Position numbers and translations under genes: made by a program. The notes beneath the pieces were generated by a model. The model made no database searches, was not told the DNA's origin, and saw only the letters and a program-made list of their open reading frames with translations. This document shows positions 1 through 64,000 of a stretch of DNA of 64,000 nucleotides, piece after piece. The stretch comes from Escherichia coli (lineage in GTDB: Bacteria > Pseudomonadota > Gammaproteobacteria > Enterobacterales > Enterobacteriaceae), in the NCBI RefSeq assembly GCF_003790525.1, contig NZ_CP033635.1. One strand, given 5' to 3'. How positions within the stretch are numbered: position 1 is the stretch's first letter; each line of letters begins with the position of its first letter.

Positions 1-257
1 TAACATCATTCATCAAAAATATTCTTATCGATGTAGAAAACATCAATGTAAATAGAATGTTTAATTACCTCCCATTCAGAATAGCAATGAGCGTCCATCA
101 TGTTTTTTGATTAGAATCGTATAATAAATGTTGCACTAAAATATTTATAACGAAGTAACAATGCGCACCTCAATACTTAAAGATTGAATGGGCTACCAAT
201 CAATGTGGATACGTATTGACGGGTAGCCAGGAGATTGAAATTACGTTCGGTCAAGAA

Positions 258-1592
258 TCAGAACATACTCACCACAAGAAATCCCAGAAGCACTGAGAAA
301 GCAATAGCCAGTACACCCGGAATAAAGAAAGCATGGTTGAACACATACTTACCAATACGGGTCGTTCCTGTGTCATCCATTTGCACCGCCCCCAGAAGGG
401 TTGGGTAAGTTGGTAACACAAATAAAGCAGACACAGCAGCAAAAGAAGCTACCAGCATGTAACTGTCATCCGGATTCGCTGCAGTAATACCCAATGCAGT
501 CACAATAGCCGGAGTGATAGCTTTGGCAGTTGCAGCCTGTGAATACAGAAGCATCGCAGCCAGGAAAAATACCACAGCCAGAAGAGCTGGATACTGGGAT
601 ACAGTAGTTCTGGCAAGCTCCTTAATTTCTCCTGAATGACCAGATACAAAAGTGTCCCCCAACCATGCCACACCCAGTACACAGATACAGGCAACCATGC
701 CTGACTTGAACACAGAGGAGTCCGCAATCTTGTTTATATCTGCTTTACAGAAAAGGGTAATGAATCCGCCAACCAGTAGCATGAGACTCATAATAGCCGC
801 ATCACGACTAACAACAACGTTATCAATCAGACCCAGCGTCGGGCTAATGGCCGAAGCGTAAAGGACCACCAGGATGACGCCAATAAGGAAAATTGCGACA
901 GATCGTCTGGCATAAGGCTTGAGCTGTTTGTTAACACTCTTTACTGGCGCGCTTACGAGTCCTTTGGAAAGACGCTCCCGGTAAACCGGATCATTGTCTA
1001 ATTTCATGTCAGAAATCAGACTGATTATAAATGCGGTAAGCATGCAACCAACGAATGTGGTAAACAACCATATCCCAAGCAATACTGGATAACTCCACCC
1101 AAAGCCTTCCAGTACGCCAGACATATAGATAACGGCAGCCGATACAGGTGATGCTGTAATTGCAATTTGAGATGATACAACCGCAATTGAGAGCGGACAT
1201 GAGGGCTTAATGTTTTGTTCTTTGGAAACTTCGACAATTACAGGGATCATTGAAAATGCAGTATGTCCCGTACCGGCAAAGATTGTCAGCACATAAGTGA
1301 CAACCGGAGCCAGGTAATTAATATATTTTGGATTTTTACGAAGAATTCGTTCAGCGACCTGAACGAGATAGTCCAGTCCTCCCGCCAGTTGCATGGCCGA
1401 AATAGCAGAAATTACCGATGCAATAATTAGAATCACATCCCAGGGGATATTACCAGGCTTCATATCCAGACAAAGCCCCAGAATCAATACCCCAATGCCA
1501 CCGGCATAACCAATACCAATCCCGCCCATACGGACACCCAAAAAGATTGCCCCCAGCAGAACCACTATCTGAAGAACAGTGATAATATCCAT
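258..1592 (-). CDS. Dcu-family anaerobic C4-dicarboxylate transporter (DcuA/DcuB-like divergent paralog)
   Basis: 444-aa polytopic membrane ORF; N-terminal block (GGIGIG..GVLILG..KPGNIP.DVI) and C-terminal blocks (LLYSQAATAKA, LPTYPTL, QMDDTGTTRIGK) match the DcuA/DcuB family as recalled; differs from K-12 DcuA so treated as a paralog. Confidence 0.85.
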   Translation of the reverse strand: MDIITVLQIVVLLGAIFLGVRMGGIGIGYAGGIGVLILGLCLDMKPGNIPWDVILIIASVISAISAMQLAGGLDYLVQVAERILRKNPKYINYLAPVVTYVLTIFAGTGHTAFSMIPVIVEVSKEQNIKPSCPLSIAVVSSQIAITASPVSAAVIYMSGVLEGFGWSYPVLLGIWLFTTFVGCMLTAFIISLISDMKLDNDPVYRERLSKGLVSAPVKSVNKQLKPYARRSVAIFLIGVILVVLYASAISPTLGLIDNVVVSRDAAIMSLMLLVGGFITLFCKADINKIADSSVFKSGMVACICVLGVAWLGDTFVSGHSGEIKELARTTVSQYPALLAVVFFLAAMLLYSQAATAKAITPAIVTALGITAANPDDSYMLVASFAAVSALFVLPTYPTLLGAVQMDDTGTTRIGKYVFNHAFFIPGVLAIAFSVLLGFLVVSMF

Positions 1593-1747
1593 GATTCTCT
1601 CCCGAATTAGTGAGACACCTTTACCCCTGAGCTCCTCTCAACAAAGGCCTTATGGAATGTATTTTTACAAACATCCGGGCAGAGGACTGATACGTTTTCA
1701 TTCGCGCCATCCCCTGCCGGATCTCCCTTCTTACAGATTCTGAACAA

Positions 1748-3148
1748 TTATTGTTCGAACTTCGGAGCAATCAGATTATCCAGATTGAATGTCTTCTCCC
1801 ATTCTTCCTGTGTGAGTAGCTTACGTTCGACAACCACTATCTGATGGAGGGATTTGCCTGTATGGTATGCTTCGTGCGCCATTTCAGAACACACCTTATA
1901 TCCCAGATGTGGCTTCAGGAGAGTCACAATACCGCAGGAATGCATTACCATCTCTGCAGTTCGATCGGAATTAGCTGTAATGCCATCAATGCATTTAGTT
2001 CGGAGTGTGTTACAGGCATTCGTCATCACCTTGAGTGAGGTGAACAGCGCAAAGGTGATGACCGGCTCCATAACGTTAAGCTCAAGCTGACCAGCAGATG
2101 CCGCCAGCATCACTGTGGTGTCCAGCCCCTGAACCAGGAAGCAAGACTGGTTTGTTACTTCCGGGATAACGGGGTTAACCTTACCAGGCATAATGGAAGA
2201 ACCCGGTTGCAATTGAGGCAGGTTAATTTCAGCCAGGCCGCAACGGGGGCCTGAAGCAAGCAGTCGAATGTCATTACAAACCTTGGTAAGCTTCACAGAG
2301 AGGCTCTTCATGGCCGAACTGAGTGCAACATATGCACCACAGTCGCTTGTGGCAGCGATGAGATCTTCACTGTTCCTGAAATTAATGCCTGTGATCTGGG
2401 CCAGATATTTCACGGCTAAAGCGGGATAATCCGGGTGAGCGGTAACACAGGTACCAATCGCAGTAGCACCAAGGTTTACAACCCGCAGGTGTTCCTGTGC
2501 ATTACGGATGACCCGAATTTCATCATTAATTGTAAAACCCCAGCCATGGAACTCCTGGCCGAGAGTCATTGGCACTGCATCCTGCAGGTGAGTACGTCCC
2601 ATCTTGAGCACTGTGCTGAACTCGTCAGCCTTTTTGTAGAATGCTCCTACGAGGTGTTCAACAGCTTCAAGCAATACATTGCTTCGCAGCAGCAATGCCA
2701 GATGTAATGCTGTCGGATATGTATCATTGGTGGACTGACCAAAATTAGCATGGTCGTTTGGCGAAACGCGTTTGTAATCCCCTTTAACGCTACCAAGTTT
2801 TTCTGCAGCAAGATTACAAATCACTTCATTGCAGTTCATATTGGTTGACGTTCCGGCTCCCCCCTGAAGCCAGTCGGTCACAAACTGTTCCCGGTACTTA
2901 CCATCAATTAATTGGTCGCAAGCCCAGATTAAAGCATCCGCAACATCAGCAGGAATTGTACCTAACTCCTTATTAGCCATCGCAGCTGCTTTTTTCACAT
3001 AACCGAAGGCAATGATGAAGAAGGGCTCCTGACTCATTGGCATTTCAGTAATATGGAAATTATCCTCACCACGAAGTGTCTGAACACCATAATAGCAATC
3101 ATCCGGAACTTCACGCTCACCAAGGAAATCGCTTTCAATACGAGACAT
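1748..3148 (-). CDS. aspartate ammonia-lyase / class II fumarase family protein (copy A)
   Basis: 466-aa ORF; MSRIESDFLGEREVPDD..YYGVQTLRG N-terminus, GGAGTSTNMN and GSSIMPGKVNPVIPE signature blocks typical of aspartase/fumarase C family; near-identical inverted copy at 30835-32235. Confidence 0.88.
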   Translation of the reverse strand: MSRIESDFLGEREVPDDCYYGVQTLRGEDNFHITEMPMSQEPFFIIAFGYVKKAAAMANKELGTIPADVADALIWACDQLIDGKYREQFVTDWLQGGAGTSTNMNCNEVICNLAAEKLGSVKGDYKRVSPNDHANFGQSTNDTYPTALHLALLLRSNVLLEAVEHLVGAFYKKADEFSTVLKMGRTHLQDAVPMTLGQEFHGWGFTINDEIRVIRNAQEHLRVVNLGATAIGTCVTAHPDYPALAVKYLAQITGINFRNSEDLIAATSDCGAYVALSSAMKSLSVKLTKVCNDIRLLASGPRCGLAEINLPQLQPGSSIMPGKVNPVIPEVTNQSCFLVQGLDTTVMLAASAGQLELNVMEPVITFALFTSLKVMTNACNTLRTKCIDGITANSDRTAEMVMHSCGIVTLLKPHLGYKVCSEMAHEAYHTGKSLHQIVVVERKLLTQEEWEKTFNLDNLIAPKFEQ

Positions 3149-4013
3149 AATTTTCTAACTCCATTTTTCGAAAACAATGTGACAATAACAAATTGTTTTC
3201 ATAAAACACTTATCCAACATTAAGAATGAATACTTATAATCACCAGATGACATAACCATTACCATCTAATGGAATATATTTAAACTAATAAGATAAACTT
3301 AAAACGTGATATCAAGCACATTTTTATAACGTTAAAATTAGTGGGTTATTTAGCAATCAAATATAACCAGTAAAAGCCCGAAATATGCAGATAACGCTGC
3401 ACTAATATGATTAAGATCAAAAAAAACAATTCCGCAATCAAACTTATTATTAATGCTGATTTTTTAAATCATGATTAAGTAGAACTATTTTATAATAGCA
3501 TCCCGGTTTGGTCACATCCTTCAGAAAAACAACCTGTTTACCACCATAGAAAATCTATATCTCTGCTAGGTTTTCCAGCGTTGTAGATATAGTCACTCAT
3601 GGTGATTCTTATTAAGATAAGAGTTTTTACACGGGAATGTTATTGCACTTCTAATTGATAAATCTTGGAATAGAGTAGAAAACGTAATGTTTCCACTCCA
3701 TCTTCCGCTTTAATGGTTTGTAATTTGAGTTAGATCATGGATTTTAACATCCATTATGATTAATTATTTTTAGATGATTTGATCACTAAATCGTCTTTCA
3801 GGGTGTAACGGCATTAATCATCACAAGCTAAAAAAACGCCATACTGTAATGGAGTCTGTATTTTATGTTCAATCATGCAAAGGCTCTTCATAATTATCAT
3901 TTCTCTCTTGGAAAAATGACAGCCTGAACATAGCATAAATTCACGTTCTTCAGAGTCAGAAGGTGTTAATAAACTGTCCCTAAAATCTGGAAAATGTTGA
4001 AGAAGGCATCTCA
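3149..4013. promoter_or_regulatory. AT-rich divergent intergenic region between aspartase-like copy A (minus) and pepT-like gene (plus); likely carries both promoters
   Basis: about 865 bp without convincing ORF, strongly AT-rich, flanked by divergently oriented start codons. Confidence 0.3.
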
Positions 4014-5270
4014 ATGGATATTGTCGAACGCTTTATCAATTATACAAAAATTAATACCACTACCTCACGAGAAAACGGCGCAAAAGGGATCATGCCTTCA
4101 TCTCCTGGTCAGATGAAACTTGCGAAATTGTTGGTGAGTGAACTTGAAGCATTGGGTATGGAGGATATTATTCTCAGAGAGAATGCTATCGTAACAGCAA
4201 CACTCCCTGCAAATACTGACGAAACAATCCCCGTCGTTTCCTTTTTTGGACATCTGGACACCAGTGCCGAACAGACAGCCGATACAAAAGCGCAACGATT
4301 ACCTTATAATGGGGGCGATCTCTGTCTGAACCCTGAACTGAATATTTATTTGCGTGAGAGTGAATTCCCGGAGCTCAAAAATTATATTGGCGATGACCTT
4401 ATAGTGACAGATGGTACCAGCCTTCTGGGGGCCGATGATAAAGCGGCGCTGGCGGCCATAATGAACGCACTTCAATTTCTGATTTCTCATCCTGAAATCA
4501 GGCATGGAGAAGTTAAAGTTGGGTTTGTGCCAGATGAAGAGCAGGGGTTACGGGGGGCCAAAGCCTTCGATGTTTCAGAGTTTGGCGCAGATTTTGGCTA
4601 CACTCTGGATTGCTGCGGTATTGGAGAATTTGTTTACGAAAACTGGAATGCGGGTGATGCAGAAATTATCTTTACCGGCCAGTCTGCACACCCTATGTCA
4701 GCGAAAGGCAAGCTTAAGAACTCTCTTTTGATGGCTCACAAATTCATTTCGATGTTGCCAGGAGGAGAAGCGCCTGAATATACAGAAGGACGCGAAGGCT
4801 ATTATTGGGTGAAACAGTTACAGGGAAACAGTGCCAGAACTGTACTAAAACTGGATATACGAGATTTCAGCGAGGAAGGATATCACGCCCGGAAGACATT
4901 TGTACGCCAGCTTGCAGAAAGTGCTTGTGCATTATGGGGAGAAGGAAGCGTGATCTGCCAACTGAGCGATCGGTACGCCAATGTCTTTAACAGTCTGCAG
5001 GGAGAGGGGCATTATCCCATCGACATTGCCCTGCGAGCTTACCAACGATGTGGTATTACTCCGACACCGGTGGCGATGCGTGGAGGATATGATGGCGCTG
5101 TTCTTTCACAAAAAGGATTACCCTGCCCGAACATTTTTACCGGCGCACATAATTTCCATTCTATCTATGAATATCTTCCAGTCCGTTCACTTCGGGCGGC
5201 AAGTGATGTGGTTATTGCCATCATTCAGGAGACATTCAATGGGTTCACCACAGGGAATCGTGAGTCATGA
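4014..5270 (+). CDS. peptidase T-like tripeptidase (M20B family metallopeptidase)
   Basis: 418-aa ORF; blocks FFGHLDTS, TDGTSLLGADDKAA, VGFVPDEE, IFTGQSAHP resemble PepT/M20 family as recalled. Confidence 0.8.
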   Translation: MDIVERFINYTKINTTTSRENGAKGIMPSSPGQMKLAKLLVSELEALGMEDIILRENAIVTATLPANTDETIPVVSFFGHLDTSAEQTADTKAQRLPYNGGDLCLNPELNIYLRESEFPELKNYIGDDLIVTDGTSLLGADDKAALAAIMNALQFLISHPEIRHGEVKVGFVPDEEQGLRGAKAFDVSEFGADFGYTLDCCGIGEFVYENWNAGDAEIIFTGQSAHPMSAKGKLKNSLLMAHKFISMLPGGEAPEYTEGREGYYWVKQLQGNSARTVLKLDIRDFSEEGYHARKTFVRQLAESACALWGEGSVICQLSDRYANVFNSLQGEGHYPIDIALRAYQRCGITPTPVAMRGGYDGAVLSQKGLPCPNIFTGAHNFHSIYEYLPVRSLRAASDVVIAIIQETFNGFTTGNRES

Positions 5271-6628
5271 TTAAAGTTGTTATCGCGCTTCTTGTTATCG
5301 TGATAGTTGCTCGCTTAATCCTGAAAGGATATCGTGCAGAACCCGTGCTTTTTATTGCCGGGCTTGCGCTGATGGTTTGTACCTGGTTTACCGGTTGGGG
5401 CACAGTGTTACCGAAGGGCGTGTCCGGTACAGGAATTAGTTTTCTTGATCCTTTCGAAGTCATGCGCAATTTATTCAGTACCCGTGCGGCTGATCTCGGT
5501 CTGATGATTATGACCCTGATGGGATTTGCGCATTACATGGACCATATCGGTGCGAATGAAGCGGTTGTCCGTGTGGTAACCCGGCCATTACGGACATTAC
5601 GTTCCCCCTATGTTCTGCTTTTTTTCTCTTATCTTTTCGCCAGTCTTCTTCAACTGGCTATCCCCTCAGCTACCGGACTTGCTGTTTTACTGATGGGAAC
5701 CATGTTTCCTATTATGCTCGGACTCGGGCTGTCAGCAGCGTCTGCCGCAGGGGTAATTGCCACCTCTCTTGGTGTGGCGTACACACCGACAGCCATTGAC
5801 GCCATACGAGGCTCTGAAGCGGTAAATATGGATGTGGTGGAGTATGTTGTCTATCATCAGGGGCCTGCTGCTCTGGCGACTGTTCTGATTGTCGGTATCA
5901 GCCACTTTTTCTGGCAGAAACACTGTGATCGTAAAGCTGGAACATTACCTCATGAAATTGGTACGACAACGGTCATAAAAGCAGGCAGTACGCCGGCTTA
6001 TTATGCTCTGCTACCTATGCTACCGATCCTGATGGCCGTTGGCTCATCGGAGATTTTTGTCACCGGAATTAATCTCAATATCATTACGATTGTTCTTATC
6101 TCAATGGCAATTTGCATGCTGATCGAATGGGTCCGTAAATGTGATCTGAAAGCTGTATGTGACGGGTTTACCCATTTCCTGAAAGGAATGGGGACAGCAT
6201 TTACCGGCGTGGTGGGCTTACTGGTGGCCGCAGGTGTGTTTGCTCATGGGATTAAAAGCATTGGCGCGATAGATCAATTAATTTTGATGGCAGAGCACGT
6301 TGGGTTACCCCCTTTTGCGATGGGCATCGTTTTTGCTCTGGTTACACTGGCTGCAGCTGTCATTATGGGATCGGGCAATGCGCCATTTCTGGCTTTTGTT
6401 GAACTGATACCACAAATCGCTGCCAGCATGGGCGTGAATGCCATATCGATGATCCTGCCTATGCAGCAGGCTTCCCATATGGGGCGTGCGATGTCTCCCG
6501 TATCTGGCGTGGTTATAGCGGTTTCCAGTGGAGCAAATATAACTCCCTTCGAAGTGGTAAAACGCACTGCTTTACCCCTGATAGTTGGTTTTGTTTTTCA
6601 CTCTGCGATTATCGGTATTTTTTATTAA
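5267..6628 (+). CDS. DcuC-family (C4-dicarboxylate anaerobic carrier-like) transporter
   Basis: 453-aa membrane ORF; similarity to DcuC as recalled (ARLILKGY.., GNAPF.AFVE.IP, PVSGVV.AV); start ATG overlaps pepT-like stop (ATGA), so translationally coupled. Confidence 0.75.
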
Positions 6629-6639
6629 CTTGTTTTAGA

Positions 6640-8000
6640 TTGTCATCCTCCACGCCCAGAAGGATGTGGATTCCTGCTAATCAGGCTATTGCCGGAATCA
6701 TTTCGGTGGGCTCCTGCTTAAACAAAAGGCCTGACTGCACCATCTCTTTACAGGCAAGTACGGCGTGCCCTGCAGCTAAAATATTACGGGTGCCGTTTAC
6801 ATCGGCGCTCGCTGCATATGTGCGCCGGGCATGGCGCGTAGCGCCGTGACTGGCGCTGTTCTTCAACTGTGGTGGCTGAAGAACGACTAAGAGGTGAAAG
6901 TCCTCCACACACCCGGTGAGGGGAAGTGTTAGCGGAAGGCAAGGGTGTTCATCGCGAGGTGAAATCTGAAGGAAGCCGGATGCAAAATGCTGGCCTGACG
7001 AACAGGAAGCGGTTAAGGCGGCGCAGCAGGGTAAGGTGGCACAAATCACCAAAGCCCGATACTCACACGGAACGCTGTGACGTAAAGCCGACAGGCATAA
7101 GCAGGAAAGTCGCGTGAATTACCCCGGGAGATCTGTCGCCCTGCCAGTGTGCTACCGGTGCCGTGAGGCGCCGGGATGGGGCGGCAGAAGTCAGCCGACG
7201 CCGTAGTAGTGCTGCAAAACCGGCAGCATGAAGGGCCGAACATGATTAACTGTGATTAGGACATCCGAACCCGATGATGATTAATGAAGCACACGCGCAG
7301 GCAACTGCGGCCAGCGGCAGAGGAGACGGACAGTATCCGTCAGGGCTGCATGATGGCGCTGAAATCAGCACGGCGGCGGGTGGGCAAACGAAAGCGGAAG
7401 TGCCGCTGACGATGGAAGCGGTGATAACGAGAGAAAACCTGATGCTGGCTTATCAGCGCGTGGTGGAAAACAAAGGTGTGTCGGAGTTGAAACCGTGGCT
7501 GAAGAAGAACTGGCGCAGCGTATGGCAGGTATTGATTGACGGAAACTACCAGCCGCGGGCAATACGCCGGATGGATATCCCGAAGCCGGATGGCGGCGTG
7601 AGAACCTTAGGCATCCCGACGGTGGTGGACAGGCTTATCCAGCAGGCGATAGCGCAGCAGTTAAGCGCCATCGTGGACACAGCTTCTGCCGCTACGCAGA
7701 CGACTGCAACATCTACGTAAGCAGCCGGAAAGCGGGCGACCATCTGCTGAAGGACATCAGGGCGTTCGTGGAGAGCAAACTGAAACAGAAGGTGAATGAG
7801 AAGAAGAGCGCGGTGGCGCGCCCGTGGGAGCGGAAGTTGTGGGCTGACAGTGACGGACCGTGCTGCTTCACCAAACGCCTTGGACGGCAGGCGGAACTTG
7901 GATCGTTACGTACTTGAAAAGTGGATCAACAAGAGGGTTCAACGAGACTGGGGAGTTATATTTCTTTCTCAAGGTCCGGCATTTATCTCTTCCACATGAA
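6640..8000 (+). mobile_element. group II intron remnant (5' RNA domains plus internally deleted reverse-transcriptase/maturase ORF); boundaries approximate
   Basis: ORF 7274-7720 has the RT domain 0-2 signature (ENLMLAYQRV..IPKPDGGVRTLGIPTVVDRLIQQAIAQQL); a downstream frame has RYADDCNIYV..KLKQKVNEKKSAVARPWERK (RT domain 5-7 and thumb); the intervening RT domains are missing and no domain V/VI was seen. Confidence 0.7.
7274..7720 (+). pseudogene. group II intron reverse transcriptase/maturase, N-terminal fragment (internally deleted, frameshifted)
   Basis: see group II intron remnant; RT motifs split between frames, indicating deletion. Confidence 0.7.
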
Positions 8001-8243
8001 ATCTCGATATAAAGTCAGACACGGATGTCCTACTGAAAGCGGGGGGAAGTATGGTGATAGAGGTCAGCGGGAACCTATCCATAAAAGTCACTCATTACAC
8101 TAAAAAATATGTGCATATTATTTGCGTGCAATTAAATTTTGCAAAATCGAATTAGCATAATTTTTTTTGATAGAAGTCAAATAAACATAATGGAAAAAGT
8201 TTAAATATTTATATTGTATAAACTTCAGACAAAAGGAGGAGTT

Positions 8244-9275
8244 ATGAATAAAATAAAAGGTATAACAGTAATGGCAGCCTTCGCATTGTGTATAGGATAT
8301 GCTCACGCTGAATCTCAAACGCCAATACGCCTTGTAATTCATGGTGGAGCTGGCACCATAACAAAAGATACTATTACACCTGAACAAGAAAAACAATACA
8401 GAGAAAAGTTAACAGATGCACTAAATGCTGGGTATGCTGTGCTTAATAGTGGAGGAAGTAGCCTTGATGCTGTTCAGCGTGCAATTAATGTTATGGAGGA
8501 CTCTCCCCTCTTCAATGCTGGAAAAGGCGCTGTCTTTACTCATGATGGCAAAAACGAACTTGATGCTGCAATTATGGATGGAAAAACCAAAATGGCCGGA
8601 GCCGTTGCAGGAGTGACGACCATAAAAAACCCTATAAACGCTGCTTATGCAGTTATGACTAAAAGCCCTCATGTATTAATGATCTCTAATGGTGCGGAAC
8701 TATTTGCAAAAGAGCAAGGCTTAGTTATGGTTGAGCCAGCATATTTCAAAACTGATTTCCGTTGGCAACAGCTACAGAACGCTTTAAAAGACGAAAAAAT
8801 AACCCTTGATCATAATGGTAAATCAGCATCTCTTTTACTCCCCCCAAAGAACTACGACTATAAATATGGAACTGTTGGAGCAGTCGCGTTGGACAAAGAT
8901 GGTAATCTGGCAGCTGGAACATCAACAGGAGGTATGACAAATAAACGTTACGGACGCGTAGGTGACTCGCCAATAATTGGAGCAGGAACCTATGCCGATA
9001 ATAATACCGTTGCTGTTTCTGCTACAGGTACTGGAGAAATGTTTATTAGAACTTCAACTGCATACAATATTGCTGCTCAGGTGAAATATAAAAATACACC
9101 ATTGAAAGAAGCAGCTCAAAATGCGCTTGATGAAGTTAAAAACATTAATGGTAGTGGTGGTGTCATTGTTCTAGATAAGAATGGTAATTATACTATGAGT
9201 TTCAATACAGAAGGGATGTATCGTGGAACTATCGGCAACGATGGTAAAGCTATCGTATCAATTTATGAACAATAG
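8244..9275 (+). CDS. isoaspartyl peptidase / L-asparaginase family Ntn-hydrolase with N-terminal signal peptide (periplasmic)
   Basis: RBS AAGGAGG 7 nt upstream of ATG 8244; signal peptide MNKIKGITVMAAFALCIGYAHA; blocks GTVGAVALD.DGNLAAGTSTGGMTNK and GTGE.FIR match IaaA/plant-type asparaginase family. Confidence 0.85.
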   Translation: MNKIKGITVMAAFALCIGYAHAESQTPIRLVIHGGAGTITKDTITPEQEKQYREKLTDALNAGYAVLNSGGSSLDAVQRAINVMEDSPLFNAGKGAVFTHDGKNELDAAIMDGKTKMAGAVAGVTTIKNPINAAYAVMTKSPHVLMISNGAELFAKEQGLVMVEPAYFKTDFRWQQLQNALKDEKITLDHNGKSASLLLPPKNYDYKYGTVGAVALDKDGNLAAGTSTGGMTNKRYGRVGDSPIIGAGTYADNNTVAVSATGTGEMFIRTSTAYNIAAQVKYKNTPLKEAAQNALDEVKNINGSGGVIVLDKNGNYTMSFNTEGMYRGTIGNDGKAIVSIYEQ

Positions 9276-9304
9276 ATAAAATATTTTATACATCGTCTTG
9301 CCCT

Positions 9305-9338
9305 TAAGGCCCATTTTAAAAGCGGGCCTTTATTTAAT
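9305..9338 (+). terminator. rho-independent terminator after isoaspartyl peptidase gene
   Basis: stem AAGGCCC/GGGCCTT followed by T-rich run. Confidence 0.6.
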
Positions 9339-9571
9339 AAATATTCTTAACGCCTCCTTATTTCACAGCTAAAAGAAGAGTAATTCTTAGACTCATTAAC
9401 CGTCTCTCTACCGAGACGCTTACCCATATCCAGCCCGTACCCTGCAGAAATACCGCGATGTATAGCGTTTCTGTGTCATGGTGAAAAGTACAGGAGGAAA
9501 TTATAAATTCTGGGAATATCCCTGGTTATAACATTTTGTAATACATTAAGTGATATCATTATTTATGATGT

Positions 9572-9605
9572 AAAAAGGGGCCTGCAATAGCCCCTGAAAA
9601 ATCAG
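9572..9605. terminator. bidirectional hairpin terminator (AGGGGC..GCCCCT flanked by A/T runs) downstream of the minus-strand small gene
   Basis: perfect 6-bp stem with A-run upstream and downstream. Confidence 0.5.
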
Positions 9606-9612
9606 AAAACCT

Positions 9613-9891
9613 TCATTTTATACCTGCAGCGCTCATTGACTGCCGCAGTGCATCCAGTCCTTGCTTACAGGCCATATCCTGACTGGCGTCAGGTAAAGCT
9701 GCAATTTGTTTTCGGGATTGTTCATATTGCTGTTTCAGCGTATTAACCTGTGCTTCTGGTGTTCCCATTTCCTTCATCTTTGCTACAAAATTATCGATTT
9801 CTTTATAATACTCTTCACATGCCGGAGTCAGTGCTGCACTGGCTGACATACTGAATAATACTGTAGTAAGTAAGACTGTAATTGTTTTCAT
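9613..9891 (-). CDS. small secreted protein of unknown function (signal peptide, two Cys)
   Basis: start at internal Met with AAGGAG RBS; MKTITVLLTTVLFSMSASA signal peptide; 92 aa. Confidence 0.6.
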   Translation of the reverse strand: MKTITVLLTTVLFSMSASAALTPACEEYYKEIDNFVAKMKEMGTPEAQVNTLKQQYEQSRKQIAALPDASQDMACKQGLDALRQSMSAAGIK

Positions 9892-10249
9892 AAATACACT
9901 CCTTTTTTGTACAAAAACACTCAACCTTCCTGAGAAGGCCATAAAAGCAGAATGTTATTGGAATATCAGCAAAACGAGTATTCCCACAGGTTTTTTCTTG
10001 GTATCAGAATTCTGGGATATAAATCCAGTAAATGATGGAGTAAGTCCGAAAGAATATGTGGTGTGATTACGGACTACCAGTAAATATTACTGATTTCATG
10101 CCATGAAAATACTCATTATAAAAAGCGCCTGTATGCTGCTTATAAAATATCAGAATCCGATGTGTCAAAATGTGATATATATTAAAAAATAAATAAGACT
10201 GACCCAATATACCAAAAGAGGATGACAGAAGTGAAGGATAACCGTATTA

Positions 10250-11344
10250 TTCTGGACCAGAAAGGAGCCTGTACATAGATTTGTGTAATTGCCTGATTTT
10301 GATATGTTCAATTCACCTTCAAATGAAGGTGAATTTATGGCCGACAAACAATTGCAGGCTCTGGCTAACGAACTGGCCAAAAATCTCAAAACTCCTGAAG
10401 ATCTCAGTCAGTTCGATCGCCTGCTCAAGAAAATCAAAGTTGAGGCTGCTCTCAACGCTGAACTGACTCACCATCTGGGACATGAAAAAAATCAACCCAA
10501 ATCGGGAACCAACTCCCGTAATGGCTATTCCACGAAAACCGTCCCACTACCGACGGGCCGATGGAATTACGTACTCCACGTGATCGTGATGGTTCCTTCG
10601 AACCACAACTGGTGAAGAAAAATAAGACCTGCATTATCGGCATGAACAACCAGATCCTGGCGCTGTATGCCAGAGGGATGACTACTCGCGAAATTACCTC
10701 AGTCTTCAAAGAAATGTACGATGCAGACGTTTCTCCGGCGCTGATATCGAAAATCACCGATGCCGTAATCGACCAGGTTGTAGAATGGCAAAACCGTCCT
10801 CTGGATGCGATTTATCCCATTGTTTATCTTGACTGTATTGTCCTGAAAGTACGGCAGGACAGCCGGGTTATCAGCAAAGCGGTGTTCCTGGCTCTGGGTA
10901 TTAACCTTGATGGTCAGAAAGAGCTGCCAGGTATGTGGCTGGCCGAAAATGAAGGTGCAAAGTTCTGGCTGAATGTACTGACGGAACTGAAAAATCGCGG
11001 CCTGAACGATATCCTTATCGCCTGCGTGGACGGCCTGAAAGGCTTCCCGGAAGCGATTAATGCCGTCTACCCGGAGACGCAGCTCCTGTTGTGCATAGTA
11101 CATATGGTACGCAACAGCCTGCGGTTAGGGCGTGGAAAGACTATAAAGCGGTAACCCGTGACCTGAAACAGGTTTACCACACAGCCACGGAAGAAGGCGC
11201 GTTGCAGGCGCTGGATGCGTTCGGGAAGGAATGGGATGCACGGTACCCGCAGATAAGTCGCAGCTGGCAGGCAAACTGGCCGAATGTTGCCACCTTCTTC
11301 GTGTACCCGGAGGCGAGCCGCAAGGTTATAATAAATAACCGTCA
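10250..11344 (+). mobile_element. IS256-family insertion sequence remnant (3' end interrupted)
   Basis: transposase ORFs 10337-11340 match IS256-family (mutator-type) transposase blocks (TREI..FKEMYDADVSP, YPIVYLDCIVLKVRQ, LIACVDGLKGFPEAI); C-terminal about 80 aa missing at junction with IS50-like element. Confidence 0.75.
10337..11340 (+). pseudogene. IS256-family transposase (frameshifted, C-terminally truncated)
   Basis: coding split over three frames (10337-10615, 10561-11154, 11091-11340). Confidence 0.75.
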
Positions 11345-12760
11345 ATACGGTGCTCCGTTAACGCTTACGTCTGTTATGGTACTTTCTGATTGTTATTCAT
11401 GGGCTAACGAGCAGTTTGGACATGCCAGTCTCGGTGATCCGCGTCGTACACGACGCCTTGTGTCACTGGCCTCTTCTCTCGCTCAGCATGCAGGTCTTTC
11501 TATCGTGAAATCATCCCAGTCCACTGCTCAGGTTGAAGGTGCGTACCGCCTGATGCGTAACCCGTCAGTGTCTCCGGAAGCCATTGCCGAAGCCGGATTT
11601 ACCGCCACTGCAAGGGCATGTGAGGCACATCCGCTGCTCCTCGCACTGGAAGACACCACCACCATTAGTTTCAGCCACAGTACGGCATTTGATGACCTAG
11701 GGAATACCACTACTAACCCGAAGACGCGCGGGCTGCTGGCTCACTCTGTCCTGATGTATGCCCCCGACAGCGCCCTGCCAGTCGGTCTTATCGAACAGCA
11801 GCGCTGGAGTCGGGCCACGGACACCTACGGTGTTAAGCACCAGCGAAAAGAACGTCCCTGTGAAGAAAAAGAAAGTTATCGCTGGCAGCAGGCTTCGGAG
11901 CGTATGGCTGAACGGCTGGGGGAGATACAGAAACGGGTAATCACTGTCTGTGGCCTGGAAGCGGATATCTGGCATTACCTGCATTATAAAGTCAGCCACG
12001 GACAGCGCTTCGTGGTGCGTGCTGCACAGAATAGCCGGCAGGAAGAAGCACCCGGCAAGCTCTTCGAACTGCCGGAAGTCCTGACAACCGCATGAAGCCA
12101 CATGCTGAATGTGATGTAAAAAGGCGGGCGCGCAGCCCGCCAGGCCCGGATGTTCACCAGTTACAGCGAAGTCGGCATAAAAAATCCCGACAACAGCGGC
12201 CAGGCGCTTCCGCTCACGTATGTCTGTTGCCGGGAGCAGGCAGAGGACGGTGCCTGCTGGCATCTGCTGACATCAGAAAAAGTGGCGAGTGCCGCCGATG
12301 CGCGACGTATCGTCAGCCATTACGAGCGACGCTGGTTGATAGAGGAATACCACAAGGCGTGGAAAAGTGGTGGTACATGTGTGGAATCGCTGCGTATGCA
12401 GACCCGGGATAACCTTGAGCGCATAGTGGTTATCAAGGCGTTTATCGCGGTACGGGTGCTGGGCCTGCGGCAGGGAGGTATCAGTGAAGAAACACAAAAT
12501 GACAGCTGTGAGAAAATACTGTTGCCGACAGAGTGGAAACTGCTGTGGGTTAAGCTGGAAGGAAAACCGCTTCCGTCACAGACGCCGACACTGAAATGGG
12601 CCTGTCTGAAACTGGCGAAACTGAGGCGATGGCATGACAGCAAACGCACAGGTCGCCCCGGTTGTGTAGTCATGTGGGATGGCTGGTTCAGACTTCAGGA
12701 TATGGTTGAGGGTTACCTGGTGATGGAGTCTCTTGATCAGGAGCTCTGATCAAGAGACAG
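11345..12760 (+). mobile_element. IS4-family (IS50/Tn5-transposase-like) element inserted into the IS256-like remnant; left boundary approximate
   Basis: transposase similar to Tn5 Tnp as recalled (LGDPRRTRRLV, LALEDTTTISFSH, RWLIEEYHKAWKSG, WHDSKRTGRPG); right end CTGTCTCTTGATCAGAGCTC (revcomp at 12741-12760) resembles IS50 inside-end sequence. Confidence 0.7.
11376..12749 (+). pseudogene. IS4-family (Tn5-like) transposase, frameshifted (11376-12095 and 12150-12749)
   Basis: two consecutive ORFs in different frames together cover a Tn5-like transposase. Confidence 0.7.
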
Positions 12761-12905
12761 CTAGTACAGTAGGGGGTACCATTATTTAATTCCTGCAGTA
12801 CCAATTAACACAGAGCATTCTGCCTCTGTGAACATATGATATCCAGACTTGACTAATTGTTATTGTGAATGTTTTTATTGCTGTTTTAGCCTCTAATCGA
12901 TGCTT

Positions 12906-13619
12906 TCAGTGTTCCAGCGCGATAGCGCAAACATGTTCAAGCTTAGAGAGTGAATGGTATAGTTCTGGTAATGTCATTTTTTTTCTAATCACGACCTTAA
13001 GGTTAACTTCTATTCTTCCCTTTTTAACATCGCGAATAGTGAACGCTTCAATAATATTTTTTTGTTGATTAATACACTCTATCAGGGCTTGTAGCCCTGA
13101 TCTTTCGTCAAGAGTAACATGAACTTTTACTTTACCCGGAAATTGATTCTTAGCTTGCAAAAAGAGCACAAAATAGCTGAGTTTTATTGCAATCATGAAC
13201 AAAGCAGTGGTAACCAAAGCATGCATATAAAACCCAGCACCACATGTAATTCCCACCCCAGCCGAAGCCCAAACGATAGCTGCAGTTGTTAGTCCAGATA
13301 TAGCATCGTCATGGCGATGAAGGATAACACCTGCGCCGAGAAAACCTACACCGCTGATAATCTGTGCTGCCAGTCGCATCGGATCGCTACGTATATTCAT
13401 CGAGATTTCAGCGTAATATTCTGCAGACTGAATCGATACAATTGTCAGAACACAACTGGCGACTGAAATAATGACGCACGTTTTAAATCCAACAGGCTTC
13501 CCTTTCGATTCTCTTTCAAGGCCAATAATGCCACCAAGGATAAACGCGACGCAAATTTTGCCCAGTGTAATAAAGAGAGATTCTTCTTCACTGAATAATA
13601 AGAAGGATAACGTATTCAT
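12906..13619 (-). CDS. MgtC/SapB family membrane protein
   Basis: 237 aa; N-terminal hydrophobic domain with GIIGLERE motif typical of MgtC family, plus soluble C-terminal domain. Confidence 0.75.
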   Translation of the reverse strand: MNTLSFLLFSEEESLFITLGKICVAFILGGIIGLERESKGKPVGFKTCVIISVASCVLTIVSIQSAEYYAEISMNIRSDPMRLAAQIISGVGFLGAGVILHRHDDAISGLTTAAIVWASAGVGITCGAGFYMHALVTTALFMIAIKLSYFVLFLQAKNQFPGKVKVHVTLDERSGLQALIECINQQKNIIEAFTIRDVKKGRIEVNLKVVIRKKMTLPELYHSLSKLEHVCAIALEH

Positions 13620-13682
13620 ATTTCCTCCGGAAAAAACTCACTCCAAACTGTGTACGAAGGTCTCCTTTTCTGCCCCATGAGG

Positions 13683-14666
13683 CTACGCGCCGTAGTTCTG
13701 GATATAGTGCTCTATCAGCGAAATAAGCCGCGGGTTATCGATGCTCTGCAGAATTGTGACCTGTGCACCTTTTGGTTCAGGGATCCCAATATTGAGGCGT
13801 AATGTGTCACGTCCATAGCAACAAGTCATTCCGCGTGTAATGCCTTCCAGAGATACATCCAGATAATCTTCAGCCGTTGTTGCAAGAGAGGGATCCAGTA
13901 ACCAGGCAATGGTTAACACATCGTGGATCCAACACCCAGGCAGATTGCGGGTTTGCATAGAGTATGTAATCCATGGTCGAATGGTTTGTGCCAAATAACG
14001 GCTAAGCCCGTTTTCTGTTTTTGCTAGACGATCCAAATCGGCGTGAAGCATTTGGGTTTGCGTTGTCACATCCATCGGGACCAGCGTGACTGGCGCACCG
14101 CTGGTGAGCACCGCATGAGCCGCCTCAGGGTCCAGACCAAAATTTGTATCTTTCAGGTAGCCTGGAACATTGAACACGCCACCCATAACGACGATATTTT
14201 TGACCGCGTGAACAATCTGCGGGTAAAGCTGCAGGGCGATGGCTACATTAGTGAGGGGGCCGGTAGCAACCAACGTTATTTCGCCTGGATTACGACAGAT
14301 GAGTTCACCTATTGCTTCAGGCGCATGGGGTTCTACCTGCTGGCACAATGCTGGAGCAGGAACATTCGACCAGAGTTGCCGTAAACCAAACTGATCGACA
14401 CCATGATCCAGTTTTTCACGCCAGGGTTGCGGATCTTCCAAGAGCGCACGCGAGGCACCACGGTAGACCGCAACAGGAATATCCAATTGTGTAATGAGAT
14501 CTCTAGCGACCGCATATCCCACGTCTACCGGCGTATTTCCGGCAACAGTGGTGATCATTTCCAGCGCGATTTGCGGTGCGGCAATGGCCAGCGCCAGCGC
14601 CAGACCGTCGTCGATATTAGCGCCGGGAATGCCGTTCCCCGGATCGCAGTCAATAATGATACGCAT
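13683..14666 (-). CDS. inosine-uridine-preferring nucleoside hydrolase family protein
   Basis: N-terminal IIIDCDPG..DDGLALALA aspartate-cluster motif of IU-nucleoside hydrolases; start chosen at MRIIIDCDPG. Confidence 0.8.
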   Translation of the reverse strand: MRIIIDCDPGNGIPGANIDDGLALALAIAAPQIALEMITTVAGNTPVDVGYAVARDLITQLDIPVAVYRGASRALLEDPQPWREKLDHGVDQFGLRQLWSNVPAPALCQQVEPHAPEAIGELICRNPGEITLVATGPLTNVAIALQLYPQIVHAVKNIVVMGGVFNVPGYLKDTNFGLDPEAAHAVLTSGAPVTLVPMDVTTQTQMLHADLDRLAKTENGLSRYLAQTIRPWITYSMQTRNLPGCWIHDVLTIAWLLDPSLATTAEDYLDVSLEGITRGMTCCYGRDTLRLNIGIPEPKGAQVTILQSIDNPRLISLIEHYIQNYGA

Positions 14667-14676
14667 CGATTCATTT

Positions 14677-15708
14677 TCACTTTTTCTCGGGTTGAACTTC
14701 ATGCCCTTGGCAGCCACACGACTCTCCTGTTCGTAAATAAAACTCAAATTCAACACGGCGAACTTCTCCATCCCAATTTTTCAGCATGTCAATTGCCGCA
14801 CGGGCCATCTTATCGACAGGTTGTCGAACGGCGGTTAAAGAAGGGACGTTATAAGCCGATTCTTGTGTTGCGTTAAAGCAGACCAGCGCAACATCTTCAG
14901 GAACGCGCAGCCCATGTTCTGCCAAAGCGCGTAAACAGCCGAGAGCCTGTTGTTCATTTGTCGCGAACAGGGCGCGTGGCAGTTGGTGCTCAAGCATGCG
15001 TTTTGTCGCCTCGTAACCGCCGGCGCGGGTATAGTTGGTCGAAAAAATCCATGAGGGATTGACCACTAACGATGAGGCTTCCAGCGCCTGCTGCCAGCCC
15101 CGGATACGATCCTGAGTATTCAGCATTTCACGCGGGCCGCAGATGATGCCGATGTCGCGGTATCCGTGATCAATAAGATGTTGTGTTACCTGCATCGCCG
15201 CCAGTTGTTCATCAACCTGGATAACGCTGACGTTAAGCCCAGGATCCACACGATCGAGCATGACGCAGGGGGTACCGCTCTCCTGAATCAAATTGATATA
15301 AGGATGGCGATCAACACTGGTGTAGATCAGCCCGTCAACCTGGCGGTGTAGCATATTATTAATGAGTTCACGTTCACGGCAGCTACTATCGCCTGCGTCG
15401 CCCAGCAGGAGTACTTTGCCATCAGCAAAGGCTTCGTGTTGCAGGGCATGAGCCATAGAGGCGATAAACGGGTTCGAGATGTCCGGAGCGACTAGCCCAT
15501 AAGTTTGCGTACTCCCTGAAGCCAGCGCACGCGCGATGCCATTGGGTCGATAACCGGTTTTCTTAATGGCCTGTAGTACACGTTGTCGGGTCGCTTCGGC
15601 AACGGGGCGCGGGCCATTATTAATAACGTAACTAACGACAGCGACGGATGTCCCTGCTTCTTTTGCCACGTCAGAACGTGTTACGCGTTGTGAATGTGAT
15701 TGAGTCAC
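14677..15708 (-). CDS. LacI-family transcriptional regulator
   Basis: N-terminal HTH (VTRSDVAKEAGTSVAVVSYVINN) and periplasmic-binding-protein-like effector domain. Confidence 0.85.
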   Translation of the reverse strand: MTQSHSQRVTRSDVAKEAGTSVAVVSYVINNGPRPVAEATRQRVLQAIKKTGYRPNGIARALASGSTQTYGLVAPDISNPFIASMAHALQHEAFADGKVLLLGDAGDSSCRERELINNMLHRQVDGLIYTSVDRHPYINLIQESGTPCVMLDRVDPGLNVSVIQVDEQLAAMQVTQHLIDHGYRDIGIICGPREMLNTQDRIRGWQQALEASSLVVNPSWIFSTNYTRAGGYEATKRMLEHQLPRALFATNEQQALGCLRALAEHGLRVPEDVALVCFNATQESAYNVPSLTAVRQPVDKMARAAIDMLKNWDGEVRRVEFEFYLRTGESCGCQGHEVQPEKK

Positions 15709-15812
15709 GAAGCACCTACCTGATTGCGTTCAGAGTGATTTTTTCCAGACAGCATAAGGCGTTATGACCCAAAAATCTTTGGTAAAGAACGCGCATCTCA
15801 CGTTCTCTGGCC

Positions 15813-17207
15813 TTAAATTGCATCCTCGGGTAAGTTGAGATCCCGTCCGCGAGTCTCTGGTGCAAAGAAAGTGGTCACCAGTCCAATCGCGGCCATAAAG
15901 GCGAAATAGATAGCGATTGGCCACCAGTGCCCGTAATACGAGAGTAGCGCAGAGGCGATAAGTGGTGCAGTCCCGCCAGACAGAATGGAACCGAGCTCTT
16001 TTGCAAATGCCATTTTGGTATAACGATTAGTGACACCGAAAAGCTCAACGCCCCACGCAGCCTGAACACCAAAAATACCCAGTGAAGCCAGCCCCATCCC
16101 GGTAATGATCGTCGGGATAACAATCCACGGCTCACGAGAATCCAGCAACATAAATGCCGGAAAGGCATACAGGATCAGTAACAAGCAGAACCAACGATAG
16201 ATGATACGTCTACCGAATCTATCGGACAGCCAACCCGCCAGAGGAATAATGGCAAATCCCAGAACGGATGCAATAAGTACAGCTGCCGTGGGTACGGACT
16301 TATCCACCATCAGTACTTTCGCGACATAGCCAATGATAAATCCCTGAGCGAGATAAGAAGGACCATTCTCTCCTATGCGTAATCCGACCATGGTCCAGAA
16401 GGCACGGGTCCGTTTCCAGAAGCTACGACTGTCATGTTGTTGCTGTGCTTTTTCCTCACGAATAACCTTTTCTCGTTCAGCCTGCAGAAGGGCTTTTTGA
16501 CGTTCAAAGACTGGTGTTTCGCGTATATGACGACGAATTAATAGAGCTGCAGCAGCAATAAGAATGCTGCAAAGAAAAGGAATACGCCATCCCCAGCTTA
16601 ATAAGTCATCCTTGTCCATTTGCAGGACGATGAGCCAAACCAGCGAAGCCAGTAATGTTCCGCTGTTCGAACCCAGACCAATAACAGATGAAACCAGTCC
16701 ACGTCGTTTAACGGGAGCATATTCACCAAGCATCACAGTACCGCCTGAAAGTTCCGCTCCTGCTCCCAGCCCCTGAGAAAATCGAAGGATAACCAGACAT
16801 ATCGGTGCCCAGACGCCTATCTGGGCGTAACTGGGGATTAATCCTATTAGCATGGTCGACATGCCCATCAATCCAATAGTGATAACCATGACAATTTTCC
16901 GACCATGTTTATCGCCTATCCAGCCGAATAGTAATGCACCAATAGGGCGGGCAATAAACCCAACAGAATAGGCGGCAAAGCTGGAAAGTAATGCCATGAC
17001 GGGTGTCGCCTCCGGAAAAAAGACATCGCCAAAGATAATACCTGCGGCAAGGCCGTACAGGGCAAAATCGGCATATTCCATCGTGGTGCCTAACCAGCAG
17101 GAAACTGTTGCTCGCCAAAACTCGCGGCGTCCCTCGGAGGTTTCCAGCCGCTCCTGAGCTGCCTGTTGGTTATCTGTCAGGGAAACAGTGGATGAATGCG
17201 TGTTCAT
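15813..17207 (-). CDS. MFS transporter (metabolite:H+ symporter-like), likely nucleoside/metabolite uptake
   Basis: 464 aa, 12 predicted TM segments, MFS motif GWIGDKHGRK. Confidence 0.8.
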   Translation of the reverse strand: MNTHSSTVSLTDNQQAAQERLETSEGRREFWRATVSCWLGTTMEYADFALYGLAAGIIFGDVFFPEATPVMALLSSFAAYSVGFIARPIGALLFGWIGDKHGRKIVMVITIGLMGMSTMLIGLIPSYAQIGVWAPICLVILRFSQGLGAGAELSGGTVMLGEYAPVKRRGLVSSVIGLGSNSGTLLASLVWLIVLQMDKDDLLSWGWRIPFLCSILIAAAALLIRRHIRETPVFERQKALLQAEREKVIREEKAQQQHDSRSFWKRTRAFWTMVGLRIGENGPSYLAQGFIIGYVAKVLMVDKSVPTAAVLIASVLGFAIIPLAGWLSDRFGRRIIYRWFCLLLILYAFPAFMLLDSREPWIVIPTIITGMGLASLGIFGVQAAWGVELFGVTNRYTKMAFAKELGSILSGGTAPLIASALLSYYGHWWPIAIYFAFMAAIGLVTTFFAPETRGRDLNLPEDAI

Positions 17208-17263
17208 AAGAACTCCTTGATATTATCCGTCAGATATACATCACAGGTAGATATCTTTCTTAA

Positions 17264-17320
17264 ATCTACTCATGTAGATATTGTGTTTTATTACATATAA
17301 ATAAATCTACTCGCGTAGAT
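17264..17320. promoter_or_regulatory. two 16-bp palindromic operator-like sites (ATCTACTCATGTAGAT at 17264-17279; ATCTACTCGCGTAGAT at 17305-17320) upstream of the MFS gene
   Basis: perfect inverted repeats ATCTAC-N4-GTAGAT, duplicated 41 bp apart in the promoter region of the minus-strand MFS/LacI/hydrolase cluster. Confidence 0.5.
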
Positions 17321-17519
17321 AAACCATTCAATGGAAGTAAAATCGTGATGGAGATCACTCATAAGGTGTAAGCGCAAAGCTAACGTTGTCTGTTACCTCG
17401 CTCCTAGCGAGCTAAATTACGCTTAAAATATCAGCAATACACGAGCGCCTTGCTCATTTGAGCAGGGTGTTTTCTTTTGTCTTACATACAGTCATGACCA
17501 TGAAATTAGTCAACTACTC

Positions 17520-17657
17520 GGGCAGCGCGTTTATGGGCCGTGAGTAACGAAGTTGGATGCAAATGTCAGATCGTGTGCGCCTGTTAGGGCGCGGCTGGTA
17601 AGAGAGCCTTATAGGCGCATTTGAAAAACCTCCGGCTATGCCGGAGGATATTTATTT
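17520..17657 (+). mobile_element. solo IS200 end fragment (about 138 bp) in inverted orientation to the IS200 copy at 26.0-26.8 kb
   Basis: 137/138 identity to revcomp of 26031-26168, which encodes the TnpA C-terminus and hairpin of the IS200 copy. Confidence 0.75.
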
Positions 17658-18135
17658 TGCTACCACAGTGACAGTCACTGCTGGAAAATATACCTCTGTT
17701 CAAAACAGTCCTGTTGTGGATCCGAAAAATACACATCGCTCCCGTTATCTGTGGCTGTATGATTACCATCACTGAGTAAAAAAAATCCCCAGGATGCAGG
17801 GGACGGAAGGTAAACTATGCTGAATCTTGTCTGTTTGTTTTAATATTTATCTATCCGTCTTGCCAACGGACAAAGAAAAAATAACACGACGCAGAACAAA
17901 AGAAAATATTATTTTCATATCTTCCGGAAGACTATGGCCTCTTCCAGATAATTACCTTATGGTTGGCATCAATCAATGATTCACTCTCGTTCTGCCTCGG
18001 AACTCTATATGGATGTACAATCATATAATGTTCTAATATTCACGAGATGTGAATAAACAAATCCACTTAAGAAACGGGGGGGTATTTAATTAATAACTAA
18101 GTGAAGCGCCCCGGAAATCTTGGAGACTAAATTCC

Positions 18136-18470
18136 CTGAGAAAGAGGTAAACAGGATGGCTAAAAATACTCGTTTTTCCCCCGAAGTCCGTCAACGGACA
18201 GTTCGTATGGTTCTGGAAAATCAGGGCGAATATGACTCCCAATGGGCAGCAATTTGTTCCATCGTCCCAAAGATTGGCTGTACACCGGAGACTCTGCGTG
18301 TCTGGTGTACAACCAGCATGAGTGGGATACCGGGGGCGGTGATGGTGGACTCACCACCGCTGAACGTCAGCGTCTGAAAGACGCTGGAGCGTGAAAATCG
18401 TGAACTGCGCCACAGTAACGATATCCTTCGCCAAGCTCTTATTTTGCGAAGGCGGAGTTCAACCACCCCT
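18136..18470 (+). pseudogene. IS3-family (IS629/IS1203-like) orfA fragment, frameshifted and truncated
   Basis: [50 protein letters not shown] matches IS629-like OrfA as recalled; continuation is in another frame. Confidence 0.65.
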
Positions 18471-18804
18471 GGAAACTGTTGCCAGTTCATTTTCGCCAGG
18501 CAGCACGCTACCTGCTGGCAGTTCGCCGCACAGGATGCGCTCGGCAAGATGCTGAGTAACAGATTCGGAGAGACTAGTCTGCACAATTTTCATTGCATTT
18601 CCTAGCTAAAAAACGTCACAGTGATGAGCCATATAATAAGCTAAATAACAGCAAACTTACTAATTGTGAAGCAGGTGAACTCCACCCCCTAGTCAGTTCT
18701 TATCGTTGCTGGATACCCTCAAAGCAGTGTAATGCTATCCAGAATAGGCATGCTTAAGGAAGAGCTCAAGGGTAGAACCCCGACTTCGGCATCGCAGAGG
18801 ATAC

Positions 18805-20102
<1,298 letters not shown>

Positions 20103-20159
20103 TAAAAGAGAAGTTTGAACGAGACGACGCAATAGTTCAATAACTTGCTGGATACCTAA

Positions 20160-20235
20160 AGGATGTCTGATGTGTGCCAATAAAATACTTTATGGGGATC
20201 CTTAGTGTATCTGATGAATTTCCATCAGACATCCT
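20160..20235. repeat. 13-bp perfect inverted repeat (AGGATGTCTGATG / CATCAGACATCCT) with 50-bp spacer
   Basis: seen directly; lies upstream of the IS66 TnpB fragment. Confidence 0.4.
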
Positions 20236-20536
20236 AGATGGAGGAAACAGGACTATAGACGCTCTACCTTATTCTCCTGAACCTGTGTTGTTTCGCGGCG
20301 TCTTCCTGTAACGACTACTTCTGACGCTGGCGTTAAATTATTACCTGTTGAGATAACGCCGAATGAACAGAAAAATACGATGATGTCTATTGCTCCATCT
20401 TTATCCATTTCCCCCCATAACACAGTCAGTGTCAGTTCCTGTAAGGTTGAGTTCCGTCTCAGTAACATGATGTGTTGGAAAATCCTTCACCAGAGCTGCT
20501 CAAGGTGTTAATCCGTGAGTTAGCCAGGAGGAGACG

Positions 20537-20869
20537 ATGATCTCACTACCATCCGGTACCCGTATCTGCCTCATTGCCGGGGTAGCTGATATGCGTAAAT
20601 CCTTCAACGGACTGGGAAAACAGGGTCAACATGTGCTGAATTATAATCCCTTCTTCGGCCACCTGTTTATCTTCCGAGGCCGACGGGGTGACACTGTTAA
20701 AATACTCTGGGCTGATGGTCTGTGTCTTTTCACCAAGCGCCAGGAGGAAGGCAATTTATCTGGCTTGCGGTACGTGACGGCGGGGTATCCTTTACCCGCC
20801 CGCAGCTGGCAATGCTCCTTAGTAAGCTGGGCTAGCGTCAGCCAAAAACATCACGCCTTAACGCGCTGA
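20537..20869 (+). pseudogene. IS66-family TnpB (orf2) fragment, degenerate
   Basis: MISLPSGTRI..AGVADMRKSFNGL..GHLFIFRGRRGD..K.LWADGLCLFTKR matches IS66 TnpB; C-terminus diverges. Confidence 0.7.
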
Positions 20870-21082
20870 CAATGTGGTAAAAATATCATAGCCGGATTAT
20901 AAAAACGGTCATGAATCAGAACTACCTCATTCGCATCGCTGACGCTGGAAAAGCTGCTGTCTGAGTACTAAGTCGTTGAAAGCATACTCTTCTTTCCCTC
21001 CTGTTTAGCGCCTGATATCCCTTTTCCATTTCTGCCCGACGCATGTCATTTTTTTATGCATTGTTCTTTTTGTGATCTAAAT

Positions 21083-21112
21083 TGTAGTACAGTAATATAA
21101 GCTTGTACTACA
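21083..21112. promoter_or_regulatory. putative DgoR operator half-sites (TTGTAGTACA and TTGTACTACA) in the dgo promoter
   Basis: two near-palindromic TTGTA-N-TACA motifs 20 bp apart about 110 bp upstream of dgoR; GntR/FadR-type operators have this form. Confidence 0.5.
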
Positions 21113-21221
21113 TTACGCACACGGCAAACGCGAACGTTATCACGCTGGTACTACAAAGTTGCCGCGTTATGCATCGATCGGGGTAAAGTAGAGAAGAACA
21201 TACAGAGCACAAGGACTCTCC

Positions 21222-21911
21222 ATGACTCTCAATAAAACCGATCGCATCGTCATTACGCTGGGTAAACAGATCGTTCACGGCAAATACGTGCCAGGCTCGC
21301 CGCTTCCGGCTGAGGCGGAGCTCTGTGAGGAGTTTGCAACCTCGCGCAACATCATCCGTGAGGTGTTCCGTTCGCTGATGGCGAAGCGGCTGATTGAAAT
21401 GAAACGTTATCGCGGCGCGTTTGTGGCACCGCGTAACCAGTGGAATTACCTCGACACTGACGTACTGCAATGGGTGCTGGAAAACGACTACGACCCACGA
21501 CTTATCAGTGCCATGAGCGAAGTGCGAAATCTGGTGGAACCGGCGATTGCCCGTTGGGCAGCAGAGCGCGCGACTTCCAGCGATCTGGCGCAGATTGAAT
21601 CGGCGCTGAACGAGATGATTGCCAACAATCAGGACCGCGAAGCGTTTAACGAAGCGGATATTCGCTACCACGAGGCGGTGCTGCAGTCGGTACATAATCC
21701 GGTGTTACAGCAACTTAGCATTGCGATCAGTTCGCTGCAGCGGGCGGTATTTGAACGAACCTGGATGGGTGATGAGGCCAACATGCCGCAAACGCTCCAG
21801 GAACATAAGGCGCTGTTCGATGCGATACGGCATCAGGACGGCGATGCGGCAGAGCAGGCGGCGCTTACCATGATCGCCAGCTCGACACGAAGGTTAAAGG
21901 AAATCACATGA
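21222..21911 (+). CDS. dgoR: D-galactonate operon repressor (GntR/FadR family)
   Basis: 229 aa, GntR HTH plus FCD domain; first gene of the conserved dgoRKADT arrangement. Confidence 0.9.
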   Translation: MTLNKTDRIVITLGKQIVHGKYVPGSPLPAEAELCEEFATSRNIIREVFRSLMAKRLIEMKRYRGAFVAPRNQWNYLDTDVLQWVLENDYDPRLISAMSEVRNLVEPAIARWAAERATSSDLAQIESALNEMIANNQDREAFNEADIRYHEAVLQSVHNPVLQQLSIAISSLQRAVFERTWMGDEANMPQTLQEHKALFDAIRHQDGDAAEQAALTMIASSTRRLKEIT

Positions 21912-22786
21912 CAGCTCGCTACATCGCAATTGACTGGGGATCGACCAATCTGCGCGCCTGGCTTTATCAGGGCGACCACTGCCTGGAGAGCAGGCAATCA
22001 GAAGCAGGCGTCACGCGCCTGAACGAAAAATCTCCGGCTGCGGTGTTAGCAGAAGTGACGGCCGACTGGCGTGAAGAAAATACGCCAGTGGTGATGGCAG
22101 GAATGGTCGGCAGCAATGTCGGCTGGAAAGTTGCGCCGTATTTATCTGTTCCTGTCCGTTTTTCGTCTATTGGCGAACAATTAACGTCGGTTGGCGACAA
22201 TATCTGGATTATTCCCGGATTATGCGTTTCTCATGACGATAACCACAATGTGATGCGCGGCGAAGAAACACAATTGATCGGCGCGCGTGCTCTGGCTCCT
22301 TCCTCTCTTTATGTTATGCCCGGAACCCATTGCAAATGGGTGCAGGCCGATAGCCAGCAAATCAACGATTTTCGCACCGTAATGACCGGTGAATTACATC
22401 ATTTACTGTTAAATCACTCATTGATTGGCGCAGGTTTGCCGCCGCAGGAAAACTCTGCCGATGCCTTCGCGGCTGGCCTTGAGCGTGGCCTTAATGCGCC
22501 CGCCATATTGCCGCAGCTTTTTGAAGTTCGCGCCTCGCATGTGCTGGGAACGCTTCCCCGCGAACAGGTCAGCGAATTTCTCTCTGGTTTGTTGATTGGC
22601 GCAGAGGTTGCCAGTATGCGCGACTATGTGACCCATCAACACGCCATCACCCTTGTCGCCGGAACATCGCTGACCGCGCGCTACCAGCAAGCCTTTCAGG
22701 CGATGGGTTGCGACGTGGCGGTGGTGGCGGGCGACAAGGCATTTCAGGCTGGTATAAGGAGCATCGCTCATGCAGTGGCAAACTAA
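21908..22786 (+). CDS. dgoK: 2-dehydro-3-deoxygalactonokinase
   Basis: 292 aa; start overlaps dgoR stop; position and size as in the E. coli dgo operon. Confidence 0.88.
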   Translation: MTARYIAIDWGSTNLRAWLYQGDHCLESRQSEAGVTRLNEKSPAAVLAEVTADWREENTPVVMAGMVGSNVGWKVAPYLSVPVRFSSIGEQLTSVGDNIWIIPGLCVSHDDNHNVMRGEETQLIGARALAPSSLYVMPGTHCKWVQADSQQINDFRTVMTGELHHLLLNHSLIGAGLPPQENSADAFAAGLERGLNAPAILPQLFEVRASHVLGTLPREQVSEFLSGLLIGAEVASMRDYVTHQHAITLVAGTSLTARYQQAFQAMGCDVAVVAGDKAFQAGIRSIAHAVAN

Positions 22787-23387
22787 ACTCCCGCTGATCG
22801 CCATTTTGCGCGGCATTACGCCCGACGAGGCGCTGGTGCATGTTGGCGCGGTGATTGACGCCGGGTTCGACGCAGTTGAAATCCCGCTGAATTCCCCACA
22901 ATGGGAGCAGAGCATTCCCGCCATCGTTGATGCGTATGGCGACAAGGCGTTGATTGGCGCAGGTACGGTACTGAAACCTGAACAGGTCGATGTGCTCGCC
23001 AGGATGGGCTGCCAGCTCATCGTTACGCCCAATATCCATAGTGAAGTGATCCGCCGTGCGGTGGGCTACGGCATGACCGTTTGCCCCGGCTGCGCGACGG
23101 CGACCGAAGCCTTTACCGCGCTCGACGCGGGCGCTCAGGCGCTGAAAATATTTCCGTCATCGGCTTTTGGTCCGCAATACATCAAAGCGTTAAAAGCGGT
23201 ATTACCACCGGACATCGCAGTCTTTGCCGTTGGCGGCGTGACGCCAGAAAACCTGGCGCAGTGGATAGACGCAGGTTGTGCAGGGGCAGGCTTAGGCAGC
23301 GATCTCTATCGCGCCGGGCAGTCCGTAGAACGCACCGCGCAGCAGGCAGCAGCATTTGTTAAGGCGTATCGAGAGGCAGTGCAATGA
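22770..23387 (+). CDS. dgoA: 2-dehydro-3-deoxy-6-phosphogalactonate aldolase
   Basis: 205 aa KDPG-aldolase-family protein in dgo operon context. Confidence 0.88.
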
Positions 23388-24532
23388 AAATCACCAAAAT
23401 TACCACGTATCGTTTACCTCCCCGCTGGATGTTCCTGAAAATTGAAACCGATGAAGGCGTGGTCGGCTGGGGCGAGCCCGTGATCGAAGGCCGCGCCCGT
23501 ACGGTGGAAGCGGCAGTTCACGAGCTGGGTGACTATTTGATTGGTCAGGATCCATCGCGCATCAATGACTTATGGCAAGTGATGTATCGCGCCGGATTTT
23601 ATCGTGGAGGTCCAATCCTGATGAGCGCCATTGCCGGGATCGACCAGGCGTTATGGGATATCAAAGGCAAAGTGCTGAATTCGCCGGTCTGGCAACTGAT
23701 GGGCGGCCTGGTGCGTGACAAAATTAAAGCCTACAGTTGGGTCGGCGGCGATCGTCCGGCGAATGTTATCGACGGAATAAAAATCCTGCGCGAAATCGGT
23801 TTTGATACCTTCAAACTGAATGGTTGTGAAGAACTGGGGCTAATTGATAACTCCCGCGCGGTAGATGCGGCGGTCAACACCGTGGCACAAATTCGTGAAG
23901 CTTTTGGCAATCAGATTGAGTTTGGTCTTGATTTCCACGGTCGCGTCAGCGCGCCGATGGCGAAAGTACTGATTAAAGAACTGGAACCGTATCGCCCGCT
24001 GTTTATTGAAGAGCCGGTGCTGGCAGAACAGGCCGAATACTACCCGAAACTGGCGGCACAAACGCATATTCCACTGGCGGCGGGTGAGCGCATGTTCTCA
24101 CGTTTCGATTTTAAACGTGTGCTGGAGGCGGGTGGTATTTCGATTCTGCAACCGGATCTCTCCCACGCAGGCGGTATTACCGAATGCTACAAAATTGCCG
24201 GAATGGCAGAAGCCTATGACGTGACCCTTGCGCCGCACTGTCCGCTCGGACCGATTGCACTGGCAGCTTGCCTGCATATCGACTTTGTTTCCTATAACGC
24301 CGTACTTCAGGAACAAAGTATGGGCATTCATTACAACAAAGGCGCGGAGTTACTCGACTTTGTGAAAAACAAAGAGGACTTCAGCATGGTCGGCGGCTTC
24401 TTTAAACCGCTAACGAAACCGGGCTTAGGCGTGGAAATCGACGAAGCTAAAGTTATTGAGTTCAGTAAAAATGCCCCGGACTGGCGTAATCCGCTCTGGC
24501 GTCATGAAGATAACAGCGTAGCAGAGTGGTAA
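23384..24532 (+). CDS. dgoD: D-galactonate dehydratase (enolase superfamily)
   Basis: 382 aa; enolase-superfamily blocks; start overlaps dgoA stop. Confidence 0.9.
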
Positions 24533-24651
24533 TTCCTGCCACGTAAGCCCCTCATCGGGCACTAAAACAGCAATACAAAAATATAACCCTCTGTAAATTA
24601 CAGGGCATGGTGAGCGGCTTCGCTATGCCCAAAATCAGGAGAAAGCTCGCT

Positions 24652-25944
24652 ATGGATATTCCCGTTAATGCAGCAAAGCCGGGGCGTCGGCGTTATCTGA
24701 CGCTGGTGATGATCTTTATTACGGTGGTCATTTGTTATGTTGACCGCGCTAACCTGGCCGTGGCTGCCGCCCATATTCAGGAAGAGTTCGGCATTACCAA
24801 AGCGGAAATGGGCTATGTATTTTCGGCCTTCGCCTGGCTTTATACGCTATGTCAGATCCCCGGCGGTTGGTTTTTAGATCGCGTAGGTTCACGCGTGACT
24901 TATTTTATTGCGATATTTGGCTGGTCAGTGGCGACGTTATTCCAGGGCTTTGCCACGGGATTAATGTCATTAATTGGTCTGCGCGCGATAACCGGTATTT
25001 TCGAAGCGCCCGCTTTCCCGACCAATAACCGGATGGTGACCAGCTGGTTCCCGGAACATGAACGCGCTTCTGCCGTTGGTTTTTATACGTCTGGTCAGTT
25101 TGTCGGTCTGGCGTTTCTGACTCCGCTGCTGATCTGGATTCAGGAGATGTTGAGCTGGCACTGGGTGTTCATTGTCACCGGTGGTATCGGCATTATCTGG
25201 TCGCTGATTTGGTTTAAGGTTTATCAGCCGCCGCGCCTGACCAAAGGCATCAGCAAAGCTGAACTGGATTACATTCGTGATGGCGGCGGTCTGGTGGATG
25301 GTGATGCGCCGGTGAAAAAAGAGGCACGTCAGCCGTTAACAGCCAAAGACTGGAAACTGGTGTTCCATCGTAAACTGATCGGCGTCTATCTTGGACAATT
25401 TGCGGTGACTTCTACACTGTGGTTTTTTTTGACCTGGTTCCCGAACTATTTAACCCAGGAAAAAGGAATCACGGCGCTGAAAGCAGGCTTTATGACCTCG
25501 GTACCATTCCTCGCGGCGTTTGTCGGCGTCCTGCTCTCTGGCTGGGTCGCGGATCTGCTGGTACGTAAGGGCTTTTCACTGGGCTTTGCGCGTAAAACGC
25601 CGATTATCTGCGGCTTGCTGATCTCCACCTGCATTATGGGCGCTAACTACACTAACGATCCGATGATGATTATGTGCCTGATGGCGCTGGCATTCTTCGG
25701 CAACGGTTTTGCTTCGATTACCTGGTCGCTGGTCTCTTCTCTGGCACCGATGCGCCTGATTGGTTTAACCGGTGGCGTATTTAACTTTGTTGGCGGTCTG
25801 GGCGGCATCACCGTTCCGCTGGTGGTGGGGTACCTGGCGCAGGGTTACGGTTTCGCACCTGCACTGGTTTATATCTCCGCCGTCGCGTTGATTGGCGCGC
25901 TCTCTTACATTCTGATGGTGGGCGATGTGAAGCGCGTTGGATAA
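24652..25944 (+). CDS. dgoT: D-galactonate:H+ symporter (MFS, anion:cation symporter family)
   Basis: start at [16 protein letters not shown] with AGGAG RBS; 430 aa MFS transporter. Confidence 0.88.
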
Positions 25945-26030
25945 TCTCTTATCTGAGGAAGCCCTTTTTTCTCATACCTGTGCTGAACAGATAGAAATAT
26001 TCAGTAACCATCTCACCTGGTGGGAAGAAA

Positions 26031-26770
26031 TAAATATCCTCCGGCATAGCCGGAGGTTTTTCAAATGCGCCTATAAGGCTCTCTTACCAGCCGCGCCCTA
26101 ACAGGCGCACACGATCTGACATTTGCATCCAACTTCGTTACTCACGGTCCATAAACGCGCTGCCCAGGTAGGGAATCGATAACTGCTCTCCCATTTTATC
26201 CTCTTCAAGCTGGTGCTTTATGTAATCCTGTATCTTCGCCGTGTTCTTACCCACCGTATCGACTTAGTACCCACTGCACCAGAACTCCCTGTTCCTGTAT
26301 TTGAATTTCAAATCACCAAACTGCTCGTAAAGCATCAGACTGCTTTTCCCTTTCAGATATCCCATAAAGCCGGATGCGCTCATTTTGGGCGGGATCTCCA
26401 CAAGCATATGGATATGATCTGCACAGCACTCAGCTTCAAGAATCCGTACGCTTTTCCACTCACACAGCTTTCTCAAAATACTGCCTGTTGCTCTACGCTT
26501 CTCTCTGTAGAACACTTGTCTTCGGTATTTTGGCGCAAAAACTATGTGATATTTACAGTTCCATCGGGGTGCGCTAGCTCTTTTCGTTCCCCATTGGGTC
26601 CCCCTTTTGATTTTTTGTTTGACACTTGCTGTTGCCATACCGCAAGGTGTTTTAACAAATCAAAAGAGGTTTTAATAACTGGCTCAAAACTGAAAGCTTT
26701 CCGGAACCCCCAGCCTGGCTGGGGAGCTGTGCACAAAAAAGCACCTCCACAAACAGGAGGTGCAATTCGA
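26031..26770 (-). mobile_element. IS200 (IS200/IS605 family) element with characteristic left-end hairpins; boundaries approximate
   Basis: TnpA Y1-transposase ORF; left-end terminator hairpin GCACCTCC..GGAGGTGC plus T-run (26735-26763) and second hairpin CCCCAGCC..GGCTGGGG (26707-26725); no terminal inverted repeats, as expected for IS200. Confidence 0.8.
26138..26638 (-). pseudogene. tnpA: IS200 transposase TnpA (HUH/Y1) with in-frame nonsense codon (TAA at 26264-26266)
   Basis: WNCKYHIVFAPKYRR..ILEAECCADHIHMLVEIPPK matches IS200 TnpA; ORF stops at GY* and the same frame continues VDTVGKNTAKIQDYIKHQLEEDK to the natural stop at 26138. Confidence 0.8.
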
Positions 26771-27296
26771 TGAGTTTGTTTACATGATGTAGGTTTTATA
26801 CATGACCTGTAGGATACACTTACTATGAAATGTTGCCTCTCGACAATGATTTTCACAAAAAAATGTGATTCTGATCAATTTGTTTATACGCTGTCATTTG
26901 AATAAATGACTACACAATATAGAGTACGTTTCCGGTGTTTTCGACATAATGACCAATATTTGCTTCCACTGCTTTTCCTGGAACGTGCTGTAGTCATTAA
27001 ATACCGTTACGCGAGGATTGTCCAGCATTTTAATGACACTTAACTTATCTGGGACAACAAATAATTTATTATTACAATTATTGATTTTAGTATATTTTCT
27101 GTTATTAATTAAACAATGTTATTATTTACTATGTGAAAAGAGAAAAAAATACCTCTCAAAGTGATCTCAATGGCCAGAATTATCCTGAAGGAGATGAACT
27201 GATTAAAGCAAAAGACATCCAGTTTAACGAATTCCCCCCCTTCCCCCCAGAAAAACGTGGATTTGTCGTGCTCAACAAAAACTGTCCACGATGTTT

Positions 27297-28196
27297 CTAG
27301 CTATTCTCTTTAATGTTATTTCGTAAAATCGTCCAAAAGTGTTCAGCCGTTTTGTTCAGCCGAGTATCCATACGATAAATATAAGCCTGAATAGGCACTG
27401 CCCATTTAGCAGGCCACGGACACACAAGTCGTTTTGTGTTCAGTTCATCCGCGATTGACCAGAGAGGGAGCCAGGCAATACCAAGTCCATTGAGTGCCAT
27501 ATTTTTTAGTAGTTCACTCATTGAAGATACCAATATTGTGTGTCCGGCTATCCCTCCCTGTTCTGCCAAATGACGATTAACCAGTCTGCCCATATAAGAA
27601 GTTGGAGTATAGTCGAGCAAAGGAGCCTGTGAATTGGTAAGATCGAAAATCGGTTTTCCCTGTTGATCAGCAGCACATACCGGATACAACTCAGATTCAA
27701 ACAGTTTCATACAACAAAATGGCGATTGCATAAACTCCTCATCTCGAAATGAAATAATAAAGTCACTCTTCCCTTCTCGTAACGTATTTACGGCCTGGAC
27801 GACATCAATAGCCTCAACATGATAGATAAAGTCTCCGCCTAAGGTGGTGAGTGAGTGCAGAAGTTTAGGTAGCATGCTGAGGGATAATGAGTGCGCAGCT
27901 GCAATCTTAATATTAGGCAAATTGAATGAATTATCCCCCCCTAACTCATTCAGATTGCATTCAAGCTGTTGCACTAAACTGCGTGTCTGGGAGTGAAAAA
28001 GCCTACCCTCTTCAGTTAATTGTAAAGGAGAGGTTGTACGATCGAACAAAACAACACCTATAGCTGACTCTAACGCTTTTATTCGTCTGCTGAATGCTGG
28101 TTGTGAAAGGTTACGATCTTTTGCTGCCTGACAGAAATTGCGACAGGCTTCCAGTGTCAGGAAATCATATAACCATTTGGTCTCTATATTTTTCAT
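27297..28196 (-). CDS. LysR-family transcriptional regulator
   Basis: 299 aa; N-terminal LysR HTH (FLTLEACRNFCQAAKDRNLSQPAFSRRIKALE) and substrate-binding domain; divergent from racemase gene. Confidence 0.85.
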   Translation of the reverse strand: MKNIETKWLYDFLTLEACRNFCQAAKDRNLSQPAFSRRIKALESAIGVVLFDRTTSPLQLTEEGRLFHSQTRSLVQQLECNLNELGGDNSFNLPNIKIAAAHSLSLSMLPKLLHSLTTLGGDFIYHVEAIDVVQAVNTLREGKSDFIISFRDEEFMQSPFCCMKLFESELYPVCAADQQGKPIFDLTNSQAPLLDYTPTSYMGRLVNRHLAEQGGIAGHTILVSSMSELLKNMALNGLGIAWLPLWSIADELNTKRLVCPWPAKWAVPIQAYIYRMDTRLNKTAEHFWTILRNNIKENS

Positions 28197-28535
28197 TTCT
28201 ATTATCCAAGTATTATCAAATTTTAGTTAGTATACCCCCCGAAAACCGGGGTAATGAATGCAGATAGCATATTTAAGTTATTCGTTTTATGCATAATCCA
28301 TTCGTTTTCTGTATCTAAACCAGTTTAACACTTCTCCCAAAAGCGTTTATTTTCATCATTATGATAGGTCTTCATGCAACAATAGTATATGGTTCATGTA
28401 TATTGCAAAACTACATCATGCAAGTCTTGCATTGCATTGTACATCATTGCATTTCTCATAGCCTTTAGAGACTGTTAAAAAAGGAGAAATGGTTTTTTAA
28501 GTTTATGAGCATTGATTTTCTGAGAGGTAAGTATT

Positions 28536-29255
28536 GTGAAAGGTTTAATCGGTGTGCTCGGTGGAATGGGGCCGGCCGCCACTGTCGACTTATTTAATAA
28601 ATTTGTCACCTTTACAGCAGCACAACGAGATCAAGAACATATACCTTTAATTATTTCTTCTATCCCGGATATTCCTGACCGTACCGATGCATTAATGCAT
28701 AACGGGCTCTCGCCTTTACCCGTTATGCGTGACTATATGCATAAACTGGAAGATGCAGGAGCAGAATGTATTGTTATTCCCTGTAATACCGCACACTATT
28801 GGTTTAAAGAACTAAAAGATGCTTGCCATATTGATATACTAAGTATCATAGATACTACGGTCGATGAAGTTCGCGTCTGTGGTAAAACTAGAATTGGCCT
28901 CCTGGCCACTGATGCCACGCTGTATATGGGATTATACCAGAAAGGAATTGAATCGTTAGGGTTTAACTATATCACCCCGGATGCAGATGGCCAAAAAAAT
29001 GTGATGAAAAGCATTTATTCACTTAAAGCGGGAAATGTTACACATGCGCAAAAATTGATGGAAGAGCAGGCTGAAAATTTATTTTCCCGCGGAGCAGAGA
29101 TCTTGATTCTTGGTTGTACGGAAATTCCCATTATTCTGTCACAAGCCGTTAAAGATCAACCTTTACGCTATATTGATTCAACCGCTTCACTCGTTCGCGC
29201 AGGAATAAAATGGTATGAAAATCGTATCGGAAAAGATCAACATTTAACTCAATAA
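28536..29255 (+). CDS. Asp/Glu racemase superfamily protein (aspartate racemase YgeA-like)
   Basis: 239 aa; GGMGP and CNTAH..GCTE motifs resembling the Asp/Glu/hydantoin racemase family (paired catalytic Cys region). Confidence 0.75.
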   Translation: MKGLIGVLGGMGPAATVDLFNKFVTFTAAQRDQEHIPLIISSIPDIPDRTDALMHNGLSPLPVMRDYMHKLEDAGAECIVIPCNTAHYWFKELKDACHIDILSIIDTTVDEVRVCGKTRIGLLATDATLYMGLYQKGIESLGFNYITPDADGQKNVMKSIYSLKAGNVTHAQKLMEEQAENLFSRGAEILILGCTEIPIILSQAVKDQPLRYIDSTASLVRAGIKWYENRIGKDQHLTQ

Positions 29256-29313
29256 TTCTAAATCACAGCCAGAAAGTTATTTTACAAAGATTATATTTAC
29301 AACGGAGAACATC

Positions 29314-30612
29314 ATGGTTTGGCTGGAAATTATCGTTGTACTTGGCGCAATATTTTTTGGTATTCGTCAGGGAGGAATCGGCATTGGTTTATGCGGCGGT
29401 CTTGGCCTTGCGATCCTGACTCTGGGATTTGGTCTGCCTATGGGATCACCGCCAGTCGATGTGATCCTGATTATTATGACCGTAGTTGTGGCAGCTTCAG
29501 CCTTACAGGCGGCAGGTGGGATGGATTATCTGGTACGTTTAGCCAGTAATTTCATGCGACGTAACCCAAAATATATCAACATAATCGCACCGATTATCAC
29601 TTGGTTAATGACCATTATGGCCGGTACCGGGTTTATTGTTTTCTCCACACTGCCGGTAATTGCTGAAGTAGCAAAAGAGTCCGGTATCCGGCCTTCCCGC
29701 ACACTCGCTGGCTCAGTTGTCGCCTCACAGGTTGCAATTTCTGGCTCACCAATCAGTGCCGCAATGGCAGCTATGCTCACTATTATGGAGGTTAATGGCG
29801 TCAGTTTTATTCAGGTGATGTCGGTATGCCTTCCCACCTCTTTTGTCGCCGCGATGGTTGCTGCTTTTATCGCCTCCCGACAGGGGTGTGAATTACAAGA
29901 TGACGAAGTATATCTTGAACGTCTGCAAAAAGGTCTGGTGCAAAAATACGAGAATAATAACAGCATCAAACCTGGTGCAACGCTTTCCGTCGGATTATTC
30001 ATGCTGGCGACGATCGCCATTGTTATTCTTGCTGCATTCCCCCAATTGCGTCCGGGTTTTGATATCAGCAAACCGATGGAAACGCGCGATATTATTATTA
30101 TTTGCATGCTCTCTGCTGCCTGCCTGATGGTAATACTGTGTAAGATGTCTACTGATGACATTATTCTGACCTCCACATTTCGTGCTGGAATGAGTTCGCT
30201 GGCAGTGATTCTTGGTATTGTAACCTTAGGTACCACCTTTATTGATGCGCATTTAACTGAGATCAAAGATATCGCTGGTGATATTTTACAAACTTATCCG
30301 ATGCTTTTAGCATTAGTTCTTTTTTTTACCTGCGCTTTACTTTACTCACAGGGAGCGACTACGCCGTTAATTATTCCTCTGGCTGTAGCACTCAACATAC
30401 CAACCTGGGCAATTCTTGCATCTTATGTTGCCGTTACGGGAGTATTCGTGCTTCCAACGTATCCAACATCACTCGCCGCGATGGAATTTGATACTACCGG
30501 CACAACCCGTGTGGGCAATTATTTATTAAATCACCCATTTATGCTACCCGGGTTGGGTGGTGTTATTGCAGGAGTGACATTTGGGTTTGTGATTGCACCA
30601 ATGATGGTCTGA
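29314..30612 (+). CDS. Dcu-family anaerobic C4-dicarboxylate transporter (second, divergent paralog)
   Basis: 432 aa; same family blocks as 258-1592 (NPKYI, LPTYPTSLAA, EFDTTGTTRVGN) but a clearly different sequence. Confidence 0.85.
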   Translation: MVWLEIIVVLGAIFFGIRQGGIGIGLCGGLGLAILTLGFGLPMGSPPVDVILIIMTVVVAASALQAAGGMDYLVRLASNFMRRNPKYINIIAPIITWLMTIMAGTGFIVFSTLPVIAEVAKESGIRPSRTLAGSVVASQVAISGSPISAAMAAMLTIMEVNGVSFIQVMSVCLPTSFVAAMVAAFIASRQGCELQDDEVYLERLQKGLVQKYENNNSIKPGATLSVGLFMLATIAIVILAAFPQLRPGFDISKPMETRDIIIICMLSAACLMVILCKMSTDDIILTSTFRAGMSSLAVILGIVTLGTTFIDAHLTEIKDIAGDILQTYPMLLALVLFFTCALLYSQGATTPLIIPLAVALNIPTWAILASYVAVTGVFVLPTYPTSLAAMEFDTTGTTRVGNYLLNHPFMLPGLGGVIAGVTFGFVIAPMMV

Positions 30613-30834
30613 TAGAATCATAATTTTCATTCTTTATGGAAGTAGTTACAGAGTTACTATTTGATAATTAGTCAGGCAGTTAATCTGCATTCAGTTACTG
30701 ACTGTCAGAAGAATTCTGACAGATTGATATCACATGTTATTTCAATGATGTAAGAATTCAAATTCCGAGAGCATAGCTCCGGTTAAACAATTTGTTATTG
30801 TCACATTGTTTTCAAATAATGGAGTTAGAATATT

Positions 30835-32235
30835 ATGTCTCGTATTGAAAGCGATTTCCTTGGTGAGCGTGAAATTCCGGATGATTGCTATTATGGTGTT
30901 CAGACACTTCGTGGAAAAGATAATTTCCATATCACTGAAATGCCAATGAGTCAGGAGCCTTTCTTCATCATTGCCTTCGGTTATGTGAAAAAAGCAGCTG
31001 CGATGGCTAATAAGGAGTTAGGTACAATTCCTGCTGATGTTGCGGATGCTTTAATCTGGGCTTGCGACCAATTAATTGATGGTAAGTACCGGGAACAGTT
31101 TGTGACCGACTGGCTTCAGGGGGGAGCCGGAACGTCAACCAATATGAACTGCAATGAAGTGATTTGTAATCTTGCTGCAGAAAAACTTGGTAGCGTTAAA
31201 GGGGATTACAAACGCGTTTCGCCAAACGACCATGCTAATTTTGGTCAGTCCACCAATGATACATATCCGACAGCATTACATCTGGCATTGCTGCTGCGAA
31301 GCAATGTATTGCTTGAAGCTGTTGAACACCTCGTAGGAGCATTCTACAAAAAGGCTGACGAGTTCAGCACAGTGCTCAAGATGGGACGTACTCACCTGCA
31401 GGATGCAGTGCCAATGACTCTCGGCCAGGAGTTCCATGGCTGGGGTTTTACAATTAATGATGAAATTCGGGTCATCCGTAATGCACAGGAACACCTGCGG
31501 GTTGTAAACCTTGGTGCTACTGCGATTGGTACCTGTGTTACCGCTCACCCGGATTATCCCGCTTTAGCCGTGAAATATCTGGCCCAGATCACAGGCATTA
31601 ATTTCAGGAACAGTGAAGATCTCATCGCTGCCACAAGCGACTGTGGTGCATATGTTGCACTCAGTTCGGCCATGAAGAGCCTCTCTGTGAAGCTTACCAA
31701 GGTTTGTAATGACATTCGACTGCTTGCTTCAGGCCCCCGTTGCGGCCTGGCTGAAATTAACCTGCCTCAATTGCAACCGGGTTCTTCCATTATGCCTGGT
31801 AAGGTTAACCCCGTTATCCCGGAAGTAACAAACCAGTCTTGCTTCCTGGTTCAGGGGCTGGACACCACAGTGATGCTGGCGGCATCTGCTGGTCAGCTTG
31901 AGCTTAACGTTATGGAGCCGGTCATCACCTTTGCGCTGTTCACCTCACTCAAGGTGATGACGAATGCCTGTAACACACTCCGAACTAAATGCATTGATGG
32001 CATTACAGCTAATTCCGATCGAACTGCAGAGATGGTAATGCATTCCTGCGGTATTGTGACTCTCCTGAAGCCACATCTGGGATATAAGGTGTGTTCTGAA
32101 ATGGCGCACGAAGCATACCATACAGGCAAATCCCTCCATCAGATAGTGGTTGTCGAACGTAAGCTACTCACACAGGAAGAATGGGAGAAGACATTCAATC
32201 TGGATAATCTGATTGCTCCGAAGTTCGAACAATAA
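30835..32235 (+). CDS. aspartate ammonia-lyase / class II fumarase family protein (copy B)
   Basis: 466 aa, differs from copy A at about 2 residues (V14I, E28K); about 50 bp of upstream sequence is also shared. Confidence 0.88.
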   Translation: MSRIESDFLGEREIPDDCYYGVQTLRGKDNFHITEMPMSQEPFFIIAFGYVKKAAAMANKELGTIPADVADALIWACDQLIDGKYREQFVTDWLQGGAGTSTNMNCNEVICNLAAEKLGSVKGDYKRVSPNDHANFGQSTNDTYPTALHLALLLRSNVLLEAVEHLVGAFYKKADEFSTVLKMGRTHLQDAVPMTLGQEFHGWGFTINDEIRVIRNAQEHLRVVNLGATAIGTCVTAHPDYPALAVKYLAQITGINFRNSEDLIAATSDCGAYVALSSAMKSLSVKLTKVCNDIRLLASGPRCGLAEINLPQLQPGSSIMPGKVNPVIPEVTNQSCFLVQGLDTTVMLAASAGQLELNVMEPVITFALFTSLKVMTNACNTLRTKCIDGITANSDRTAEMVMHSCGIVTLLKPHLGYKVCSEMAHEAYHTGKSLHQIVVVERKLLTQEEWEKTFNLDNLIAPKFEQ

Positions 32236-32239
32236 AATG

Positions 32240-33175
<936 letters not shown>

Positions 33176-33179
33176 TGTT

Positions 33180-33670
33180 CTAAGGTGAGCATATTACCTA
33201 TGCTCAGGTGGCCAAATTCAGTATGCCAGAACCAGAACATCTTGTGGTCAGGCAGAGGAAGAGCAAACTGTTACTGGACTCACTGCATGCGTGGATGGTG
33301 GAGAAAAATGCCACGCTGTCCAAAAATCCAGACTGGGAGAATGGTTCAGCTGTGTACTGAATCAGTGGGGCGCACTCTGTTATTACAGTGTTGACGGTCA
33401 GGCGGAGGCAGACATAATGCCGCGGAAAAAGCCCTTTGTGCCATCTGTCTCGGAAATAAAAACTTTATGTTCTTCGACGGCGAGCGCAGTGCACTGTTGT
33501 ATGGGCTTATCGGCACTTGCCTTCTGAACGACATTGATCCGGAAGAGTATCTGCGCCATATCCTGAGCGTACTGCCGGAATAACCTTCCAACCGTATTGA
33601 TGAACTCCTGCCATGGAACGTAGTTCTCACCAATAAATAAGCATCAATATGATTCTCCATTAACGCTTAC
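33180..33670 (+). mobile_element. IS66-family transposase C-terminal fragment with IS66 right end
   Basis: translation NQWGALCYYSVDGQAEADN..LCLGRKNFMFFDGERSALLYGLIGTCLLNDIDPEEYLRHILSVLPEWPSNRIDELLPWN typical of IS66 TnpC C-terminus; a related end copy is at 59829-60010. Confidence 0.7.
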
Positions 33671-33778
33671 CTTTTCTCAGGCTATTTTTGATTTTTTTTG
33701 CTTTTCCCCGCCACTTTATGGTGATTATCACATCAATATACATCGACAGATATTAACGTAACTGAAGTGAGGTGAAGC

Positions 33779-34993
33779 ATGAAATTTGAACGCCATCATG
33801 AAATATTGAAACGACTCAGTAAATTCGGTTCTGTAAAAGTATCCGATCTGTCCAATAGCCTCAATGTAACGAAAGAAACTATTCGATCAGATCTTAATGA
33901 ACTTGCCAGACTTGGCTATCTGACTCGATGTCATGGCGGTGCTTTTATCGTCCTAGACTCGCTTGATACTATTGCGAAAAATGAAATCGCTTATGCGCTT
34001 GAAAATTATGATACAGCCCAGGGAATAAAAAAAGGCCACTCAACTATGAAAAGTCAAGTATGCGTTATTGGTTCGTTTAATGTTGATATCATCAGTTATT
34101 TGCCGAGGCTTCCCACTATCGGAGAATCGCTTCTGGCAAGTAATTTTATATTTTCACCGGGGGGAAAAGGTTGTAACCAAGCGCTGGCAGCAAGCTTTGC
34201 CGATACTGATGTTTATTTCATAACAAAAGTAGGTACAGATCACTTTAGTGATTATGCGATCAACTTTATGAATTCGTCTAAGATTTATAAAAGTATAATT
34301 TATCAAACGAAAGAAACGCAAACCGGAACTGCCACGATCCTTGTTAATGAAGGTACTGGCGATAATGTTATTGCGATCTATCCCGGTGCCAACATGACAA
34401 TGTCGTCCGATGAAATAACTATTCAGAAAGAAGCGATTATTAATTCTGATGTCATACTTCTGCAGCTCGAAACAAATTATACCGCTCTGCAACAAGCGAT
34501 CACATTGGCGCAAAAAAACAGTATCCCGGTCATTATTAACCCGGCACCCTATAATGATATCGTCAACGAACTTATTCAGGATGTTGATTATATCACCCCC
34601 AATGAAACAGAAGCTGGTTTACTGTCCGGCATAGACGTACACGATCTTGAATCAGCTAAACGAGCTGCAGAAGCTATCCACAATAAAGGGGTAAAAAACA
34701 CGGTTATCACGCTCGGTAGCAAGGGCTCACTCGCATTTGATGGCAAAAAATTCATTCATTCGCCAGCGTTTCCAGCGGTCGTTAAAAATACGGCAGGAGC
34801 CGGGGATGCTTTTAACGGCGCTCTGGCATCAGGACTTGCGAAAGGAAAATCACTGGAATCAGCACTGTGTTATGCCAGTGCCTTTGCATCCCTGGCGGTG
34901 GAGACAAGCAATGCTTCCGACATGCCTGAACATGAATCTGTGATACATCGAATTCAGAGTATACATTATCAGCAAACTATTTTTACGCATTAA
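33779..34993 (+). CDS. fusion protein: N-terminal DeoR-type HTH domain and C-terminal PfkB/ribokinase-family carbohydrate kinase
   Basis: first about 60 aa HEILKRLSKFGSVKVSDLSNSLNVTKETIRSDLNELARLGYLTR (DeoR HTH); remainder has ribokinase-family motifs (GGKG.NQA, NTAGAGDAFNGAL). Confidence 0.75.
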   Translation: MKFERHHEILKRLSKFGSVKVSDLSNSLNVTKETIRSDLNELARLGYLTRCHGGAFIVLDSLDTIAKNEIAYALENYDTAQGIKKGHSTMKSQVCVIGSFNVDIISYLPRLPTIGESLLASNFIFSPGGKGCNQALAASFADTDVYFITKVGTDHFSDYAINFMNSSKIYKSIIYQTKETQTGTATILVNEGTGDNVIAIYPGANMTMSSDEITIQKEAIINSDVILLQLETNYTALQQAITLAQKNSIPVIINPAPYNDIVNELIQDVDYITPNETEAGLLSGIDVHDLESAKRAAEAIHNKGVKNTVITLGSKGSLAFDGKKFIHSPAFPAVVKNTAGAGDAFNGALASGLAKGKSLESALCYASAFASLAVETSNASDMPEHESVIHRIQSIHYQQTIFTH

Positions 34994-35006
34994 GAAGGGA
35001 CAGAGA

Positions 35007-35765
35007 ATGAATAACACCAAAAAATCACTAAAGGTGCTCTTTATTGGAGAATCCTGGCATATTCATATGATTCATTCAAAAGGATATGACAGTTTTACCT
35101 CAAGTAAATATGAAGAAGGTGCGACCTGGTTACTCCAATGTCTGAAAAATAGTCAGGTAGATGTCACCTATATGCCGGCACATACGGTACAAATTGCCTT
35201 CCCTGAAGATGTGGCACAGTTAGAACAATATGATGCCATCGTTATTAGTGATATTGGTAGTAATACTTTCCTGCTACAAAATGATACTTTTTATCAGCTT
35301 CGCATAAAACCAAACGCTCTCGAACTGATTAAAGAATATGTGAATAACGGTGGTGGGTTATTGATGATTGGCGGCTATCTCTCATTCATGGGAATTGAAG
35401 CAAAAGCCAATTATAAAAATACAGTTCTGGCTGATGTGCTCCCGGTTACGATGTTAGATGGTGACGATCGTGTCGAAAAACCAGAGGGTGTTATTGCACA
35501 GCCATCACAACCTGACCATCCGGTTATTAAAGGGTTCTCTGAATATCCTTTTTTCCTAGGTTATAACCGGGCGATCGCTAAAGAAAATGCTGAGGTGGTA
35601 TTAACAATAAACAACGATCCATTACTGGTCTTTGGTAACTATCACAACGGGAAAATAGCCTGCTTTATGAGTGACTGTTCACCGCACTGGGGTACACAGC
35701 AGTTTATGTCCTGGCCGTTCTATACCGCGTTGTGGGTAAATATACTGACTCATATTGCAAGATAA
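35007..35765 (+). CDS. hypothetical protein, possibly class I glutamine amidotransferase-like fold
   Basis: 252-aa ORF directly after the kinase gene; assignment from weak pattern only (LLMIGGY, CFMSDCSPHW). Confidence 0.45.
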   Translation: MNNTKKSLKVLFIGESWHIHMIHSKGYDSFTSSKYEEGATWLLQCLKNSQVDVTYMPAHTVQIAFPEDVAQLEQYDAIVISDIGSNTFLLQNDTFYQLRIKPNALELIKEYVNNGGGLLMIGGYLSFMGIEAKANYKNTVLADVLPVTMLDGDDRVEKPEGVIAQPSQPDHPVIKGFSEYPFFLGYNRAIAKENAEVVLTINNDPLLVFGNYHNGKIACFMSDCSPHWGTQQFMSWPFYTALWVNILTHIAR

Positions 35766-35821
35766 TAATAATAATGGGGTAACACCAGTTACTCCATTTA
35801 CTATAATAGAAGGATTGATGT

Positions 35822-36787
35822 ATGAAAAAGAATAAGTACTCAACTCCCTTATGGATGCTTGCCACGATTCTTGCGGGTATGCTCTCCCCTATGCAATCAG
35901 CGGTGAATGGTCAATTAGGTCACTGGTTACAGGACGGTAATGCATGCGCAGTTATCTCCTTTGCCAGTGGTTTAGTCGTGATGTTTTTTATTATTATGGC
36001 GCGAAAAGAAACCCGGCAACAATTTGCGGCAATTCCTTCTCTGATTAAAAACCGAAAAGTTCCTCTCTGGAACTGGTTTGCCGGTCTCTGTGGAGCGATG
36101 GTGGTATTTTCTGAAGGCGCATCAGCCAGCGCACTCGGGGTCGCAACGTTTCAGACCGCACTGATCTCCGCGCTATTGCTGTCTGGTTTACTTTGCGATC
36201 GCTTTGGTATCGGTGTCGACGAGAAAAAATACTTTACCCCTTATCGCATCATCGGTGCATTATTTGCGGTTATTGCTACGATTTTTGTTGTGTCACCGCA
36301 GTGGCATTCTACCTCTTTCATTTTACTTGCCATTCTTCCGTTCTTAGCTGGTTTGCTTGCAGGATGGCAGCCCGCTGGAAATGCAAAAGTAGCTGAAGCT
36401 ACGGGATCCATGCTGGTTTCAATCACCTGGAATTTCATCGTTGGATTTTGTGTTTTAGGCACAGCGCTAGCTATTCGTGTCGCATTAGGGCACGTCACTG
36501 TTCAATTACCAGATGTCTGGTGGATGTATCTTGGCGGCCCGCTTGGACTAATGTCTATCGGTTTAATGGCCATTTTGGTCAGAGGTCTTGGGTTACTGAT
36601 GCTGGGGGTTGCTTCAACGGCGGGCCAGTTACTGGGATCAGTATTGATTGACGTATTAATTCCATCGCTGGGCAATACCGTTTATCTGGTCACGATCATC
36701 GGAACACTGTTTGCACTGGTCGGTGCAATTGTTACCACTATTCCGGAATACAGAGCCTCGAAAACAATGAAGAAAATGGAGGTATAA
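35822..36787 (+). CDS. DMT-superfamily membrane transporter (YdcZ/DUF606-like, duplicated 5-TM units)
   Basis: 321-aa hydrophobic ORF with internal repeat architecture. Confidence 0.6.
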   Translation: MKKNKYSTPLWMLATILAGMLSPMQSAVNGQLGHWLQDGNACAVISFASGLVVMFFIIMARKETRQQFAAIPSLIKNRKVPLWNWFAGLCGAMVVFSEGASASALGVATFQTALISALLLSGLLCDRFGIGVDEKKYFTPYRIIGALFAVIATIFVVSPQWHSTSFILLAILPFLAGLLAGWQPAGNAKVAEATGSMLVSITWNFIVGFCVLGTALAIRVALGHVTVQLPDVWWMYLGGPLGLMSIGLMAILVRGLGLLMLGVASTAGQLLGSVLIDVLIPSLGNTVYLVTIIGTLFALVGAIVTTIPEYRASKTMKKMEV

Positions 36788-36789
36788 TC

Positions 36790-37824
36790 ATGAAAGATTA
36801 TCTACAAACTGTGACGGGCCCCGTCGCCCGTGAAGATATGGGGCTAACACTTCCTCATGAACATCTGTTCAACGATCTTTCCTCTGTTGTGGATGCTCCT
36901 TGCTATCCTTTTTCACAACGGCTTGTTGATAAAAAAGTCACGGCAGAAATCCAGTGGGCATTAAAACACGATCCTTATTGCTGCGCTGATAATATGGACC
37001 GCAAACCTATTGAAGATGTGATCTTCGAAATTAATAACTTTATCTCGCTCGGTGGTCGCACCATTGTTGATGCCACAGGGTCTGAGTCTATCGGACGAGA
37101 TGCGCAGGCATTACGAGAAGTCGCATTAAAAACAGGTCTGAATATTGTTGCTTCCTCCGGTCCCTACCTGGAAAAATTTGAAAGCCAGAGAATTCATAAA
37201 ACGGTTGATGAACTAGCGACAACGATCGATAAAGAATTGAATCAAGGGATTGGCGATACGGATATTCGTGCCGGAATGATCGGTGAAATAGGTGTCTCAC
37301 CGACATTTACCGAAGCCGAGCATAACAGCTTGCGGGCTGCCTCGCTGGCACAGATTAACAATCCTCATGTGGCGATGAATATTCACATGCCGGGCTGGCT
37401 TCGTCGCGGTGATGAAGTACTCGACATTGTGTTAGGTGAAATGGGCGTCTCGCCAAATAAAGTCTCTCTCGCACACTCGGATCCGTCAGGAAAAGACGTG
37501 GCGTATCAGCGGAAAATGCTTGATAAAGGTGTCTGGCTGGAATTCGACATGATTGGCCTAGACATTACCTTCCCGAAAGAGGGAATAGCGCCAGGGGTGC
37601 AGGAGACTGCCGATGCCGTCGCTCATCTCATTGAGTTGGGATACGCCGATCAGCTTGTTCTCAGCCACGATGTCTTCCTTAAACAAATGTGGGCTAAAAA
37701 TGGCGGTAATGGCTGGGGATTTGTTCCAGATGTTTTTCTGGCCTATCTGGCGGAGCGCGGCGTCGATAAAACGATCCTCAAAAAACTCTGTATCGATAAT
37801 CCCGGACGATTATTGACCGCATAA
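36790..37824 (+). CDS. phosphotriesterase-homology protein (amidohydrolase superfamily; putative lactonase/esterase)
   Basis: 344 aa; N-terminal metal-binding motif TLPHEHL and later HxH/D blocks resembling the PTE/Php family. Confidence 0.75.
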   Translation: MKDYLQTVTGPVAREDMGLTLPHEHLFNDLSSVVDAPCYPFSQRLVDKKVTAEIQWALKHDPYCCADNMDRKPIEDVIFEINNFISLGGRTIVDATGSESIGRDAQALREVALKTGLNIVASSGPYLEKFESQRIHKTVDELATTIDKELNQGIGDTDIRAGMIGEIGVSPTFTEAEHNSLRAASLAQINNPHVAMNIHMPGWLRRGDEVLDIVLGEMGVSPNKVSLAHSDPSGKDVAYQRKMLDKGVWLEFDMIGLDITFPKEGIAPGVQETADAVAHLIELGYADQLVLSHDVFLKQMWAKNGGNGWGFVPDVFLAYLAERGVDKTILKKLCIDNPGRLLTA

Positions 37825-37833
37825 AACCATTAT

Positions 37834-37856
37834 CCCCCGGCACATTGCGCCGGGGG
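37834..37856. terminator. bidirectional hairpin (CCCCCGGCACATTGCGCCGGGGG) between the PTE-like gene and the ggt fragment
   Basis: perfect 9-bp GC-rich stem. Confidence 0.5.
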
Positions 37857-37859
37857 ATG

Positions 37860-38200
37860 TCAATTAATACCCCGCCGTTAAATCATCCACCAAGCGCGAG
37901 TCGGATGCGCCGTACAACTCACCATCCGACCCAACCATAATGCTTTGCGTGCTGCCCATCGCCTCATTCAGCGCCACTTTCTGACCTTTTGCTTCCAGCA
38001 GCTTGAGCGTATCCGGACTAAACCCTTTTCAACACGCAGCTCGTCCGGCAACCACTGATGGTGGAAACGAGGCGCATTGGTCGCTTCGGCAACATTCATT
38101 CCACAATTGATGCTGTTCACCACCATTTGCGGCACGGTAGTGATGATCCAGCTACCGGTAACAAAGTGAGTACATAAAGGCCATACTGTCACGAACAGTG
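37860..38200 (-). pseudogene. ggt: gamma-glutamyltranspeptidase 3' fragment (C-terminal about 110 codons only, frameshifted)
   Basis: minus-strand translation MNVAEATNAPRFHHQWLPDELRVEKG then FSPDTLKLLEAKGQKVALNEAMGSTQSIMVGSDGELYGASDSRLVDDLTAG matches the Ggt C-terminus as recalled; no upstream part. Confidence 0.75.
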
Positions 38201-38475
38201 CAAAAGTGGCTCTTCCTCAACCTAGGTGAAGATTTTCATGCCAGTGGACTCATTACCCTCCGCCTAAGTAGTTCAAGTCCGGCTCGACCATACATCTGGC
38301 GTATCAGCACCTTCAGGCGATTTACATGACCTTCGACAACACCAGTACTCCAGCGACTGCTGATTGCCTCACATATAGCCGCAGCATCAGCTTCCATCCC
38401 CGCAGCTACGCACCGAAGTTCTGCTGAGCCGCTTTCGTGGACCCGAGTGAACCAGCTGCTTAGCTGTGATTTATT

Positions 38476-39855
38476 TTAGGTTTTCAGAATACGGTAGAAC
38501 TCGAGTACCAGTTGCTGCGCTATTTTCAACTCCGGTTCTTTTTCACACATCAGACTAATAAATCGGAAAGCATAATTTTCTCCACCCCTGATTATTCTCC
38601 AGGGCATCAACCAGCGGCTTACCCGGGACACTGAAGGAAGTCTTGCGGCAGTAGTAACCGGTGGGATCCAGCCTTTATGCCATTTGGCAACAGCATCCCT
38701 GACGATGGTTTCACTGCCTGTAACCCCCCTGGCCACCATTTCCCGCCATATCCGGCCGGAGTTATAATTACCACATTCTCGTTGCTCTTTTAACCACTCC
38801 CTCCATGGGTCCAGAAGCCCTCGCTTTGGAGGCCTGGTTGACATTTCAGGGAATGTTCCTGAACCCACCCAGCGACTGACTGTCACTCGCGACAGGCCTG
38901 TAATACGGGATATTTCCCTGAAACTACATCCCTTGTTATGCAGGGCCATAACCTCTGTCCAACGCTGATGCCGTTTTTTGCGGATGTGCTGTTTAAGGCG
39001 TTCCAGACGACGGAGCGATGCTACAGGCACAGATATTTCTGGCTCAGGTGATTTCTTCAGTGATAACTCTCTGACAACAAGACGTATCAGAGGCATATGT
39101 CTGTACATCATTCGTTCAGGCTCATCACCAATATTTTTTAGCAGGTGCCATCGATCGGCCACCTGTCTGGCCTGAGGTGCACCTTCACGTGCTGCTGTCG
39201 CATAGACTCCACTGCGATCACGCGAGACAACCTGTATTTCCGGATATTTTCTGAACCAGGTCGCCAGCGTACGCTGATCACGGCCGGGAAGCAGGACGAG
39301 GGGACGGTGAGTATCAGGATTGACTATTAACATACCGCAGCAGTGGCCCCGATGCCACGCCCACTCATCAATACCGACATGAGGCGCGCCTGACTGTTTC
39401 GTCTCCGGGGTATTGATAAGCCTGCGAAGAAGAGTATCAGCACTGCAACGGAGACCCACTGCCGTTGCAGCCCGTTTTCCAGCCTCACCTCCAGCTATTA
39501 ATCCCAGTTGACATTGTTAATTTTGTAACGCCTGTGAAGACTGCTGGTGTGAACTGGCGAAGGGAGCAAGCGACTCGGCAAAAATTTTACGTGAACAAGC
39601 CGGGTTACGGCAGTACCAGTGGCGGACGGAAAATACAAGCCATAGCGTCTGCCCTGAGCAGGGTAGATGCTGTATCCGGCGCCGACGACAACTATGAACA
39701 GAGTCGCTACGCTTAAAGCATTCAGGACATTGTGCTGTTTTGCGTTTTCCGTGGAGATGGAGGGTTATACCGTCAGAGCTAATAATTTGTCGACTGCATC
39801 GCCATCCGCAAGGTAACTGTAGAAGTGTCTTAAGAGAGTGCATTGCGTTGCCCAT
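38476..39855 (-). pseudogene. transposase with ISL3-like zinc-finger and DDE signatures, frameshifted (39517-39855 N-terminal part; 38476-39459 C-terminal part)
   Basis: N-terminal CPECF..YCRNPACSRKIFAE zinc ribbon; GIDEWAWHRGH..VVSRDRSGVYA..QVADRWHLLKN DDE region; domain order atypical, family assignment tentative. Confidence 0.5.
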
Positions 39856-40138
39856 AACTTAAAACAGCTTAGATCCTTGTTCGCCAGAAAGTTTCATCCA
39901 TTTTCTTCCACCCAGGTTGCGGAAGAACCACTTTTCATCCGTCGTTGACAGATGTGAAGTATGCGGGAGAAAAAGTGAATATCTAACTGTAATAACTCAG
40001 ACCGGTACGAGTACTCGGGACGTCTACAATCATTCAGGGCAAAGTGCTAAAATTTCTCTATCCCGGGATGCCCCTACCAACGCAGCACTCCCGGAGATAT
40101 CATTACAGCTCTGCAACTGATTTCCGCGACTGAACCGC

Positions 40139-40546
40139 TCAGTTCCTATCCTTCCAGTTGCCCTCCTGCCCCCCCTCCCTGCTGTATACCCCGGTACCAC
40201 AACTCGGGCAGCACTTTTCCCCCTCATAATTTTCGTCACACATCACACAAAACCACTTTCTCACCTTCACCGTATAATCCGGAACCGTCATACCCTGCAG
40301 ATGCAAACGACGGGCCTCTTTCTCTGCCGGGTCAAGCCAGGTGCATCGCAGCAGGATTTTCTCAGCGACAGTCATCTGGTCATGTTCAAACCACGGTGGT
40401 TGTCCGTCATTGCCCCGCTGAAGTGTTAACGGGCATCCACAGGACACACAGCACAAAACGTCCTGGCGGTTGTGCTTCGCTGCTTCTTTCGCCGTAACAA
40501 AATGGCCTTTGCTGTCATTCGCCATATAACAGTTCAGAATTCGCAT
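40139..40546 (-). CDS. zinc-ribbon hypothetical protein (paralog 2; motifs CxxC..PWFEH..CxxC)
   Basis: paralogous to the adjacent upstream ORF; two Cys pairs flanking a conserved WFEH motif; start taken at MRILN. Confidence 0.5.
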   Translation of the reverse strand: MRILNCYMANDSKGHFVTAKEAAKHNRQDVLCCVSCGCPLTLQRGNDGQPPWFEHDQMTVAEKILLRCTWLDPAEKEARRLHLQGMTVPDYTVKVRKWFCVMCDENYEGEKCCPSCGTGVYSREGGQEGNWKDRN

Positions 40547-40941
40547 ATTTCCTCCTGAGTTGTCCGGGGAATACTGAATCCTCCGGTCTGGCAGTGTGTG
40601 CAGTACCGCTCCCCATAATAATCGTGGTGACATTGTCTGCAGTGCCAGCTGGCTTTACGCACCACGGGTAAGGCATCCGGTACGAATTGCTGCAGACGTT
40701 TAATCAACTGTATTTCTCTGCGCTCCGGCCTGACATAAGGGCACTGTTGACCGTGCTCTGTCAGCCTGTCGTCAGTGTGTTCAAACCAGGGAAGTTCAGT
40801 GTCGTATTGCGGATGGTATCTGAGTGCACTGCCACACAAGTGGCAGGTGTAGTTAGCATAAGGTGCGGCCTGTGCAGTACGGGCGCCCGTCAGACGTCCG
40901 TTGCCATCAAGAGCGATAAAGGATTTTGCGTACATAGTCAT
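40534..40941 (-). CDS. zinc-ribbon hypothetical protein (paralog 1; motifs CxxC..PWFEH..CxxC)
   Basis: 135 aa; CHLCG..PWFEHTDD..CRQCHHDYYGERYCTHCQ. Confidence 0.5.
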   Translation of the reverse strand: MTMYAKSFIALDGNGRLTGARTAQAAPYANYTCHLCGSALRYHPQYDTELPWFEHTDDRLTEHGQQCPYVRPERREIQLIKRLQQFVPDALPVVRKASWHCRQCHHDYYGERYCTHCQTGGFSIPRTTQEEICEF

Positions 40942-41194
40942 ATTCCTCAGCCGCCAGACGACACGCAGGCAACAGCCGTCCCGGTACGGGCAGCGTGGTC
41001 AGGGTGTGAATGGCGGTTCAGTTAAAATCTGGACTGGAGTTTGGGTAAAGCAGGCTGGTTGCTGTTACAGCACTGTGGTTGTCACACAATGGAACACTGA
41101 CGTAAAAAACAGTCAGTGGGCGAGTGGATACATCGTTGCCGCCAGACAACAACCCATACTTTTGGTTTGCCGGGTATTGGCGCGCCAGTCGTGC

Positions 41195-41764
41195 TCAACT
41201 CCGGCTACAGCCAAAATTGCGCTCACCGGTGCAGTGAGCTTTGGTATGTTCCTTCGCCAGATAGTCAGCACGTTCCAGCACCTGCTGAAAGCCAGTGTCA
41301 TCATCGCGTTCCAGCCACACCGCCGGCCAGGCCGGAAAATGCACCAGCGTGGCATGGCACCCGACATCCACTCCCAGGGCACTGCACCACGCCTGTTTAA
41401 TCATCCCGGCCAGTGATCCCGGAGCACGGTAATCACCGGCACGACACCAGGTATCCCGGTTAACCAGCAGCATCAGGTGATAGTGTTTTTTACCTTTGCA
41501 CTCCCCAAACTCCCGGGCCCAGACGTAATGCAGGGTTGTGGGATGCACGCGTTTACCTTCCCGATGCTTACGTTTCTGGTAAGCGTCGATTCGGGCTTTC
41601 AGGGCATTGATGAAGCGGGATATCACAGCTGCGTCCGTTGCTGCCGGTACATCCGGGAAACGCAGGTCAACCCGCAATGCCGTCAGGCGGGGATGAACAT
41701 TCAGTGCGTGCCGCACCGTCTCACGAATACGTTGCTGCCAGAAGGGGTTGTATTTGTAGGTCAT
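41195..41764 (-). CDS. YagK/YfjJ-family (inovirus Gp2-like) protein, putative
   Basis: 189 aa from MTYKYNPFW with GGAG RBS; family assignment from context and pattern (HYHLMLLVN), tentative. Confidence 0.45.
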   Translation of the reverse strand: MTYKYNPFWQQRIRETVRHALNVHPRLTALRVDLRFPDVPAATDAAVISRFINALKARIDAYQKRKHREGKRVHPTTLHYVWAREFGECKGKKHYHLMLLVNRDTWCRAGDYRAPGSLAGMIKQAWCSALGVDVGCHATLVHFPAWPAVWLERDDDTGFQQVLERADYLAKEHTKAHCTGERNFGCSRS

Positions 41765-41960
41765 GGTTAAATCTCCGTATGGTTCATACGGAATAGCCAC
41801 GTCGTAAAAAATGCGCAGAGTCCCTGAAGTGACCTCCGGCAGGACACTGTCTCAGGCACTCTGTGATAACCCGAACGGTCGTCTCCGGACTGACGGTTGA
41901 ATTTTCAGCGTTGTTTTTTTAATGTAAAAAACCGGTTACGGGTAAGGCTGTGAGGAGGGA

Positions 41961-42164
41961 GTGATGGTGATACGCAAAAAGAAGTGCAGGGACTGTGGAA
42001 ACGCGATTACTCATAATACAGTGTGTTGCCCGTATTGTGGTTCTGTCGACCCCTTCGGCTATTACCGGAATACAGACCGTATCGTTACCATACTGCTGGC
42101 ACTGATTATTGTGGTCCTGCTGACTACTGTCAGCGTCAGTGTGTATATACTGTGTAGCTGGTGA
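41961..42164 (+). CDS. small zinc-ribbon membrane protein (CxxC..CxxC plus one TM helix), hypothetical
   Basis: 67 aa; KKCRDCGNAITHNTVCCPYCG followed by hydrophobic segment ILLALIIVVLLTTVSV. Confidence 0.4.
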   Translation: MMVIRKKKCRDCGNAITHNTVCCPYCGSVDPFGYYRNTDRIVTILLALIIVVLLTTVSVSVYILCSW

Positions 42165-43117
42165 GATAACGGTTCATGTATCCCCTGAGCTGACAGTGTA
42201 CCGGGTATATTAAGCGTAACCGACAGGTTCTCCTTCATACCATATTAAATTTTTCCAGGTATTGCCGCTGCCTTATTTCGTCCCATACAGGAAAACTCGT
42301 CTGGGTTTCTGACAAATACGCGAAACTCACAGCCCCTCAATATCAACCACACGCTGTAAGCCGGTAATACCTGAAAATCAGCCTATTACCGCCCGCGCCT
42401 CCGTTACCGAACGCTCAGGTGACCAGACTGAAGCCCAGCACGCACTCGTAAAATTTGCGGTCAGTTCCGTCAGTCAGTGGGCAACCGCAGAGTTACGGGC
42501 TTCCAGGTCCACAGGAGTGAGTCTATAACGCGTGTGGGAAATCATTTTTTCTGGCGTTGACAGAACGCCTTACGGGCTGCTACTTACCCGGTGTCCCGCA
42601 ATACAGCCTTAGTGTTCCGTTATCGGGGATCCGGACGCACCGCAACAACCGGGGAAGTATTTCTGGTTAGAGCTGTGTCAAGAGGGATTTCTCAGCCCCT
42701 CACTCACCGGCTCAGTCTCAGGGCAGAAGCATTAATACACTCAGTTCATGTCTTATACAGGAATGGGCATAGGGGGAGCTGGCGTGTCACTGCTGATTTT
42801 ACGCATCAGCGTTCATGTATCTGCACTCTGATACAGAATGCTTCACAGCGCTCTGTTACCGGAGAGATTTACTCTCTTAGGTTATTCTGGCAAATCCTTT
42901 ACGTTACTCTCTGATGACTTCTTATATTTATAATACCAATCAGACAACCTTATCCCATCGGTGATATCAGTCTCCTGCTCGCCAGGAACGGGCTGACTCA
43001 CTGTAACCACCTCCGAAAACAACTCTGCAATTATCAGAACGCCTGCTTCTCTCCCTGTCCTCACGAAAACTATCCCCTCTTTATCGCGCGTGCGTGCGGA
43101 AGCATCTTTTCGCAACA

Positions 43118-43130
43118 CCCCCCCCCCCCC
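43118..43130. repeat. homopolymeric C13 tract about 165 bp upstream of alpA
   Basis: 13 consecutive C residues seen directly. Confidence 0.8.
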
Positions 43131-43294
43131 GGGATTCCGCTACGGCTCTGCCATCGCAATCCCCCCGTTTATCTCCGGACAGCCACATTCCCGATTATTT
43201 TTTACGTTTCTCCCCGGTTGTTATGCCGGTGAAGGTGGCGCGCTGTTTTCATGACCACACCGGCTGGTTTAACAACATCCGGAGGAACATTCTC

Positions 43295-43501
43295 ATGGCT
43301 ACCCCAGTTTCGCTGATGGATGACCAGATGGTCGACATGGCGTTTATCACTCAACTGACCGGCCTAACCGATAAGTGGTTTGACAAACTCATCAAAGATG
43401 GGGGCTTTCCTGCGCCCATCAAAATGGGGCGCAGCTCCCGCTGGCTGAAAAGTGAAGTGGAAGCCTGGCTGCAGGCGCGTATTGCACAGTCCCGTCCGTA
43501 A
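43295..43501 (+). CDS. alpA: AlpA-family prophage transcriptional regulator (HTH)
   Basis: GGAGGA RBS; 68 aa; FITQLTGLTDKWFDKLIKDGGFPAPIKMGRSSRWLKSEVEAWL typical of AlpA. Confidence 0.8.
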   Translation: MATPVSLMDDQMVDMAFITQLTGLTDKWFDKLIKDGGFPAPIKMGRSSRWLKSEVEAWLQARIAQSRP

Positions 43502-43579
43502 TTTTTAACCACTAACCCTTCGCCCACAGCAGACGCAATCTCCGGCCTGCCGGCGGCGCTCTGCTGCCTGTTATCCCCC

Positions 43580-44197
43580 GTGAGGAATATGAAAATGAAA
43601 CAACAGTATCAGACCCGTTACGAGCTGCTCCATGAAAACTACCAGAAATGGCTGACCGGCTTCACCCGGCACGCCGTATCATGGGGCGTGTGTCATCCGA
43701 ATATCTACTATTTCCATAATCTGACGCCCGGGTGGGTGTCATTCAATGGCGAAAAACCGGAGATTGCCATCGTTCCCCAGAGTCTGCACCGGCTGATTTA
43801 TGGTCCGGACAAACGGAGCTCCCCGTCCCTGGATGATGATCTGGTGGTGAATTTATGCACCAGCGAACACCTGCTGGTTCATCATCCGATGCTGGAAGGG
43901 ATCCTGCTGTCTGAATGTGAGCGCCTGAAGCAACATTCTCTGGCAAACAAACTGATCAGCCTCTTCCGTCAGTTTGGCGGCACGGAGTTACGTCTCAAAC
44001 TGGTCTGGCTCTGCTGGCTTGACTTAATGACCGGAAACAGCCTTGACGACTGGACGAAAAACCTGAAACACAAATCAGAAAAAGATCTGGAGCAATGGAT
44101 CATTGCACGTCAGGGTCAGAGTGAACCACTGACAAATCTGATGGATCAGTACGTGCTTATGGCATACCGTACATCGGTTGATGCCGCTCACAGTTGA
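43580..44197 (+). CDS. hypothetical protein (CP4-island backbone, unknown function)
   Basis: 205-aa ORF downstream of alpA; no recognisable motif. Confidence 0.5.
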   Translation: MRNMKMKQQYQTRYELLHENYQKWLTGFTRHAVSWGVCHPNIYYFHNLTPGWVSFNGEKPEIAIVPQSLHRLIYGPDKRSSPSLDDDLVVNLCTSEHLLVHHPMLEGILLSECERLKQHSLANKLISLFRQFGGTELRLKLVWLCWLDLMTGNSLDDWTKNLKHKSEKDLEQWIIARQGQSEPLTNLMDQYVLMAYRTSVDAAHS

Positions 44198-44739
44198 TGT
44201 CTGAGAACCACAGGGCTGGCAGCAGAAAACCAGCCCTGTGGTAAAATACAGTAATAGCGGCGTACATCAGGCACGCCGCTCACTCGTCCACAGATCATAT
44301 ACGTCATTATACTGCGCGATAACGGAGGGCTTCAGCACCCGGTCATTTCTGAGCGGGTATGAATACCATTGATGATGCGAAGCAGCCACGTGCAGAAACG
44401 TTCTTCACAACCAGGTGCCTCCATCTTCACTGCAGTCTGAATGTGCCGGCTTGTTATCCACCAGAAATGGTATGCTCCGGTACATGCATACCCCGGAGAC
44501 TATAAACGCACTGAATCATAGCCTCCCACCTCAGCAGGAGGCAGTCAGCTTTCAGGCGGAAAAACGTTGCAGTTAAAGATCGTGAGAATCGCTGTTTCGT
44601 TGCATAGCAACCCGAACAGTTGTAGTGAAACATTTTACCTGCATCAGCACATGGTCAGGCGCCGTCTGTATGGCGTGGAATACTGATGTTTCGGCTGATG
44701 GCAAGCCTCATTCTGTACTGACCCCAAAAAGTTGGACAG

Positions 44740-45591
44740 TTAAACACGAGGCATATAGGTCTGATTCCGATATTCAATTGGAGTCAGACTTTTTAATTTC
44801 AGGCTAATTCTTCTGCTGTTGTAGTATTCAATATATTCCGTAACAGCATCCTTCAGTTCGCTTATATTACTGAACTCATCAAGATAAAAACACTCCGACT
44901 TTAAGGTTCCAAAGAAACACTCCACCACAGCATTATCCAGACAATTGCCTTTTCTGGACATGCTTTGTTTAATACCATGTTCTTTAAGAATATTTTGATA
45001 TTTTCTCATACGATACTGCCATCCCTGGTCAGAGTGCAGAACAGGATGCTCGTGAGGATTAAGCTTTTTGAATGCCTGATCGAGCATATTCTCAACCATG
45101 TTCATCACTGGTCTTTCCGAAAGGCTGTAAGAAATAACTTCGTTGTTGAAGAGATCTATTACTGGAGACAAATACAGCTTGCGCCCATTGACTGCAAATT
45201 CAGTAACATCGGTAACCCACTTCTCGTTTGGCCGCGTAGCCTTGAAATCTCTTTGGAGAACATTAGGGGCGGTTTGCCCTACCTCTCCTCTGTAAGAGCG
45301 GTATCGCTTGACCTTAATCGCTGCTTTAAGTGAGAGGGTTCCCATCAGGCGCTGAACAGCTTTATGGTTAATCTGTTTCCCTTCTCGATGAAGAGACAGC
45401 GTTACCCTACGGTATCCGTATCGGCCTCTATTCTCGTGATAAATCTCACCAATACGCTTTTTAACGTCCGCATACTTGTCAGGCTTGCTGAGAGCCTTTA
45501 GATGGTAATAAAACGTACTGCGCGGTATCTCCGCAGCCCTGAGAAGCTCATCAAGAGGATAAAACTGCCTTAGCTCGTTGAGTACTTTCAC
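44740..45591 (-). CDS. insK: IS150 transposase OrfB (DDE domain)
   Basis: 283 aa; DDE blocks; overlaps orfA end as in IS150. Confidence 0.9.
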
Positions 45592-46109
45592 TTTTTCGTG
45601 GGATGAGCTAAGGCTTTCAGCTTTTTTAGATACATAAGCCGCGTTTCAAGAAATCGAACTTGCCTTTCAAGATCCTCAATACGTCGGTCTTTTGACAGCT
45701 CCAATGCTGATGCCGCTTTTTCTGGATCAACTGATATTGCAATGTTTCTTTTGGTGCCAATCTTGAGCGCGCGTAAACCAGCTTCTCCGCGCTCTTCATA
45801 AACCTTCAGCCACCTGGCTACAGAACCACTACCAGCAAGCATAAAGTGAGCAGCAGCCTGATTAAGGGACATGTGCTGCTCGATCACAGCTTTCACGACC
45901 TTAATACGCAACTCTGGATCAGCACTAACACCTTTAGGTTTGGGAATTAAACCTTTTTCTCCATGTTTTTCATAGAGGGCAACCCATGTCCTGACCTGGG
46001 TTCGGGGGACACCAAAACGTGCCGAGATGATCCTGTAACCATCATCAGTAGTGAAGTAGTGATTCACGACTTCAAGGCGCTTTTCAAAAGGGTATTTTGG
46101 CTTTGACAT
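45588..46109 (-). CDS. insJ: IS150 transposase OrfA
   Basis: 173 aa MSKPKYPFEKRLEVVNHYFTTDDGYRI.. matches IS150 InsJ as recalled. Confidence 0.9.
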   Translation of the reverse strand: MSKPKYPFEKRLEVVNHYFTTDDGYRIISARFGVPRTQVRTWVALYEKHGEKGLIPKPKGVSADPELRIKVVKAVIEQHMSLNQAAAHFMLAGSGSVARWLKVYEERGEAGLRALKIGTKRNIAISVDPEKAASALELSKDRRIEDLERQVRFLETRLMYLKKLKALAHPTKK

Positions 46110-48024
46110 ATCAGGGGCTATTCCATTTCATCGTCCAACAAAATGGGTGCAGTACATTCTCTGTGGAAACAGGGGCGCGCATTAGCTTCTCAACCAGAGA
46201 GTGTCACAAAGACAAATATTGCTGAAAATCGCATTCATCGTTCAGGCGTGAATGCCCGGAGACAAAAGCCGCTGTCCACACAGTCCCCCTCTGACCTGAA
46301 CAAAAAGCATACACACAACAGGCTCACCTGACCCCGAAAAACCATAACTTCAGCAATACCAGTGACACCAGCACGTTACCTCAGTGCCACATCTTCAGAC
46401 CGCGATCAATCTGAAATGTGACTATCGGGGCAATATCCCTGCTTTGTGGTACACGATAACCAGAAAACATCCCCTGAACCGCCAGCCAGAAAGACTGGCC
46501 ACAAAAGGGGTAAGCTGAAATCGTTTATGGATTACATCGACATATGCCTGGCAGAGAATGTCCGGAATGACGAGGTTATCTTTGCGGAGATTAAGGCAAT
46601 GGTATACGGGCCGACGTTCCATGCCGCGTTACTACATTCAGCCCGGACGTAAAATGCGCCCGTCAAAAAGAACGGTTCGCTTCGAAACTCAGCCAGGATA
46701 CCACCTCTCCGCCACACCCGGGAAGAAGTTGATATGGTGGTTGCCGGACAACAGCGCTCCTGGATTGACTGCTGCATCACTCAACCACGCTGAATATCAA
46801 AGGAGAGCGTTACCGGTTAAAAGAGAAACGTAAAGCTGTGGTGATGACCCAAAACGCAACGCCTGTCAGTGAGGATGAAATGGTGAAAAGCGGACAGCAT
46901 CAGTAACGGAAGTATCTTAGCGGGTACGAAAATGGCAGGATCGTGACATTGACAGAATATCTCCTGATCATCCTGAATGACTGCAGTTGCTGTAGAAAAG
47001 TAAGCTGTCTCCACCCACGGCACCACTTAACAGGCATTCCGTAACTTCCCCCAGACTTACTATGACGCATTATCGGTGCACTGAAAACGGGAGAGTGCGC
47101 TTAAAACCGCAGACCGCATGCGGGTGTTACTGCATGACAGTCTGGCCGTATTGTGAGATGTCGGCAGGAACCGATGTCCGCGCAGGGGGGAACTTCCTGC
47201 AGTACCTGACGCTTCAAATGGTATTAACCGTAGGGTGTTGTTGGTTCCGGATCGCGGAAATGGGAGCACAGGTCTGCTACGGGGTGTACCTCTGACAGTA
47301 AATCCGGCTCGCTCATCTGACAGCCTCTCTCCCGGAAAAGACCAAAAATGAGATCGTCTCCTCAACAGCAGAGAAGAGGTCTTGACAGACAGGCTACATT
47401 GCATACGATTTATGAAGAAAAAGACAGCAAATATGGAGGTTATAGCGGAGAATACCCTACGAAATTCCTATGAAAAACGATTGAAAAAAATATCAAATTC
47501 GATTCGTTTTTATATGCTTTTTGGGAGCGTGGCGATGACGAACTGTTGCATGTGCAGAGGAGAATGCACCCGGAAGCACCAGAATCATCCAGAAAGGCAG
47601 AACGATTACGCATCAAACCAGGAGACAGCAATATCAAGGTAATATACTGATTTAAAATGAATTTACAGCAATACGTGAAAACATTTTTTACTTAAAGGAG
47701 ACAGATGCGCTGAAGAGAGTGCAGGTATTTTTATATAAAAATGAGAAGTTTACGGGATGTATATCCGGCACACTATGACCGGAGAATATCAGTCAAGCTT
47801 AAAAAGACAATAAATACAGTGAGTTAAATACACAGAGAAAACGTAGTATCAGAGGGTACATCTTACAACAGAGACTGAATTTCCGGTTTTTCATAACCGG
47901 CGCATTCCGGAAAGTGCAGGCGGCCCGGAGGTTTTCTGACGCCACTACCTGGTAGATTGTTCTGTACATCATGTACGGAGGTTTTTGTTTGCTTTTTTAA
48001 AATCTGCAAATGTGAGAAAAGCAG

Positions 48025-49188
48025 GTGAGGTGTATTGTGGGAAAGGAACTGGATGATATCTGCACCAGCTGTCCGTATATCGATACTGTAAAACGGCACA
48101 AACAACAGCTCGGTGCCATAGAGGAATATACACAGTGGTTAAAAAAAGAACCACGGGCATCTTATTTTTTTCTGTTCCAGCTGTATACCCGCATTCACAA
48201 TACATTTTTCTCCCAAAAGCAACAACTCCCGTTCACTCCCGGTGGCACTCACTGCCCGGAACCTGATGTCACCCTTCGGGACTTAACGCTTTCCCCTGGC
48301 TACCACAGTGATTATGCCCCTCAACCCATTCCGGAGATGGACAGTTCTGCTGTTGTTCCCCCAACTAATGAAAACACCTCGCCTCCGGAAGATACTCCCG
48401 ACAACACTCCGGCCGGAGGCAATACCGGACAAGCGGAAAAGACCAGAAACGCAGGACTCACACCCATTCCTGAAAAACGTTCAGGAATGCCCCCGGAACA
48501 TCTGCGGTTTGCCACGGGGTTTCCATCGCAACCGAAGATTGCCGGTCCCAGAGAAAAGCCGATGCGCACCGTGCATCCGGATAAAATCTACCGTGAAATT
48601 ATATGGTTCTGCTCCAGTTACCTGCTGAAATCCGGACCAGAGGCTACGAGGACGATTATCAACTCAGTATTCTCTGAATGGGCCAGCATAAACAATGATT
48701 ACCCCTCCCCCTTTTCGTGGGTGGACAGCAGGGACAGTGAACAGTGTGACTGGTTATGGAACGCCATGCAGATCCGGTGTGTGGGAACCCCGCTGAATCC
48801 CCTTACCCCGGAGCAGAAATACTGGTTTGCCTGCGCCACGTTTGATAACTGGGAGGGCTGGAATGAGCAACAGGTACAGTTTTTACTGGAAAGTAATCCC
48901 AGACGGAACAGAGCGAAGTTTACGCAGGTCTCCTTCCAGGCCCCCAGGATTCAGCATAAAGCGATTCTTCTTGATGAGCTGAAAAGTGCCCGGGAGCAAC
49001 AAAAAAGGCGTGATGAACGTGCTGATGGTTCCGTCCCTCTGAAACTGTCCGGAAAAATCCACAAACAGCTTGAAAGTATTGCCCGAAGTCGTGGTGTCCT
49101 CCCAAAAAAACTGCTGAATGAAATGATTGAGCAGGCGTACCATGATTTGGTGGCAACCAGGCAGAACAGCCAAATCGATTCCAGATAA
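48025..49188 (+). CDS. hypothetical protein with Pro/Thr-rich low-complexity linker (island backbone, unknown function)
   Basis: 387-aa ORF ending 45-84 bp upstream of the YeeP-family GTPase gene; start codon uncertain. Confidence 0.5.
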   Translation: MRCIVGKELDDICTSCPYIDTVKRHKQQLGAIEEYTQWLKKEPRASYFFLFQLYTRIHNTFFSQKQQLPFTPGGTHCPEPDVTLRDLTLSPGYHSDYAPQPIPEMDSSAVVPPTNENTSPPEDTPDNTPAGGNTGQAEKTRNAGLTPIPEKRSGMPPEHLRFATGFPSQPKIAGPREKPMRTVHPDKIYREIIWFCSSYLLKSGPEATRTIINSVFSEWASINNDYPSPFSWVDSRDSEQCDWLWNAMQIRCVGTPLNPLTPEQKYWFACATFDNWEGWNEQQVQFLLESNPRRNRAKFTQVSFQAPRIQHKAILLDELKSAREQQKRRDERADGSVPLKLSGKIHKQLESIARSRGVLPKKLLNEMIEQAYHDLVATRQNSQIDSR

Positions 49189-49271
49189 TTTCAGACAGAT
49201 ATTATTTCCGTGAATCCCCCGCCACCTTTCCGGTGCGCGGGGTTTTGTCTTTTTTCACCGGGAATACATGT

Positions 49272-50144
49272 ATGAATCCGTCTGATGCCATTGAGGCAAT
49301 TGAAAAACCGCTCTCCTCCCTGCCTTACTCACTTTCCCGTCACATCCTGGAACATCTGCGCAAACTCACCAGTCACGAACCCGTGCCTGGCATTATGGGT
49401 AAAAGCGGGGCCGGTAAATCCTCACTCTGTAATGCGCTGTTTCAGGGGGAGATCACCCCGGTCAGTGATGTTCACGCCGGCACCCGGGAAGTGCAGCGCT
49501 TCCGTCTGAATGGCCATGGTCACAGCATGGTTATCACTGACCTGCCCGGGGTGGGCGAGAGCCGGGACAGGGATGCAGAGTATGAAGCCCTGTACCGTGA
49601 CATTCTGCCCGAACTGGACCTGGTACTGTGGCTGATTAAAGCCGATGACCGTGCCCTGTCTGTGGATGAGTATTTCTGGCGACACATCCTGCACCGGGGA
49701 CATCAGCGGGTACTGTTTGTGGTGATGCAGGCCGATAAAACGGAGCCCTGCCATGAATGGGATATGGCCGGTATTCAGCCTTCTCCCGCACAGGCACAGA
49801 ACATTCGCGAAAAAACGGAGGCGGTATTCCGTCTGTTCCGGCCCGTACATCGGGTTGTTGCCGTATCGGCCCGCACCGGCTGGGAACTGGATACGCTGGT
49901 CAGTGCGCTCATGACAGCACTTCCCGACCATGCCGCCAGTCCCCTGATGACCCGCCTGCAGGACGAGCTGCGCACGGAATCTGTCCGCGCTCAGGCCCGT
50001 GAACAGTTTACCGGTGCGGTGGACCGGATATTTGACACGGCGGAGAGCGCCTGTATTGCCTCTGTTGCACGCACGGTTCTGCGTGCCGTCCGTGACTCGG
50101 TGGTCTCTGTTGCCCGCGCGGTATGGAACTGGATTTTCTTCTGA
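49272..50144 (+). CDS. YeeP/YfjP/YkfA-family small GTPase (50S-ribosome-binding GTPase fold)
   Basis: P-loop GIMGKSGAGKSS, DLPG (G3) and Mxxx ADK-like G4; start taken at MNPSDAIEAIEKP. Confidence 0.8.
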   Translation: MNPSDAIEAIEKPLSSLPYSLSRHILEHLRKLTSHEPVPGIMGKSGAGKSSLCNALFQGEITPVSDVHAGTREVQRFRLNGHGHSMVITDLPGVGESRDRDAEYEALYRDILPELDLVLWLIKADDRALSVDEYFWRHILHRGHQRVLFVVMQADKTEPCHEWDMAGIQPSPAQAQNIREKTEAVFRLFRPVHRVVAVSARTGWELDTLVSALMTALPDHAASPLMTRLQDELRTESVRAQAREQFTGAVDRIFDTAESACIASVARTVLRAVRDSVVSVARAVWNWIFF

Positions 50145-50260
50145 ACCCGGTGGTGATGTACCAGGCTGTTGTTACAGATTTTTAACTCCATGAAAACACT
50201 ATGCAAACGCAGCCATACCCGGGTTGTCCCCTTGCGTTGTGTTTCTCAAGTTAATAGAAT

Positions 50261-50305
50261 GCATCGATCGTTACTATCATATCGATCGTTATAAACGATC
50301 GTTTG
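50261..50305. promoter_or_regulatory. cluster of three GATC-containing palindromic repeats (ATCGATCGTTA x2, AAACGATCGTTT) upstream of the dynamin-like operon; candidate Dam/OxyR-type phase-variation switch
   Basis: GATC at 50266, 50284 and 50297 within 35 bp, embedded in direct/palindromic repeats; sits where the agn43 (flu) regulatory region lies in CP4-44. Confidence 0.5.
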
Positions 50306-50361
50306 TAGTAAATGACCTCCTCCGTGGTTGTCATGAAAATGCGTCTTAGGAAGGTTAAATA

Positions 50362-52758
50362 ATGCACGAAAAGAACATCGCCCTGCTTTGTGATGAAGCC
50401 GACCGACTTTTGCAACTGAACATTAATCTGCTCCGGCAAATGGTTGAGGAGCCAGATGTGTTATCTGACAGTAAGAACGAAAACAGACTGCTTTTTGATA
50501 AACAGAAAGCACTGAAAAGAATTGAGGAGCTGGAGGGCGAACAAATCAAAACCGCCCGCAGGGAGATGGTGCTGGCTGTTGTCGGCACGATGAAAGCAGG
50601 CAAATCAACCACCATCAACGCCATTGTGGGGCAGGAAATTCTGCCTAACCGTAACCGCCCCATGACCTCTGTACCGACGCTCATCCGCCACGTTCCCGGA
50701 AAAACTGAGCCGGTTCTCCATCTGGAACATATTCAGCCTGTCCGCAATTTATTAATCACACTGCAGGAAAAACTCGCCACCCCGGCAGGACAGCAGGTCG
50801 CACAGACCCTGCAGCAAACCGGGGATACCCGCGAACTGCTGGATATTCTGACGGATGATGGCTGGCTCAAAAATGAATACCACGGGGAGGAGGAAATCTT
50901 TACCGGACTGGCATCGTTAAACGATCTGGTTCGTCTTGCTGCGGCAATGGGGACTGAATTTCCTTTTGATGAATACGCAGAAGTGCAGAAACTGCCGGTG
51001 ATCGACGTGGAATTCAGCCATCTGGTGGGGATGGATGCATGCCAGGGAACACTCACACTGCTGGATACCCCCGGCCCTAATGAGGCCGGACAACCGCAGA
51101 TGGAAGTGATGATGCGGGATCAACTGCAGAAAGCCTCTGCGGTTCTGGCTGTGATGGATTACACCCAGATGAACTCAAAAGCGGATGAAGACGTCCGTAA
51201 AGAGCTTAATGCCATTGCTGACGTATCAGCCGGCCGCCTGTTTGTACTGGTCAATAAATTTGATGAGAAAGACCGCAATGGCGATGGGGCAGATGCCGTA
51301 CGCCAGAAAGTTCCGGCAATGCTGAACAGCGATGTGCTGCCCGCCTCCCGCGTTTATCCCGGATCCTCACGCCAGGCATACCTGGCTAACCGTGCGCTTC
51401 ATGAGTTACGGAAAAACGGAACCCTTCCTGTTGATGAAGCCTGGGTCGATGATTTTATCAGAGGTGCCTTCGGTTGCATGAAAAAAGAATACGTCTGTAA
51501 AGACAGTGAACTGGCAACTGAAGGGGCGACAGACCTGTGGGAAGGCTCACTTATCGATCAACTGATAACGGAAGTCATACAGAGCTCACATTCCAGAGCT
51601 GCGGCACTGGCGGTTGACTCTGCCGCCGCAAAACTGATGCAGAATGCAGAAAATATCAGTGAATACCTGTTGTTACGCCATCAGGGGCTACAGCAAAGCA
51701 TTCAGTCACTGCAGTCGCATATCACCAGCCTGCTTGCGGATATCCGGGAAATCGCGGACTGTCAGGAGCAGATGACCACTGATGTCAGAATGGCCATGGA
51801 GGAGATCGATACTAAAACCCGGGAATTACTGACGGGGGTCTGCACCTCACTGGAAGAGGAGCTGAATGACTATTTCAGAAGCGGTAAACGCAAAGAACAG
51901 CAAATGCTGGAGGAAGAAGACGCAGAACAACGAAGGTCTCAGTCCGGATTATGGGGGAAAATTTCTCAATGGTCCGGTATCAACAACCAGGGCCGGGAGG
52001 ATTACAGGAAACGAGATTTTGCCCCGGACAGCCCCGAAATAAAATTCAGTGATCGCAGGGAAGCCCTTGAACTGATGACGCAAATCGAATCGACCGTGAC
52101 CAGCCTGCACCGTGAGGCTGAAGCACAGTTCCGGCCTGAGCTGGAGAAAATCGTCAGCGGGATTGAAACAGGTTTTCGTGGCACGGCCCTGTACGCCACA
52201 GAAAACATTGCCGGTCGCATCAATGCCCGCCTGGAGGATGAGGGCTTTACCGTAAAAATCAGTTTTCCGGCAGTCAGCCAGTTACAGACCCGGCTCGCGG
52301 TAAAAATAAATCTGAGTGCGCTTATGGAGGAAAGAACGGAGACCGTCACCCGTCGCCGTCGGCAGAGTGGCGTATGGGGAACCGTTTGTCGATGGTTTGG
52401 CACCAGTGACCTGGGCTGGGAAAACTATGACGAGGATGTGAGTCGCAGCGTGATCAATATCAACAAGGTCAGAGAGGAAGTTATGTCACTGACCCGGGCA
52501 TATTTCGGGGAGCTGCAGGCATCCATTGAGCAGGATATTAACCAGCCCGTCCGCCAGGAAATCGATGCCTTTTTCTGCGCATTCAGGGAGAAAGTTGAAC
52601 AACTGCGTAACACGCTGATTCAGAGCTCTGAAGATCATAAACGCGATCAGCAGGCGCAGGAACGGCTTACCGGGCGACTTCAGGCATTAAATGAAAGGGT
52701 TCCTGAGCTCATTACTGACAGTAAGGCGCTGAGGGAAGAGCTGGAGACAATGCTGTGA
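50362..52758 (+). CDS. dynamin-like GTPase (bacterial dynamin-like protein; CrfC/YjdA paralog)
   Basis: 798 aa; AGGAAGG RBS; P-loop GTMKAGKST (G75-S82), G3 LLDTPGPNEAGQ, G4 VLVNKFDE; N-terminal 330 aa closely parallel K-12 YjdA/CrfC as recalled; long coiled-coil C-terminal half. Confidence 0.85.
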   Translation: MHEKNIALLCDEADRLLQLNINLLRQMVEEPDVLSDSKNENRLLFDKQKALKRIEELEGEQIKTARREMVLAVVGTMKAGKSTTINAIVGQEILPNRNRPMTSVPTLIRHVPGKTEPVLHLEHIQPVRNLLITLQEKLATPAGQQVAQTLQQTGDTRELLDILTDDGWLKNEYHGEEEIFTGLASLNDLVRLAAAMGTEFPFDEYAEVQKLPVIDVEFSHLVGMDACQGTLTLLDTPGPNEAGQPQMEVMMRDQLQKASAVLAVMDYTQMNSKADEDVRKELNAIADVSAGRLFVLVNKFDEKDRNGDGADAVRQKVPAMLNSDVLPASRVYPGSSRQAYLANRALHELRKNGTLPVDEAWVDDFIRGAFGCMKKEYVCKDSELATEGATDLWEGSLIDQLITEVIQSSHSRAAALAVDSAAAKLMQNAENISEYLLLRHQGLQQSIQSLQSHITSLLADIREIADCQEQMTTDVRMAMEEIDTKTRELLTGVCTSLEEELNDYFRSGKRKEQQMLEEEDAEQRRSQSGLWGKISQWSGINNQGREDYRKRDFAPDSPEIKFSDRREALELMTQIESTVTSLHREAEAQFRPELEKIVSGIETGFRGTALYATENIAGRINARLEDEGFTVKISFPAVSQLQTRLAVKINLSALMEERTETVTRRRRQSGVWGTVCRWFGTSDLGWENYDEDVSRSVININKVREEVMSLTRAYFGELQASIEQDINQPVRQEIDAFFCAFREKVEQLRNTLIQSSEDHKRDQQAQERLTGRLQALNERVPELITDSKALREELETML

Positions 52759-53660
52759 CTTCACCATTTATTCAACAAATTGCTGATAACCGGGTATGTC
52801 AGGTACTCACCTGTCTTCCTGAAAAATTTGTGGTTGATTTCGCAAACGGAATCGATGTTGCACAGGAGCATATCCGCACGGCCGGAGAGCGCACGTTCTT
52901 CCGGCGTTTAAAAGAGGGGCTGACCGGCGAAGGCGCTGCACGGCAGAATGCCATCAATGCGTCGCTTGCACAGGGCGTTGAGGCGTCCCTGCGCTGGCTG
53001 ACGGAGATGACAACGTCACTTGCCACCACAAACTACGCGATTACCCGGGTAAACGACAGGGTCAGTTCACTGGTCAGTGATACAGCCAGGCTGGCGCATT
53101 ATTCCGCAGATACGCGGGAGCAGTTACTCACCCTGGCCGATCAGGTTCACCATAAACTGAATCATCTTGAAGAAAAACTCCACCGTGTTGACCAGGTTCA
53201 GCGGGCGCAGTTACATCTTGAGCAGATATTCTCATGGTGGAGCGCCGGGCGATATGCGTCATTTTCCCCTGCCGGACGTTGTTATGTGGCACTTGAAGAG
53301 CTTCGCTGGGGCGCGTTTGGTGATGTGATACGTCAGAGCGAAACAGGCCAGGTTAACCAGCTACTGGATATTCTCAGACATAAAGCATTAACGCAGATGG
53401 CACAGGAGAGTGGCGGTAGTGCAACCGTGCGTCTGAACACTCTGGACTGGCTTGGTGGTCAGGGCCGGGAGCAGGCAGATAACGAGTGGCATGACGCGAT
53501 TAACTGGCTGGGAGACTGGTGCAGTGAAGAGCAGCATCCGGTGATCTGGTCAACCACGCAGGCTGCAGAACACTTACCGGTTCGCATGCCTCGCCTCTGC
53601 TCTGCAGAACGCCTCTCTGAAAGTATGGTCGATGAAATATTTCAGAAGGGGGCTGCATGA
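52755..53660 (+). CDS. YjcZ-like protein (partner of dynamin-like GTPase), unknown function
   Basis: 301 aa; GTG start overlapping upstream stop (GTGA); same gene order as yjdA-yjcZ in K-12. Confidence 0.6.
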   Translation: MTSPFIQQIADNRVCQVLTCLPEKFVVDFANGIDVAQEHIRTAGERTFFRRLKEGLTGEGAARQNAINASLAQGVEASLRWLTEMTTSLATTNYAITRVNDRVSSLVSDTARLAHYSADTREQLLTLADQVHHKLNHLEEKLHRVDQVQRAQLHLEQIFSWWSAGRYASFSPAGRCYVALEELRWGAFGDVIRQSETGQVNQLLDILRHKALTQMAQESGGSATVRLNTLDWLGGQGREQADNEWHDAINWLGDWCSEEQHPVIWSTTQAAEHLPVRMPRLCSAERLSESMVDEIFQKGAA

Positions 53661-54727
53661 GTACAGAAATGAAAACGGGGCTGGTGCTGTCCGGTGGCGG
53701 GGCGGTGGGCGCTTATCAGGCGGGAGTGGTTAAGGCACTGGCAGAGTGTGGTACACAGATCAGCATGGTTTCAGGGGCCAGCATTGGCGCATTCAATGGT
53801 GCCATTATCGCGGCCTCTACCGATCTGTCAGAAGCTGCCGTACGCCTGGAGGCGCTCTGGGATCATCTGGGGAATAATCAGGTGCTGTCGGTAAACAGAT
53901 TGGTTTACTTTTCATTGCTGAAAAAATTGTTCCAGGCAATGAACCTCTGCCAGATCCCCGGACGTGCAGGAGCACTGCTTACGACGCTTCTTCGCCATAT
54001 ATCGACAATCAACGGGTTTGACAATCTGATGGCTCAGCCGTTGTTGTCAGATGAGCCCCTGACAGCGCTGATGGATCATTATCTTGATACTGATGCTCTG
54101 GCAGACGGGCTACCGCTGTATGTGTCGCTGTACCCCACAGAAGGGGGCATGCAGGATATTATTGACTGCATTCGTGCTGAACTGGGTGTCGGAACCACGA
54201 AAAACGCCGTTTTTCAGCATATCCAGAGCCTGCCCCGCGGACAGCAGAAAGAGGCTCTGCTTGCGTCAGCCGCGCTGCCCCTGCTGTTCCGTCCCCGTGA
54301 GGTTCAGGGGACAATGTTCGGTGATGGTGGTATGGGAGGATGGCGAAATATGCAGGGAAATACCCCTGTGACGCCTCTGGTCGATGCCGGATGCAATATG
54401 GTGATTGTGACGCATCTGAGTGACGGTTCTTTATGGGATCGCCAGGCTTTTCCGGACACCACAATCCTTGAGATCCGTCCCCGGAAAAGGCTGAAATATG
54501 CAGGTGATGGTGGCAACAGCGGCGGTCTGCTCAGTTTTACATCGGCACATACCGACGCCTGGCGTCAGCAGGGCTATGAAGACACGATGCTGGCGATGGA
54601 GCATATCCGGAAACCGCTGGCAGCACGTCAGGCACTGACCCGGTCAGAGGCGGTATTGCAGAAAAGCCTGGATATAACGGAAGAGGCAGATTTGGCACTG
54701 AGAAACGCGATGGCCCGGATTAAATAA
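53657..54727 (+). CDS. patatin-like phospholipase
   Basis: 356 aa; oxyanion/glycine-rich loop GLVLSGGGAVGAYQAG, nucleophile elbow GASIG (Ser42), catalytic Asp motif FGDGGM; ATG overlaps upstream stop (ATGA). Confidence 0.85.
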   Translation: MSTEMKTGLVLSGGGAVGAYQAGVVKALAECGTQISMVSGASIGAFNGAIIAASTDLSEAAVRLEALWDHLGNNQVLSVNRLVYFSLLKKLFQAMNLCQIPGRAGALLTTLLRHISTINGFDNLMAQPLLSDEPLTALMDHYLDTDALADGLPLYVSLYPTEGGMQDIIDCIRAELGVGTTKNAVFQHIQSLPRGQQKEALLASAALPLLFRPREVQGTMFGDGGMGGWRNMQGNTPVTPLVDAGCNMVIVTHLSDGSLWDRQAFPDTTILEIRPRKRLKYAGDGGNSGGLLSFTSAHTDAWRQQGYEDTMLAMEHIRKPLAARQALTRSEAVLQKSLDITEEADLALRNAMARIK

Positions 54728-54859
54728 AGACGCCCCAAAGAAACGCCACCGCCTGTGGTGGTGTTTTTCCTGTCTGGTGTTATTGAAAATATTTTCAGAT
54801 ATATATTACCTGAGAGAAAGTTTTACCCCTCACCTGTCAATTCACTCACTGGAAATTTA

Positions 54860-55546
54860 ATTATGAAATTACCTGTAAAGTTATTAATGAGCCTTATATC
54901 TCTGGTCAGCGTTATTGCACGTGCCGGGGAATATAAAAATTACAGCCGGGATGAAATAAAATACTGGCGATATACATCATACAAGGGGGGGAAACTTCCG
55001 GAAGGTTTCACTGATGAGAAATTTTCCAGCGCCATTTACAACGGAAGAATATTTACAATGAAACGTTTACATACCCTTATGTTATTTCTGGCGGTTCTGT
55101 TCACGGGCTTTAACTTTAACGCAGAAGCGGCTACCGTAAAACAAGCTCTTAGTTGTAACCCGGAAGCCTGGGCTGAACAACCTGGAGCGTGTCCATCAAC
55201 GTACGAGTTGTACGAAGGTGACGCTACCTACAAAGCCGCTATCGACAAAGCATTAAAACCGGTCGGACTGAGCGGCATGTTCGGTAAAGGCGGCTATATG
55301 GATGGCCCTGGTGGAGGTATCACGCCAGTAAACATTAACGGTACAGTCTGGTTCCAGGGCGACGGTTGCAAAGCCAATACCTGCGGCTGGGACTTTATCG
55401 TAACACTCTATAACCCAAAAACCCATGAAGTTGTTGGCTACCGTTACTTTGGTTTAGATGACCCGGCCTACCTGGTTTGGTTCGGTGAAATTGGCGTGCA
55501 TGAATTCGCGTATCTGGTGAAAAACTACGTAGCTGCGGTTAACTAA
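54860..55546 (+). CDS. secreted/periplasmic protein of unknown function (possibly lysozyme-inhibitor-like); start uncertain (alternative ATG at 55060)
   Basis: in-frame ORF with two signal-peptide-like segments (MKLPVKLLMSLISLVSVIARA and MKRLHTLMLFLAVLFTGFNFNAEA); Cys-containing C-terminal domain. Confidence 0.45.
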   Translation: MMKLPVKLLMSLISLVSVIARAGEYKNYSRDEIKYWRYTSYKGGKLPEGFTDEKFSSAIYNGRIFTMKRLHTLMLFLAVLFTGFNFNAEAATVKQALSCNPEAWAEQPGACPSTYELYEGDATYKAAIDKALKPVGLSGMFGKGGYMDGPGGGITPVNINGTVWFQGDGCKANTCGWDFIVTLYNPKTHEVVGYRYFGLDDPAYLVWFGEIGVHEFAYLVKNYVAAVN

Positions 55547-55561
55547 TTTAAGGAGTCTATC

Positions 55562-55972
55562 ATGAAAACTTTTATCAAAACTTTACTCGTTGCTGTAACT
55601 ATTCTGTTCTCTGTCTTCGCTACTGCGAAACAAGTAAAACTGCCAAATAACATCAAATACGTTAATACTACAGAAGCGTTTTCCTGTACCGAAATTGACG
55701 GTATGAATTGCCAGACAAAGAATCAGTTCAACTATAAAGATAACAGCTATGTTTTCGTGCTTGAGCGTGGTGGTGCCTGGTGCTACGACTACACTGTCTC
55801 GGTAGTTAACCTGAAAACCGGGAAAGCACAAATGATTGAATACGGGGACAATCAACTGTGCTCAGGTAGCAACAAACCGTTCTTCGAAATCAAAAATGGC
55901 GTACCGACGGTAGGAGTCATCGACACATCCGGAAAACCTGTCGTTGTAGCCCAGGACAAACTTAAAATCTAA
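55562..55972 (+). CDS. small secreted protein of unknown function (signal peptide, 6 Cys)
   Basis: AAGGAG RBS; MKTFIKTLLVAVTILFSVFATA signal peptide; 136 aa. Confidence 0.6.
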   Translation: MKTFIKTLLVAVTILFSVFATAKQVKLPNNIKYVNTTEAFSCTEIDGMNCQTKNQFNYKDNSYVFVLERGGAWCYDYTVSVVNLKTGKAQMIEYGDNQLCSGSNKPFFEIKNGVPTVGVIDTSGKPVVVAQDKLKI

Positions 55973-56192
55973 GGAGTAAACCATGCGTTTCTCTGCACAT
56001 TATTAATATCAAAGGTAAATACAGCCCCAGCCATTGTTACCGGAAAGCCGCTTAATGCGTGGCTCGCCAGTGAAAGGCCTCTCAGACAATAAACCTTATT
56101 CATTTCACCCGTCAGGCCGCGTCTTCTCCGGGAGACGCGGCTTTTTTCATTTATTGCACCAGTAAATCTTAACCACCGATAAGGAGCAAAGT

Positions 56193-57013
56193 ATGCGATT
56201 AGCCAGTCGTTTTGGTTATGCTGCAAACCAGATACGCCGTGACCGTCCGCTGACACATGAAGAACTGATACGCCATGTACCCAGTATTTTTGGGGAAGAC
56301 CGGCACATCTCCCGCAGTGAACGGTATGCGTACATTCCCACCATTACCGTCCTGGAAAATCTGCAGCGGGAAGGCTTTCAGCCGTTCTTCGCCTGCCAGA
56401 CCCGTGTGCGCGACCCGGGCCGCCGGGGATACACAAAACACATGCTGCGTCTGCGGCGGGCCGGAGAGATAAACGGAGAACATGTCCCTGAAATTATTCT
56501 GCTCAACTCTCATGACGGTACCTCCAGCTACCAGATGCTGCCGGGTTACTTCAGGTTCGTCTGCCAGAACGGGTGCGTCTGTGGCCAGTCTCTGGGGAAG
56601 TGCGTGTTCCACACCGGGGAAATGTAGTGGAGAAAGTTATCGAAGGGGCTTACGAGGTGGTGGGCGTGTTTGACCGGATAGAGGAGAAGCGTGATGCCAT
56701 GCAGTCGCTGGTCCTGCCGCCACCGGCACGCCAGGCGCTGGCACAGGCGGCACTGACTTACCGTTATGGTGACGAACATCAGCCCGTCACCACCGCCGAC
56801 ATTCTGACGCCGCGACGCCGGGAGGATTACGGTAAGGACCTGTGGAGCGCATATCAGACCATCCAGGAGAATATGCTGAAAGGCGGGATTTCCGGTCGCA
56901 GTGCCAGAGGAAAACGTATCCATACCCGGGCCATTCACAGCATTGATACCGACATTAAGCTCAATCGCGCATTGTGGGTGATGGCAGAAACGATGCTGGA
57001 GAGCCTGCGCTGA
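56193..57013 (+). pseudogene. DUF932 (YfjQ/YafZ-family) gene, frameshifted
   Basis: two overlapping ORFs (56193-56627, 56573-57013) in different frames; LLNSHDGTSSYQ motif. Confidence 0.6.
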
Positions 57014-57094
57014 TGCCGTTTCCCTGAGTGAGGGAATCATTCAGCTTTCGTTCCTGAAAAACACACATTTATTTGTTATTTAAGGAGTTATCTC

Positions 57095-57574
57095 ATGAAA
57101 ACCGTTTCTCAGAATACCCCCACAATTTATTCAGCTACAACACCAGAGAATAATCCGCCTCAGTTGGTTGCCAGCCTCGTCCCTGATGAACAGCGCATCA
57201 GCTTCTGGCCGCAGCATTTTGGCCTCATTCCACAGTGGGTGACCCTGGAGCCCCGTGTCTTCGGCTGGATGGACCGTCTGTGCGAAGACTACTGCGGTGG
57301 TATCTGGAATCTGTACACCCTGAACAACGGCGGGGCATTTATGGTACCCGAACCGGATGACGATGATGACGAAACATGGGTACTGTTCAATGTCATGAAC
57401 GGTAACCGCGCTGAAATGAGCCCGGAAGCCGCCGGCATTGCTGCCTGTCTGATGACGTACAGTCATCATGCCTGTCGTACAGAGTGTTATGCCATGACGG
57501 TCCATTATTACCGGCTGCGGGATTACGCCCTGCAGCATCCGGAATGCAGCGCCATTATGCGCATCATCGACTGA
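57095..57574 (+). CDS. antirestriction protein (KlcA/ArdB-like, YfjX family)
   Basis: 159 aa; GGIWNLYTLNNGGAFM and acidic DDDDDE patch typical of CP4-island antirestriction proteins. Confidence 0.75.
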   Translation: MKTVSQNTPTIYSATTPENNPPQLVASLVPDEQRISFWPQHFGLIPQWVTLEPRVFGWMDRLCEDYCGGIWNLYTLNNGGAFMVPEPDDDDDETWVLFNVMNGNRAEMSPEAAGIAACLMTYSHHACRTECYAMTVHYYRLRDYALQHPECSAIMRIID

Positions 57575-58066
57575 ATGGAGAGAAGCACAATGCAACAACT
57601 TTCCTTTCTGCCAGGAGAGATGACGCCCGGCGAGCGCAGCCTCATTCTGCGGGCCCTGAAAACCCTGGACCGCCATCTTCATGAACCCGGCGTGCCCTTC
57701 ACCTCCACCCGTGCGGCACGGGAATGGCTGATTCTGAACATGGCGGGACTGGAGCGTGAAGAATTCCGGGTGCTGTATCTGAATAACCAGAATCAGCTGA
57801 TTGCCGGTGAAACCCTCTTCACCGGCACCATCAACCGCACGGAAGTCCATCCCCGGGAAGTGATTAAACGCGCCCTGTATCACAATGCCGCTGCCGTGGT
57901 GCTGGCACACAATCACCCGTCCGGTGAAGTCACACCCAGCAAGGCAGACTGCCTTATCACGGAACGTCTGGTACAGGCACTGGGCCTGGTGGATATCCGG
58001 GTGCCGGACCATCTGATAGTCGGTGGCAACCAGGTTTTCTCCTTTGCCGAACATGGTCTGCTTTAA
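57575..58066 (+). CDS. RadC-like JAB-domain protein (YeeS/YfjY family)
   Basis: JAMM-like motif HNHPSGEVTPSKAD. Confidence 0.8.
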   Translation: MERSTMQQLSFLPGEMTPGERSLILRALKTLDRHLHEPGVPFTSTRAAREWLILNMAGLEREEFRVLYLNNQNQLIAGETLFTGTINRTEVHPREVIKRALYHNAAAVVLAHNHPSGEVTPSKADCLITERLVQALGLVDIRVPDHLIVGGNQVFSFAEHGLL

Positions 58067-58128
58067 CCCGTCACAACCACATCACACCTGTTTTCACTTT
58101 TATCTTCTGTCTTCAGAGGTATCCCATT

Positions 58129-58350
58129 ATGAAAATTATCACCCGTGGCGAAGCCATGCGTATTCACCGTCAGCATCCGGCATCCCGTCTTTTTTCGTTC
58201 TGTACCGGCAAATACCGCTGGCACGGCAGTGCTGAGGTTTATACCGGTCGTGAAGTGCAGGATATTCCCGGTGTGCTGGCCGTGTTTGCCGAACGCCGTA
58301 AGGACAGTTTTGGTCCGTATGTCCGGCTGATGAGCGTCACCCTGAACTGA
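58129..58350 (+). CDS. yeeT: DUF987 protein (YeeT family)
   Basis: 73 aa; position between RadC-like and cbeA as in CP4-44. Confidence 0.65.
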   Translation: MKIITRGEAMRIHRQHPASRLFSFCTGKYRWHGSAEVYTGREVQDIPGVLAVFAERRKDSFGPYVRLMSVTLN

Positions 58351-58423
58351 GTGGGAATTCTGATGAGCAGAATTATCGCCACTACCGGACCATTCTTAGC
58401 CGATTTTCTGTAAGGATTTTATC

Positions 58424-58792
58424 GTGTCAGACACACTCCCCGGGACAACACTTCCCGACGACAATCACGACCGCCCCTGGTGGGGGCTGCCCTGCACCGT
58501 GACGCCCTGTTTCGGGGCACGTCTGGTGCAGGAGGGTAACCGCCTGCATTACCTTGCCGACCGCGCCGGTATCAGAGGCCTGTTCAGCGATGCAGATGCG
58601 TACCACCTGGACCAGGCCTTTCCGCTGCTGATGAAACAACTGGAACTCATGCTCACCAGCGGTGAACTGAATCCCCGCCATCAGCATACCGTCACGCTGT
58701 ATGCAAAAGGGCTGACCTGCAAAGCCGATACCCTCAGCAGTTGTGGTTACGTTTATCTGGCTGTTTATCCGACGCCCGAAATGAAAAATTAA
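58424..58792 (+). CDS. cbeA: type IV antitoxin CbeA (YeeU), cytoskeleton bundling-enhancing factor
   Basis: 122 aa; sequence matches YeeU as recalled (MSDTLPGTTLPDDNHDRPWWGLPCTVTPCFGARLVQEGNRLHYLADRAG..). Confidence 0.85.
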   Translation: MSDTLPGTTLPDDNHDRPWWGLPCTVTPCFGARLVQEGNRLHYLADRAGIRGLFSDADAYHLDQAFPLLMKQLELMLTSGELNPRHQHTVTLYAKGLTCKADTLSSCGYVYLAVYPTPEMKN

Positions 58793-58880
58793 CTCTCCAG
58801 AATAGCCTTCTGCTACGGCCTGGTGTTTTCACCACGCCACTTTTCCATTTTTATATCTGCATATCAGGAAAATCTTCAGT

Positions 58881-59254
58881 ATGAAAACATTACCTGTATT
58901 ACCCGGGCAGGCGGCCAGTTCTCGCCCGTCTCCTGTTGAAATCTGGCAGATACTGCTGTCCCGACTGCTGGACCAGCACTATGGCCTCACACAGAATGAC
59001 ACACCTTTTGCCGATGAACGTGTGATTGAGCAGCATATTGAGGCAGGCATTTCACTGTGTGATGCGGTGAACTTTCTCGTGGAAAAATACGCGCTGGTGC
59101 TACCGACCAGCCGGGATTCAGCGCCTGTACCCGCTCTCAGTTAATAAACAGCATCGATATCCTCCGGGCTCGCAGGGCGACCGGCCTGATGACCCGCGAC
59201 AATTACAGAACGGTAAATAACATTACCCTGGGTAAGTATCCGGAGGCGAAATGA
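58881..59254 (+). pseudogene. cbtA: type IV toxin CbtA (YeeV), inactivated by a 1-bp frameshift near codon 73
   Basis: N-terminal 72 aa match YeeV; ORF then reads [14 protein letters not shown] while the +1 frame encodes the expected INSIDILRARRATGLMTRDNYRTVNNITLGKYPEAK C-terminus. Confidence 0.8.
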
Positions 59255-59445
59255 TGACACTGGAAGCCGACAGCGTTAACGTACAGGCGCTGGATATGGG
59301 GCACATTGTCGTTGACATTGATGGTGTTAATATCACTGAACTGATTAATAAGGCCGCTGAAAACGGTTATTCACTCCGCGTGGTGGATGACCGTGACTCT
59401 ACCGAAACACCGGCAACTTATGCCAGCCCTCACCAGTTGCTGTAA
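59251..59445 (+). CDS. yeeW: YeeW-like small protein
   Basis: 64-aa ORF overlapping the cbtA stop (ATGA), as in CP4-44. Confidence 0.6.
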   Translation: MMTLEADSVNVQALDMGHIVVDIDGVNITELINKAAENGYSLRVVDDRDSTETPATYASPHQLL

Positions 59446-59828
59446 GACAATGCAGTGATGCAGGGTATAGTGCCATTAACCACAGAAACAGCACTGTTGT
59501 CCTGTATTAAGCAGGCAAGAGAAGATGTCCTTACCCTGCGCCATCTGCAGCTTCTGCACCAGAACCGGTGAATCTCACTCAACAGGCTTCATTTCCCCTG
59601 ACGCCAGCCTGAATACAGCTGGCGTTTTCATTTATAAACAGAAAGGAAAACCGATAATAATGGAATGGACGCCCCGACCATGAAGCAACGGTAGGATATT
59701 ACTGATAAACCTTCCAGTGGAGGTGCGTTATGGCCGTTTTAACGATTAGCATTGACCTGACAAAAAATGAATTCCAAATCCACGGTCTGGGTAGGAACAG
59801 AAAAATCTAAGCTCAGAAAACGGATTAA

Positions 59829-60010
59829 AGTAAGCGTCAACGGAGCACCATATTGACGCTTATTTATTGGTGAGAACTACGTTCCATGGCAGGAGTTCGT
59901 CAACACGGTTGGAGGGCCATTCCGGCAGTATGCTCAGAATATGGCGCAGATACGCTTCCGGATCGATACCGTTCAGACGGCAGGTGCCTGCTTTTCCGGC
60001 AACAAGCAGG
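59829..60010 (-). mobile_element. IS66-family right-end fragment (transposase C-terminal about 45 codons plus terminal sequence)
   Basis: about 90% identical to revcomp of 33590-33670; minus-strand translation GIDPEAYLRHILSILPEWPSNRVDELLPWN. Confidence 0.7.
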
Positions 60011-60014
60011 AATC

Positions 60015-60242
60015 TCAGCGCTGAAGCAGGAATTAGAGGTAAAAACGCCCTACCGGGCCATGAATCACCCGGTCATTGGAGTAGTAACCAAAGCAGATTT
60101 AGCCAGCATGGAACAAATATCTTTGGTGAAATGTTGGTTACGGGAAGCTGGAGCGCACAACGTGTTAGTAACCAGTGCGGTTAATAACAATGGAGTTACA
60201 GAACTTTTTGCCTTGCTGCATACAGAAGAAGGCTGCCGCTAA
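60015..60242 (+). pseudogene. yoeF: yoeF-like pseudogene (C-terminal fragment of a EutP/PduV-type GTPase), truncated by the IS66 fragment
   Basis: translation VIGVVTKADLASMEQISLVKCWLREAGAHNVLVTSAVNNNGVTELFALL resembles EutP/PduV C-terminus; sits next to yeeX as in K-12. Confidence 0.6.
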
Positions 60243-60342
60243 TTTCGATAGGTTCTCAGATGAGAATGATGACGGTGATACACAGATAAGAATCAATGAG
60301 CAATGAGGGTTGCCGGGCAACCCTCATTGAATAAAACAGGAA

Positions 60343-60672
60343 TTACTTCGCTTCGCCGTTTTTCATTTCGCCCATAGCTTTCAGCTTTTTGGAGATATCG
60401 CGGCGTTCTTTGGAGAGCTCGGCATTTTTGATGATGTAATCGTCAACGCGATCTTCATAGTCACCTTTCATGCTGGCGATGATGCCCTGGATTGCTTCAA
60501 CGCTCATCCCTGGCTTGATGTAATCGCTCAGGTTGTCCAGCAACAGGACGCGCTTCTGGTTGTCACGGATCTTTTTCTCAACGTCCTGAATTTCACGTTG
60601 CAGTTTGTTCTTACGACGGAACAGACGAACAAATTCCAGTACGTCCTGGAATGAAGGCTTGGTAGTTTCCAT
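60343..60672 (-). CDS. yeeX: DUF496-family protein YeeX
   Basis: 109 aa from [30 protein letters not shown]; conserved core gene. Confidence 0.85.
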
Positions 60673-60843
60673 TTTTATACCCCTGATAATGTGAGAGTCG
60701 GATTCGTTTAAGCAACCGCTATTCGATAGGGCCAACATTACTCATAGCTGCCGCAGATGACAATGCTTTTATCCCTTTTCACTATCATACCCTTTATCCT
60801 TGCTGAATCGAAGCAGCAGCAAGATGATTCTGAAGTTCAGGAA

Positions 60844-61902
60844 TTATTTGCGCAAGGCCCGGCAAATCAGATTCGATAGCAACTCAAGCTGATGCGCCGT
60901 TTCCATGTTCAGCCACACATAACCATAGATTGGTGTTTCCACAACCTTCAGGTCATGGTGGTTATTAAGCAACAGACGCAGCTCTTCCACAGCATCGTTC
61001 AATTTTTCCGTATTGGCAAAAACCGGCTGCGGATTACCTTCGTACAGCGCATGAACAAGGCTCAGCAGTATTTGCTGCATCATGTGCTGGGTATCACGAA
61101 GTTTTTGCGCGTTCAATAACACGAAATGGCTGGGGCGCGTGGCCCAGTATGCATTGATTTGCAACTCCAGCATACAAACCAGATTGCGGTTAATGGTCTG
61201 GATACCTTCATATATCGATTTTGGAATACGGGTTTCTTTGCTGGCGGGCGCAATCAGCCCACGCATTTTCACGGCATCGGTCAGCAGTTTTTGTAGATGG
61301 CTTTCCAGACGTGGGCGTTCGAGTAAGTTCGGTGAGAATGCAGATTGATAGACCCGATTATACTCGGTCAGACTTTTCGCCAGTTGAATGCGCCAGTGGA
61401 TGAACGCCCGTTGTGGCCAGATACCGGTAAACAACATTGCCAGTAAAGAGCCGAGGATCACATCGCCGCTTCGCCATAACGCCGTATCAATTTCACCTGT
61501 CGGGGAACCCACAACAATTGCCAGCGTCACCCCAATCAATAATCCTTGATACGGTTTCTTGCCCAGCGCCAGCCAACCGCAAAGAAACATCGCCGCCGCG
61601 CACCAGACTAACATCAGCGGTAACGAAATTAACTCCAGTTGCAGAGCGATAAGACCTAAAATCGAACCCAACACCGTACCGCCAATACGTTCGAAGGCAC
61701 GAGGGACAACGTTCCCCCAGAACGAGATTGGCCCCATAATCACCACCATGGTGACCAGCGGCCAGGTGCTTTCCGGGATAGTAAACAGGCGGATAATGAG
61801 AAAAGTGAGCAGGAATGCCAGCGCGACCCGAGTACCATGCACAATGCGGTAATGGCGGTATACCCGGATTTCAAACGGGCTTAATGACTTATCGGCACGC
61901 AC
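60844..61902 (-). CDS. yeeA: inner membrane protein YeeA (FUSC-like)
   Basis: 352-aa membrane protein in conserved yeeX-yeeA-sbmC-dacD order. Confidence 0.8.
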   Translation of the reverse strand: MRADKSLSPFEIRVYRHYRIVHGTRVALAFLLTFLIIRLFTIPESTWPLVTMVVIMGPISFWGNVVPRAFERIGGTVLGSILGLIALQLELISLPLMLVWCAAAMFLCGWLALGKKPYQGLLIGVTLAIVVGSPTGEIDTALWRSGDVILGSLLAMLFTGIWPQRAFIHWRIQLAKSLTEYNRVYQSAFSPNLLERPRLESHLQKLLTDAVKMRGLIAPASKETRIPKSIYEGIQTINRNLVCMLELQINAYWATRPSHFVLLNAQKLRDTQHMMQQILLSLVHALYEGNPQPVFANTEKLNDAVEELRLLLNNHHDLKVVETPIYGYVWLNMETAHQLELLSNLICRALRK

Positions 61903-62099
61903 GCAGAAACTCCGTAATGAAGATTAAAAGCGCTCATAACACATCTGTCGGCCAGAAGGCGCGCCTCTGAGTTATCCGACGGACATACCGGGAACAGTGT
62001 AATTTCCCGGCAGGAGCGAAAAATTTGAAAGGCGCATCTTACTCTTTTCGCTTTCAAAAAAAGAGTGGTCTTCGCGTCAACACACCGCCCTGAGATGAA

Positions 62100-62573
62100 T
62101 TAGTGATGTTTTGGCTGCACCGCAACATACATTTCGATATCCCAGTACCCATCTTCCGCGCCATTGTTCAAGTAAACCTCGAAGCAGGGCTTTGGTAACA
62201 TTTCATAGGCACTGTCCTGCAAGAGGCTATTAAAGAACTGATACCAGGGTTTAGCAAAATCATCACCGACTACACGAGCCACCGCCACCGCATACTGACC
62301 ACCTGAAATTTCTGTCAGAATGACGCCCTCACTGTTTTCGGGGAGCGTAAAGTTATTCGGCACCGTCACGACGGTGTCGCAGCGTAATTTTTCGGCGGGT
62401 GTTTCATCTGGATTGTCGTAATAGACAGCAACCCACTCCTTCGGCACAATATTTTTGCTATCTATCCACATCATCAACTGCTCAAAGCCTTTCTTTACCG
62501 TCTGTTCCCACGGGCCAACGAGATGGAAACCTGCAACGGTACGTTTATCTTCCTGCTTAATCTCGTAGTTCAT
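62100..62573 (-). CDS. sbmC: DNA gyrase inhibitor SbmC (GyrI)
   Basis: 157 aa; [25 protein letters not shown] matches SbmC as recalled. Confidence 0.88.
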
Positions 62574-62691
62574 GACGCCCCCATTAATACTGTTTTTATA
62601 TACAGTATAGTTGCAATATTAAAACCACAAGGAATGAGTGTTGATTATGCGAGCAGACTCGCACTCCTGCCAGTCTGCTGCAAAAGAAAGG

Positions 62692-63864
62692 TCAGGCCTT
62701 ATGGTGGAAATAATCACTCAGCCGGGAAAACATGCTGCCTTCCCCGACAGATTCCAGGGTAACCAGCGGCCAGTGCGCCACCTGTTTATCACGGTCGTAA
62801 AGTTCAATTTCCCCTACCCGCTGATGGGCGCTAATTGGCGCGGTGAGTTCTTTACCATCAAGGGTATATTTGGCTTTGATATGTGGAATTTCGGCTTTCG
62901 GTAGCACCATCCAGAACTCTTGTTCCGTTCCCAGGGCGATATTTTCTTTATCGCCATACCAGATGCGTTCCGTACCAACCTTTTTCCCACGGTGCAAAAT
63001 TTGCACCGTAGTAAAGTTTTGTTGACCCCAACGCAGTAATTTTCTTGCCTCTTCCTCACGACCTTTTGCGCTGTCAGCCCCCATTACCACTGCAATGAGA
63101 CGACGCTGCCCATCTACAGCCGAAGCAATGAGATTAAACCCGGCACCAGAAGTATGACCCGTTTTCAGGCCGTCAACATTCATGGTTTTATCCCACAATA
63201 ACCCGTTACGGTTTTGCTGGGTGATACCGTTCCAGGTGAGGCTTTTCTCACTGTACATATGATAAAACTCGGGCTCGCCGTGGATGATAGCGCGAGAAAG
63301 CACAGCTAAATCATAAGCCGAGCTATGCTGGCCAGGTGCATCCAGACCATGCACTGTTTCAAAATGCGTATCCTTGAGATGCAGCTTCTCGGCATAGTTG
63401 TTCATCATTTCAACAAACTGCCGTTGCCCACCGGCAATATAGTCAGCCAGTGCAACACAAGCGTCATTTCCGGAATCCACAATTAAACCACGGCTTAAAT
63501 CACGTACCGATACGCGATCGCCCTCTTTCAAAAACATCAGTGAAGAACCGACAAACACCGGATTATCTTTCGCCCACGCATCACGCCCCACGGTGACAAT
63601 ATCGTCTGGCGTAATGCGATGACTATCGATAGCACGATCCACGACATAGCCCGTCATCAGCTTTGTCAGGCTGGCGGGATTGCGCTGTTGATGCTCATTA
63701 CCCGCGGTGAGAATCTGACCGGTGGTGTAATCCATCAATACCCAGGACCCGGCATGAATCTCTGGAGGCTGAGGTGAAAAAGGAATGTTTTCCGCCGCAA
63801 AACCAGACGATAAATTAAAAACGAACAAAGAAGCAGCAATAATAAGACGGCGTTTCAACAGCAA
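62692..63864 (-). CDS. dacD: D-alanyl-D-alanine carboxypeptidase DacD (PBP6b)
   Basis: signal peptide, SxxK active-site motif (ASLTKLMT), SGN and KTG motifs. Confidence 0.9.
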   Translation of the reverse strand: MLLKRRLIIAASLFVFNLSSGFAAENIPFSPQPPEIHAGSWVLMDYTTGQILTAGNEHQQRNPASLTKLMTGYVVDRAIDSHRITPDDIVTVGRDAWAKDNPVFVGSSLMFLKEGDRVSVRDLSRGLIVDSGNDACVALADYIAGGQRQFVEMMNNYAEKLHLKDTHFETVHGLDAPGQHSSAYDLAVLSRAIIHGEPEFYHMYSEKSLTWNGITQQNRNGLLWDKTMNVDGLKTGHTSGAGFNLIASAVDGQRRLIAVVMGADSAKGREEEARKLLRWGQQNFTTVQILHRGKKVGTERIWYGDKENIALGTEQEFWMVLPKAEIPHIKAKYTLDGKELTAPISAHQRVGEIELYDRDKQVAHWPLVTLESVGEGSMFSRLSDYFHHKA

Positions 63865-64000
63865 ACCCTCAGGTGTTTCAAATAGCTGTTCTTTTTACGG
63901 AAATACTTATGAACTGGCTGGAATAAAGTGCAAGAAAATGTGACTACTATCTCATTTTTATCTGACATGATCTGTTGCCACTCGCTGCCAAATTGTCGCG

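What the first reader, a model, noticed from the sequence alone, without database searches (positions are those of the whole stretch)
26138..26638. IS200 transposase inactivated by a single in-frame nonsense codon
The TnpA ORF stops at GY* (TAA at 26264-26266) and the same frame continues with VDTVGKNTAKIQDYIKHQLEEDKMGEQLSIPY to the natural stop, so a single point mutation (Tyr codon to TAA) separates this copy from an intact transposase. That makes it a candidate for reactivation by reversion or stop-codon readthrough.
Basis: seen in the sequence. Interest (0 to 1): 0.3.

Follow-up and report, generated by a model that had tools for sequence, protein, structure and literature searches.

The report
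Decayed IS200 transposase pseudogene, multiple lesions
This is an old, dead copy of the small mobile element IS200 in an E. coli genomic island. Its transposase gene has a premature stop plus two earlier single-base deletions, so it is an ordinary pseudogene already flagged in public annotation, not one mutation away from revival.

Summary
On the minus strand, TAA at 26266-26264 replaces a Tyr codon (TAC/TAT in intact IS200C/IS200; codon 111). The same frame runs on to the natural stop at 26140-26138.

Alignment to four intact E. coli copies shows two further 1-nt deletions, in codons 7 and 10. The native start (ATG 26594-26592, behind the native ribosome-binding site) therefore reads MGNEKS then TAG (26576-26574). 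The rest of the gene is out of frame by 2 bases.

It has no Shine-Dalgarno sequence, and its first 24 residues are not transposase sequence.

The stop lies 14 codons before the catalytic Tyr125. A 3-nt deletion also sits at the foot of the left-end hairpin. RefSeq already calls the identical SMS-3-5 locus "frameshifted; internal stop". No copy with fewer lesions ranked at the top among 5,426 complete E. coli genomes.

The 5'UTR RNA structures still match Rfam STnc490, but they are not better conserved than the coding region. Verdict: ordinary decayed IS200 relic, low interest.

The parts
26029..26734 (-). IS200 (IS200C-like) relic, 706 bp between GTGCACAG... and ...GATATTTATT. Intact copies measure 711 bp between the same landmarks. 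The exact left boundary is ambiguous within the T-run 26735-26739.
   Evidence: A1 alignment to four intact copies; 95-96% identity.
26264..26266 (-). Premature TAA replacing Tyr111 (TAC/TAT in intact copies).
26592..26594 (-). Native tnpA start codon. It is preceded by the Shine-Dalgarno sequence AAGGGGGA at 26606-26599, whose last base is T>A relative to intact copies.
   Evidence: Ellis 2015 (PMC4513863) gives the SD as AAGGGGGU.
26568..26577 (-). Two single-base deletions. One T is lost from AGC-TTA (codon 7, at 26576). One A is lost from CAC-ACC (codon 10, between 26569 and 26568). The net shift is -2. TAG at 26576-26574 terminates the native frame after MGNEKS.
   Evidence: PGAP note 'frameshifted; internal stop'.
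26636..26638 (-). De novo ATG (CTG in all intact copies) in the apical loop of the 5'UTR stem-loop. No SD lies upstream (TTGTTAAAACACCTTGCGGT).
26408..26416 (-). HUH motif (His61-Ile62-His63), intact.
   Evidence: aligned to the HUH of solved Y1 transposases.
26222..26224 (-). Codon for the catalytic Tyr125 (QDY), 14 codons downstream of the premature stop.
   Evidence: Aligns to Tyr127 of IS608 TnpA. TnpA Y125F is listed as catalytically dead in PMC4513863.
26708..26724 (-). Left-end hairpin (the internal terminator of IS200), CCCCAGC-CAG-GCTGGGG. A 3-nt deletion lies between 26727 and 26726, with 2 substitutions at 26726-26725 at its 5' foot and a T>C change in the loop at 26717.
26601..26669 (-). 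SD-sequestering stem-loop of the tnpA 5'UTR. It is still predicted to fold, but carries 5 substitutions.
   Evidence: fold. Rfam STnc490 match at 26604-26727, 122.2 bits against a gathering score of 56.
26038..26056 (.). Right-end hairpin CCTCCGGCTATGCCGGAGG, identical to intact copies.
26741..26763 (-). Host terminator-like hairpin plus T-run, immediately 5' of the IS left end (insertion context).
   Evidence: The same arrangement is seen at all four other copies.

Best explanation
This is a vertically inherited, decayed copy of IS200 (IS200C-like) sitting in an IS-rich E. coli genomic island, between a second dgoT-like MFS transporter gene and a hypT-like LysR regulator gene.

Its transposase gene is dead several times over:
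1. Two single-base deletions in codons 7 and 10 uncouple the native start codon and ribosome-binding site from the gene body. Translation from the native ATG ends after six residues.
2. TAC>TAA at codon 111 removes the C-terminal segment carrying the catalytic Tyr125.

In addition, a 3-nt deletion at the foot of the left-end hairpin probably impairs recognition or cleavage of that end, even if transposase were supplied in trans. That last step is inferred from the IS608 mechanism, not shown here.

The apparent intact 5' end of the ORF is an accident. A C>A substitution made an ATG in the shifted frame inside the 5'UTR. The element is therefore neither autonomous nor one mutation from reactivation. 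At most its RNA hairpins and terminators remain as passive sequence features.
For: - Extra lesions: alignment to four intact copies shows the two 1-nt deletions, the 3-nt left-end deletion and TAC>TAA.
- Native frame reads MGNEKS-TAG.
- PGAP annotation of the 100%-identical SMS-3-5 locus is 'frameshifted; internal stop', 457 nt.
- Catalytic Tyr125 lies downstream of the stop.
- Relaxed constraint: 5 synonymous against 9 non-synonymous changes relative to the IS200C consensus. Between intact copies the ratio is about 20:5 (Fisher p=0.013).
- A query with all three coding lesions repaired finds nothing better than 99.6% identity (= the 3 lesions) in 5,426 complete E. coli genomes.
- The window is 99.995% identical to SMS-3-5 over 20.8 kb, in an island full of IS66/IS3/IS4/IS256 pseudogenes.
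- Many carriers have only 2 IS200-matching places, consistent with the relic plus the 143-bp fragment, so they probably have no transposase source (identity of the second place not checked).
Against: - The Y1_Tnp domain and HUH motif are otherwise complete.
- The new ATG is exactly in frame, so a single reversion would restore a 166-aa ORF.
- One metagenome sample yields contigs (L006/L007) encoding just such an uninterrupted ORF, P0012. Those contigs look like chimeras or recombinants with another IS200 copy.
- Some 'private' C-terminal substitutions are shared with a second fragment at 17514-17656. They may therefore be lineage variants rather than post-inactivation decay.
- No expression or transposition data exist for this copy.
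Confidence: 0.9

Rival explanations
1. One reading: the copy is intact apart from one Tyr>TAA mutation. Reversion or stop-codon readthrough could reactivate it.
For: The stop replaces a Tyr codon and the downstream frame is homologous to the natural stop.
Against: Two frameshifting deletions in codons 7 and 10, TAG at native codon 7, and a left-end 3-nt deletion. PGAP note 'frameshifted; internal stop'. TAA-G is a strong termination context (established knowledge, not tested).
Confidence: 0.03
2. The de novo ATG at 26638 compensates for the frameshift. A variant TnpA with a new 24-aa N-terminus was or is a working gene, and the TAA is its only disabling lesion.
For: The ATG is in frame. The Pfam domain is covered at positions 3-121 of 121. 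P0012, an uninterrupted 166-aa ORF with the same N-terminus, exists in two contigs from one sample.
Against: - No Shine-Dalgarno sequence lies upstream and the ATG sits in the stem-loop.
- L006/L007 equal the relic's left half joined to the right half and right flank of a different IS200 pseudogene found in 342 genomes. The two contigs switch at different columns, as assembly chimeras do.
- No complete E. coli genome among the top-ranked hits has this left half without the stop.
Confidence: 0.05
3. The element is kept for its RNA. It would supply a 5'tnpA/STnc490-type small RNA or the antisense art200, or serve as a terminator module. The coding lesions would then be irrelevant.
For: Rfam STnc490 match at 122.2 bits against a gathering score of 56. 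Both hairpins are still predicted to fold. IS200 5'tnpA is a documented regulator in Salmonella (PMC5435999, PMC12594629).
Against: - The left 145 nt carry 9 substitutions plus a 3-nt deletion, about twice the density of the coding region (14 of 459).
- cmscan marks several non-canonical pairs.
- One deletion removes a base of the sequence I infer to be the art200 -10 element, and the other shortens its spacer. This is an inference from the TSS at nt 153/154 in PMC4513863.
- The 100% identity among carriers extends equally into the flanks, so it reflects clonal descent rather than selection.
Confidence: 0.08
4. Programmed recoding: a +1 frameshift at AGC-TAG (26579-26574) followed by TAA readthrough yields full-length TnpA.
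For: A +1 shift at the TAG would read MGNEKS-ASAP-RWNCKYH, which is close to native (read from the sequence).
Against: There is no slippery P-site codon: AGC shifted to GCU is not cognate. No internal SD lies at prfB-like spacing. The arrangement arises from two deletions absent in every intact copy. A second recoding event at TAA would also be needed.
Confidence: 0.01

Closest known systems
IS200C / IS200 of E. coli and Salmonella (IS200/IS605 family, IS200 group; Y1 HUH transposase TnpA, 152 aa)
   Same: 95-96% nucleotide identity over the whole element. The layout is the same: left-end terminator hairpin, SD-sequestering stem-loop, tnpA, right-end hairpin. The HUH motif and the Tyr125 codon are present. 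It is inserted directly after a host terminator-like hairpin, like the other copies examined.
   Different: tnpA carries two 1-nt deletions (codons 7 and 10) and a nonsense codon at Tyr111. There is a 3-nt deletion at the foot of the left-end hairpin. Non-synonymous changes are in excess.
RefSeq pseudogene ECSMS35_RS26395 of E. coli SMS-3-5 (NC_010498.1 1108551-1109007)
   Same: 100% identical sequence and the same flanks.
   Different: None. This is the same locus in a sequenced relative, already annotated 'frameshifted; internal stop'.
IS200 pseudogene next to the other hypT allele (e.g. E. coli Ecol_AZ159, 342 genomes)
   Same: An IS200 relic downstream of hypT in an allelic version of the same hypT-racemase-dcu island. 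It shares the I37T and G150D variants.
   Different: Opposite orientation and different flanks. It has the native left end and no codon 7/10 deletions. Its lesions are a +1 T insertion in the TTTTT run at codons 19-21 (of HIVFAP) and Y110D, with no nonsense codon.
IS608 / ISDra2 TnpA (solved Y1 transposases, PDB 2a6m, 2vjv, 2xm3)
   Same: Homologous fold-level sequence match (E 3e-18 to 1e-15) with aligned HUH and catalytic Tyr.
   Different: These are distant family members whose elements also carry tnpB. They were used here only to map catalytic residues and to infer the role of the hairpin foot.

Membership tests
IS200/IS605 family, IS200 group (as a sequence relic) | Y1_Tnp (PF01797) transposase domain | tested here: met
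   E=1.8e-36, profile positions 3-121 of 121, on the read-through translation.
IS200/IS605 family, IS200 group (as a sequence relic) | HUH motif | tested here: met
   His61-Ile62-His63 at 26416-26408.
IS200/IS605 family, IS200 group (as a sequence relic) | Subterminal hairpins at both ends and no terminal inverted repeats | tested here: met
   Left-end hairpin at 26724-26708 and right-end hairpin at 26056-26038. The left-end foot carries a 3-nt deletion.
IS200/IS605 family, IS200 group (as a sequence relic) | Full-length nucleotide similarity to reference IS200/IS200C | tested here: met
   95-96% identity over about 710 bp.
Autonomous (active) IS200 | Uninterrupted tnpA ORF from the native start and SD | tested here: not met
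   The native ATG reads 6 codons and then TAG; -2 frameshift (PGAP).
Autonomous (active) IS200 | Catalytic Tyr125 included in the translated product | tested here: not met
   TAA at codon 111 precedes Tyr125.
Autonomous (active) IS200 | Transposition or excision activity | not testable with these tools
   This needs a mating-out or excision assay.
Rfam RF01405 STnc490 (IS200 left-end RNA) | Covariance-model score above the gathering threshold | tested here: met
   122.2 bits against 56, model positions 1-124 of 124, at 26604-26727 on the tnpA-sense strand.
Rfam RF01405 STnc490 (IS200 left-end RNA) | Expressed, Hfq-bound RNA | not testable with these tools
   No expression data. A deletion hits the inferred art200 -10 region (inference).

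The most novel reading that the evidence does not exclude
The relic persists because its left-end RNA module still does something for the host. That module comprises the 5'tnpA/STnc490-like structured RNA, or the tandem host terminator plus IS terminator downstream of the hypT-like gene. Alternatively, homologous exchange with other IS200 copies can regenerate an open tnpA, as the L006/L007 hybrid contigs might indicate. That would be reactivation by recombination rather than by point reversion.
Probability: 0.07. Interest if true: 0.3.

Novelty: already known. Interest (0 to 1): 0.07.

Why it matters
It matters little. It is a routine example of IS decay, and RefSeq annotation of identical loci already flags it. 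The practical lesson concerns methods. An ORF that looks whole at its 5' end can be an artefact of a new ATG in a shifted frame, so "one stop codon from intact" claims need alignment to intact copies from the native start. For genome annotation, it confirms that carriers of this island probably lack an IS200 transposase source at this locus.

Tried and rejected
- **Orthologous copy with fewer lesions.** A query with all three coding lesions repaired gave best hits of only 99.6%. None found, so the order of the lesions cannot be resolved.
- **Uninterrupted 166-aa ORF (P0012) as evidence of a live variant.** Rejected as probably chimeric. L006/L007 come from one sample. They equal the relic's left half plus the right half and flank of the AZ159-type copy, and they switch at different points.
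- **Selection on the RNA module.** Substitution density is higher in the 5'UTR than in the coding region, so there is no support.
- **Programmed +1 frameshift at AGC-TAG.** No slippery codon and no stimulatory SD; rejected from the sequence.
- **Promoter scan.** Nothing was found inside the element in either the relic or an intact copy, so the simple consensus scan is uninformative for the weak tnpA and art200 promoters.
- **First strand folding.** It failed on the length limit. The repeat used slightly different start points for the relic and the intact copy, so the two energies (both -46.4 kcal/mol) are not strictly comparable.

Full report
**Observation.** The region 26138-26638 on the minus strand translates as MATASVKQKIKRGTQWGTKRASAPRWNCKYH...FWCSGY*VDTVGKNTAKIQDYIKHQLEEDKMGEQLSIPYLGSAFMDRE*. 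The in-frame stop is TAA at 26266-26264. The natural stop is at 26140-26138. The read-through translation matches Pfam Y1_Tnp (PF01797) at E=1.8e-36 over profile positions 3-121 of 121, straddling the stop.

**Identity and origin.**
- Megablast against 5,426 complete E. coli genomes finds the 811-bp region at 100% identity in many strains, including SMS-3-5.
- It also finds thousands of 95-96% matches annotated as intact "IS200/IS605-like element IS200C family transposase".
- The window is 99.995% identical to SMS-3-5 over 20.8 kb.
- The element lies between a second dgoRKADT-type cluster (dgoT-like MFS gene 24607-25944) and a hypT-like LysR gene (27297-28196).
- The surrounding island is crowded with IS66, IS3, ISEc31, IS4 and IS256 remnants.
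- The full 2-kb locus is present in 114 genomes. The relic itself, at 99% identity or more, is present in 242 records.

I aligned the relic with three intact IS200C copies (Nissle, NR1441, FDAARGOS_1287) and one Salmonella-type IS200 copy from E. coli strain 100248 (A1). A per-column comparison followed.
- The same alignment shows two single-base deletions near the 5' end of tnpA. AGC-TTA-GCG-CAC-ACC-CGA became AGC-TA-GCG-CAC-CC-CGA, in codons 7 and 10.
- The native start codon is ATG 26594-26592, seven bases after the Shine-Dalgarno sequence AAGGGGGA. In the relic it reads MGNEKS and then TAG at 26576-26574. The rest of the gene is shifted by 2 bases.
- In intact copies that frame closes after 21 codons (22 counting the CTG). 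In the relic it is open only because of the two deletions.
- This ATG sits in the apical loop of the 5'UTR stem-loop and has no Shine-Dalgarno sequence upstream.
- PGAP reached the same conclusion for the identical SMS-3-5 locus: pseudogene, 457 nt, "frameshifted; internal stop".

**What the stop removes.**
- phmmer against PDB sequences aligns the repaired protein to archaeal Y1 transposases, IS608 TnpA and ISDra2 TnpA (E from 4e-23 to 8e-14).
- The HUH motif is His61-Ile62-His63 (26416-26408).
- Tyr127 of IS608 aligns with Tyr125 of IS200 TnpA (26224-26222).
- Ellis et al. 2015 (PMC4513863) list TnpA Y125F as the catalytically dead control.
- The stop at codon 111 therefore replaces a non-catalytic aromatic residue (Phe in the homologues). 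It cuts off the C-terminal segment that carries the nucleophile.

**Other signs of decay.**
- At the left end, three bases are missing between 26727 and 26726. Two adjacent bases and one loop base of the left-end hairpin are substituted.
- In IS608 the bases at the 5' foot of that hairpin guide cleavage-site recognition. By analogy (inferred, not tested), this copy may not be mobilisable even with transposase supplied in trans.
- Against the IS200C consensus, the coding region has 5 synonymous and 9 non-synonymous changes. Intact copies differ from each other at about 20:5 (Fisher p=0.013).
- Five of the six changes in the last ten codons are non-synonymous.
- One caveat: three of those C-terminal changes are shared with a second, 143-bp IS200 right-end fragment at 17514-17656. 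They may be variants of a sub-lineage rather than decay after inactivation.

**Is there a less damaged orthologue?**
- I repaired all three coding lesions in silico while keeping the relic-specific substitutions and flanks, then searched again. All 15 listed hits are 99.6% identical, i.e. they carry all three lesions.
This is a 166-aa uninterrupted ORF with the same aberrant N-terminus and GDY in place of GY*.
- P0012 is encoded on only two short contigs from one sample (L006, L007).
- Their left flank and left ~350 nt are identical to the relic. Their right half and right flank are identical to a different IS200 pseudogene.
- That other pseudogene lies next to another hypT allele in 342 E. 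coli genomes. It has a native left end, a +1 T frameshift and Y110D.
- The two contigs switch partners at different columns. The simplest reading is an assembly chimera across the repeat, although a true recombinant cannot be excluded.
- Either way, P0012 is not evidence for a naturally maintained 166-aa gene.

**RNA features.**
- Rfam's STnc490 model matches 26604-26727 at 122.2 bits against a gathering score of 56. The match is on the tnpA-sense strand.
- Both left-end hairpins are still predicted to fold.
- IS200 left-end RNAs are documented regulators in Salmonella (PMC5435999, PMC12594629).
- The left 145 nt nevertheless carry 9 substitutions plus the 3-nt deletion. That is roughly twice the density of the coding region.
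- cmscan flags several non-canonical pairs.
- art200 starts at IS nt 153/154. From that I infer that the codon-7 deletion removes a base of its weak -10 element (TAAGCT > TAGCT) and that the codon-10 deletion shortens the spacer.
- There is no sign of selection preserving an RNA function. The identity among carriers extends equally into the flanks, which indicates clonal descent.

**Conclusion.** This is a multiply disabled, already-annotated IS200 pseudogene in an IS graveyard. Reactivation would need at least three independent repairs, or replacement by recombination with an intact copy. It is an ordinary finding of low interest.

Noticed in passing
window 17514-17656 (+): A solo 143-bp IS200 right-end fragment, running from about codon 144 of tnpA to the right end. 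It is 97.9% identical to the relic and shares three of its 'private' C-terminal substitutions. It is unannotated in SMS-3-5. Similar fragments that start within a few bases of the same point lie next to IS3-family elements and ehxC on pO157-type plasmids (L010, L011).
   Followed up: partly
window 26741-26763 (-); L002-L005 left flanks: All five IS200 copies examined sit immediately 3' of a host terminator-like hairpin plus T-run, in the same orientation. This agrees with the reported over-representation of terminator-like sequences upstream of IS200/IS605 elements (bioRxiv 10.1101/2025.07.22.666184).
   Followed up: partly
L006 1-800, L007 1-720 (sample SRR18174121 / ERZ28647048): Contigs encode an uninterrupted 166-aa tnpA-like ORF (P0012). 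They are hybrids of the window-type relic (left half) and the AZ159-type IS200 pseudogene (right half), with different switch points. This is probably assembly chimerism across the repeat, but could be real recombination.
   Followed up: partly
L009 (E. coli Ecol_AZ159) 1650-2109, compared with window 26029-28196: An allelic version of the hypT-racemase-dcu island occurs in 342 genomes. It also has an IS200 pseudogene downstream of hypT, but in the opposite orientation, with different flanks and a different lesion (+1 T). The two hypT-like products look only about 80% identical by eye (not computed).
   Followed up: partly
window 19872-19994 (-): Rfam isrC Hfq-binding sRNA match, 150 bits against a gathering score of 39.
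   Followed up: no
window 6948-7236 (+): Rfam group II intron domain matches: D1D4-3 at 140 bits and D1D4-1 at 72 bits. This indicates a group II intron in the window.
   Followed up: no
window 1878-3198 and 31914-30785 (inverted): A segment of about 1.3 kb is present twice in the window in opposite orientations, at 99-100% identity. In SMS-3-5 an IS3-family transposase gene sits beside it at one copy.
   Followed up: no
window 24607-25944 (+) and upstream: The dgoT-like MFS gene belongs to a second dgoRKADT-type cluster inside the island. Homology to the K-12 dgoT-cbrA region ends at about 25960, 16 bp after the stop codon.
   Followed up: no

Follow-up and report, generated by a model that had tools for sequence, protein, structure and literature searches.

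Gene content and boundaries of the module

Within the window (one stretch of 64 kb of Escherichia coli DNA), an ORF check confirmed four co-directional ORFs between positions 33779 and 37824, all on the plus strand (Table 1). The product of gene 1 matched Pfam families HTH_DeoR (residues 5 to 56; E = 4.9e-15) and PfkB (residues 92 to 382; E = 5.3e-65). Gene 2, at first described as encoding a protein of unknown function, could be placed more sharply, in family PF07090 (GATase1_like; E = 2e-112) with a solved ortholog, PDB 2GK3 (STM3548; E = 1e-145), and a further match to the paralog 3SOZ (STM1381); 72 residues were at least 98% invariant among 112 cluster representatives of this protein, including those from Bacillaceae. 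Gene 3 contained DMT_YdcZ twice (residues 10 to 154 and 169 to 303); this transporter was kept in all orthologous modules and presumably imports the substrate. Gene 4 was assigned to the PTE family (PF02126; E = 1.8e-46) and aligned over its full length with PDB 3RHG/4QSF (Pmi1525; E = 3e-174), deposited as an amidohydrolase, with identical LPHEHL, GEIG, NIHMPG, LAHSD, and LSHDVF metal-ligand motifs.

Table 1. Features of the four-gene block and its flanks (positions in the window)
Feature	Position	Strand	Basis
Left boundary: IS3-family (IS911-like) remnant, then IS66-family transposase remnant	32467..33583	.	RefSeq annotation of SMS-3-5
T-rich box TTTTGATTTTTTTTGCTTT, G residues spaced by 10 bp; putative operator, alternatively UP-like promoter element	33686..33704	+	
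TTTATG, then palindrome GTGATTATCAC (33721-33731); candidate operator half-site and promoter spacer	33715..33732	+	
Shine-Dalgarno (SD) GAGGTGA for Met1, long HTH-containing product	33769..33775	+	
Gene 1, rikA ortholog: 404-aa fusion of DeoR-type winged HTH and ribokinase-type PfkB kinase	33779..34993	+	
DeoR-type winged HTH, residues 2-57	33782..33949	+	Pfam HTH_DeoR, AF2 model, conservation
Variable linker, residues 58-89	33950..34045	+	pLDDT, column entropy
Weak SD-like AAAGG and Met90 ATG (34046-34048); candidate internal start, kinase-only isoform	34032..34048	+	
Ribokinase-type PfkB kinase domain, residues 92-382, catalytic Asp343	34052..34924	+	Pfam E 5.3e-65
Gene 2, PF07090 "GATase1-like" cytoplasmic protein, STM3548 ortholog	35007..35765	+	
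Gene 3, 10-TM DMT-superfamily transporter, two YdcZ halves	35822..36787	+	
Gene 4, PTE-family binuclear-metal hydrolase, ortholog of Pmi1525 (Proteus mirabilis)	36790..37824	+	
GC-rich hairpin between gene 4 end and convergent ggt remnant	37832..37858	.	
ggt (gamma-glutamyltransferase) 3' fragment, 293 bp	37864..38156	-	RefSeq pseudogene annotation

Gene order and the ggt neighbor match those of Salmonella STM3547-STM3550 (gene 1, ~80% amino acid identity), and the E. coli and S. enterica sequences were colinear from 33684 to 38147, the ggt 3' end included (blastn). By these comparisons, the locus is the E. coli ortholog of STM3547-STM3550, and the novelty implied by the preliminary description does not hold. 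A June 2026 paper characterized STM3547 as an active ribose kinase, RikA, and already covered the locus, the DeoR domain, and conservation in Escherichia, which its authors named among the genera carrying the cluster (McCormick, Jabbar & Escalante-Semerena, Mol Microbiol 2026; PMC13432705). The block was present in 1,908 of 5,426 complete E. coli genomes (~35%; coverage of at least 80%). Its genomic neighborhood differed in each of six genera, bearing out the four genes as one conserved, self-contained module. No regulator gene traveled with the module across these neighborhoods, which leaves the HTH-kinase as the sole candidate for that role.

Both flanks were as initially described. Left-flank calls followed the RefSeq annotation of a near-identical SMS-3-5 sequence and comprised IS3-family (IS911-like; ~32467-33228) and IS66-family (~33233-33583) remnants, 81 to 85% identical to annotated transposases of these families. 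The ggt fragment on the right shared 92.5% identity with the native ggt of E. coli and 86% with that of S. bongori, with an ISL3 pseudogene beyond it, and the hairpin preceding it (12-bp stem, 9 GC pairs) is likely a terminator. The Salmonella cluster has a full-length ggt convergent to the PTE gene, whereas the E. coli copy is an IS-bounded island with only the ggt fragment; the fragment is therefore a co-transferred piece of the ancestral neighborhood. Together with the IS remnants, it supports the horizontal acquisition proposed earlier.

Fusion architecture and possible isoforms of gene 1

A Pfam search of gene 1 did not detect the DeoR C-terminal sensor domain (PF00455), which, with the HTH_DeoR and PfkB matches, upheld the claim that the kinase takes the place of this domain. 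The concern that two genes had been merged by a sequencing error was set aside: the identical 404-aa protein represents 2,277 member sequences, and the fused architecture was kept in Salmonella, Klebsiella, Citrobacter, Budvicia, Providencia, Pectobacterium, Rahnella, Gilliamella, and others. As judged from this conservation, the ORF is a genuine fusion and no sequencing artifact.

Gene 1 scored 285.4 bits against the NCBIfam ribokinase model TIGR02152 (cutoff, 299.65). The closest PDB sequence to its kinase domain was E. coli RbsK (1GQT; E = 2e-52), and its closest fold was RbsK entry 1RK2 (TM score of 0.91, target normalized); the fold is the same as that of RbsK (1RKD/1GQT; TM 0.9), and the signature motifs are present. 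RbsK ribose ligands N14, D16, G42, K43, N46, E143, and D255 aligned to N101, D103, G129, K130, N133, E231, and D343, respectively, so that all of these ligands and the catalytic Asp are kept. The GAGD motif was invariant in 97 homologs, a set reaching down to 45% identity. Salmonella RikA, with which gene 1 shares the DeoR HTH, Met90, and Asp343, phosphorylates d-ribose, and a D343A substitution abolishes activity (PMC13432705). The activity of this ortholog and its need for Asp343 show gene 1 to be a catalytically competent ribokinase-type kinase. The kcat/Km of RikA on ribose was ~50 to 100 times below that of RbsK (PMC13432705), and the true substrate may therefore not be ribose. RbsK itself lacks a DNA-binding domain, and its regulator is a distinct protein of the LacI type, RbsR. 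For gene 1, with its catalytic GAGD and ribose ligands invariant beside an in-frame HTH, we infer a bifunctional protein.

From native translation signals in Salmonella, only a C-terminally tagged RikA product of ~35 kDa was recovered, and a start at Met90, without the HTH, was proposed (PMC13432705). In the AF2 model, the linker before this residue consisted of a low-confidence helix (residues 64 to 78) and a disordered stretch (residues 77 to 89; pLDDT below 50), and column entropy at residues 76 to 89 was 2.4 to 3.6 bits among the 97 homologs. Position 90 was Met in 81, Val in 10, and Ala in 3 of the 97 (entropy, 0.89 bits). Residue 1 of many stand-alone ribokinases aligned to it, and a purine run resembling an SD sequence lay 6 to 11 nt 5' of codon 90 in 12 of 13 genes (energy percentile, 2 to 21). 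The conservation of Met90 itself makes two isoforms, long and kinase only, plausible. A kinase-only product arising from Met90, or via cleavage in the disordered linker, would account for the 35-kDa species and could form most of the soluble enzyme.

It is rather unlikely that only the full-length protein is made, with the 35-kDa kinase released by linker proteolysis, no internal start, and a structural Met90. Such processing is consistent with the predicted disorder, with the weak SD at Met90 (-3.2 to -4.4 kcal/mol in E. coli, Salmonella, and Klebsiella), and with the Ala90 of some homologs, including SPI-2 orf408, in which an internal start would be missing and hence is not universal; Met, Val, and Ala might occur at this position only because the structure calls for a hydrophobic residue. 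The same proposal is at odds with Met or Val at position 90 in 94% of the homologs amid near-random linker columns, with the Val codon that was checked (Providencia), which is GTG, and with the SD-like energies given above.

Genes 2 to 4 and the putative substrate

Fusions related to gene 1 head an operon with an IU-nucleoside hydrolase and NupC and another with an ABC transporter and an ADP-ribosylglycohydrolase; in Neobacillus, an unfused PfkB and PF07090 pair adjoins an RbsBAC-like transporter. The nucleoside hydrolase and ADP-ribosylglycohydrolase operons suggest that the module salvages ribose conjugates. In this proposal, modeled on the operons that related fusions lead, import of an ester or amide containing ribose would fall to the DMT transporter, ribose would be freed by the PTE-type hydrolase and PF07090 protein, and the kinase would trap it as ribose 5-phosphate. 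The Rahnella-type operon (DHDPS-like, DUF386, and MFS) appears to tell against this logic, as it is not obviously ribose related. A paralogous module, SPI-2 orf408-orf245-orf32-orf48 (STM1382-STM1379), encodes an HTH_DeoR and PfkB fusion 47% identical to gene 1 and a PF07090 protein (PDB 3SOZ) 65% identical to gene 2, with hydrolase and then transporter in the order as in the E. coli module. An alpha/beta hydrolase stands there in place of the PTE protein and an APC permease in place of the DMT transporter, with no detectable homology between the SPI-2 hydrolase and transporter and their counterparts in the module.

The designation of gene 4 as a PTE-family lactonase in the preliminary description was not sustained. 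The match to the NCBIfam phospho-furanose lactonase model was weak (42 bits; cutoff, 630). Phosphorylated sugar lactonases are known within the COG1735/PTE family (Lmo2620 and MS53_0025), and the kinase might act on a sugar lactone, or on a sugar later oxidized, with the PTE protein as a phospho-sugar lactonase and ribose as a side activity. Pmi1525 is reportedly a carboxylate and methylphosphonate esterase and not a lactonase, and only promiscuous esterase activities are reported for it and for Rsp3690 (3K2G), the known enzymes to which gene 4 was compared. Pmi1525 is cited as a metal-stimulated esterase (PMC5341072). The inefficiency of RikA on ribose and the moonlighting suggested by its authors would fit a lactonase pathway (PMC13432705), but the low score of gene 4, the esterase activity cited for its close ortholog, the replacement of the PTE protein by an unrelated hydrolase in the SPI-2 paralog, the ribose-freeing enzymes encoded in other fusion-led operons, and the conserved ribose ligands of gene 1 make it improbable.

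Probable translation of the HTH and putative self-regulation

The winged HTH in the AF2 model was of canonical form (helices at residues 2 to 16, 21 to 28, and 32 to 44; wing at residues 49 to 56), and R5, V21, V30, E33, T34, R36, D38, L39, R50, G53, and G54 were invariant in the 97 homologs. Codons 1 to 57 had pN of 0.09 to 0.14, pS of 0.43 to 0.71, and dN/dS of 0.07 to 0.2 in six close pairs. A strong SD was present at Met1 in all seven orthologous genera, as GTGAGGTGA or GTGAGGTAA 5 to 6 nt 5' of the start in six of the seven orthologs and as TGAGGTAA 7 nt 5' of the start in Providencia; its anti-SD duplex energy (-7 to -9.5 kcal/mol) fell in the top 0 to 3% of positions per gene. No frameshifted or HTH-less orthologs were found among full-length genomic copies. 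From the dN/dS values, the 11 invariant residues, the Met1 SD, and the conserved upstream box, we infer that translation of the HTH begins at Met1 and that selection maintains it, in contrast to the HTH-less Met90 start favored in the 2026 paper (PMC13432705). A vestigial HTH-coding region, with Met90 as the start of what is simply a third ribose kinase, and with operon control by other means or none, is most improbable: it would fit the ~35-kDa product, obtained with and without arabinose, the full complementation of a triple kinase deletion by RikA(90-404) (PMC13432705), and the alignment of Met90 to residue 1 of stand-alone ribokinases, but it conflicts with the strong in-frame purifying selection, invariant residues, conserved SD, and intact orthologs described above, and full-length H6-RikA was insoluble (PMC13432705), so the long form could have left with the pellet.

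At its 5' end, the conserved module begins with the T-rich box, as homology to Salmonella, Klebsiella, and Citrobacter starts at 33684-33686 (blastn), and the box was invariant in seven genera despite all flanking genes differing. It occurred once in the window; among 100 shuffled sequences, 24 contained one or more matches with up to 3 mismatches. The palindrome contains ATCACA (33727-33732), invariant in seven orthologous upstream regions, and ATCAC was also found 21 to 27 nt past the T-rich box in the plasmid-borne paralog, Rahnella, and Acerihabitans, the latter two carrying related versions of the motif. The paralogous fusion heading the nucleoside-hydrolase operon had the same upstream box and the same 26-nt spacing; the motif was degenerate in the ADP-ribosylglycohydrolase type and 5' of SPI-2 orf408. 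No convincing -35/-10 hexamers were assignable upstream of gene 1, and the box might serve the promoter as an UP-like element instead of being an operator.

The DeoR, GlpR, AgaR, and FucR repressors carry an N-terminal winged HTH of the same Pfam family, and the closest NCBIfam match of the HTH was AgaR (E = 2.7e-11), whose operators are also T-rich repeats; this likeness is a lead. Their PF00455 sensor/oligomerization domain is absent from gene 1, which has a kinase, active in the Salmonella ortholog, instead. ROK repressors (NagC, Mlc, and XylR) analogously join an N-terminal winged HTH to a sugar-kinase fold that senses sugar, but this fold is ASKHA, unrelated to PfkB, and they generally lack catalysis, whereas GAGD is invariant in gene 1 and the Salmonella ortholog is active (PMC13432705). 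Archaeal RbkR (riboflavin kinase and winged HTH; PMC5397151), BirA, and NadR each join an HTH that controls genes of the enzyme's own pathway to an active kinase or ligase for a small molecule; their folds and pathways differ from those of gene 1, and their regulatory role is demonstrated, whereas that of gene 1 is putative.

The earlier suggestion of a kinase acting as its own regulator is supported on comparative grounds: selection on the HTH, the Met1 SD, and the upstream motif point toward it, whereas Salmonella yielded only the ~35-kDa HTH-less form (PMC13432705). The DNA-binding part probably controls the operon, and the long protein would most likely repress its own operon through the T-rich box and the ATCACA element 47 to 93 bp upstream, with the kinase domain standing in for the usual DeoR sensor domain. 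Ribokinases dimerize via the substrate-closing lid, and sugar binding could therefore reorient the two HTHs and release DNA. The block corresponds in E. coli to the rikA (STM3547)-STM3550 operon of Salmonella, and a self-contained, horizontally mobile four-gene salvage module, with a long HTH-kinase as repressor, a kinase-only product, and ribose conjugates as substrate, is its best explanation, at moderate confidence.

Gene content and the Salmonella rikA locus

Four co-directional ORFs, the first a fusion of a DeoR-type helix-turn-helix (HTH) domain to a PfkB kinase, were confirmed in full where the preliminary description had placed them, and the profile search proposed there for the N terminus of gene 1 matched HTH_DeoR (PF08220). 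The ORFs are separated by intergenic gaps of 13, 56, and 2 nt, with a GC-rich hairpin 3' of gene 4, and the region from 33600 to 37900 is 100% identical to several complete E. coli chromosomes, SMS-3-5 among them. AgaR was the top NCBIfam model for the gene 1 HTH, and its AlphaFold2 topology was that of a winged HTH. PF00455, the DeoR C-terminal sensor/oligomerization domain, was absent from the Pfam search of gene 1, in which PfkB occupies that region. Gene 1 narrowly missed the cutoff of the NCBIfam ribokinase equivalog TIGR02152 (285.4 bits; cutoff, 299.65), and the ribose ligands of RbsK aligned to its N101, D103, G129, K130, N133, E231, and D343. In Foldseek, the gene 1 model had a TM score of 0.91 to 1RK2, and no solved HTH-plus-PfkB architecture was found in the PDB; a literature search for a ribokinase-DeoR HTH fusion returned no match. 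That gene 1 might be two genes merged through a sequencing error was rejected on its homologs and on comparison of orthologs. Gene 3 consists of two 5-TM YdcZ repeats, which places it in the YdcZ family, and gene 4 has the TIM barrel and binuclear-metal ligands (HxH, bridging Glu/Lys, H, H, D) of phosphotriesterase (PTE) amidohydrolases, with motifs LPHEHL, GEIG, NIHMPG, LAHSD, and LSHDVF identical in 3RHG.

Positions of the operon, its upstream elements, and other features (window coordinates unless a locus is named)
Feature	Coordinates	Strand	Description
DcuA-like transporter and aspartate ammonia-lyase genes	29314-32235		Left of the IS remnants
IS remnants			Left flank; IS3-family (IS911-like) and IS66-family remnants
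T-box	33686-33704		TTTTGnTTTTTTTTGsTTT
ATCACA element	33727-33732		3' of the T-box
Gene 1	33779-34993	+	404 aa; HTH_DeoR, residues 5-56 (E = 4.9e-15); PfkB, residues 92-382 (E = 5.3e-65)
Gene 1, codons 1-89	33779-34045		Lowered pS
Gene 2	35007-35765	+	PF07090 GATase1_like (Pfam)
Sigma-70-like match	35779-35807		GTAACA-17-TATAAT (10/12)
Gene 3	35822-36787	+	Two YdcZ-type DMT halves; PF04657 at residues 10-154 and 169-303
Gene 4	36790-37824	+	PTE-family hydrolase; PF02126 (E = 1.8e-46)
ggt 3' fragment	37864-38156	-	293 bp; right of the operon
ISL3 pseudogene			Right flank, beyond the ggt fragment
Putative prophage or island debris	38476-41000		Right of the ggt fragment
Providencia T-box copies	L091 5874-5923		Two copies
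Salmonella paralog operon	L092 7001-13123		Nucleoside hydrolase type
PF07090 homologs	L095 8001-8738; L096 8001-8735		Compared with gene 2

Over 100% of its length, gene 1 shared 80% identity with the S. enterica cluster; its identity to S. bongori was 82%, and its alignment to STM3547 includes the HTH, Met90, and Asp343. The E. coli and S. enterica DNA is colinear from 33684 to 38147 (blastn), with the same order of PF07090, DMT, PTE, and ggt genes in two Salmonella loci (L002 and L088). Gene 2 matched 2GK3 (STM3548; E = 1e-145) and its paralog 3SOZ (STM1381), and gene 4 matched 3RHG/4QSF (Pmi1525 of Proteus mirabilis; E = 3e-174). STM3547 was named RikA by McCormick, Jabbar, and Escalante-Semerena (Mol Microbiol, June 2026; PMC13432705), who reported that it permits growth on ribose and phosphorylates D-ribose in vitro with a Km of 2 mM and a kcat/Km approximately 50 to 100 times below that of RbsK, that its activity depends on Asp343 and is poor on deoxyribose, xylose, and xylulose, and that STM3548 to STM3550 lie downstream in a cluster conserved in Citrobacter, Escherichia, Budvicia, and Proteus. 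The ATP-dependent D-ribose kinase activity was demonstrated for the Salmonella protein only (PMC13432705). Judged from these alignments, gene 1 is a member of the RikA (STM3547) orthologous group, and the locus is already known, so that its existence is not news.

The E. coli copy lies on an IS-bounded island, its particular left flank being present in only 453 genomes versus 1,908 of 5,426 complete E. coli genomes for the operon. The ggt fragment extends the gene order of Salmonella, where a full-length ggt lies convergent to the PTE gene. The fragment shares 92.5% identity with native E. coli ggt but only approximately 86% with S. bongori ggt, and the operon genes share approximately 76 to 77% DNA identity with Salmonella. 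Because the fragment is closer to native E. coli ggt, the donor was probably a close relative, in or near Escherichia, whose ggt locus held the cluster. The genes immediately left of the IS remnants encode a DcuA-like C4-dicarboxylate transporter and a complete paralog of aspartate ammonia-lyase, and farther left lies a gene of the aspartate/glutamate racemase family; in SMS-3-5, an IS3 element missing from the window disrupts the lyase gene. Right of the ggt fragment, the ISL3-family transposase pseudogene, two zinc-ribbon proteins, and an "inovirus Gp2 family" gene have the appearance of prophage or island debris, which suggests a mosaic island as the setting of the operon.

Probable translation of the HTH and possible initiation at Met90

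The predicted DeoR domain of RikA, which PROSITE likewise predicts in the ortholog, was remarked on in the published study, in which C-terminally tagged RikA with native translation signals yielded only a protein of approximately 35 kDa and RikA(90-404) complemented (PMC13432705). In its authors' view, RikA "appears to begin at Met90," with a longer isoform conceded as possible, and full-length His-tagged RikA was insoluble (PMC13432705); owing to that insolubility, a long form could have been lost from the purified soluble fraction.

For codons 1 to 57, codon alignments of the E. coli, S. enterica, S. bongori, Klebsiella, Citrobacter, Budvicia, and Providencia orthologs gave, in close pairs, pN values of 0.09 to 0.14, pS values of 0.43 to 0.71, and dN/dS ratios of 0.07 to 0.2, with nonsynonymous divergence of the HTH codons as low as that of the kinase domain. 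Only a translated frame would be expected to show such values. Eleven residues of this region (R5, V21, V30, E33, T34, R36, D38, L39, R50, G53, and G54) are invariant in 97 full-length homologs, which reach down to 45% identity. A Shine-Dalgarno (SD) sequence, GTGAGGTGA or GTGAGGTAA, lies 5 to 6 nt upstream of Met1 in 6 of the 7 orthologs, and Providencia has TGAGGTAA 7 nt upstream; the SD duplex energies, -7 to -9.5 kcal/mol, fall in the top 0 to 3% of positions per gene. AlphaFold2, run with the 97-sequence alignment, predicted a canonical winged HTH, a low-confidence helix, disorder at residues 77 to 89, and a confident ribokinase fold from residue 93. Given the selection pattern, the invariant residues, the conserved SD, and the predicted fold, it is unlikely that the HTH is a "vestigial leader." The comparative evidence indicates that the HTH is made and constrained, against the published conclusion of a Met90 start. 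It sets up a concrete, testable conflict with the only published study, whose conclusion is that the DNA-binding domain probably goes untranslated. In the first 89 codons, pS was also below that of the kinase domain (E. coli versus S. enterica, 0.44 to 0.55 versus 0.80; similar in other pairs), which could reflect either an extra nucleotide-level constraint (an internal promoter or the Met90 initiation region) or small-sample noise.

Selection appears to act on Met90 as well. Of the 97 homologs, 81 have Met at position 90, 10 have Val, and 3 have Ala; the entropy of this column is 0.89 bits versus 2.4 to 3.6 in the preceding linker columns, and the Val codon of Providencia is GTG. ATG or GTG occupies the position in 12 of 13 fusion genes, with a weak SD-like purine run upstream (-3.2 to -7.2 kcal/mol; percentile, 2 to 21), and in a search of 1.84 billion representatives, residue 90 of the query aligned with residue 1 of many stand-alone ribokinases. 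These findings are most simply reconciled if the gene has two products, an HTH-kinase (long) and a kinase alone (short). Alternatively, the short kinase may arise by cleavage in the disordered linker with no internal start; the SPI-2 paralog has Ala at position 90, so an internal start is not universal.

Upstream motif and fusion-headed operons

The neighborhood of the four-gene module differs by genus: it lies beside ggt in both Salmonella species, its surroundings are unrelated among Klebsiella, Citrobacter, Budvicia, and Providencia, and no regulator gene travels with it in the genera examined. The upstream regions are unalignable up to the invariant T-box, which occurs once in the 64-kb window and exactly at which blastn homology to four other genera starts (33684 to 33686). 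It is followed by TTTAYG and then by the invariant ATCACA, which in E. coli lies inside the palindrome GTGATTATCAC. The combination of TTTTGATTTTTTTTG and 26 nt to ATCACA also precedes a Salmonella paralog (59% identical) at the head of a very different operon, and fusions of Rahnella and Acerihabitans (45 to 48% identical) have a related version upstream, TTTTTGTTTAC..GTTT followed by ATCACT; before the ADP-ribosylglycohydrolase-type fusion and SPI-2 orf408, the motif is degenerate. Providencia has two T-box copies, TTTTGGTTTTTTTTGTTTT and TTTTGCTTTTTTTTGCTTT, 31 bp apart, and all other genera have one.

As the fusion protein is the element common to these operons, the motif is a candidate operator, and the HTH acting on its own operon is the explanation that assumes least. 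Sequence-specific DNA binding by the gene 1 product and effector-dependent repression are plausible, the support for them being the conserved upstream motif. The T-box, which may resemble AgaR operators, may instead be an UP-like promoter feature rather than an operator; in the conserved upstream region, no convincing -35/-10 hexamers could be assigned, and a simple scan for promoters yielded no more sites than it did in shuffles. An Rfam scan of 33300 to 38300 at an E value of ≤1 returned no RNA family, which argues against a known riboswitch or leader as the regulator.

The 56-nt gap before the transporter gene contains a 10/12 sigma-70-like match, partly kept in Salmonella and absent from other genera, and BioCyc reportedly predicts two transcription units at the operon. 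A second internal promoter or operator in this gap was unsupported, cross-genus conservation there being limited to the SD.

Orthologous loci were collected by exact-protein look-ups; a profile scan of genome contigs with the fusion alignment keyed on the generic GGKG[CA]NQA and GAGDAFNG motifs and returned almost only ordinary ribokinases. Among the top 150 clusters at 50% identity, approximately 22 were full-length fusions. The family was confined mainly to Gammaproteobacteria (Enterobacterales, Orbales, Vibrio nigripulchritudo, and Aeromonas jandaei), with one cluster annotated as Martelella alba, an alphaproteobacterium according to its record. The catalytic GAGD motif is invariant across the 97 homologs and all RbsK ribose ligands are kept, which argues that the fusions are live kinases rather than degenerate sensors.

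Fusions head five types of operon. The E. coli type contains the PF07090 protein, DMT transporter, and PTE hydrolase. The SPI-2 type (orf408-orf245-orf32-orf48) contains a 65%-identical PF07090 protein; its other two slots hold an alpha/beta hydrolase, which is unrelated, and a permease of the APC type, a case of non-orthologous displacement. The others contain an IU-nucleoside hydrolase, NupC, MFS, and M20 peptidase; an ABC transporter and ADP-ribosylglycohydrolase; or, in Rahnella, DHDPS-like, DUF386, and MFS proteins. The 59%-identical Salmonella paralog heads an operon of the nucleoside hydrolase type in a plasmid-like context (CcdAB, KfrA, and resolvase), with the T-box and ATCACA upstream at identical spacing. 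Neobacillus has an unfused LacI regulator and PfkB kinase, followed by PF07090, M20, and an RbsBAC-like transporter.

Predicted pathway and physiological role

Two of the fusion-headed operon types, those with the nucleoside hydrolase and the ADP-ribosylglycohydrolase, clearly release free ribose, and the hydrolase slot of the E. coli and SPI-2 types is filled by esterase-type folds. For these reasons, the favored reading is that a ribose-containing ester or amide would be imported and hydrolyzed and its ribose then phosphorylated, although the Rahnella-type operon does not obviously fit. Under the ribose-conjugate reading, RikA's phosphorylation of ribose would be physiological, not "moonlighting." The interpretation in the preliminary description held for the HTH/kinase fusion and was not supported for gene 4 as a "lactonase": gene 4 scored 42.4 bits against the lactonase equivalog NF045706 (cutoff, 630), and PMC5341072 cites Pmi1525 as a metal-stimulated esterase.

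PF07090 was the sole Pfam match of gene 2, whose presumed nucleophile elbow, read from the sequence as GGY (residues 122 to 124), lacks Cys, with invariant C224 and H227 elsewhere; a classical glutamine amidotransferase was considered unlikely. In 112 cluster representatives, 72 of 252 residues of the PF07090 protein were ≥98% invariant, including E15, H20, H23, D28, H59, D82, D154, R155, E157, D223, C224, and H227, and the gene directly follows a PfkB kinase gene in every examined context with a kinase gene nearby. The protein is unusually conserved for an orphan, with 60 to 66% identity between Enterobacterales and Bacillaceae/Paenibacillus.

A joint reading of dual products, autorepression, a reused HTH-ribokinase head, and a new PF07090 hydrolase is offered tentatively and, taken as a whole, is less likely than not. 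A low-abundance full-length ribokinase-repressor would bind the T-rich/ATCACA operator and would be freed from it by substrate closing the kinase lid, and an abundant kinase-only isoform would come from the conserved internal start at Met90. The HTH-ribokinase would be a plug-in "sense ribose, then phosphorylate it" head, reused for at least five gammaproteobacterial salvage operons, and the very highly conserved PF07090 protein of the E. coli operon would represent a novel hydrolase with a ribose conjugate as its substrate.

If the long form is a repressor, an active PfkB kinase would also be serving as the sensor of a transcription factor. The protein would then parallel, in bacteria, archaeal RbkR and would be analogous to ROK repressors while retaining catalysis, and gene 1 may exemplify two functional isoforms from one bacterial gene. 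The operon, carried by approximately one-third of E. coli genomes and most Salmonella, would give the structural-genomics orphans 2GK3/3SOZ and Pmi1525 a place in a pathway related to ribose, and the HTH-ribokinase device also heads SPI-2 orf408-orf48, genes that have long gone without an explained function since SPI-2 was sequenced.

Follow-up and report, generated by a model that had tools for sequence, protein, structure and literature searches.

A decayed 3' end of ggt beside a rikA-STM3550-type operon on the cobU-yeeX island of Escherichia coli

Gene content of the locus

The window considered here, a stretch of 64,000 nucleotides of Escherichia coli DNA (contig NZ_CP033635.1 of assembly GCF_003790525.1), carries dacD and sbmC at its 3' end and contains, within a mobile cobU-yeeX island, a four-gene operon, the broken end of a gamma-glutamyltransferase gene (ggt) and a decayed insertion sequence (IS). 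Together with a conserved region of ~95 bp upstream of its first gene, the operon occupies 33684-37824 on the plus strand and appears, from blastn colinearity and the PGAP and NCBIfam assignments, to be a captured module. It starts with a DeoR-PfkB kinase gene (33779-34993), the homologue of rikA (STM3547), and continues on the same strand with a glutamine-amidotransferase-like gene (35007-35765), a DMT transporter gene (35822-36787) and a phosphotriesterase-related (PTE) gene (36790-37824), which adjoins the ggt remnant; all four were identified by PGAP and NCBIfam. These genes are homologous to, and collinear with, the four genes of the Salmonella cluster rikA(STM3547)-STM3548-STM3549-STM3550. 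Ribose-kinase activity has recently been shown for the first gene of this cluster, the other three being uncharacterised, and its conservation extends to Citrobacter, Escherichia, Budvicia and Proteus; ggt is not mentioned in its description (PMC13432705).

Upstream of the kinase gene, positions 33700-33779 are strongly conserved among E. coli, Citrobacter and Salmonella and contain a T-rich tract and a near-palindrome, GGTGATTATCAC(A)ACAATATAC, a region that could be a candidate operator for the DeoR-type N-terminal domain of the kinase. Further to the left, the module is bordered by IS debris, namely a transposase pseudogene (~32471-33161) and the C-terminal fragment of an IS66-family transposase (~33223-33583), whose coordinates were obtained by converting the PGAP annotation of the identical sequence in SMS-3-5 and KFu014 to window numbering. 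The left breakpoint of the module lies somewhere within 33584-33684, homology to Citrobacter and Salmonella beginning at 33684, and the IS66-family debris thus stops at most ~100 bp from the module's left edge.

Between the stop codons of the PTE gene and of ggt, a terminator scan detected a GC-rich hairpin (37832-37858, minus strand) with a stem of 12 pairs, nine of which are G-C. Only on the minus strand, the strand of ggt, does a partly T-rich tail, AATGGTTTTA, come after it; the hairpin is therefore predicted to be the remnant's own ggt terminator. The remnant itself shows contiguous homology to ggt at 37864-38157 on the minus strand, corresponding to nt 1448-1743 of the 1743 nt of the gene, that is, codons 484-580 and the stop codon, which lies at 37864-37866. 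In blastn searches with this region, which included one of 5,426 complete E. coli genomes, native K-12 ggt (b3447) was matched at 92.5% identity over 295 nt (E = 2e-117), and a local alignment of the two sequences gave 92.9% identity, with 21 substitutions (12 synonymous and 9 non-synonymous) and one 1-bp gap. The frame-repaired peptide matches the Ggt profile NF007187 at positions 485-581 of 581 (E = 3e-56) and, in PDB 2dbu_B, the last 97 of the 190 residues that make up the E. coli GGT small subunit (residues 94-190, E = 1e-52). The fragment is thus a piece of ggt (PF01019 / NF007187) by sequence homology, as the preliminary description had it, rather than a member of a different protein family. 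Its profile score of 190.8 bits falls far under the cutoff of 990 set for whole proteins, as no more than 17% of Ggt is left.

The homology is split across two minus-strand frames, no uninterrupted frame being left. The cause is a 1-bp deletion in a homopolymer, A5 to A4 on the coding strand, seen as T4 at 38026-38029 of the window. Five further bases, up to 38162, can be aligned by placing a 12-bp deletion between two direct repeats GCTACCG; on these five extra matching bases, the remnant probably reaches 38162, and the deletion would probably take PGGS out of the motif TGSPGGSRI. In GGT, the GSPGGS stretch holds the oxyanion-hole residues Gly483-Gly484. With homology beginning at codon 484, or at ~478 with the 12-bp deletion, the remnant is not a complete precursor. 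Missing from it are the signal peptide, all of the large subunit and residues 1-93 of the small subunit, among them Thr391, the N-terminal nucleophile that serves in both autoprocessing and catalysis. Lacking Thr391 and the large subunit, it is therefore incapable of encoding an active enzyme, and as judged from its coding content the stub is without enzymatic function. Its identity, minus-strand orientation and frameshift agree with the preliminary description, whereas its length of ~97-102 codons is somewhat less than the about 110 given there. The remnant is an ordinary pseudogene, already known from the RefSeq/PGAP annotation of the annotated island records examined, in which 37864-38156 is labelled 'gamma-glutamyltransferase; frameshifted; incomplete; missing N-terminus'.

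On its other side, the remnant is separated by 24 bp of filler, AAAGTGAGTACATAAAGGCCATAC (38163-38186), from a decayed ISEc38-like element of 1764 bp (38187-39950, minus strand) with the termini TGTCA...TGACA. The filler shows no homology to ggt of K-12, Citrobacter or Salmonella, nor to the flank of plasmid ISEc38, and no second copy of it was found within the window; the other E. coli island copies with which it was compared, three in number (L085, L001 and L004), carry it unchanged. The element belongs to the ISL3 family by both its transposase homology and its terminal inverted repeats, which are imperfect (43 nt, 77% complementarity, ~38186-38228 and ~39909-39951). Its transposase pseudogene (38236-39855, minus strand) has two internal stops on translation, and NCBIfam NF033550 matches both pieces of the open reading frame. 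The position of the fragment between the PTE-like operon and an ISL3-like transposase pseudogene had thus been described correctly.

End to end, over 1764 bp, the IS is ~95% identical in nucleotide sequence to a plasmid ISEc38 that has an intact transposase and is annotated as 'ISL3-like element ISEc38 family transposase', and the two share their termini. Unlike the plasmid copy, the element of the window has two in-frame stops and stays fixed at its site in ~2,800 genomes, and is a fossil rather than an active element. Neither an intact transposase nor a target-site duplication, the two marks of a simple insertion, was found: no 8-bp duplication surrounds the IS, its flanks GGCCATAC and GATGTGAA being different. 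The plasmid copy used for comparison is likewise without a target-site duplication, so that this absence does not discriminate between mechanisms. On that plasmid, pCR-0260_1 (L003, 2868-4669), the intact ISEc38 adjoins a truncated and frameshifted psiE; elements of the ISEc38 family may often be located at deletion boundaries. The papers found on ISEc38 are resistome and mobilome surveys and hold nothing informative here. To the right of the IS, the island backbone (39951-41800) carries, by PGAP annotation and on the minus strand, two zinc-ribbon genes (40139-40633 and 40534-40941) and an inovirus-Gp2-family gene (41195-41800).

Conserved neighbourhood of the operon and ggt in Citrobacter and Salmonella

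The surroundings of the operon in other bacteria were surveyed by searching the PTE protein against one genome per species and by scanning the best ~80 of the 113 resulting loci with K-12 Ggt by tblastn. Within this set, ggt lies beside the PTE homologue only in the four closest loci, which are those of two Citrobacter sp. (L005, L007), C. portucalensis (L008) and Salmonella enterica subsp. diarizonae (L006), and by the same tblastn it is absent from the PTE loci of Klebsiella, Proteus, Providencia and Budvicia. In all four, ggt is found ~50 bp downstream of the PTE homologue and convergent with it. The gene is full-length in the three Citrobacter loci (580-581 aa, 92% amino-acid identity to K-12 Ggt; 1298 bits against NF007187, whose cutoff is 990), while in S. 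diarizonae the adjacency is the same and the locus examined ends inside ggt, with residues 413-580 covered.

A single colinear blastn alignment, from 33684 to 38157 of the window, joins the operon, the intergenic region and the ggt remnant to each of the four loci at 76-77% nucleotide identity, and the PTE protein is 85-88% identical to its Citrobacter and S. diarizonae homologues. The ~95 bp upstream of the first operon gene are conserved in Citrobacter and Salmonella. The intergenic hairpin also occupies the same position in both genera, with a different sequence, and K-12 ggt has a different hairpin. As judged from these alignments, the PTE-ggt junction is one of conserved synteny, with no rearrangement at that point. 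Compared with the core locus of Salmonella and Citrobacter (yhhY-rikA-STM3548-STM3549-STM3550-ggt), the segment in the window is alike in gene order and orientation, in the convergent ggt, in the position of the hairpin and in the region upstream of rikA; it differs in lying within the mobile cobU-yeeX island, in having ggt cut at codon ~478 by an IS, and in that its ggt part is nearer to Escherichia than to Citrobacter or Salmonella. Thus, the preliminary description, which took the fragment for a boundary, was right at the side of the IS, the true breakpoint being the ggt'-IS junction only (38158-38186), and not at the side of the PTE gene, where the junction is ancestral.

The wider Citrobacter context, as read with NCBIfam, consists of a YhhX-type oxidoreductase, a YhhY-type acetyltransferase, the operon, Ggt, YhhA (DUF2756) and UgpQ. 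In K-12, ggt-yhhA-ugpQ is colinear with the Citrobacter loci beginning at the ggt stop codon, and where Citrobacter has the operon, K-12 has tssD/yhhZ, yrhA, IS1, yrhD and yrhB. K-12 ggt lies between yrhB and yhhA-ugpQ, which bears out the earlier remark that it is not near the yeeX-dacD region.

Divergence of the remnant and its distribution in E. coli

Among the matches listed, the identity of the remnant to native E. coli ggt alleles ranges from 90.8% to 92.9%, the latter being that of the closest native allele. Its identity to Citrobacter and Salmonella ggt is 81-82%, as compared with 83-84% for K-12 ggt. The position of the remnant, at 92.9% to K-12 ggt and 81-82% to the two other genera, points to a donor in the Escherichia lineage. 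A divergence of ~7% is typical between Escherichia species; part of it in the present case would be decay after inactivation, which makes the donor's distance uncertain. When the 21 differences were scored against the ggt of three Citrobacter genomes and one Salmonella genome (295 nt, four outgroup genomes), 10 proved to be derived on the branch of the fragment and 4 on that of K-12 ggt, 7 being ambiguous. Seven of the nine amino-acid changes are fragment-derived (R486W, L492P, D500N, K547N, P560S, P570S and S572L), as would be expected for decay. At the 4 sites derived in K-12, the fragment keeps the Citrobacter/Salmonella state, Met503 being one example, which suggests that it split from the E. 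coli ggt lineage before these four changes and is not a recent duplicate.

An intact, longer second ggt was not found in E. coli: nt 1000-1430 of the gene match 5,431 places in 5,423 genomes, and all best matches are at least 95% identical to native K-12 ggt. Among the matches listed, the remnant is not near-identical to any native allele, as a scar of the resident gene would be. The donor was also sought with the frame-repaired 99-aa peptide in a database of 5.8 billion proteins, where only short Ggt fragments of 79-97% identity and no full-length candidate were found. No representative of another Escherichia species appears among the best ~80 of the 113 PTE-bearing loci.

The junction of PTE, ggt' and IS occurs in ~2,508-2,527 of 5,426 complete E. 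coli genomes (~47%, at a query coverage of at least 80%), and that of the IS with the backbone in 2,802. Set against the 2,527, this leaves roughly 275 genomes with the IS-backbone junction alone, and with the PTE gene in 2,699 genomes, roughly 170 have that gene and lack the ggt'-IS junction. Among the matches listed, every carrier of the junction has a second match, and non-carriers match only ggt, at 90.8-92.9%. The PTE gene is at least 99% identical in 2,680 of 2,700 E. coli records and represents a single low-diversity allele; no divergent allele at the native locus was found in E. coli, all matches being at least 95% identical. Since the junction is present in SMS-3-5, 042 and JJ1886, it would predate the spread of the island within E. 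coli.

Island copies are at least 98.7% identical to each other. Divergence along the junction was judged from one divergent copy, that of APEC E123 (L085), in which the PTE gene, ggt', filler, IS and backbone are 98.8-99.8% identical to the window in segments longer than 100 bp, the remnant standing at 99.0% and its flanks, including the dead IS, at 99.3-99.4%. The copy of the remnant in JJ1886 has gained one more internal stop, and in 042 and APEC E123 the PTE gene is truncated at its 5' end by an IS3-family element, the ggt'-IS junction remaining intact. This population pattern fits an old, neutrally drifting scar. APEC E123 (L085, 2929-4964) and 042 (L087, 3139-5174) have a short island, in which the IS3-family pseudogene lies at most ~3 kb after cobU and the rest of the rikA-type operon is gone.

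Origin of the stub and its island setting

Most probably, the stub represents what decay has left of the 3' end of another ggt gene, which travelled as flanking DNA of a rikA-STM3550-type operon. The remnant's identity and extent, the conserved synteny, the distribution among genomes and the polarised divergence are observed; the sequence of steps, the part played by the IS and the donor we infer as follows. In the donor chromosome, the operon would have stood between yhhY and ggt and convergent to the latter, as it still does in Citrobacter and Salmonella, and a segment of ~4.5 kb, from ~95 bp upstream of the operon to ggt codon ~478, would have moved into the cobU-yeeX island, where it came to be bounded by IS66-family debris on the left and by the ISEc38-like element on the right. 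The right cut was probably IS-associated, arising either by insertion into ggt with an adjacent deletion or by recombination between IS copies; the lack of a target-site duplication together with the 24-bp filler favours these two routes over simple insertion, the mechanism being read from a single decayed IS copy. Lost in this event would be the whole large subunit and, from the small subunit, its first half together with the catalytic Thr391, after which the stub may have decayed through the 1-bp deletion, the probable 12-bp deletion and several radical replacements. The donor presumably belonged to the Escherichia lineage and yet lay outside the sampled diversity of E. coli. No tRNA gene that might mark an integration site was found within the window.

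It had been proposed from the sequence that the fragment records a past rearrangement joining distant E. coli loci, a rearrangement or deletion within the chromosome having placed part of the resident ggt (77 min) beside the yeeX-dacD region. The distance of K-12 ggt from yeeX-dacD, the nearness of the fragment to E. coli ggt among the sequences compared, and its abutting an IS without target duplication are all in keeping with such an origin, but the carriers listed have a second match and ggt upstream of the breakpoint is single-copy, the divergence amounts to 7% with four states kept that K-12 ggt has lost, the PTE-ggt arrangement is syntenic with Citrobacter and Salmonella down to the intergenic hairpin, and homology to K-12 ends at the ggt stop codon. 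The proposal is contradicted by these observations and is very improbable; likewise, the BLASTN search that was expected to lead to the intact source locus does find native ggt, which is not the source. Nor is the stub's persistence readily explained by a function, whether the remnant were to act as terminator or 3'-UTR of the operon, give rise to an antisense or small RNA, or encode a small protein (a 74-aa ORF, for instance, lies at 37968-38192). The remnant has been retained in ~2,500 genomes, its hairpin is preserved, and the junction has outlasted truncation of the PTE gene; however, in L085 it differs about as much as its flanks with their dead IS, a further stop has arisen in JJ1886, a T-tract comes after the hairpin solely on the ggt strand, and no promoter-like site was found in 37600-38400, while the radical replacements and the loss of the GSPGGS motif argue against a role as protein. 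Retention for function is thus extremely improbable, and the hairpin, acting as a terminator downstream of the operon, would at most be the only candidate for a residual role.

Closer to the preferred reading is an origin within the E. coli lineage, in which an ancient duplicative IS event copied the lineage's own operon and ggt', and the operon at the native site was later replaced by yhhZ-yrhA-yrhB, no foreign donor being needed. The two readings disagree on the donor alone. The fragment does group with E. coli ggt and not with that of Citrobacter or Salmonella, K-12 has the unrelated tssD/yhhZ, yrhA, yrhD and yrhB in the place of the Citrobacter operon, and the absence of other Escherichia representatives with the operon from the PTE loci scanned accords with it as well. 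Against this stands the fact that the island copies are at least 98.7% alike and yet 7% from native ggt, from which it follows that the duplication must predate the diversification of E. coli severalfold, on an island that is both mobile and uniform; in addition, the PTE gene, at least 99% identical in 2,680 of 2,700 records, fits recent spread better. We consider such a purely vertical relic rather unlikely. Also doubtful, although a tentative case can be made for it, is that the module of the window preserves, as a molecular fossil, the yhhY-ggt locus as it stood in ancestral Escherichia, copied with its ggt stub to the island by an IS. If this were true, the operon would have been lost at its native site on the way to E. 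coli, where yhhZ/tssD-yrhA-yrhB now stand, and would survive in the species only on the cobU-yeeX island, having spread to about half of it; the stub would then locate and roughly date this rescue, at a depth near the divergence between Escherichia species.

Gene remnants truncated by an IS are common where island modules end, and the ggt stub alone matters little. Taken as the mark of a second, carried-in ggt, it points to the source of the poorly understood rikA-STM3550 operon of E. coli, a ggt-adjacent core locus as in Salmonella and Citrobacter, and suggests that E. coli acquired the operon on a mobile segment bounded by ISs and not vertically at that site. What is added to the PGAP annotation is small and concerns provenance, that is, the former chromosomal address of the operon. 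The case also advises caution with automated calls of 'rearrangement', as a fragment resembling a distant resident gene can be a diverged foreign or ancient copy, which may have been carried in with its old neighbour. Moreover, the ggt'-ISEc38 junction is a stable marker of an island family found in ~47% of complete E. coli genomes.

The cobU-yeeX island (CP4-44 site) is, like other mosaic genomic islands, a patchwork in which IS debris and incomplete genes stand between one metabolic module and the next; unlike the usual remnants at module borders, the ggt stub can be assigned to a specific ancestral neighbour, since the source-type locus survives in sister genera. The name 'GI-CFT073-cobU' was found in the literature only in a tool comparison. 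At 21222-25944, the window contains an additional galactonate-utilisation operon, dgoR-dgoK-dgoA-dgoD with an MFS transporter, which stands between two pseudogenes, IS66 tnpB and IS200/IS605 tnpA; it has the look of a second captured metabolic module bounded by ISs and is presumably a paralogue of the native dgo operon. Immediately to the left of the IS debris at the border of the rikA-type operon, a further module (27297-32235) encodes an Asp/Glu-racemase-family protein, an anaerobic C4-dicarboxylate transporter (Dcu), an aspartate ammonia-lyase homologue (AspA-like) and, on the minus strand, a HypT-like LysR regulator, and in SMS-3-5 an IS3-family element overlaps and truncates the 3' end of the aspartate ammonia-lyase gene. 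A 90-bp ORF fragment at 20054-20143 is labelled by PGAP as 'molecular chaperone GroEL, missing N-terminus'; by eye, its translation seems to us unlike the Gly-Met-rich C-terminus of GroEL, and the label may be weak. Downstream of a YeeP-like GTPase gene, the island backbone encodes a dynamin-family protein, an RdcB-family diguanylate-cyclase regulator and a patatin-like phospholipase (50362-54727).

What the first reader, a model, noticed from the sequence alone, without database searches (positions are those of the whole stretch)
40139..40941. Tandem paralogous zinc-ribbon proteins with a conserved PWFEH motif
Two adjacent, slightly overlapping minus-strand ORFs encode about 135-aa proteins that each carry two CxxC pairs flanking a PWFEH motif. 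Tandem duplication with divergence in an island backbone next to a YagK/YfjJ-like gene is consistent with a phage-derived DNA-binding or regulatory pair of unknown function.
Basis: seen in the sequence. Interest (0 to 1): 0.35.

Follow-up and report, generated by a model that had tools for sequence, protein, structure and literature searches.

The report
Paired zinc-finger genes of genomic islands
Two small, overlapping, related zinc-binding protein genes sit in the conserved backbone of a mobile genomic island found in most E. coli; they belong to an already catalogued family whose function is unknown, so this copy is ordinary.

Summary
Two minus-strand genes, zrU (40534-40935; the ORF runs to 40941) and zrD (40139-40546), overlap by 13 nt and encode 133/135-aa paralogs (31% identity, E=3e-15). 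Each has an N-terminal C-x2-C...PWFEH...C module (Pfam DUF7828) and a C-terminal four-cysteine ribbon (Pfam Zn_ribbon_11). They are not halves of a frameshifted gene, because single-gene relatives are the same size.

Both proteins are identical to RefSeq entries. The Gp2-zrU-zrD trio occurs in at least 3095 of 5426 complete E. coli genomes. The family is small and found only in Enterobacterales records (plus two MAGs labelled otherwise). It is essentially absent from phages. It lies next to AlpA and a YagK/YfjJ "inovirus Gp2" protein that carries all three HUH nuclease motifs. "Phage-derived" is therefore not supported; "island backbone" is.

Fold and sequence searches gave no functional homolog, only a weak CoiA N-domain resemblance.

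New here:
- An ~85-nt leader upstream of zrU is the most conserved stretch of the locus.
- zrU is a derived, slowly evolving clade, while its zrD partner is swapped between lineages.

The likeliest role, which is inferred, is zinc-dependent nucleic-acid-binding regulators or accessories of the AlpA/HUH module. Interest is modest.

The parts
40534..40935 (-). zrU: upstream zinc protein, 133 aa (the ORF extends to the ATG at 40941). It matches RefSeq WP_000270974.1, 'putative zinc ribbon protein'.
   Evidence: DUF7828 at 107.5 bits and Zn_ribbon_11 at 38 bits. dN/dS is 0.12-0.22. Start chosen from SD spacing and cross-genus conservation.
40139..40546 (-). zrD: downstream paralog, 135 aa. It matches RefSeq WP_001221623.1, 'zinc-ribbon domain-containing protein'.
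   Evidence: DUF7828 at 106.1 bits and Zn_ribbon_11 at 64.4 bits. dN/dS is 0.12-0.29.
40534..40546 (-). 13-nt overlap of the zrU stop and zrD start (ATGCGAATTCTGA). The zrD Shine-Dalgarno AGGAGG lies at 40551-40556 inside zrU, which suggests translational coupling.
   Evidence: Overlaps are conserved in 84 pairs: -13 nt in 56, -16 in 17, -19 in 5, -29 in 4.
40741..40845 (-). ZrU N-terminal zinc module: C31-x2-C34 (40834-40845), PWFEH49-53 (40777-40791) and C65 (40741-40743). The inferred ligand set is CCHC.
   Evidence: These columns are invariant in alignments A1, A2 and A5. The role as zinc ligands is inferred, not shown.
40591..40641 (-). ZrU C-terminal four-cysteine ribbon: W97-x-C99-x2-C102-x3-Y-x-G-x3-C112-x2-C115.
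   Evidence: Pfam Zn_ribbon_11. Invariant columns. The AF2 model shows three beta strands in this region.
40343..40450 (-). ZrD N-terminal zinc module: C33-x2-C36 (40439-40450), PWFEH51-55 (40382-40396) and C68 (40343-40345).
40199..40249 (-). ZrD C-terminal four-cysteine ribbon: C100-x2-C103...C113-x2-C116.
40936..41024 (-). Conserved non-coding leader directly upstream of zrU. Its core is 40956-40985 (ACCGGGACGGCTGTTGCCTGCGTGTCGTCT). It contains an inner hairpin, GCUGCCCG-UAC-CGGGaCGGC, and the zrU Shine-Dalgarno GAGGAA at 40943-40948.
   Evidence: mean pairwise identity is 0.92-0.98 across 10 loci from at least eight named genera, higher than any coding stretch. In the 47-nt core, differences are 0.02-0.13 per site against synonymous 0.14-0.71 for the same locus pairs. 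All matches examined in a metagenome scan except one lie upstream of a U-type gene. There is one copy in the window. No Rfam match.
41195..41764 (-). YagK/YfjJ 'inovirus Gp2 family' gene, 189 aa, directly upstream on the same strand. It carries HUH-type motifs: RVDLRFP (41654-41674), HYHLMLLV (41462-41485) and YLAKEHTK (41240-41263).
   Evidence: Pfam YagK_YfjJ_C at 162.5 bits, weak REP_ORF2-G2P. Motifs seen. A promoter-like site lies at 41928-41901.
43298..43501 (+). AlpA-family regulator or excisionase-like gene of the same island core. In the window it is on the opposite strand.
   Evidence: Pfam Phage_AlpA at 25.3 bits, above the 21-bit cut-off. AlpA lies within 3 kb of Zr genes in 30 of 36 loci.
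38476..39855 (-). ISL3-family transposase pseudogene 283 nt downstream of zrD. It marks the end of the conserved module in this copy.
   Evidence: annotated 'ISL3 family transposase, internal stop'.

Best explanation
SHOWN. zrU and zrD are two real, separately encoded paralogous genes under purifying selection. Their 13-nt overlap suggests translational coupling. Each protein has two conserved Cys/His clusters that fit two small zinc modules: an N-terminal C-x2-C...PWFEH...C module (DUF7828) and a C-terminal Cys4 ribbon (Zn_ribbon_11); zinc binding itself was not tested. They belong to the conserved backbone of an AlpA-type genomic island that resembles the integrase-bearing SRL pathogenicity island; P4-type integrases were seen only in related loci. 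In the loci with enough flank they usually lie within 3 kb of AlpA (30 of 36) and of a YagK/YfjJ 'Gp2' protein with intact HUH nuclease motifs (26 of 36). The ancestral state is a single gene. A duplication produced the slowly evolving upstream copy (zrU). zrU always carries an ultra-conserved ~85-nt leader abutting its ribosome-binding site.

INFERRED, as the most likely mechanism. The two proteins are zinc-dependent nucleic-acid-binding regulators or accessory factors of the island's AlpA/HUH core, which would control excision, replication or mobilisation. The leader is their cis target. It most probably acts at the RNA or translation-initiation level as an autoregulatory operator. Less probably it is a DNA hairpin site used by the HUH protein. 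ZrU would be the constant component and ZrD the exchangeable one.

The confidence value refers to the inferred mechanism. The shown part is near certain.
For: - Real paralogs with full-length family profiles; dN/dS 0.12-0.29.
- Conserved start/stop overlap in 84 pairs.
- Synteny across genera and in diverged single-gene relatives: Gp2-AlpA-Zr(-Zr). Of 36 loci with at least 3 kb of flank on each side, 26 have Gp2 and 30 have AlpA within 3 kb.
- Gp2 carries RCR/HUH motifs I-III.
- The leader is the most conserved segment of the locus. It keeps its position against the Shine-Dalgarno whichever gene lies upstream: Gp2, AlpA, a mini zinc ORF, or others.
- Several leader changes are wobble-preserving or compensatory on the sense strand.
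- There is a weak, recurrent similarity of the N-domain to the CoiA N-terminal domain, found in 7 of 20 members with best E=6.9e-5. CoiA is a DNA-processing protein (PMC1189080).
Against: - There is no direct evidence of nucleic-acid binding.
- The proteins are near neutral, pI 5.2-9.2.
- No significant fold or sequence match to any characterised DNA- or RNA-binding protein was found.
- Covariation support for a leader RNA structure is inconclusive. The covariation score was reached by 45 of 500 shuffles, and a +3 slide control scored as well. RNAalifold keeps only the inner hairpin of the proposed structure.
- A linker-fusion AF2 run gave no confident ZrU-ZrD complex (pTM 0.30). ZrU at 83-94% identity pairs with ZrD lineages only 29-33% identical. 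Both argue against a co-evolved heterodimer.
Confidence: 0.4

Rival explanations
1. The proteins are zinc-finger transcription factors of the P2 Ogr / P4 Delta type. They would contact RNA polymerase and switch island or helper genes on, and would have nothing to do with the HUH protein.
For: They are small zinc proteins in AlpA-type (P4-like) islands. P4 Delta is itself a tandem duplication of an Ogr-like unit (own knowledge). The only, insignificant, PDB sequence hits are RNA polymerase zinc-ribbon subunits RPB9 and RPB12. Their near-neutral charge suits protein contacts.
Against: There is no Ogr_Delta Pfam hit at E<=1. The Cys spacing and two-domain architecture are different. The family is absent from phage and satellite collections.
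Confidence: 0.15
2. The proteins are protein-binding zinc adaptors, for example inhibitors of a host or phage factor (counter-defence or defence modulation). ZrD would be the fast-changing specificity determinant.
For: ZrD lineages are swapped or highly divergent while ZrU stays constant. ZrD sits at the border with the variable cargo, which includes defence genes in related loci. Charge is neutral. No nucleic-acid-binding homolog was found.
Against: There is no PADLOC hit beyond E=0.035. Tight synteny with AlpA and Gp2, rather than with any defence system, persists in diverged relatives. dN/dS stays well below 1.
Confidence: 0.15
3. The pair is a toxin-antitoxin-like or addiction module: two small overlapping genes with an operator upstream, which stabilise the island.
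For: The layout is an overlapping bicistron on mobile elements and plasmids with a conserved upstream element.
Against: The two products are paralogs of the same fold. Many relatives are single genes with no partner. Decayed zrD copies coexist with intact zrU. No PADLOC match.
Confidence: 0.05
4. The two ORFs are remnants of one larger frameshifted gene, or are non-functional debris.
For: They overlap out of frame. Some other loci do carry split zrD copies.
Against: Each ORF matches the full family profile end to end. Homologs are 126-140 aa. Purifying selection acts on both. The overlap is conserved in 84 pairs. The sequences are identical in many hundreds of genomes.
Confidence: 0.01

Closest known systems
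Pfam DUF7828 (PF25165) + Zn_ribbon_11 (PF11682, formerly DUF3279); RefSeq 'putative zinc ribbon protein'
   Same: Both window proteins are full-length members. They are identical to WP_000270974.1 and WP_001221623.1.
   Different: Nothing differs, but the family has no assigned function. The full-text search of about 8 million papers found no mention of these family names.
N-terminal domain of competence protein CoiA (Pfam CoiA_N, PF25164) and DUF7830
   Same: Both have a C-x2-C ... aromatic-x-H zinc-knuckle-like motif near the N-terminus. Sub-threshold hits occur in 7 of 20 family members.
   Different: Scores are below the Pfam cut-off (14.3 vs 26.3 bits). The Zr proteins lack the PD-(D/E)XK nuclease domain that defines CoiA (PMC1189080).
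P2 Ogr / P4 Delta zinc-finger transcription activators
   Same: These are small Cys-rich zinc proteins of P4-like elements. Delta is a tandem duplication of the Ogr unit (own knowledge).
   Different: There is no sequence match. Cys spacing and domain structure differ. Here there are two separate genes rather than a fusion, and the family is not found in phages.
Zinc-finger DNA-binding modules that accompany HUH nucleases (IS91-type transposases, Helitron RepHel) and relaxosome accessory proteins next to oriT
   Same: A minimal HUH protein (Gp2/YagK-YfjJ, motifs I-III) is encoded beside zinc-finger proteins and a conserved hairpin-containing element.
   Different: This is an analogy from own knowledge only. 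No homology, nicking site or transfer function was shown. The element keeps fixed spacing to the zrU ribosome-binding site, which fits a translational element better than a nick site.

Membership tests
Pfam DUF7828 (PF25165) | HMM score above the gathering cut-off of 25.7 bits over the whole 87-position model | tested here: met
   ZrD scores 106.1 bits (model positions 2-86 of 87). ZrU scores 107.5 bits (positions 1-87 of 87).
Pfam Zn_ribbon_11 (PF11682) | HMM score above 24 bits, plus four conserved cysteines in the pattern W-x-C-x2-C...C-x2-C | tested here: met
   Scores are 64.4 and 38.0 bits. The Cys columns are invariant in A1 and A2.
CoiA (competence protein) N-terminal domain, PF25164 | HMM score above 26.3 bits | tested here: not met
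   ZrD scores 14.3 bits (E=0.03). ZrU has no hit. Seven of 20 relatives give sub-threshold hits, best E=6.9e-5.
CoiA (competence protein) | A central PD-(D/E)XK nuclease domain | tested here: not met
   The proteins are 133-135 aa and fully covered by the two zinc modules. No nuclease family was hit.
Ogr/Delta zinc-finger activators (PF04606) | Pfam Ogr_Delta match and C-x2-C-x22-C-x4-C spacing | tested here: not met
   No hit at E<=1. The spacings here are C-x2-C-x18-H-x11-C and C-x2-C-x9-C-x2-C, read from the sequence.
Phage protein families (PHROGs) / phage origin | Homologs in phage genomes or PHROG families | tested here: not met
   The best PHROG hit has E=0.03. No tblastn match in 50,697 phage records. 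Three IMG/VR loci.
Known anti-phage defence or toxin-antitoxin systems (PADLOC) | Match to a PADLOC model, and obligatory co-occurrence of the two genes | tested here: not met
   The best PADLOC hit has E=0.035. Single-gene loci exist.
Split or frameshifted single gene | Each ORF covers only part of the homologous full-length protein | tested here: not met
   Each ORF aligns to profile positions 1-128 or 1-130 of 131. Homologs are 126-140 aa.
HUH (rolling-circle Rep-like) endonucleases: applies to the neighbouring Gp2/YagK-YfjJ gene | Motif I, motif II (H-u-H) and motif III (Y-x-x-K) in order | tested here: met
   RVDLRFP, HYHLMLLV and YLAKEHTK are present and conserved in type-1 Gp2 proteins. 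Pfam YagK_YfjJ_C scores 162.5 bits. REP_ORF2-G2P scores only 23.8 bits against a 27.8-bit cut-off. Catalysis is not testable here.
Rfam RNA families: applies to the leader upstream of zrU | Covariance-model match | tested here: not met
   No match at E<=1 in 39000-45000.
Structured cis-regulatory RNA: applies to the leader | Base pairs supported by covariation above controls | tested here: inconclusive
   90.6% of cells are paired. Six pairs have changes on both sides, against 2.2 +/- 1.2 in shuffles (reached by 1 of 500). But the covariation score was reached by 45 of 500 shuffles and equalled by the +3 slide control. RNAalifold keeps only the inner hairpin of the proposed structure.

The most novel reading that the evidence does not exclude
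The ultra-conserved leader, ZrU/ZrD and the minimal HUH 'Gp2' protein together form a previously unrecognised nicking, replication or mobilisation module of AlpA-type (P4-like) genomic islands. It is present in more than half of complete E. coli genomes. The zinc proteins would be the site-recognition subunits: ZrU constant and ZrD exchangeable. The leader hairpin with its invariant 3' flank would be the origin- or oriT-like target. Alternatively the leader is a new class of autoregulatory RNA bound by zinc-ribbon proteins.
Probability: 0.15. Interest if true: 0.7.

Novelty: already known. Interest (0 to 1): 0.3.

Why it matters
The backbone genes of CP4/SRL-type islands (AlpA, YagK/YfjJ and these zinc proteins) are among the commonest uncharacterised genes in E. 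coli and its relatives. How such islands replicate, move or regulate themselves after excision is poorly understood; a recent preprint lists AlpA and Gp2-like genes as likely core functions of a related island class (10.1101/2024.08.29.610337). This copy adds nothing new on its own. However, three results give concrete handles for experiments on that question:
- the tight AlpA-HUH-Zr synteny;
- the asymmetric evolution of the pair;
- the leader element, which is more conserved than any coding stretch of the locus.

Tried and rejected
- **Profile search of PDB sequences** gave nothing below E=0.3.
- **NCBIfam, PADLOC and PHROGs** gave no meaningful hit for either zinc protein.
- **Literature searches** for the family names, for YagK/YfjJ and for CoiA domain structure produced no functional data.
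- **Heterodimer test.** AF2 on a ZrU-(G4S)6-ZrD fusion with 21 paired sequences gave pLDDT 58 and pTM 0.30, so no confident complex. This is an imperfect test.
- **Long-range RNA structure for the leader.** The MFE z-score is only -0.6. RNAalifold drops the outer stems. The covariation counts are inconclusive.
- **Leader as a sigma-70 promoter.** The only -35-like hexamer is not conserved. In some genera the leader is an ~117-nt intercistronic spacer directly after alpA.
- **The search for related loci with the most diverse alignment (A2)** failed for lack of a conserved 7-10-column stretch.
- **Split-gene and toxin-antitoxin readings** were considered and rejected (see the rival explanations).

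Full report
**1. Observation**

The two minus-strand ORFs exist at the stated coordinates.
- The upstream ORF runs 40534..40941. Its probable start is the second ATG at 40935, giving 133 aa. The GAGGAA Shine-Dalgarno (40943-40948) lies 7 nt from that ATG and only 1 nt from the first. Orthologs in other genera have only this start (MYAKSF...), and PGAP annotates it so.
- The downstream gene is 40139..40546 (135 aa, MRILNC...), with AGGAGG at 40551-40556.
- The two genes overlap by 13 nt.
- BLASTP between the products gives 31% identity over 118 residues, E=3e-15.

- The N-terminal part has C-x2-C, then PWFEH, then a lone invariant Cys. In ZrU these are C31, C34, H53 and C65.
- The C-terminal part has W-x-C-x2-C-x3-Y-x-G-x3-C-x2-C.
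- All these columns are invariant or nearly so across the family.

**2. What the proteins are**

Both proteins match Pfam DUF7828 (106-108 bits) followed by Zn_ribbon_11, formerly DUF3279 (64 and 38 bits). NCBIfam, PADLOC and PHROGs give nothing meaningful.

The window copies are identical to RefSeq WP_000270974.1 ('putative zinc ribbon protein') and WP_001221623.1 ('zinc-ribbon domain-containing protein').

A 2-kb query covering Gp2-zrU-zrD matches 3860 of 5426 complete E. coli genomes. In 3095 of them one match covers at least 80% of the query. The median is two places per genome.

The family is narrow.
- An exhaustive profile search of 1.84 billion representative proteins found 241 at E<=0.001, many of them fragments.
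- Named relatives and the genome-scan loci are from Enterobacterales: Salmonella, Klebsiella, Citrobacter, Enterobacter, Hafnia, Serratia, Photorhabdus, Erwinia, Mixta and others. The exceptions are a few metagenome-derived records labelled Veillonella, Collinsella or Bacillota.

Both genes are under purifying selection. dN/dS is 0.12-0.29, while synonymous differences are 0.14-0.71 per site, mostly 0.44-0.71.

They are not a split gene. Each ORF aligns to the whole family profile, and diverged relatives that occur as single genes are 126-135 aa.

**3. Structure**

AF2 on ZrU with a 14-sequence alignment gave pLDDT 76 and pTM 0.66. The model has two small beta-rich modules joined by helices.

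No search found a significant relative:
- Foldseek against PDB, no E<=0.001.
- Foldseek against BFVD, no E<=0.001.
- A profile search of PDB sequences, nothing below E=0.3.

The weak hits are generic zinc ribbons: the rubrerythrin C-terminus, RPB9, RPB12 and eL43.

The only recurrent remote signal is sub-threshold similarity of the N-module to the CoiA N-terminal domain, seen in 7 of 20 members with best E=6.9e-5. CoiA is a PD-(D/E)XK DNA-processing protein (PMC1189080). The Zr proteins lack that nuclease domain, so this is only a lead about the zinc knuckle.

The proteins are near neutral in charge, pI 5.2-9.2.

**4. Genomic context**

The window is an SRL-pathogenicity-island-like element. 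It carries the aspartate racemase and DcuA cargo described in PMC6980539 and an AlpA gene; no integrase of its own was identified here.

Directly upstream on the same strand lies a YagK/YfjJ 'inovirus Gp2 family' gene (41195-41764). It has all three rolling-circle/HUH motifs: RVDLRFP, HYHLMLLV and YLAKEHTK. An ISL3 transposase pseudogene lies 283 nt downstream of zrD.

In other genera and on large Klebsiella conjugative plasmids the module reads:

Gp2 - AlpA - (44-aa Zn_ribbon_11-like mini-ORF) - zrU - zrD - second Gp2 paralog lacking the HUH and Tyr motifs - DUF2913.

Diverged family members keep the same neighbourhood, often as a single Zr gene after AlpA or Gp2 and close to a P4-type integrase. 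Of 36 loci with at least 3 kb on both sides, 26 have a Gp2-family ORF and 30 an AlpA ORF within 3 kb.

Phage origin is not supported. There is no tblastn hit in 50,697 phage records and only three loci in IMG/VR. A preprint on a related island class in Pseudomonas lists AlpA and a Gp2-like protein among likely core functions (10.1101/2024.08.29.610337).

**5. Evolution of the pair**

In a neighbour-joining tree, all first-position proteins (MYAKSF...) form one tight, derived clade. Second-position proteins fall among the diverse single-gene forms. So the ancestral state is one gene, and the duplication created a specialised upstream copy.

Start/stop overlap is conserved in 84 pairs: -13 nt in 56, -16 in 17, -19 in 5 and -29 in 4. 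This suggests translational coupling.

The pairing is mosaic. ZrU proteins 83-94% identical to the window's copy are paired with ZrD lineages only 29-33% identical to the window's ZrD. Several genera also carry decayed zrD next to intact zrU.

An AF2 run on a linker fusion with 21 paired sequences gave no confident complex (pTM 0.30). Together these results argue against an obligate co-evolving heterodimer.

**6. The leader**

The ~85 nt immediately upstream of zrU (window 40936-41024) is the most conserved part of the whole locus.
- Mean pairwise identity is 0.92-0.98 at -50..-21 across 10 loci from at least eight named genera. Coding segments score 0.5-0.88.
- The 47-nt core differs at 0.02-0.13 per site. 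Synonymous sites differ at 0.14-0.71 and ZrU nonsynonymous sites at 0.13-0.27 for the same locus pairs.
- A pattern scan of metagenome contigs returned more than 120 matches. Of those examined, all but one chance hit lie directly upstream of a U-type gene.
- The window has a single copy, and Rfam has no match.
- The element keeps its position, 0-3 nt before the Shine-Dalgarno, whichever gene is upstream. In some genera it fills a short alpA-zrU spacer. That disfavours a promoter and favours a role at the translation-initiation region.

Evidence for an RNA structure is mixed.
- An inner hairpin, GCUGCCCG-UAC-CGGGaCGGC, has invariant stems and a free loop.
- Several changes preserve G:U wobble pairs, and a few are compensatory.
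- Formal support is inconclusive. Six pairs have double changes against 2.2 +/- 1.2 in shuffles. However, the covariation score was reached by 45 of 500 shuffles and matched by a slid control. The MFE z-score is -0.6.

**7. Mechanism**

What is shown: the pair is real, conserved, overlapping in a way that suggests translational coupling, zinc-motif-bearing, and part of the island backbone.

The function is inferred. I consider it most likely that these are zinc-dependent nucleic-acid-binding regulators or accessories of the AlpA/HUH core. The leader would be their cis target, probably as an autoregulatory translational operator. Less probably it is a hairpin site for the HUH protein, by analogy with zinc-finger partners of HUH enzymes and with oriT-adjacent accessory genes (own knowledge).

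The rivals are Ogr/Delta-like RNAP-binding activators, protein-binding adaptors (counter-defence), and a toxin-antitoxin-like pair. A split pseudogene is refuted.

**8. Verdict**

The finding is accurate as an observation. It concerns a catalogued, very common, functionally unknown family, and this copy is an ordinary member.

The added value lies in three things: the synteny rule, the asymmetric evolution of the pair, and the ultra-conserved leader. These make the question experimentally tractable.

Noticed in passing
window 40936-41024 (-), core 40956-40985: An ~85-nt non-coding leader upstream of zrU is more conserved across genera than any coding stretch of the locus. It has no Rfam match and contains a hairpin with invariant stems and a variable loop. 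It may be a new cis-regulatory RNA or a protein or HUH target site.
   Followed up: partly
L002:7732-7866, L008:5731-5865, L009:5730-5867, L019:5732-5866, L033:3247-3405, L036:4903-5037: A 44-52-aa mini-ORF (MEKRRRTQPQAIPVRWTCPRCRRQYCGARPCPVCF...) recurs between alpA and the leader. It carries only the Zn_ribbon_11-like W-x-C-x2-C...C-x2-C motif. It is absent from the window.
   Followed up: partly
window 41961-42164 (+): A 67-aa ORF (annotated hypothetical, WP_001297900.1) with C-x2-C...C-x2-C followed by a hydrophobic, probably transmembrane, tail. It is divergently placed from the Gp2 gene. It gives only sub-threshold zinc-ribbon Pfam hits.
   Followed up: partly
L002:8903-9469 and equivalents in L007-L012, L019: A second 'Gp2-type' paralog lies immediately downstream of zrD in the Klebsiella-type module. 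It has lost the HUH and YxxK motifs, so it is a likely inactive copy. DUF2913 follows it.
   Followed up: partly
Metagenome loci, e.g. L055, L075, L083, L089, L118 versus the window: Near-identical zrU genes (83-94% aa identity) are paired with zrD lineages only 29-33% identical (MNGIK... type). This implies cassette-like replacement of the downstream gene at the border with variable cargo.
   Followed up: partly
P0141 (238 aa, from the representative library): This protein looks like an N-module-only copy fused to a full-length family member. It may be a natural fusion or a merged gene call.
   Followed up: no
window 38476-39855 (-) and 37968-38192 (-): An ISL3-family transposase pseudogene and a gamma-glutamyltransferase fragment lie directly downstream of zrD. 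The conserved module appears to be cut here by an IS insertion.
   Followed up: no
window ~28536-32235 (+): An aspartate racemase, C4-dicarboxylate transporter and aspartate ammonia-lyase cluster. It resembles the orf8-orf9 D-aspartate utilisation genes described for the Shigella SRL pathogenicity island (PMC6980539).
   Followed up: partly
window ~49233-54727 (+): A run of four genes encoding a GTPase family protein, a dynamin family protein, an RdcB family protein and a patatin-like phospholipase, as annotated in the near-identical SMS-3-5 region. It is possibly a defence-like or membrane-remodelling cargo of the island.
   Followed up: no
window 43580-44197 (+) and homologs in L005-L007, L020: A 205-aa conserved hypothetical protein directly after alpA has no Pfam match. 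In several genera it travels with the AlpA-Zr module.
   Followed up: partly

What the first reader, a model, noticed from the sequence alone, without database searches (positions are those of the whole stretch)
43118..43130. C13 homopolymer upstream of alpA
Thirteen consecutive cytosines lie about 165 bp upstream of the alpA start. Homopolymeric tracts of this length are slippage-prone and could modulate promoter spacing (phase variation) of alpA, which in CP4-57 controls integrase and excision. It could alternatively be a sequencing artefact in a difficult region.
Basis: seen in the sequence. Interest (0 to 1): 0.3.

Follow-up and report, generated by a model that had tools for sequence, protein, structure and literature searches.

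The report
Hypervariable poly-C tract upstream of alpA-like gene
A run of 13 cytosines in an E. coli genomic island is real and changes length very fast between strains (C11 to C17 on otherwise identical DNA), but it lies outside any recognisable promoter of the neighbouring AlpA-family gene, so it is best read as a young, unstable microsatellite (and an insertion-sequence landing site), not a proven genetic switch.

Summary
C13 sits at 43118-43130, 164 nt before the ATG (43295) of an AlpA-family gene. It is the only homopolymer longer than 8 in the window.

The length is hypervariable. Verified strains with zero mismatches in 4,888 flanking bases carry C11, C15, C16 and C17. The 58 closest unsplit records imply C11-C17 with a mode of C14. 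Other alleles are C7-C10 and the common interrupted CCCCCCTCC. Diverged paralogous islands carry the non-repetitive ACCACCC. The tract is therefore a young microsatellite born by A-to-C substitution and slippage, not an artefact.

The phase-variation reading is not supported as stated:
- The tract lies in no promoter-like spacer.
- The best alpA-like promoter candidate (43169-43198) starts 38 bp downstream of it.
- The tract sits in the least conserved patch of the intergenic region.
- The gene is only 33% identical over 30 aa to K-12 AlpA, and no integrase is annotated in the window.
- In roughly 28% of records carrying the region (B2 lineages), the IS110-family element ISEc20 is inserted inside the tract, with the gene left intact.

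Five ISEc20 insertion sites are all flanked by C runs, so oligo-C appears to be that IS's target. A spacing effect on a conserved element abutting the tract is not excluded.

The parts
43118..43130 (.). C13 homopolymer (G13 on the minus strand). Hypervariable mononucleotide microsatellite.
   Evidence: sequence; only run longer than 8 in the window. (alleles from C6/C7 to C17; C11, C15, C16 and C17 verified with zero flank mismatches).
43114..43186 (.). Least-conserved patch of the intergenic region; contains the tract. Two flank haplotypes are seen: GGGATTCCGC... and GGTATACCGG...
   Evidence: Alignments and the per-column conservation over 37 unique sequences.
43090..43117 (.). Conserved element abutting the tract on the left (GTGCGTGCGGAAGCATCTTTTCGCAACA). 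Function unknown.
   Evidence: Conserved even in paralogs that are 82-89% identical.
43169..43198 (+). Best promoter-like site for the alpA-like gene: TTATCT, 18 nt spacer, GATTAT. Weak; this is an inference.
   Evidence: My own PWM scan, score 5.35. It was not reported by the stricter tool scan. The implied transcription start near 43205 coincides with the base of the conserved leader hairpin.
43206..43288 (+). Conserved leader hairpin with three stacked stems. GUUUCUCC (43206-43213) pairs with the Shine-Dalgarno region GGAGGAAC (43281-43288).
   Evidence: RNAalifold gives 25 pairs, all kept, with 5 one-sided G-U changes, 1 broken cell and no compensatory change. Single-sequence MFE is -35.2 kcal/mol, z = -1.9. 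The region is near-invariant.
43295..43501 (+). AlpA-family helix-turn-helix gene (68 aa; WP_000235214.1 in ECONIH1).
   Evidence: Pfam PF05930, 25.2 bits against a cut-off of 21. PGAP annotation. Only 33% identity over 30 aa to K-12 AlpA.
43595..44197 (+). Downstream 200-aa hypothetical gene, co-oriented with the alpA-like gene (WP_000813432.1).
   Evidence: Annotation. No Pfam hit.
42882..43001 (-). Small divergent ORF (39 aa, GTG start) preceded by the Shine-Dalgarno sequence GGAGG (43010-43014). Core motif ITDGIRLSDWYYKY.
   Evidence: My reading of the alignment shows the reading frame kept and synonymous changes in diverged paralogs. The longer 78-88 aa versions called by PGAP are broken by frameshifting indels in the paralogs and by an in-frame TAG in the window.
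43023..43041 (-). Invariant block CTCTGCAATTATCAGAACG. On the minus strand it contains a -10-like GATAAT (43030-43035) upstream of the small ORF.
   Evidence: Fully conserved. The promoter role is an inference only.
42423..42548 (-). Remnant (pseudogene) of an Hha/YmoA paralog that is intact in paralogous islands.
   Evidence: tblastn of the strain 042 Hha paralog gives 56% identity with an in-frame stop. Intact genes are annotated.

Best explanation
The tract is a young, hypermutable mononucleotide microsatellite. It lies in the least constrained ~70 bp of the intergenic region between two divergent units of a CP4-type (P4-like) E. coli island: a small ORF plus a decayed hha paralog on the minus strand, and an AlpA-family gene plus a 200-aa gene on the plus strand.

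Shown. The ancestral sequence at this site was the non-repetitive ACCACCC. In one island lineage, A-to-C substitutions created C6-C7. Alleles then run from C8 to C17, most simply explained by replication slippage. One branch was stabilised by an interruption (CCCCCCTCC, the commonest allele). In the B2 lineages examined, the IS110-family element ISEc20 sits inside the run.

Inferred. The length changes are largely neutral. The tract lies upstream of the likely alpA-like promoter and its SD-sequestering leader, not inside them. Its most tangible consequences are length polymorphism and offering an oligo-C target to ISEc20, rather than on/off control of the AlpA-family gene.
For: Hypermutability:
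- C11, C15, C16 and C17 were verified with zero mismatches in 4,888 flanking bases.
- C12, C13 and C14 were verified over about 1.2 kb.
- Spans of the 58 closest unsplit 4.9 kb matches imply C11:2, C12:9, C13:10, C14:26, C15:7, C16:2, C17:2.
- Epidemiologically related pairs agree in length: DETEC-P649/P666, KN13-4/KN12-1, GN03551/GN03139, WR3-3/WR14-2, MSB1_7A/3B.
- A C6 run 30 bp away is constant in length in 29 of 30 unique sequences. This serves as an internal control.

Birth series:
- ACCACCC is found in all diverged paralogs and in 39 metagenome contigs.
- The intermediates ACCCCCC, ACCCCCCC, C7, C9, A+C10 and C6TCC are all present, and C8 is present in O157:H7 493/89.
- Expansion is seen only on the GGGATTCCGC flank haplotype, which suggests a single origin.

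Position:
- No promoter-like spacer contains the tract.
- The conserved region upstream of the ATG is 43187-43295, and it carries an SD-sequestering hairpin.

Dispensability of upstream context:
- ISEc20 splits the tract in UM146, Nissle 1917 and ST131 strain 4993, and the alpA-like ORF is still annotated intact.
- 17 of 60 evenly spaced rows (roughly 780 of 2,752 records) show the same break point inside the tract.

Other:
- No Rfam match.
- No paper found on this tract.
Against: - A conserved element (43090-43117) directly abuts the tract. Any change in tract length shifts it, in distance and helical phase, relative to the alpA-like promoter region. A regulatory effect is therefore possible and untested.
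- The promoter has not been mapped. My candidate is weak (PWM score 5.35) and was missed by the stricter scan.
- Persistence of long alleles (C11-C17, mode C14) in many strains from diverse hosts could reflect selection for mutability rather than neutrality.
- Some plus-or-minus-1 differences between assemblies may be homopolymer sequencing errors.
Confidence: 0.6

Rival explanations
1. Contingency locus. Tract length sets the spacing or helical phase between the conserved upstream element (43090-43117) and the alpA-like promoter. This would give heritable, reversible switching or graded expression of the AlpA-family regulator, as the C-stretch does in the Bordetella fim promoters.
For: - The tract is long and hypervariable on an invariant haplotype.
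- It lies in a divergent intergenic region, directly next to a conserved element.
- Bordetella fim2/fim3/fimX promoters use C tracts of similar length, about C7-C19, and also show interrupted alleles such as C6TC3 (PMC1891110).
Against: - The tract is not inside any -35/-10 spacer. It ends 38 bp upstream of the best -35 candidate and lies 164 nt before the ATG. [quoted passage not shown]
- Most family members have the non-repeat ACCACCC at this site.
- Expansion arose once only.
- The length distribution is unimodal.
- An IS insertion that separates the two sides by 1.45 kb is carried in all three B2 strains examined, and the same break point recurs in about 28% of records.
Confidence: 0.17
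2. The tract acts at the RNA or protein level. Either it is part of a C-rich Rho-loading (rut) leader, if a long plus-strand transcript crosses it, or it is a frameshift switch inside an ORF (the 135-aa in-frame N-terminal extension of the alpA-like gene, or the 78-88 aa minus-strand ORF).
For: - The plus strand over 42880-43220 is strongly C-rich and G-poor. The C/G ratio is 1.5-3.75 in 78-nt windows; windows overlapping the tract peak at 3.33, about the 99.8th percentile of the window.
- With C13, an ORF runs in frame from GTG 43094 into the alpA-like gene.
- PGAP calls an 88-aa minus-strand ORF across this site in strain 042 and a 77-aa ORF in B2 strains.
Against: - The plus-strand extension is broken by non-triplet indels in paralogs.
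- In the window, the minus-strand ORF has an in-frame TAG (CCGCTACGG against CCGGTACGG) upstream of the tract, whatever the tract length.
- Frameshifting indels also break the part of that minus-strand ORF between the SD-preceded GTG start of the 39-aa core and the tract.
- There is no evidence for a promoter that would transcribe through the tract. The TATAAT at 42929 lies inside the small ORF's conserved coding sequence.
Confidence: 0.05
3. Sequencing or assembly artefact in a difficult homopolymer.
For: Long homopolymers are error-prone in long-read assemblies (own knowledge). Many of the differences between records are a single base.
Against: - A tract of 11 or more C is present in dozens of independent assemblies.
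- Related isolate pairs give identical lengths.
- Shorter alleles differ by substitutions as well as by length (CCCCCCTCC, ACCCCCC).
- The range C8-C17 is far larger than typical plus-or-minus-1 errors.
Confidence: 0.02

Closest known systems
Bordetella pertussis/bronchiseptica fim2, fim3, fimX promoter 'C-stretch' (Willems et al. 1990, as summarised in PMC1891110)
   Same: An intergenic poly-C tract of similar length (C7-C19). It is length-polymorphic among strains, and some lineages carry interrupted, 'locked' alleles (C6TC3 there, C6TCC here).
   Different: [quoted passage not shown] Here the tract ends 38 bp upstream of the best -35 candidate, no activator is known, and no expression data exist.
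Neutral bacterial mononucleotide microsatellites and the birth-expansion-interruption life cycle of simple sequence repeats (own knowledge of the SSR literature)
   Same: Origin by point substitution in a proto-repeat (ACCACCC to ACCCCCC). Instability grows with length: the neighbouring C6 is stable while C11-C17 is hypervariable. The length distribution is stepwise and unimodal. An interruption stabilises one branch.
   Different: From my own knowledge, runs of 13-17 G/C are unusually long for mismatch-repair-proficient E. coli. This was not re-measured here beyond the window.
alpA of cryptic prophage CP4-57 (E. coli K-12)
   Same: Same Pfam family (PF05930), a small HTH protein, and a P4-like island context.
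   Different: Only 33% identity over 30 aa. K-12 alpA lies 43 bp from yfjH and about 1.2 kb from intA. Here no integrase is annotated in the region colinear with the window, and the upstream region is different.
IS110-family bridge-RNA-guided insertion (IS621; PMC11208160)
   Same: ISEc20 is placed in the IS110 subgroup with a left-end (LE) bridge RNA in that paper's supplement. It inserts in a sequence-specific way, and here always between C runs. Its left end folds into two long stem-loops containing a C5 and a G6 run.
   Different: The target appears to be a homopolymer rather than a REP-like sequence. The guide-target pairing was not modelled or tested here.

Membership tests
Simple-sequence-repeat contingency locus (promoter-type phase variation) | Homopolymer long enough to slip at high rate (about 8-9 nt or more) | tested here: met
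   C13 in the window. Alleles up to C17.
Simple-sequence-repeat contingency locus (promoter-type phase variation) | Tract length differs among otherwise near-identical strains | tested here: met
   C11, C15, C16 and C17 with zero mismatches in 4,888 flanking bases. C12 and C14 with no other difference across 4.9 kb, judged from spans and bit scores.
Simple-sequence-repeat contingency locus (promoter-type phase variation) | Tract lies within the promoter (in the -35/-10 spacer, or between an activator site and -10) or inside a reading frame | tested here: inconclusive
   No predicted -35/-10 pair spans the tract. ORFs that cross it are not conserved. However, the promoter and any regulator sites are unmapped, and a conserved element abuts the tract.
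Simple-sequence-repeat contingency locus (promoter-type phase variation) | Length heterogeneity within a clonal culture, and reversible length-dependent expression | not testable with these tools
   This needs read pile-ups and reporter or RT-qPCR assays.
AlpA / Phage_AlpA (PF05930) family | Match to the family profile above the curated cut-off | tested here: met
   25.2 bits against a cut-off of 21, residues 13-59.
alpA of CP4-57 (ortholog with a role in integrase activation and excision) | Close sequence identity and conserved neighbourhood (intA-yfjH-alpA-yfjI) | tested here: not met
   33% identity over 30 aa. Different neighbours, and no integrase annotated in the ECONIH1 region colinear with window 1-62183.
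Target site of an IS110-family (ISEc20) bridge recombinase | The element is found inserted precisely at this site in other genomes | tested here: met
   C5 | ISEc20 | C6 in UM146, Nissle 1917 and ST131 strain 4993. The same break point appears in 17 of 60 evenly spaced rows.
Target site of an IS110-family (ISEc20) bridge recombinase | Independent copies of the element share the same target motif | tested here: met
   Four other loci are flanked by C4-C8 on both sides. The uninterrupted rtcB-family target reads CCCCACCCCCC, and an uninterrupted zinc-ribbon paralog has C6.
Target site of an IS110-family (ISEc20) bridge recombinase | [quoted passage not shown] | tested here: inconclusive
   The left end contains C5 and G6 runs inside a long stem-loop. 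The loops were not aligned to the IS621 model, and there is no Rfam match.

The most novel reading that the evidence does not exclude
The tract is a genuine contingency locus of E. coli. Slippage between C11 and C17 would re-phase the conserved element at 43090-43117 relative to the alpA-like promoter. That would stochastically tune an AlpA-family regulator or excisionase of a CP4-type island. The same homopolymer would also serve as the RNA-guided landing pad of the IS110-family element ISEc20, so that IS insertion and scarless excision form a second, slower switch at the same site.
Probability: 0.1. Interest if true: 0.6.

Novelty: new member of a known kind. Interest (0 to 1): 0.35.

Why it matters
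From my own knowledge, E. coli is usually described as poor in simple-sequence contingency loci. A C11-C17 tract that changes length on otherwise identical DNA is therefore a rare, easily typed hypermutable site in this species. It could serve as a fine-scale strain marker. It also makes a direct question testable: whether an AlpA-family regulator of a P4-like island is tuned by slippage. The incidental finding may be of more general use. An RNA-guided IS110-family element (ISEc20) appears to home to oligo-C runs and occupies this tract in the B2 strains examined (ST131, UM146, Nissle 1917). If confirmed, this links homopolymer evolution to bridge-recombinase targeting.

Tried and rejected
- Rfam scan of 41800-43700 at E <= 1: no match. 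Scan of the ISEc20 locus: no match.
- Tool promoter/terminator scan of 42100-43600: no plus-strand promoter, and counts no higher than in shuffles.
- The in-frame 135-aa extension of the alpA-like ORF through the tract: rejected, because paralogs carry non-triplet indels in it.
- The 78-88 aa minus-strand ORF through or next to the tract: rejected as a conserved gene. The window has an in-frame TAG, and paralogs have frameshifting indels. Only the 39-aa core preceded by an SD looks coding.
- A conserved plus-strand TATAAT at 42929 as a far-upstream alpA promoter: its conservation is explained by the coding sequence of the small ORF.
- Direct orthology to K-12 alpA: rejected.
- Genome-contig scan for the flanks: only a chance match in an unrelated GC-rich MAG. 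No cross-species information was gained.
- Literature searches for a described poly-C switch at alpA, or for ISEc20 target specificity: nothing relevant.
- The idea that long tracts are footprints of ISEc20 excision: not supported, because IS110 elements excise scarlessly (PMC11208160).

Full report
**Observation.** Window 43118-43130 is exactly thirteen C. It is the only homopolymer longer than 8 nt in the 64 kb window. The iid expectation for a C run of at least 13 is about 4.5e-4.

**Context.**
- The window is colinear with and 99.98-99.99% identical to E. coli ECONIH1. The one difference is an IS2 copy that the window lacks.
- PGAP annotation of ECONIH1 shows a large island ending at yeeS-yeeT-cbeA-cbtA-yeeW, followed by tmaR-yeeA-sbmC. 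From my own knowledge, this is the chromosomal site of CP4-44 in K-12.
- The local order is: two zinc-ribbon genes and an inovirus-Gp2-family gene (minus strand); a 66-aa hypothetical gene; about 1.1 kb without annotation; the 68-aa HTH gene; then a 200-aa hypothetical gene.
- No integrase is annotated in the ECONIH1 region colinear with window 1-62183. No tRNA gene was found in the window.
- The 68-aa protein is a Pfam Phage_AlpA member (25.2 bits, cut-off 21). It shares only 33% identity over 30 residues with K-12 AlpA.
- K-12 alpA has a different upstream neighbour, yfjH, 43 bp away, with intA next to that. The gene here is therefore 'alpA-like', not alpA of CP4-57.

**Tract length across strains.**
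- A 641-bp query finds the region in 3,545 of 5,426 complete E. coli genomes, often in several paralogous islands.
- Fetched examples show C14 (SMS-3-5), C13 (ECONIH1), C12 (Rb-50), C12 with a CA deletion (AHB22), C8 (O157:H7 493/89) and CCCCCCTCC (MEI003).
- With a 4.9-kb query (39800-44700), I inferred tract length from the spans of the 58 best unsplit matches. They imply C11:2, C12:9, C13:10, C14:26, C15:7, C16:2, C17:2.
- I fetched four of these and confirmed C11, C15, C16 and C17 with zero mismatches in all 4,888 flanking bases.
- Pairs of related isolates give identical lengths: DETEC-P649/P666, KN13-4/KN12-1, GN03551/GN03139, WR3-3/WR14-2, MSB1_7A/3B. This argues that the lengths are heritable alleles and not random read error, although single plus-or-minus-1 calls in long-read assemblies remain uncertain.
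- A C6 run 30 bp away (43161-43166) keeps its length in 29 of 30 unique sequences. It serves as an internal control for length-dependent instability.
- An evenly spaced sample of all 2,752 records matching a 151-nt query suggests the following, judged from match spans. Among uninterrupted alleles of the window type, the 9-nt form is the most common (CCCCCCTCC in the one genome of this class that I fetched), followed by the 8-nt and 7-nt forms. C10-C11 and C12 or longer each make up under 10%.

**Origin.**
- All diverged paralogous islands examined (strain 042, strain 361, AR_0086, M505; 82-94% identity) read ACCACCC at the homologous position. ETEC6334 reads GCCACCG.
- Fifty-nine metagenome contigs with the same flanks give ACCACCC (39), ACCCCCC (10), CCCCCCTCC (4) and single cases of ACCCCCCC, C7, C9 and A+C10.
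- The expansion is seen only on the GGGATTCCGC flank haplotype.
- The simplest history is therefore: ACCACCC to ACCCCCC (A to C), then C7 and longer, then slippage up to C17, with one branch stabilised by a C-to-T interruption. This is the usual birth, expansion and interruption cycle of a microsatellite.
- It also shows that the tract is not an ancient, conserved regulatory element.

**Where the tract sits.**
- Column-wise conservation over 37 unique sequences shows a near-invariant block at 43187-43295 just upstream of the ATG, an invariant block at 43023-43041, a conserved element at 43090-43117 that abuts the tract, and a poorly conserved patch at 43114-43186 that contains it.
- The tool scan found no plus-strand promoter. 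My own PWM scan found no -35/-10 pair with the tract in its spacer. The best plus-strand candidate near the gene is TTATCT-18-GATTAT (43169-43198; weak, score 5.35), which starts 38 bp downstream of the tract.
- A transcription start near 43205 would coincide with the foot of a conserved three-tier hairpin (43206-43288). In it, GUUUCUCC pairs with the Shine-Dalgarno region GGAGGAAC. Of the 25 predicted pairs, all are kept apart from five one-sided G-U changes and one broken cell, and none shows compensatory covariation. The MFE is -35.2 kcal/mol, z = -1.9.
- On the minus strand, a 39-aa ORF (42882-43001) with a good SD keeps its frame and shows synonymous changes in diverged paralogs (my reading). 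Downstream of it the window holds only a remnant of an Hha/YmoA paralog that is intact elsewhere.
- Longer ORFs that cross the tract are not conserved. These are the 135-aa plus-strand extension and the 78-88 aa minus-strand ORFs. They are broken by non-triplet indels in paralogs, and the window has an in-frame TAG.
- The tract therefore lies between two divergent units, in their least constrained spacer. It is not in a recognisable core promoter or a conserved reading frame.

**A demonstrable consequence: an IS target.**
- In UM146, Nissle 1917 and ST131 strain 4993, the IS110-family element ISEc20 (1.45 kb) is inserted inside the tract, giving C5 | IS | C6. The alpA-like ORF is still annotated intact 195 bp downstream.
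- The same break point (the match starts at window 43125) is seen in 17 of 60 evenly spaced rows, roughly 780 of 2,752 records.
- Four other ISEc20 copies at unrelated loci are also flanked by C runs on both sides: C5|C7 in an rtcB-family gene, C8|C6, C4|C7 on a plasmid, and C4|C4.
- The uninterrupted rtcB-family target reads CCCCACCCCCC, and an uninterrupted zinc-ribbon paralog has C6 at the junction.
- ISEc20 is placed in the IS110 subgroup whose bridge RNA lies in the left end (supplement of PMC11208160). IS110 elements insert by RNA-guided, sequence-specific recombination and excise scarlessly (PMC11208160).
- The ISEc20 left end contains C5 and G6 runs within a long stem-loop. I infer that ISEc20 homes to oligo-C runs of roughly 9-13 nt and that this tract was such a target. 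The guide-target pairing was not modelled.

**Interpretation.** My best-supported reading (confidence about 0.6) is a largely neutral, hypermutable microsatellite in a weakly constrained spacer of a decaying P4-like island.
- It is not excluded in a weaker form. Length changes necessarily move the conserved 43090-43117 element relative to the alpA-like promoter region (rival, about 0.17).
- The closest known functional analogue is the Bordetella fim promoter C-stretch, which has similar lengths and even similar interrupted alleles. There, however, the tract overlaps the mapped promoter (PMC1891110).
- RNA-level or frameshift roles (about 0.05) and an artefact (about 0.02) are unlikely.

**Limits.**
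- There are no read-level data, no transcription-start or expression data, and no phylogeny of the strains.
- Record counts taken from evenly spaced rows are estimates. Tract lengths inferred from match spans were verified in only seven genomes.
- The genome-contig scan gave only a chance hit, so nothing can be said about other species.

Noticed in passing
L007:51-1500 (UM146); also L074-L078, L080: ISEc20 (IS110 family) copies at five insertion sites are all flanked by C runs of 4-8 nt on both sides. The uninterrupted rtcB-family target reads CCCCACCCCCC. This suggests that ISEc20 targets oligo-C homopolymers. Its left end carries C5 and G6 runs in a long stem-loop, as expected if bridge-RNA guides pair with an oligo-C/oligo-G target.
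   Followed up: partly
window 43206-43288 (+): A conserved three-tier hairpin in the presumed leader of the alpA-like gene pairs GUUUCUCC with the Shine-Dalgarno region GGAGGAAC. It is near-invariant across paralogs and shows no compensatory covariation. This may be translational control of the AlpA-family gene.
   Followed up: partly
window 42882-43001 (-): An unannotated 39-aa ORF with a strong SD and the conserved core ITDGIRLSDWYYKY. It shows synonymous differences between paralogs and lies upstream of an Hha/YmoA paralog in other islands. No Pfam match.
   Followed up: partly
window 42423-42548 (-): An Hha/YmoA-family paralog is a pseudogene here (in-frame stop) but intact in strain 042, AR_0086, ETEC6334 and M505.
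   Followed up: partly
window 1748-3198 and 30785-32235: An inverted duplication of about 1.45 kb at 99.4% identity, covering aspartate ammonia-lyase genes next to C4-dicarboxylate transporter genes. The island carries two copies of this module.
   Followed up: no
window ~44849/44843 junction; L001 21970-23300: ECONIH1 carries an IS2 insertion that the window lacks. Otherwise the two are 99.98-99.99% identical over about 62 kb.
   Followed up: no
window ~40170-40176 (L001 17290-17296): A C7 run lies within or next to the zinc-ribbon genes. In ETEC4073, ISEc20 abuts a truncated zinc-ribbon paralog, at a position where an uninterrupted paralog (metagenome contig L028) has C6. The equivalent site in the window itself has no C run.
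   Followed up: partly
L010-L068 (metagenome contigs): Several contigs begin or end within about 100 bp of the tract site (for example L014, L016, L048, L051, L061, L068). This is probably assembly breakage at a multi-copy island backbone, not a biological junction.
   Followed up: no
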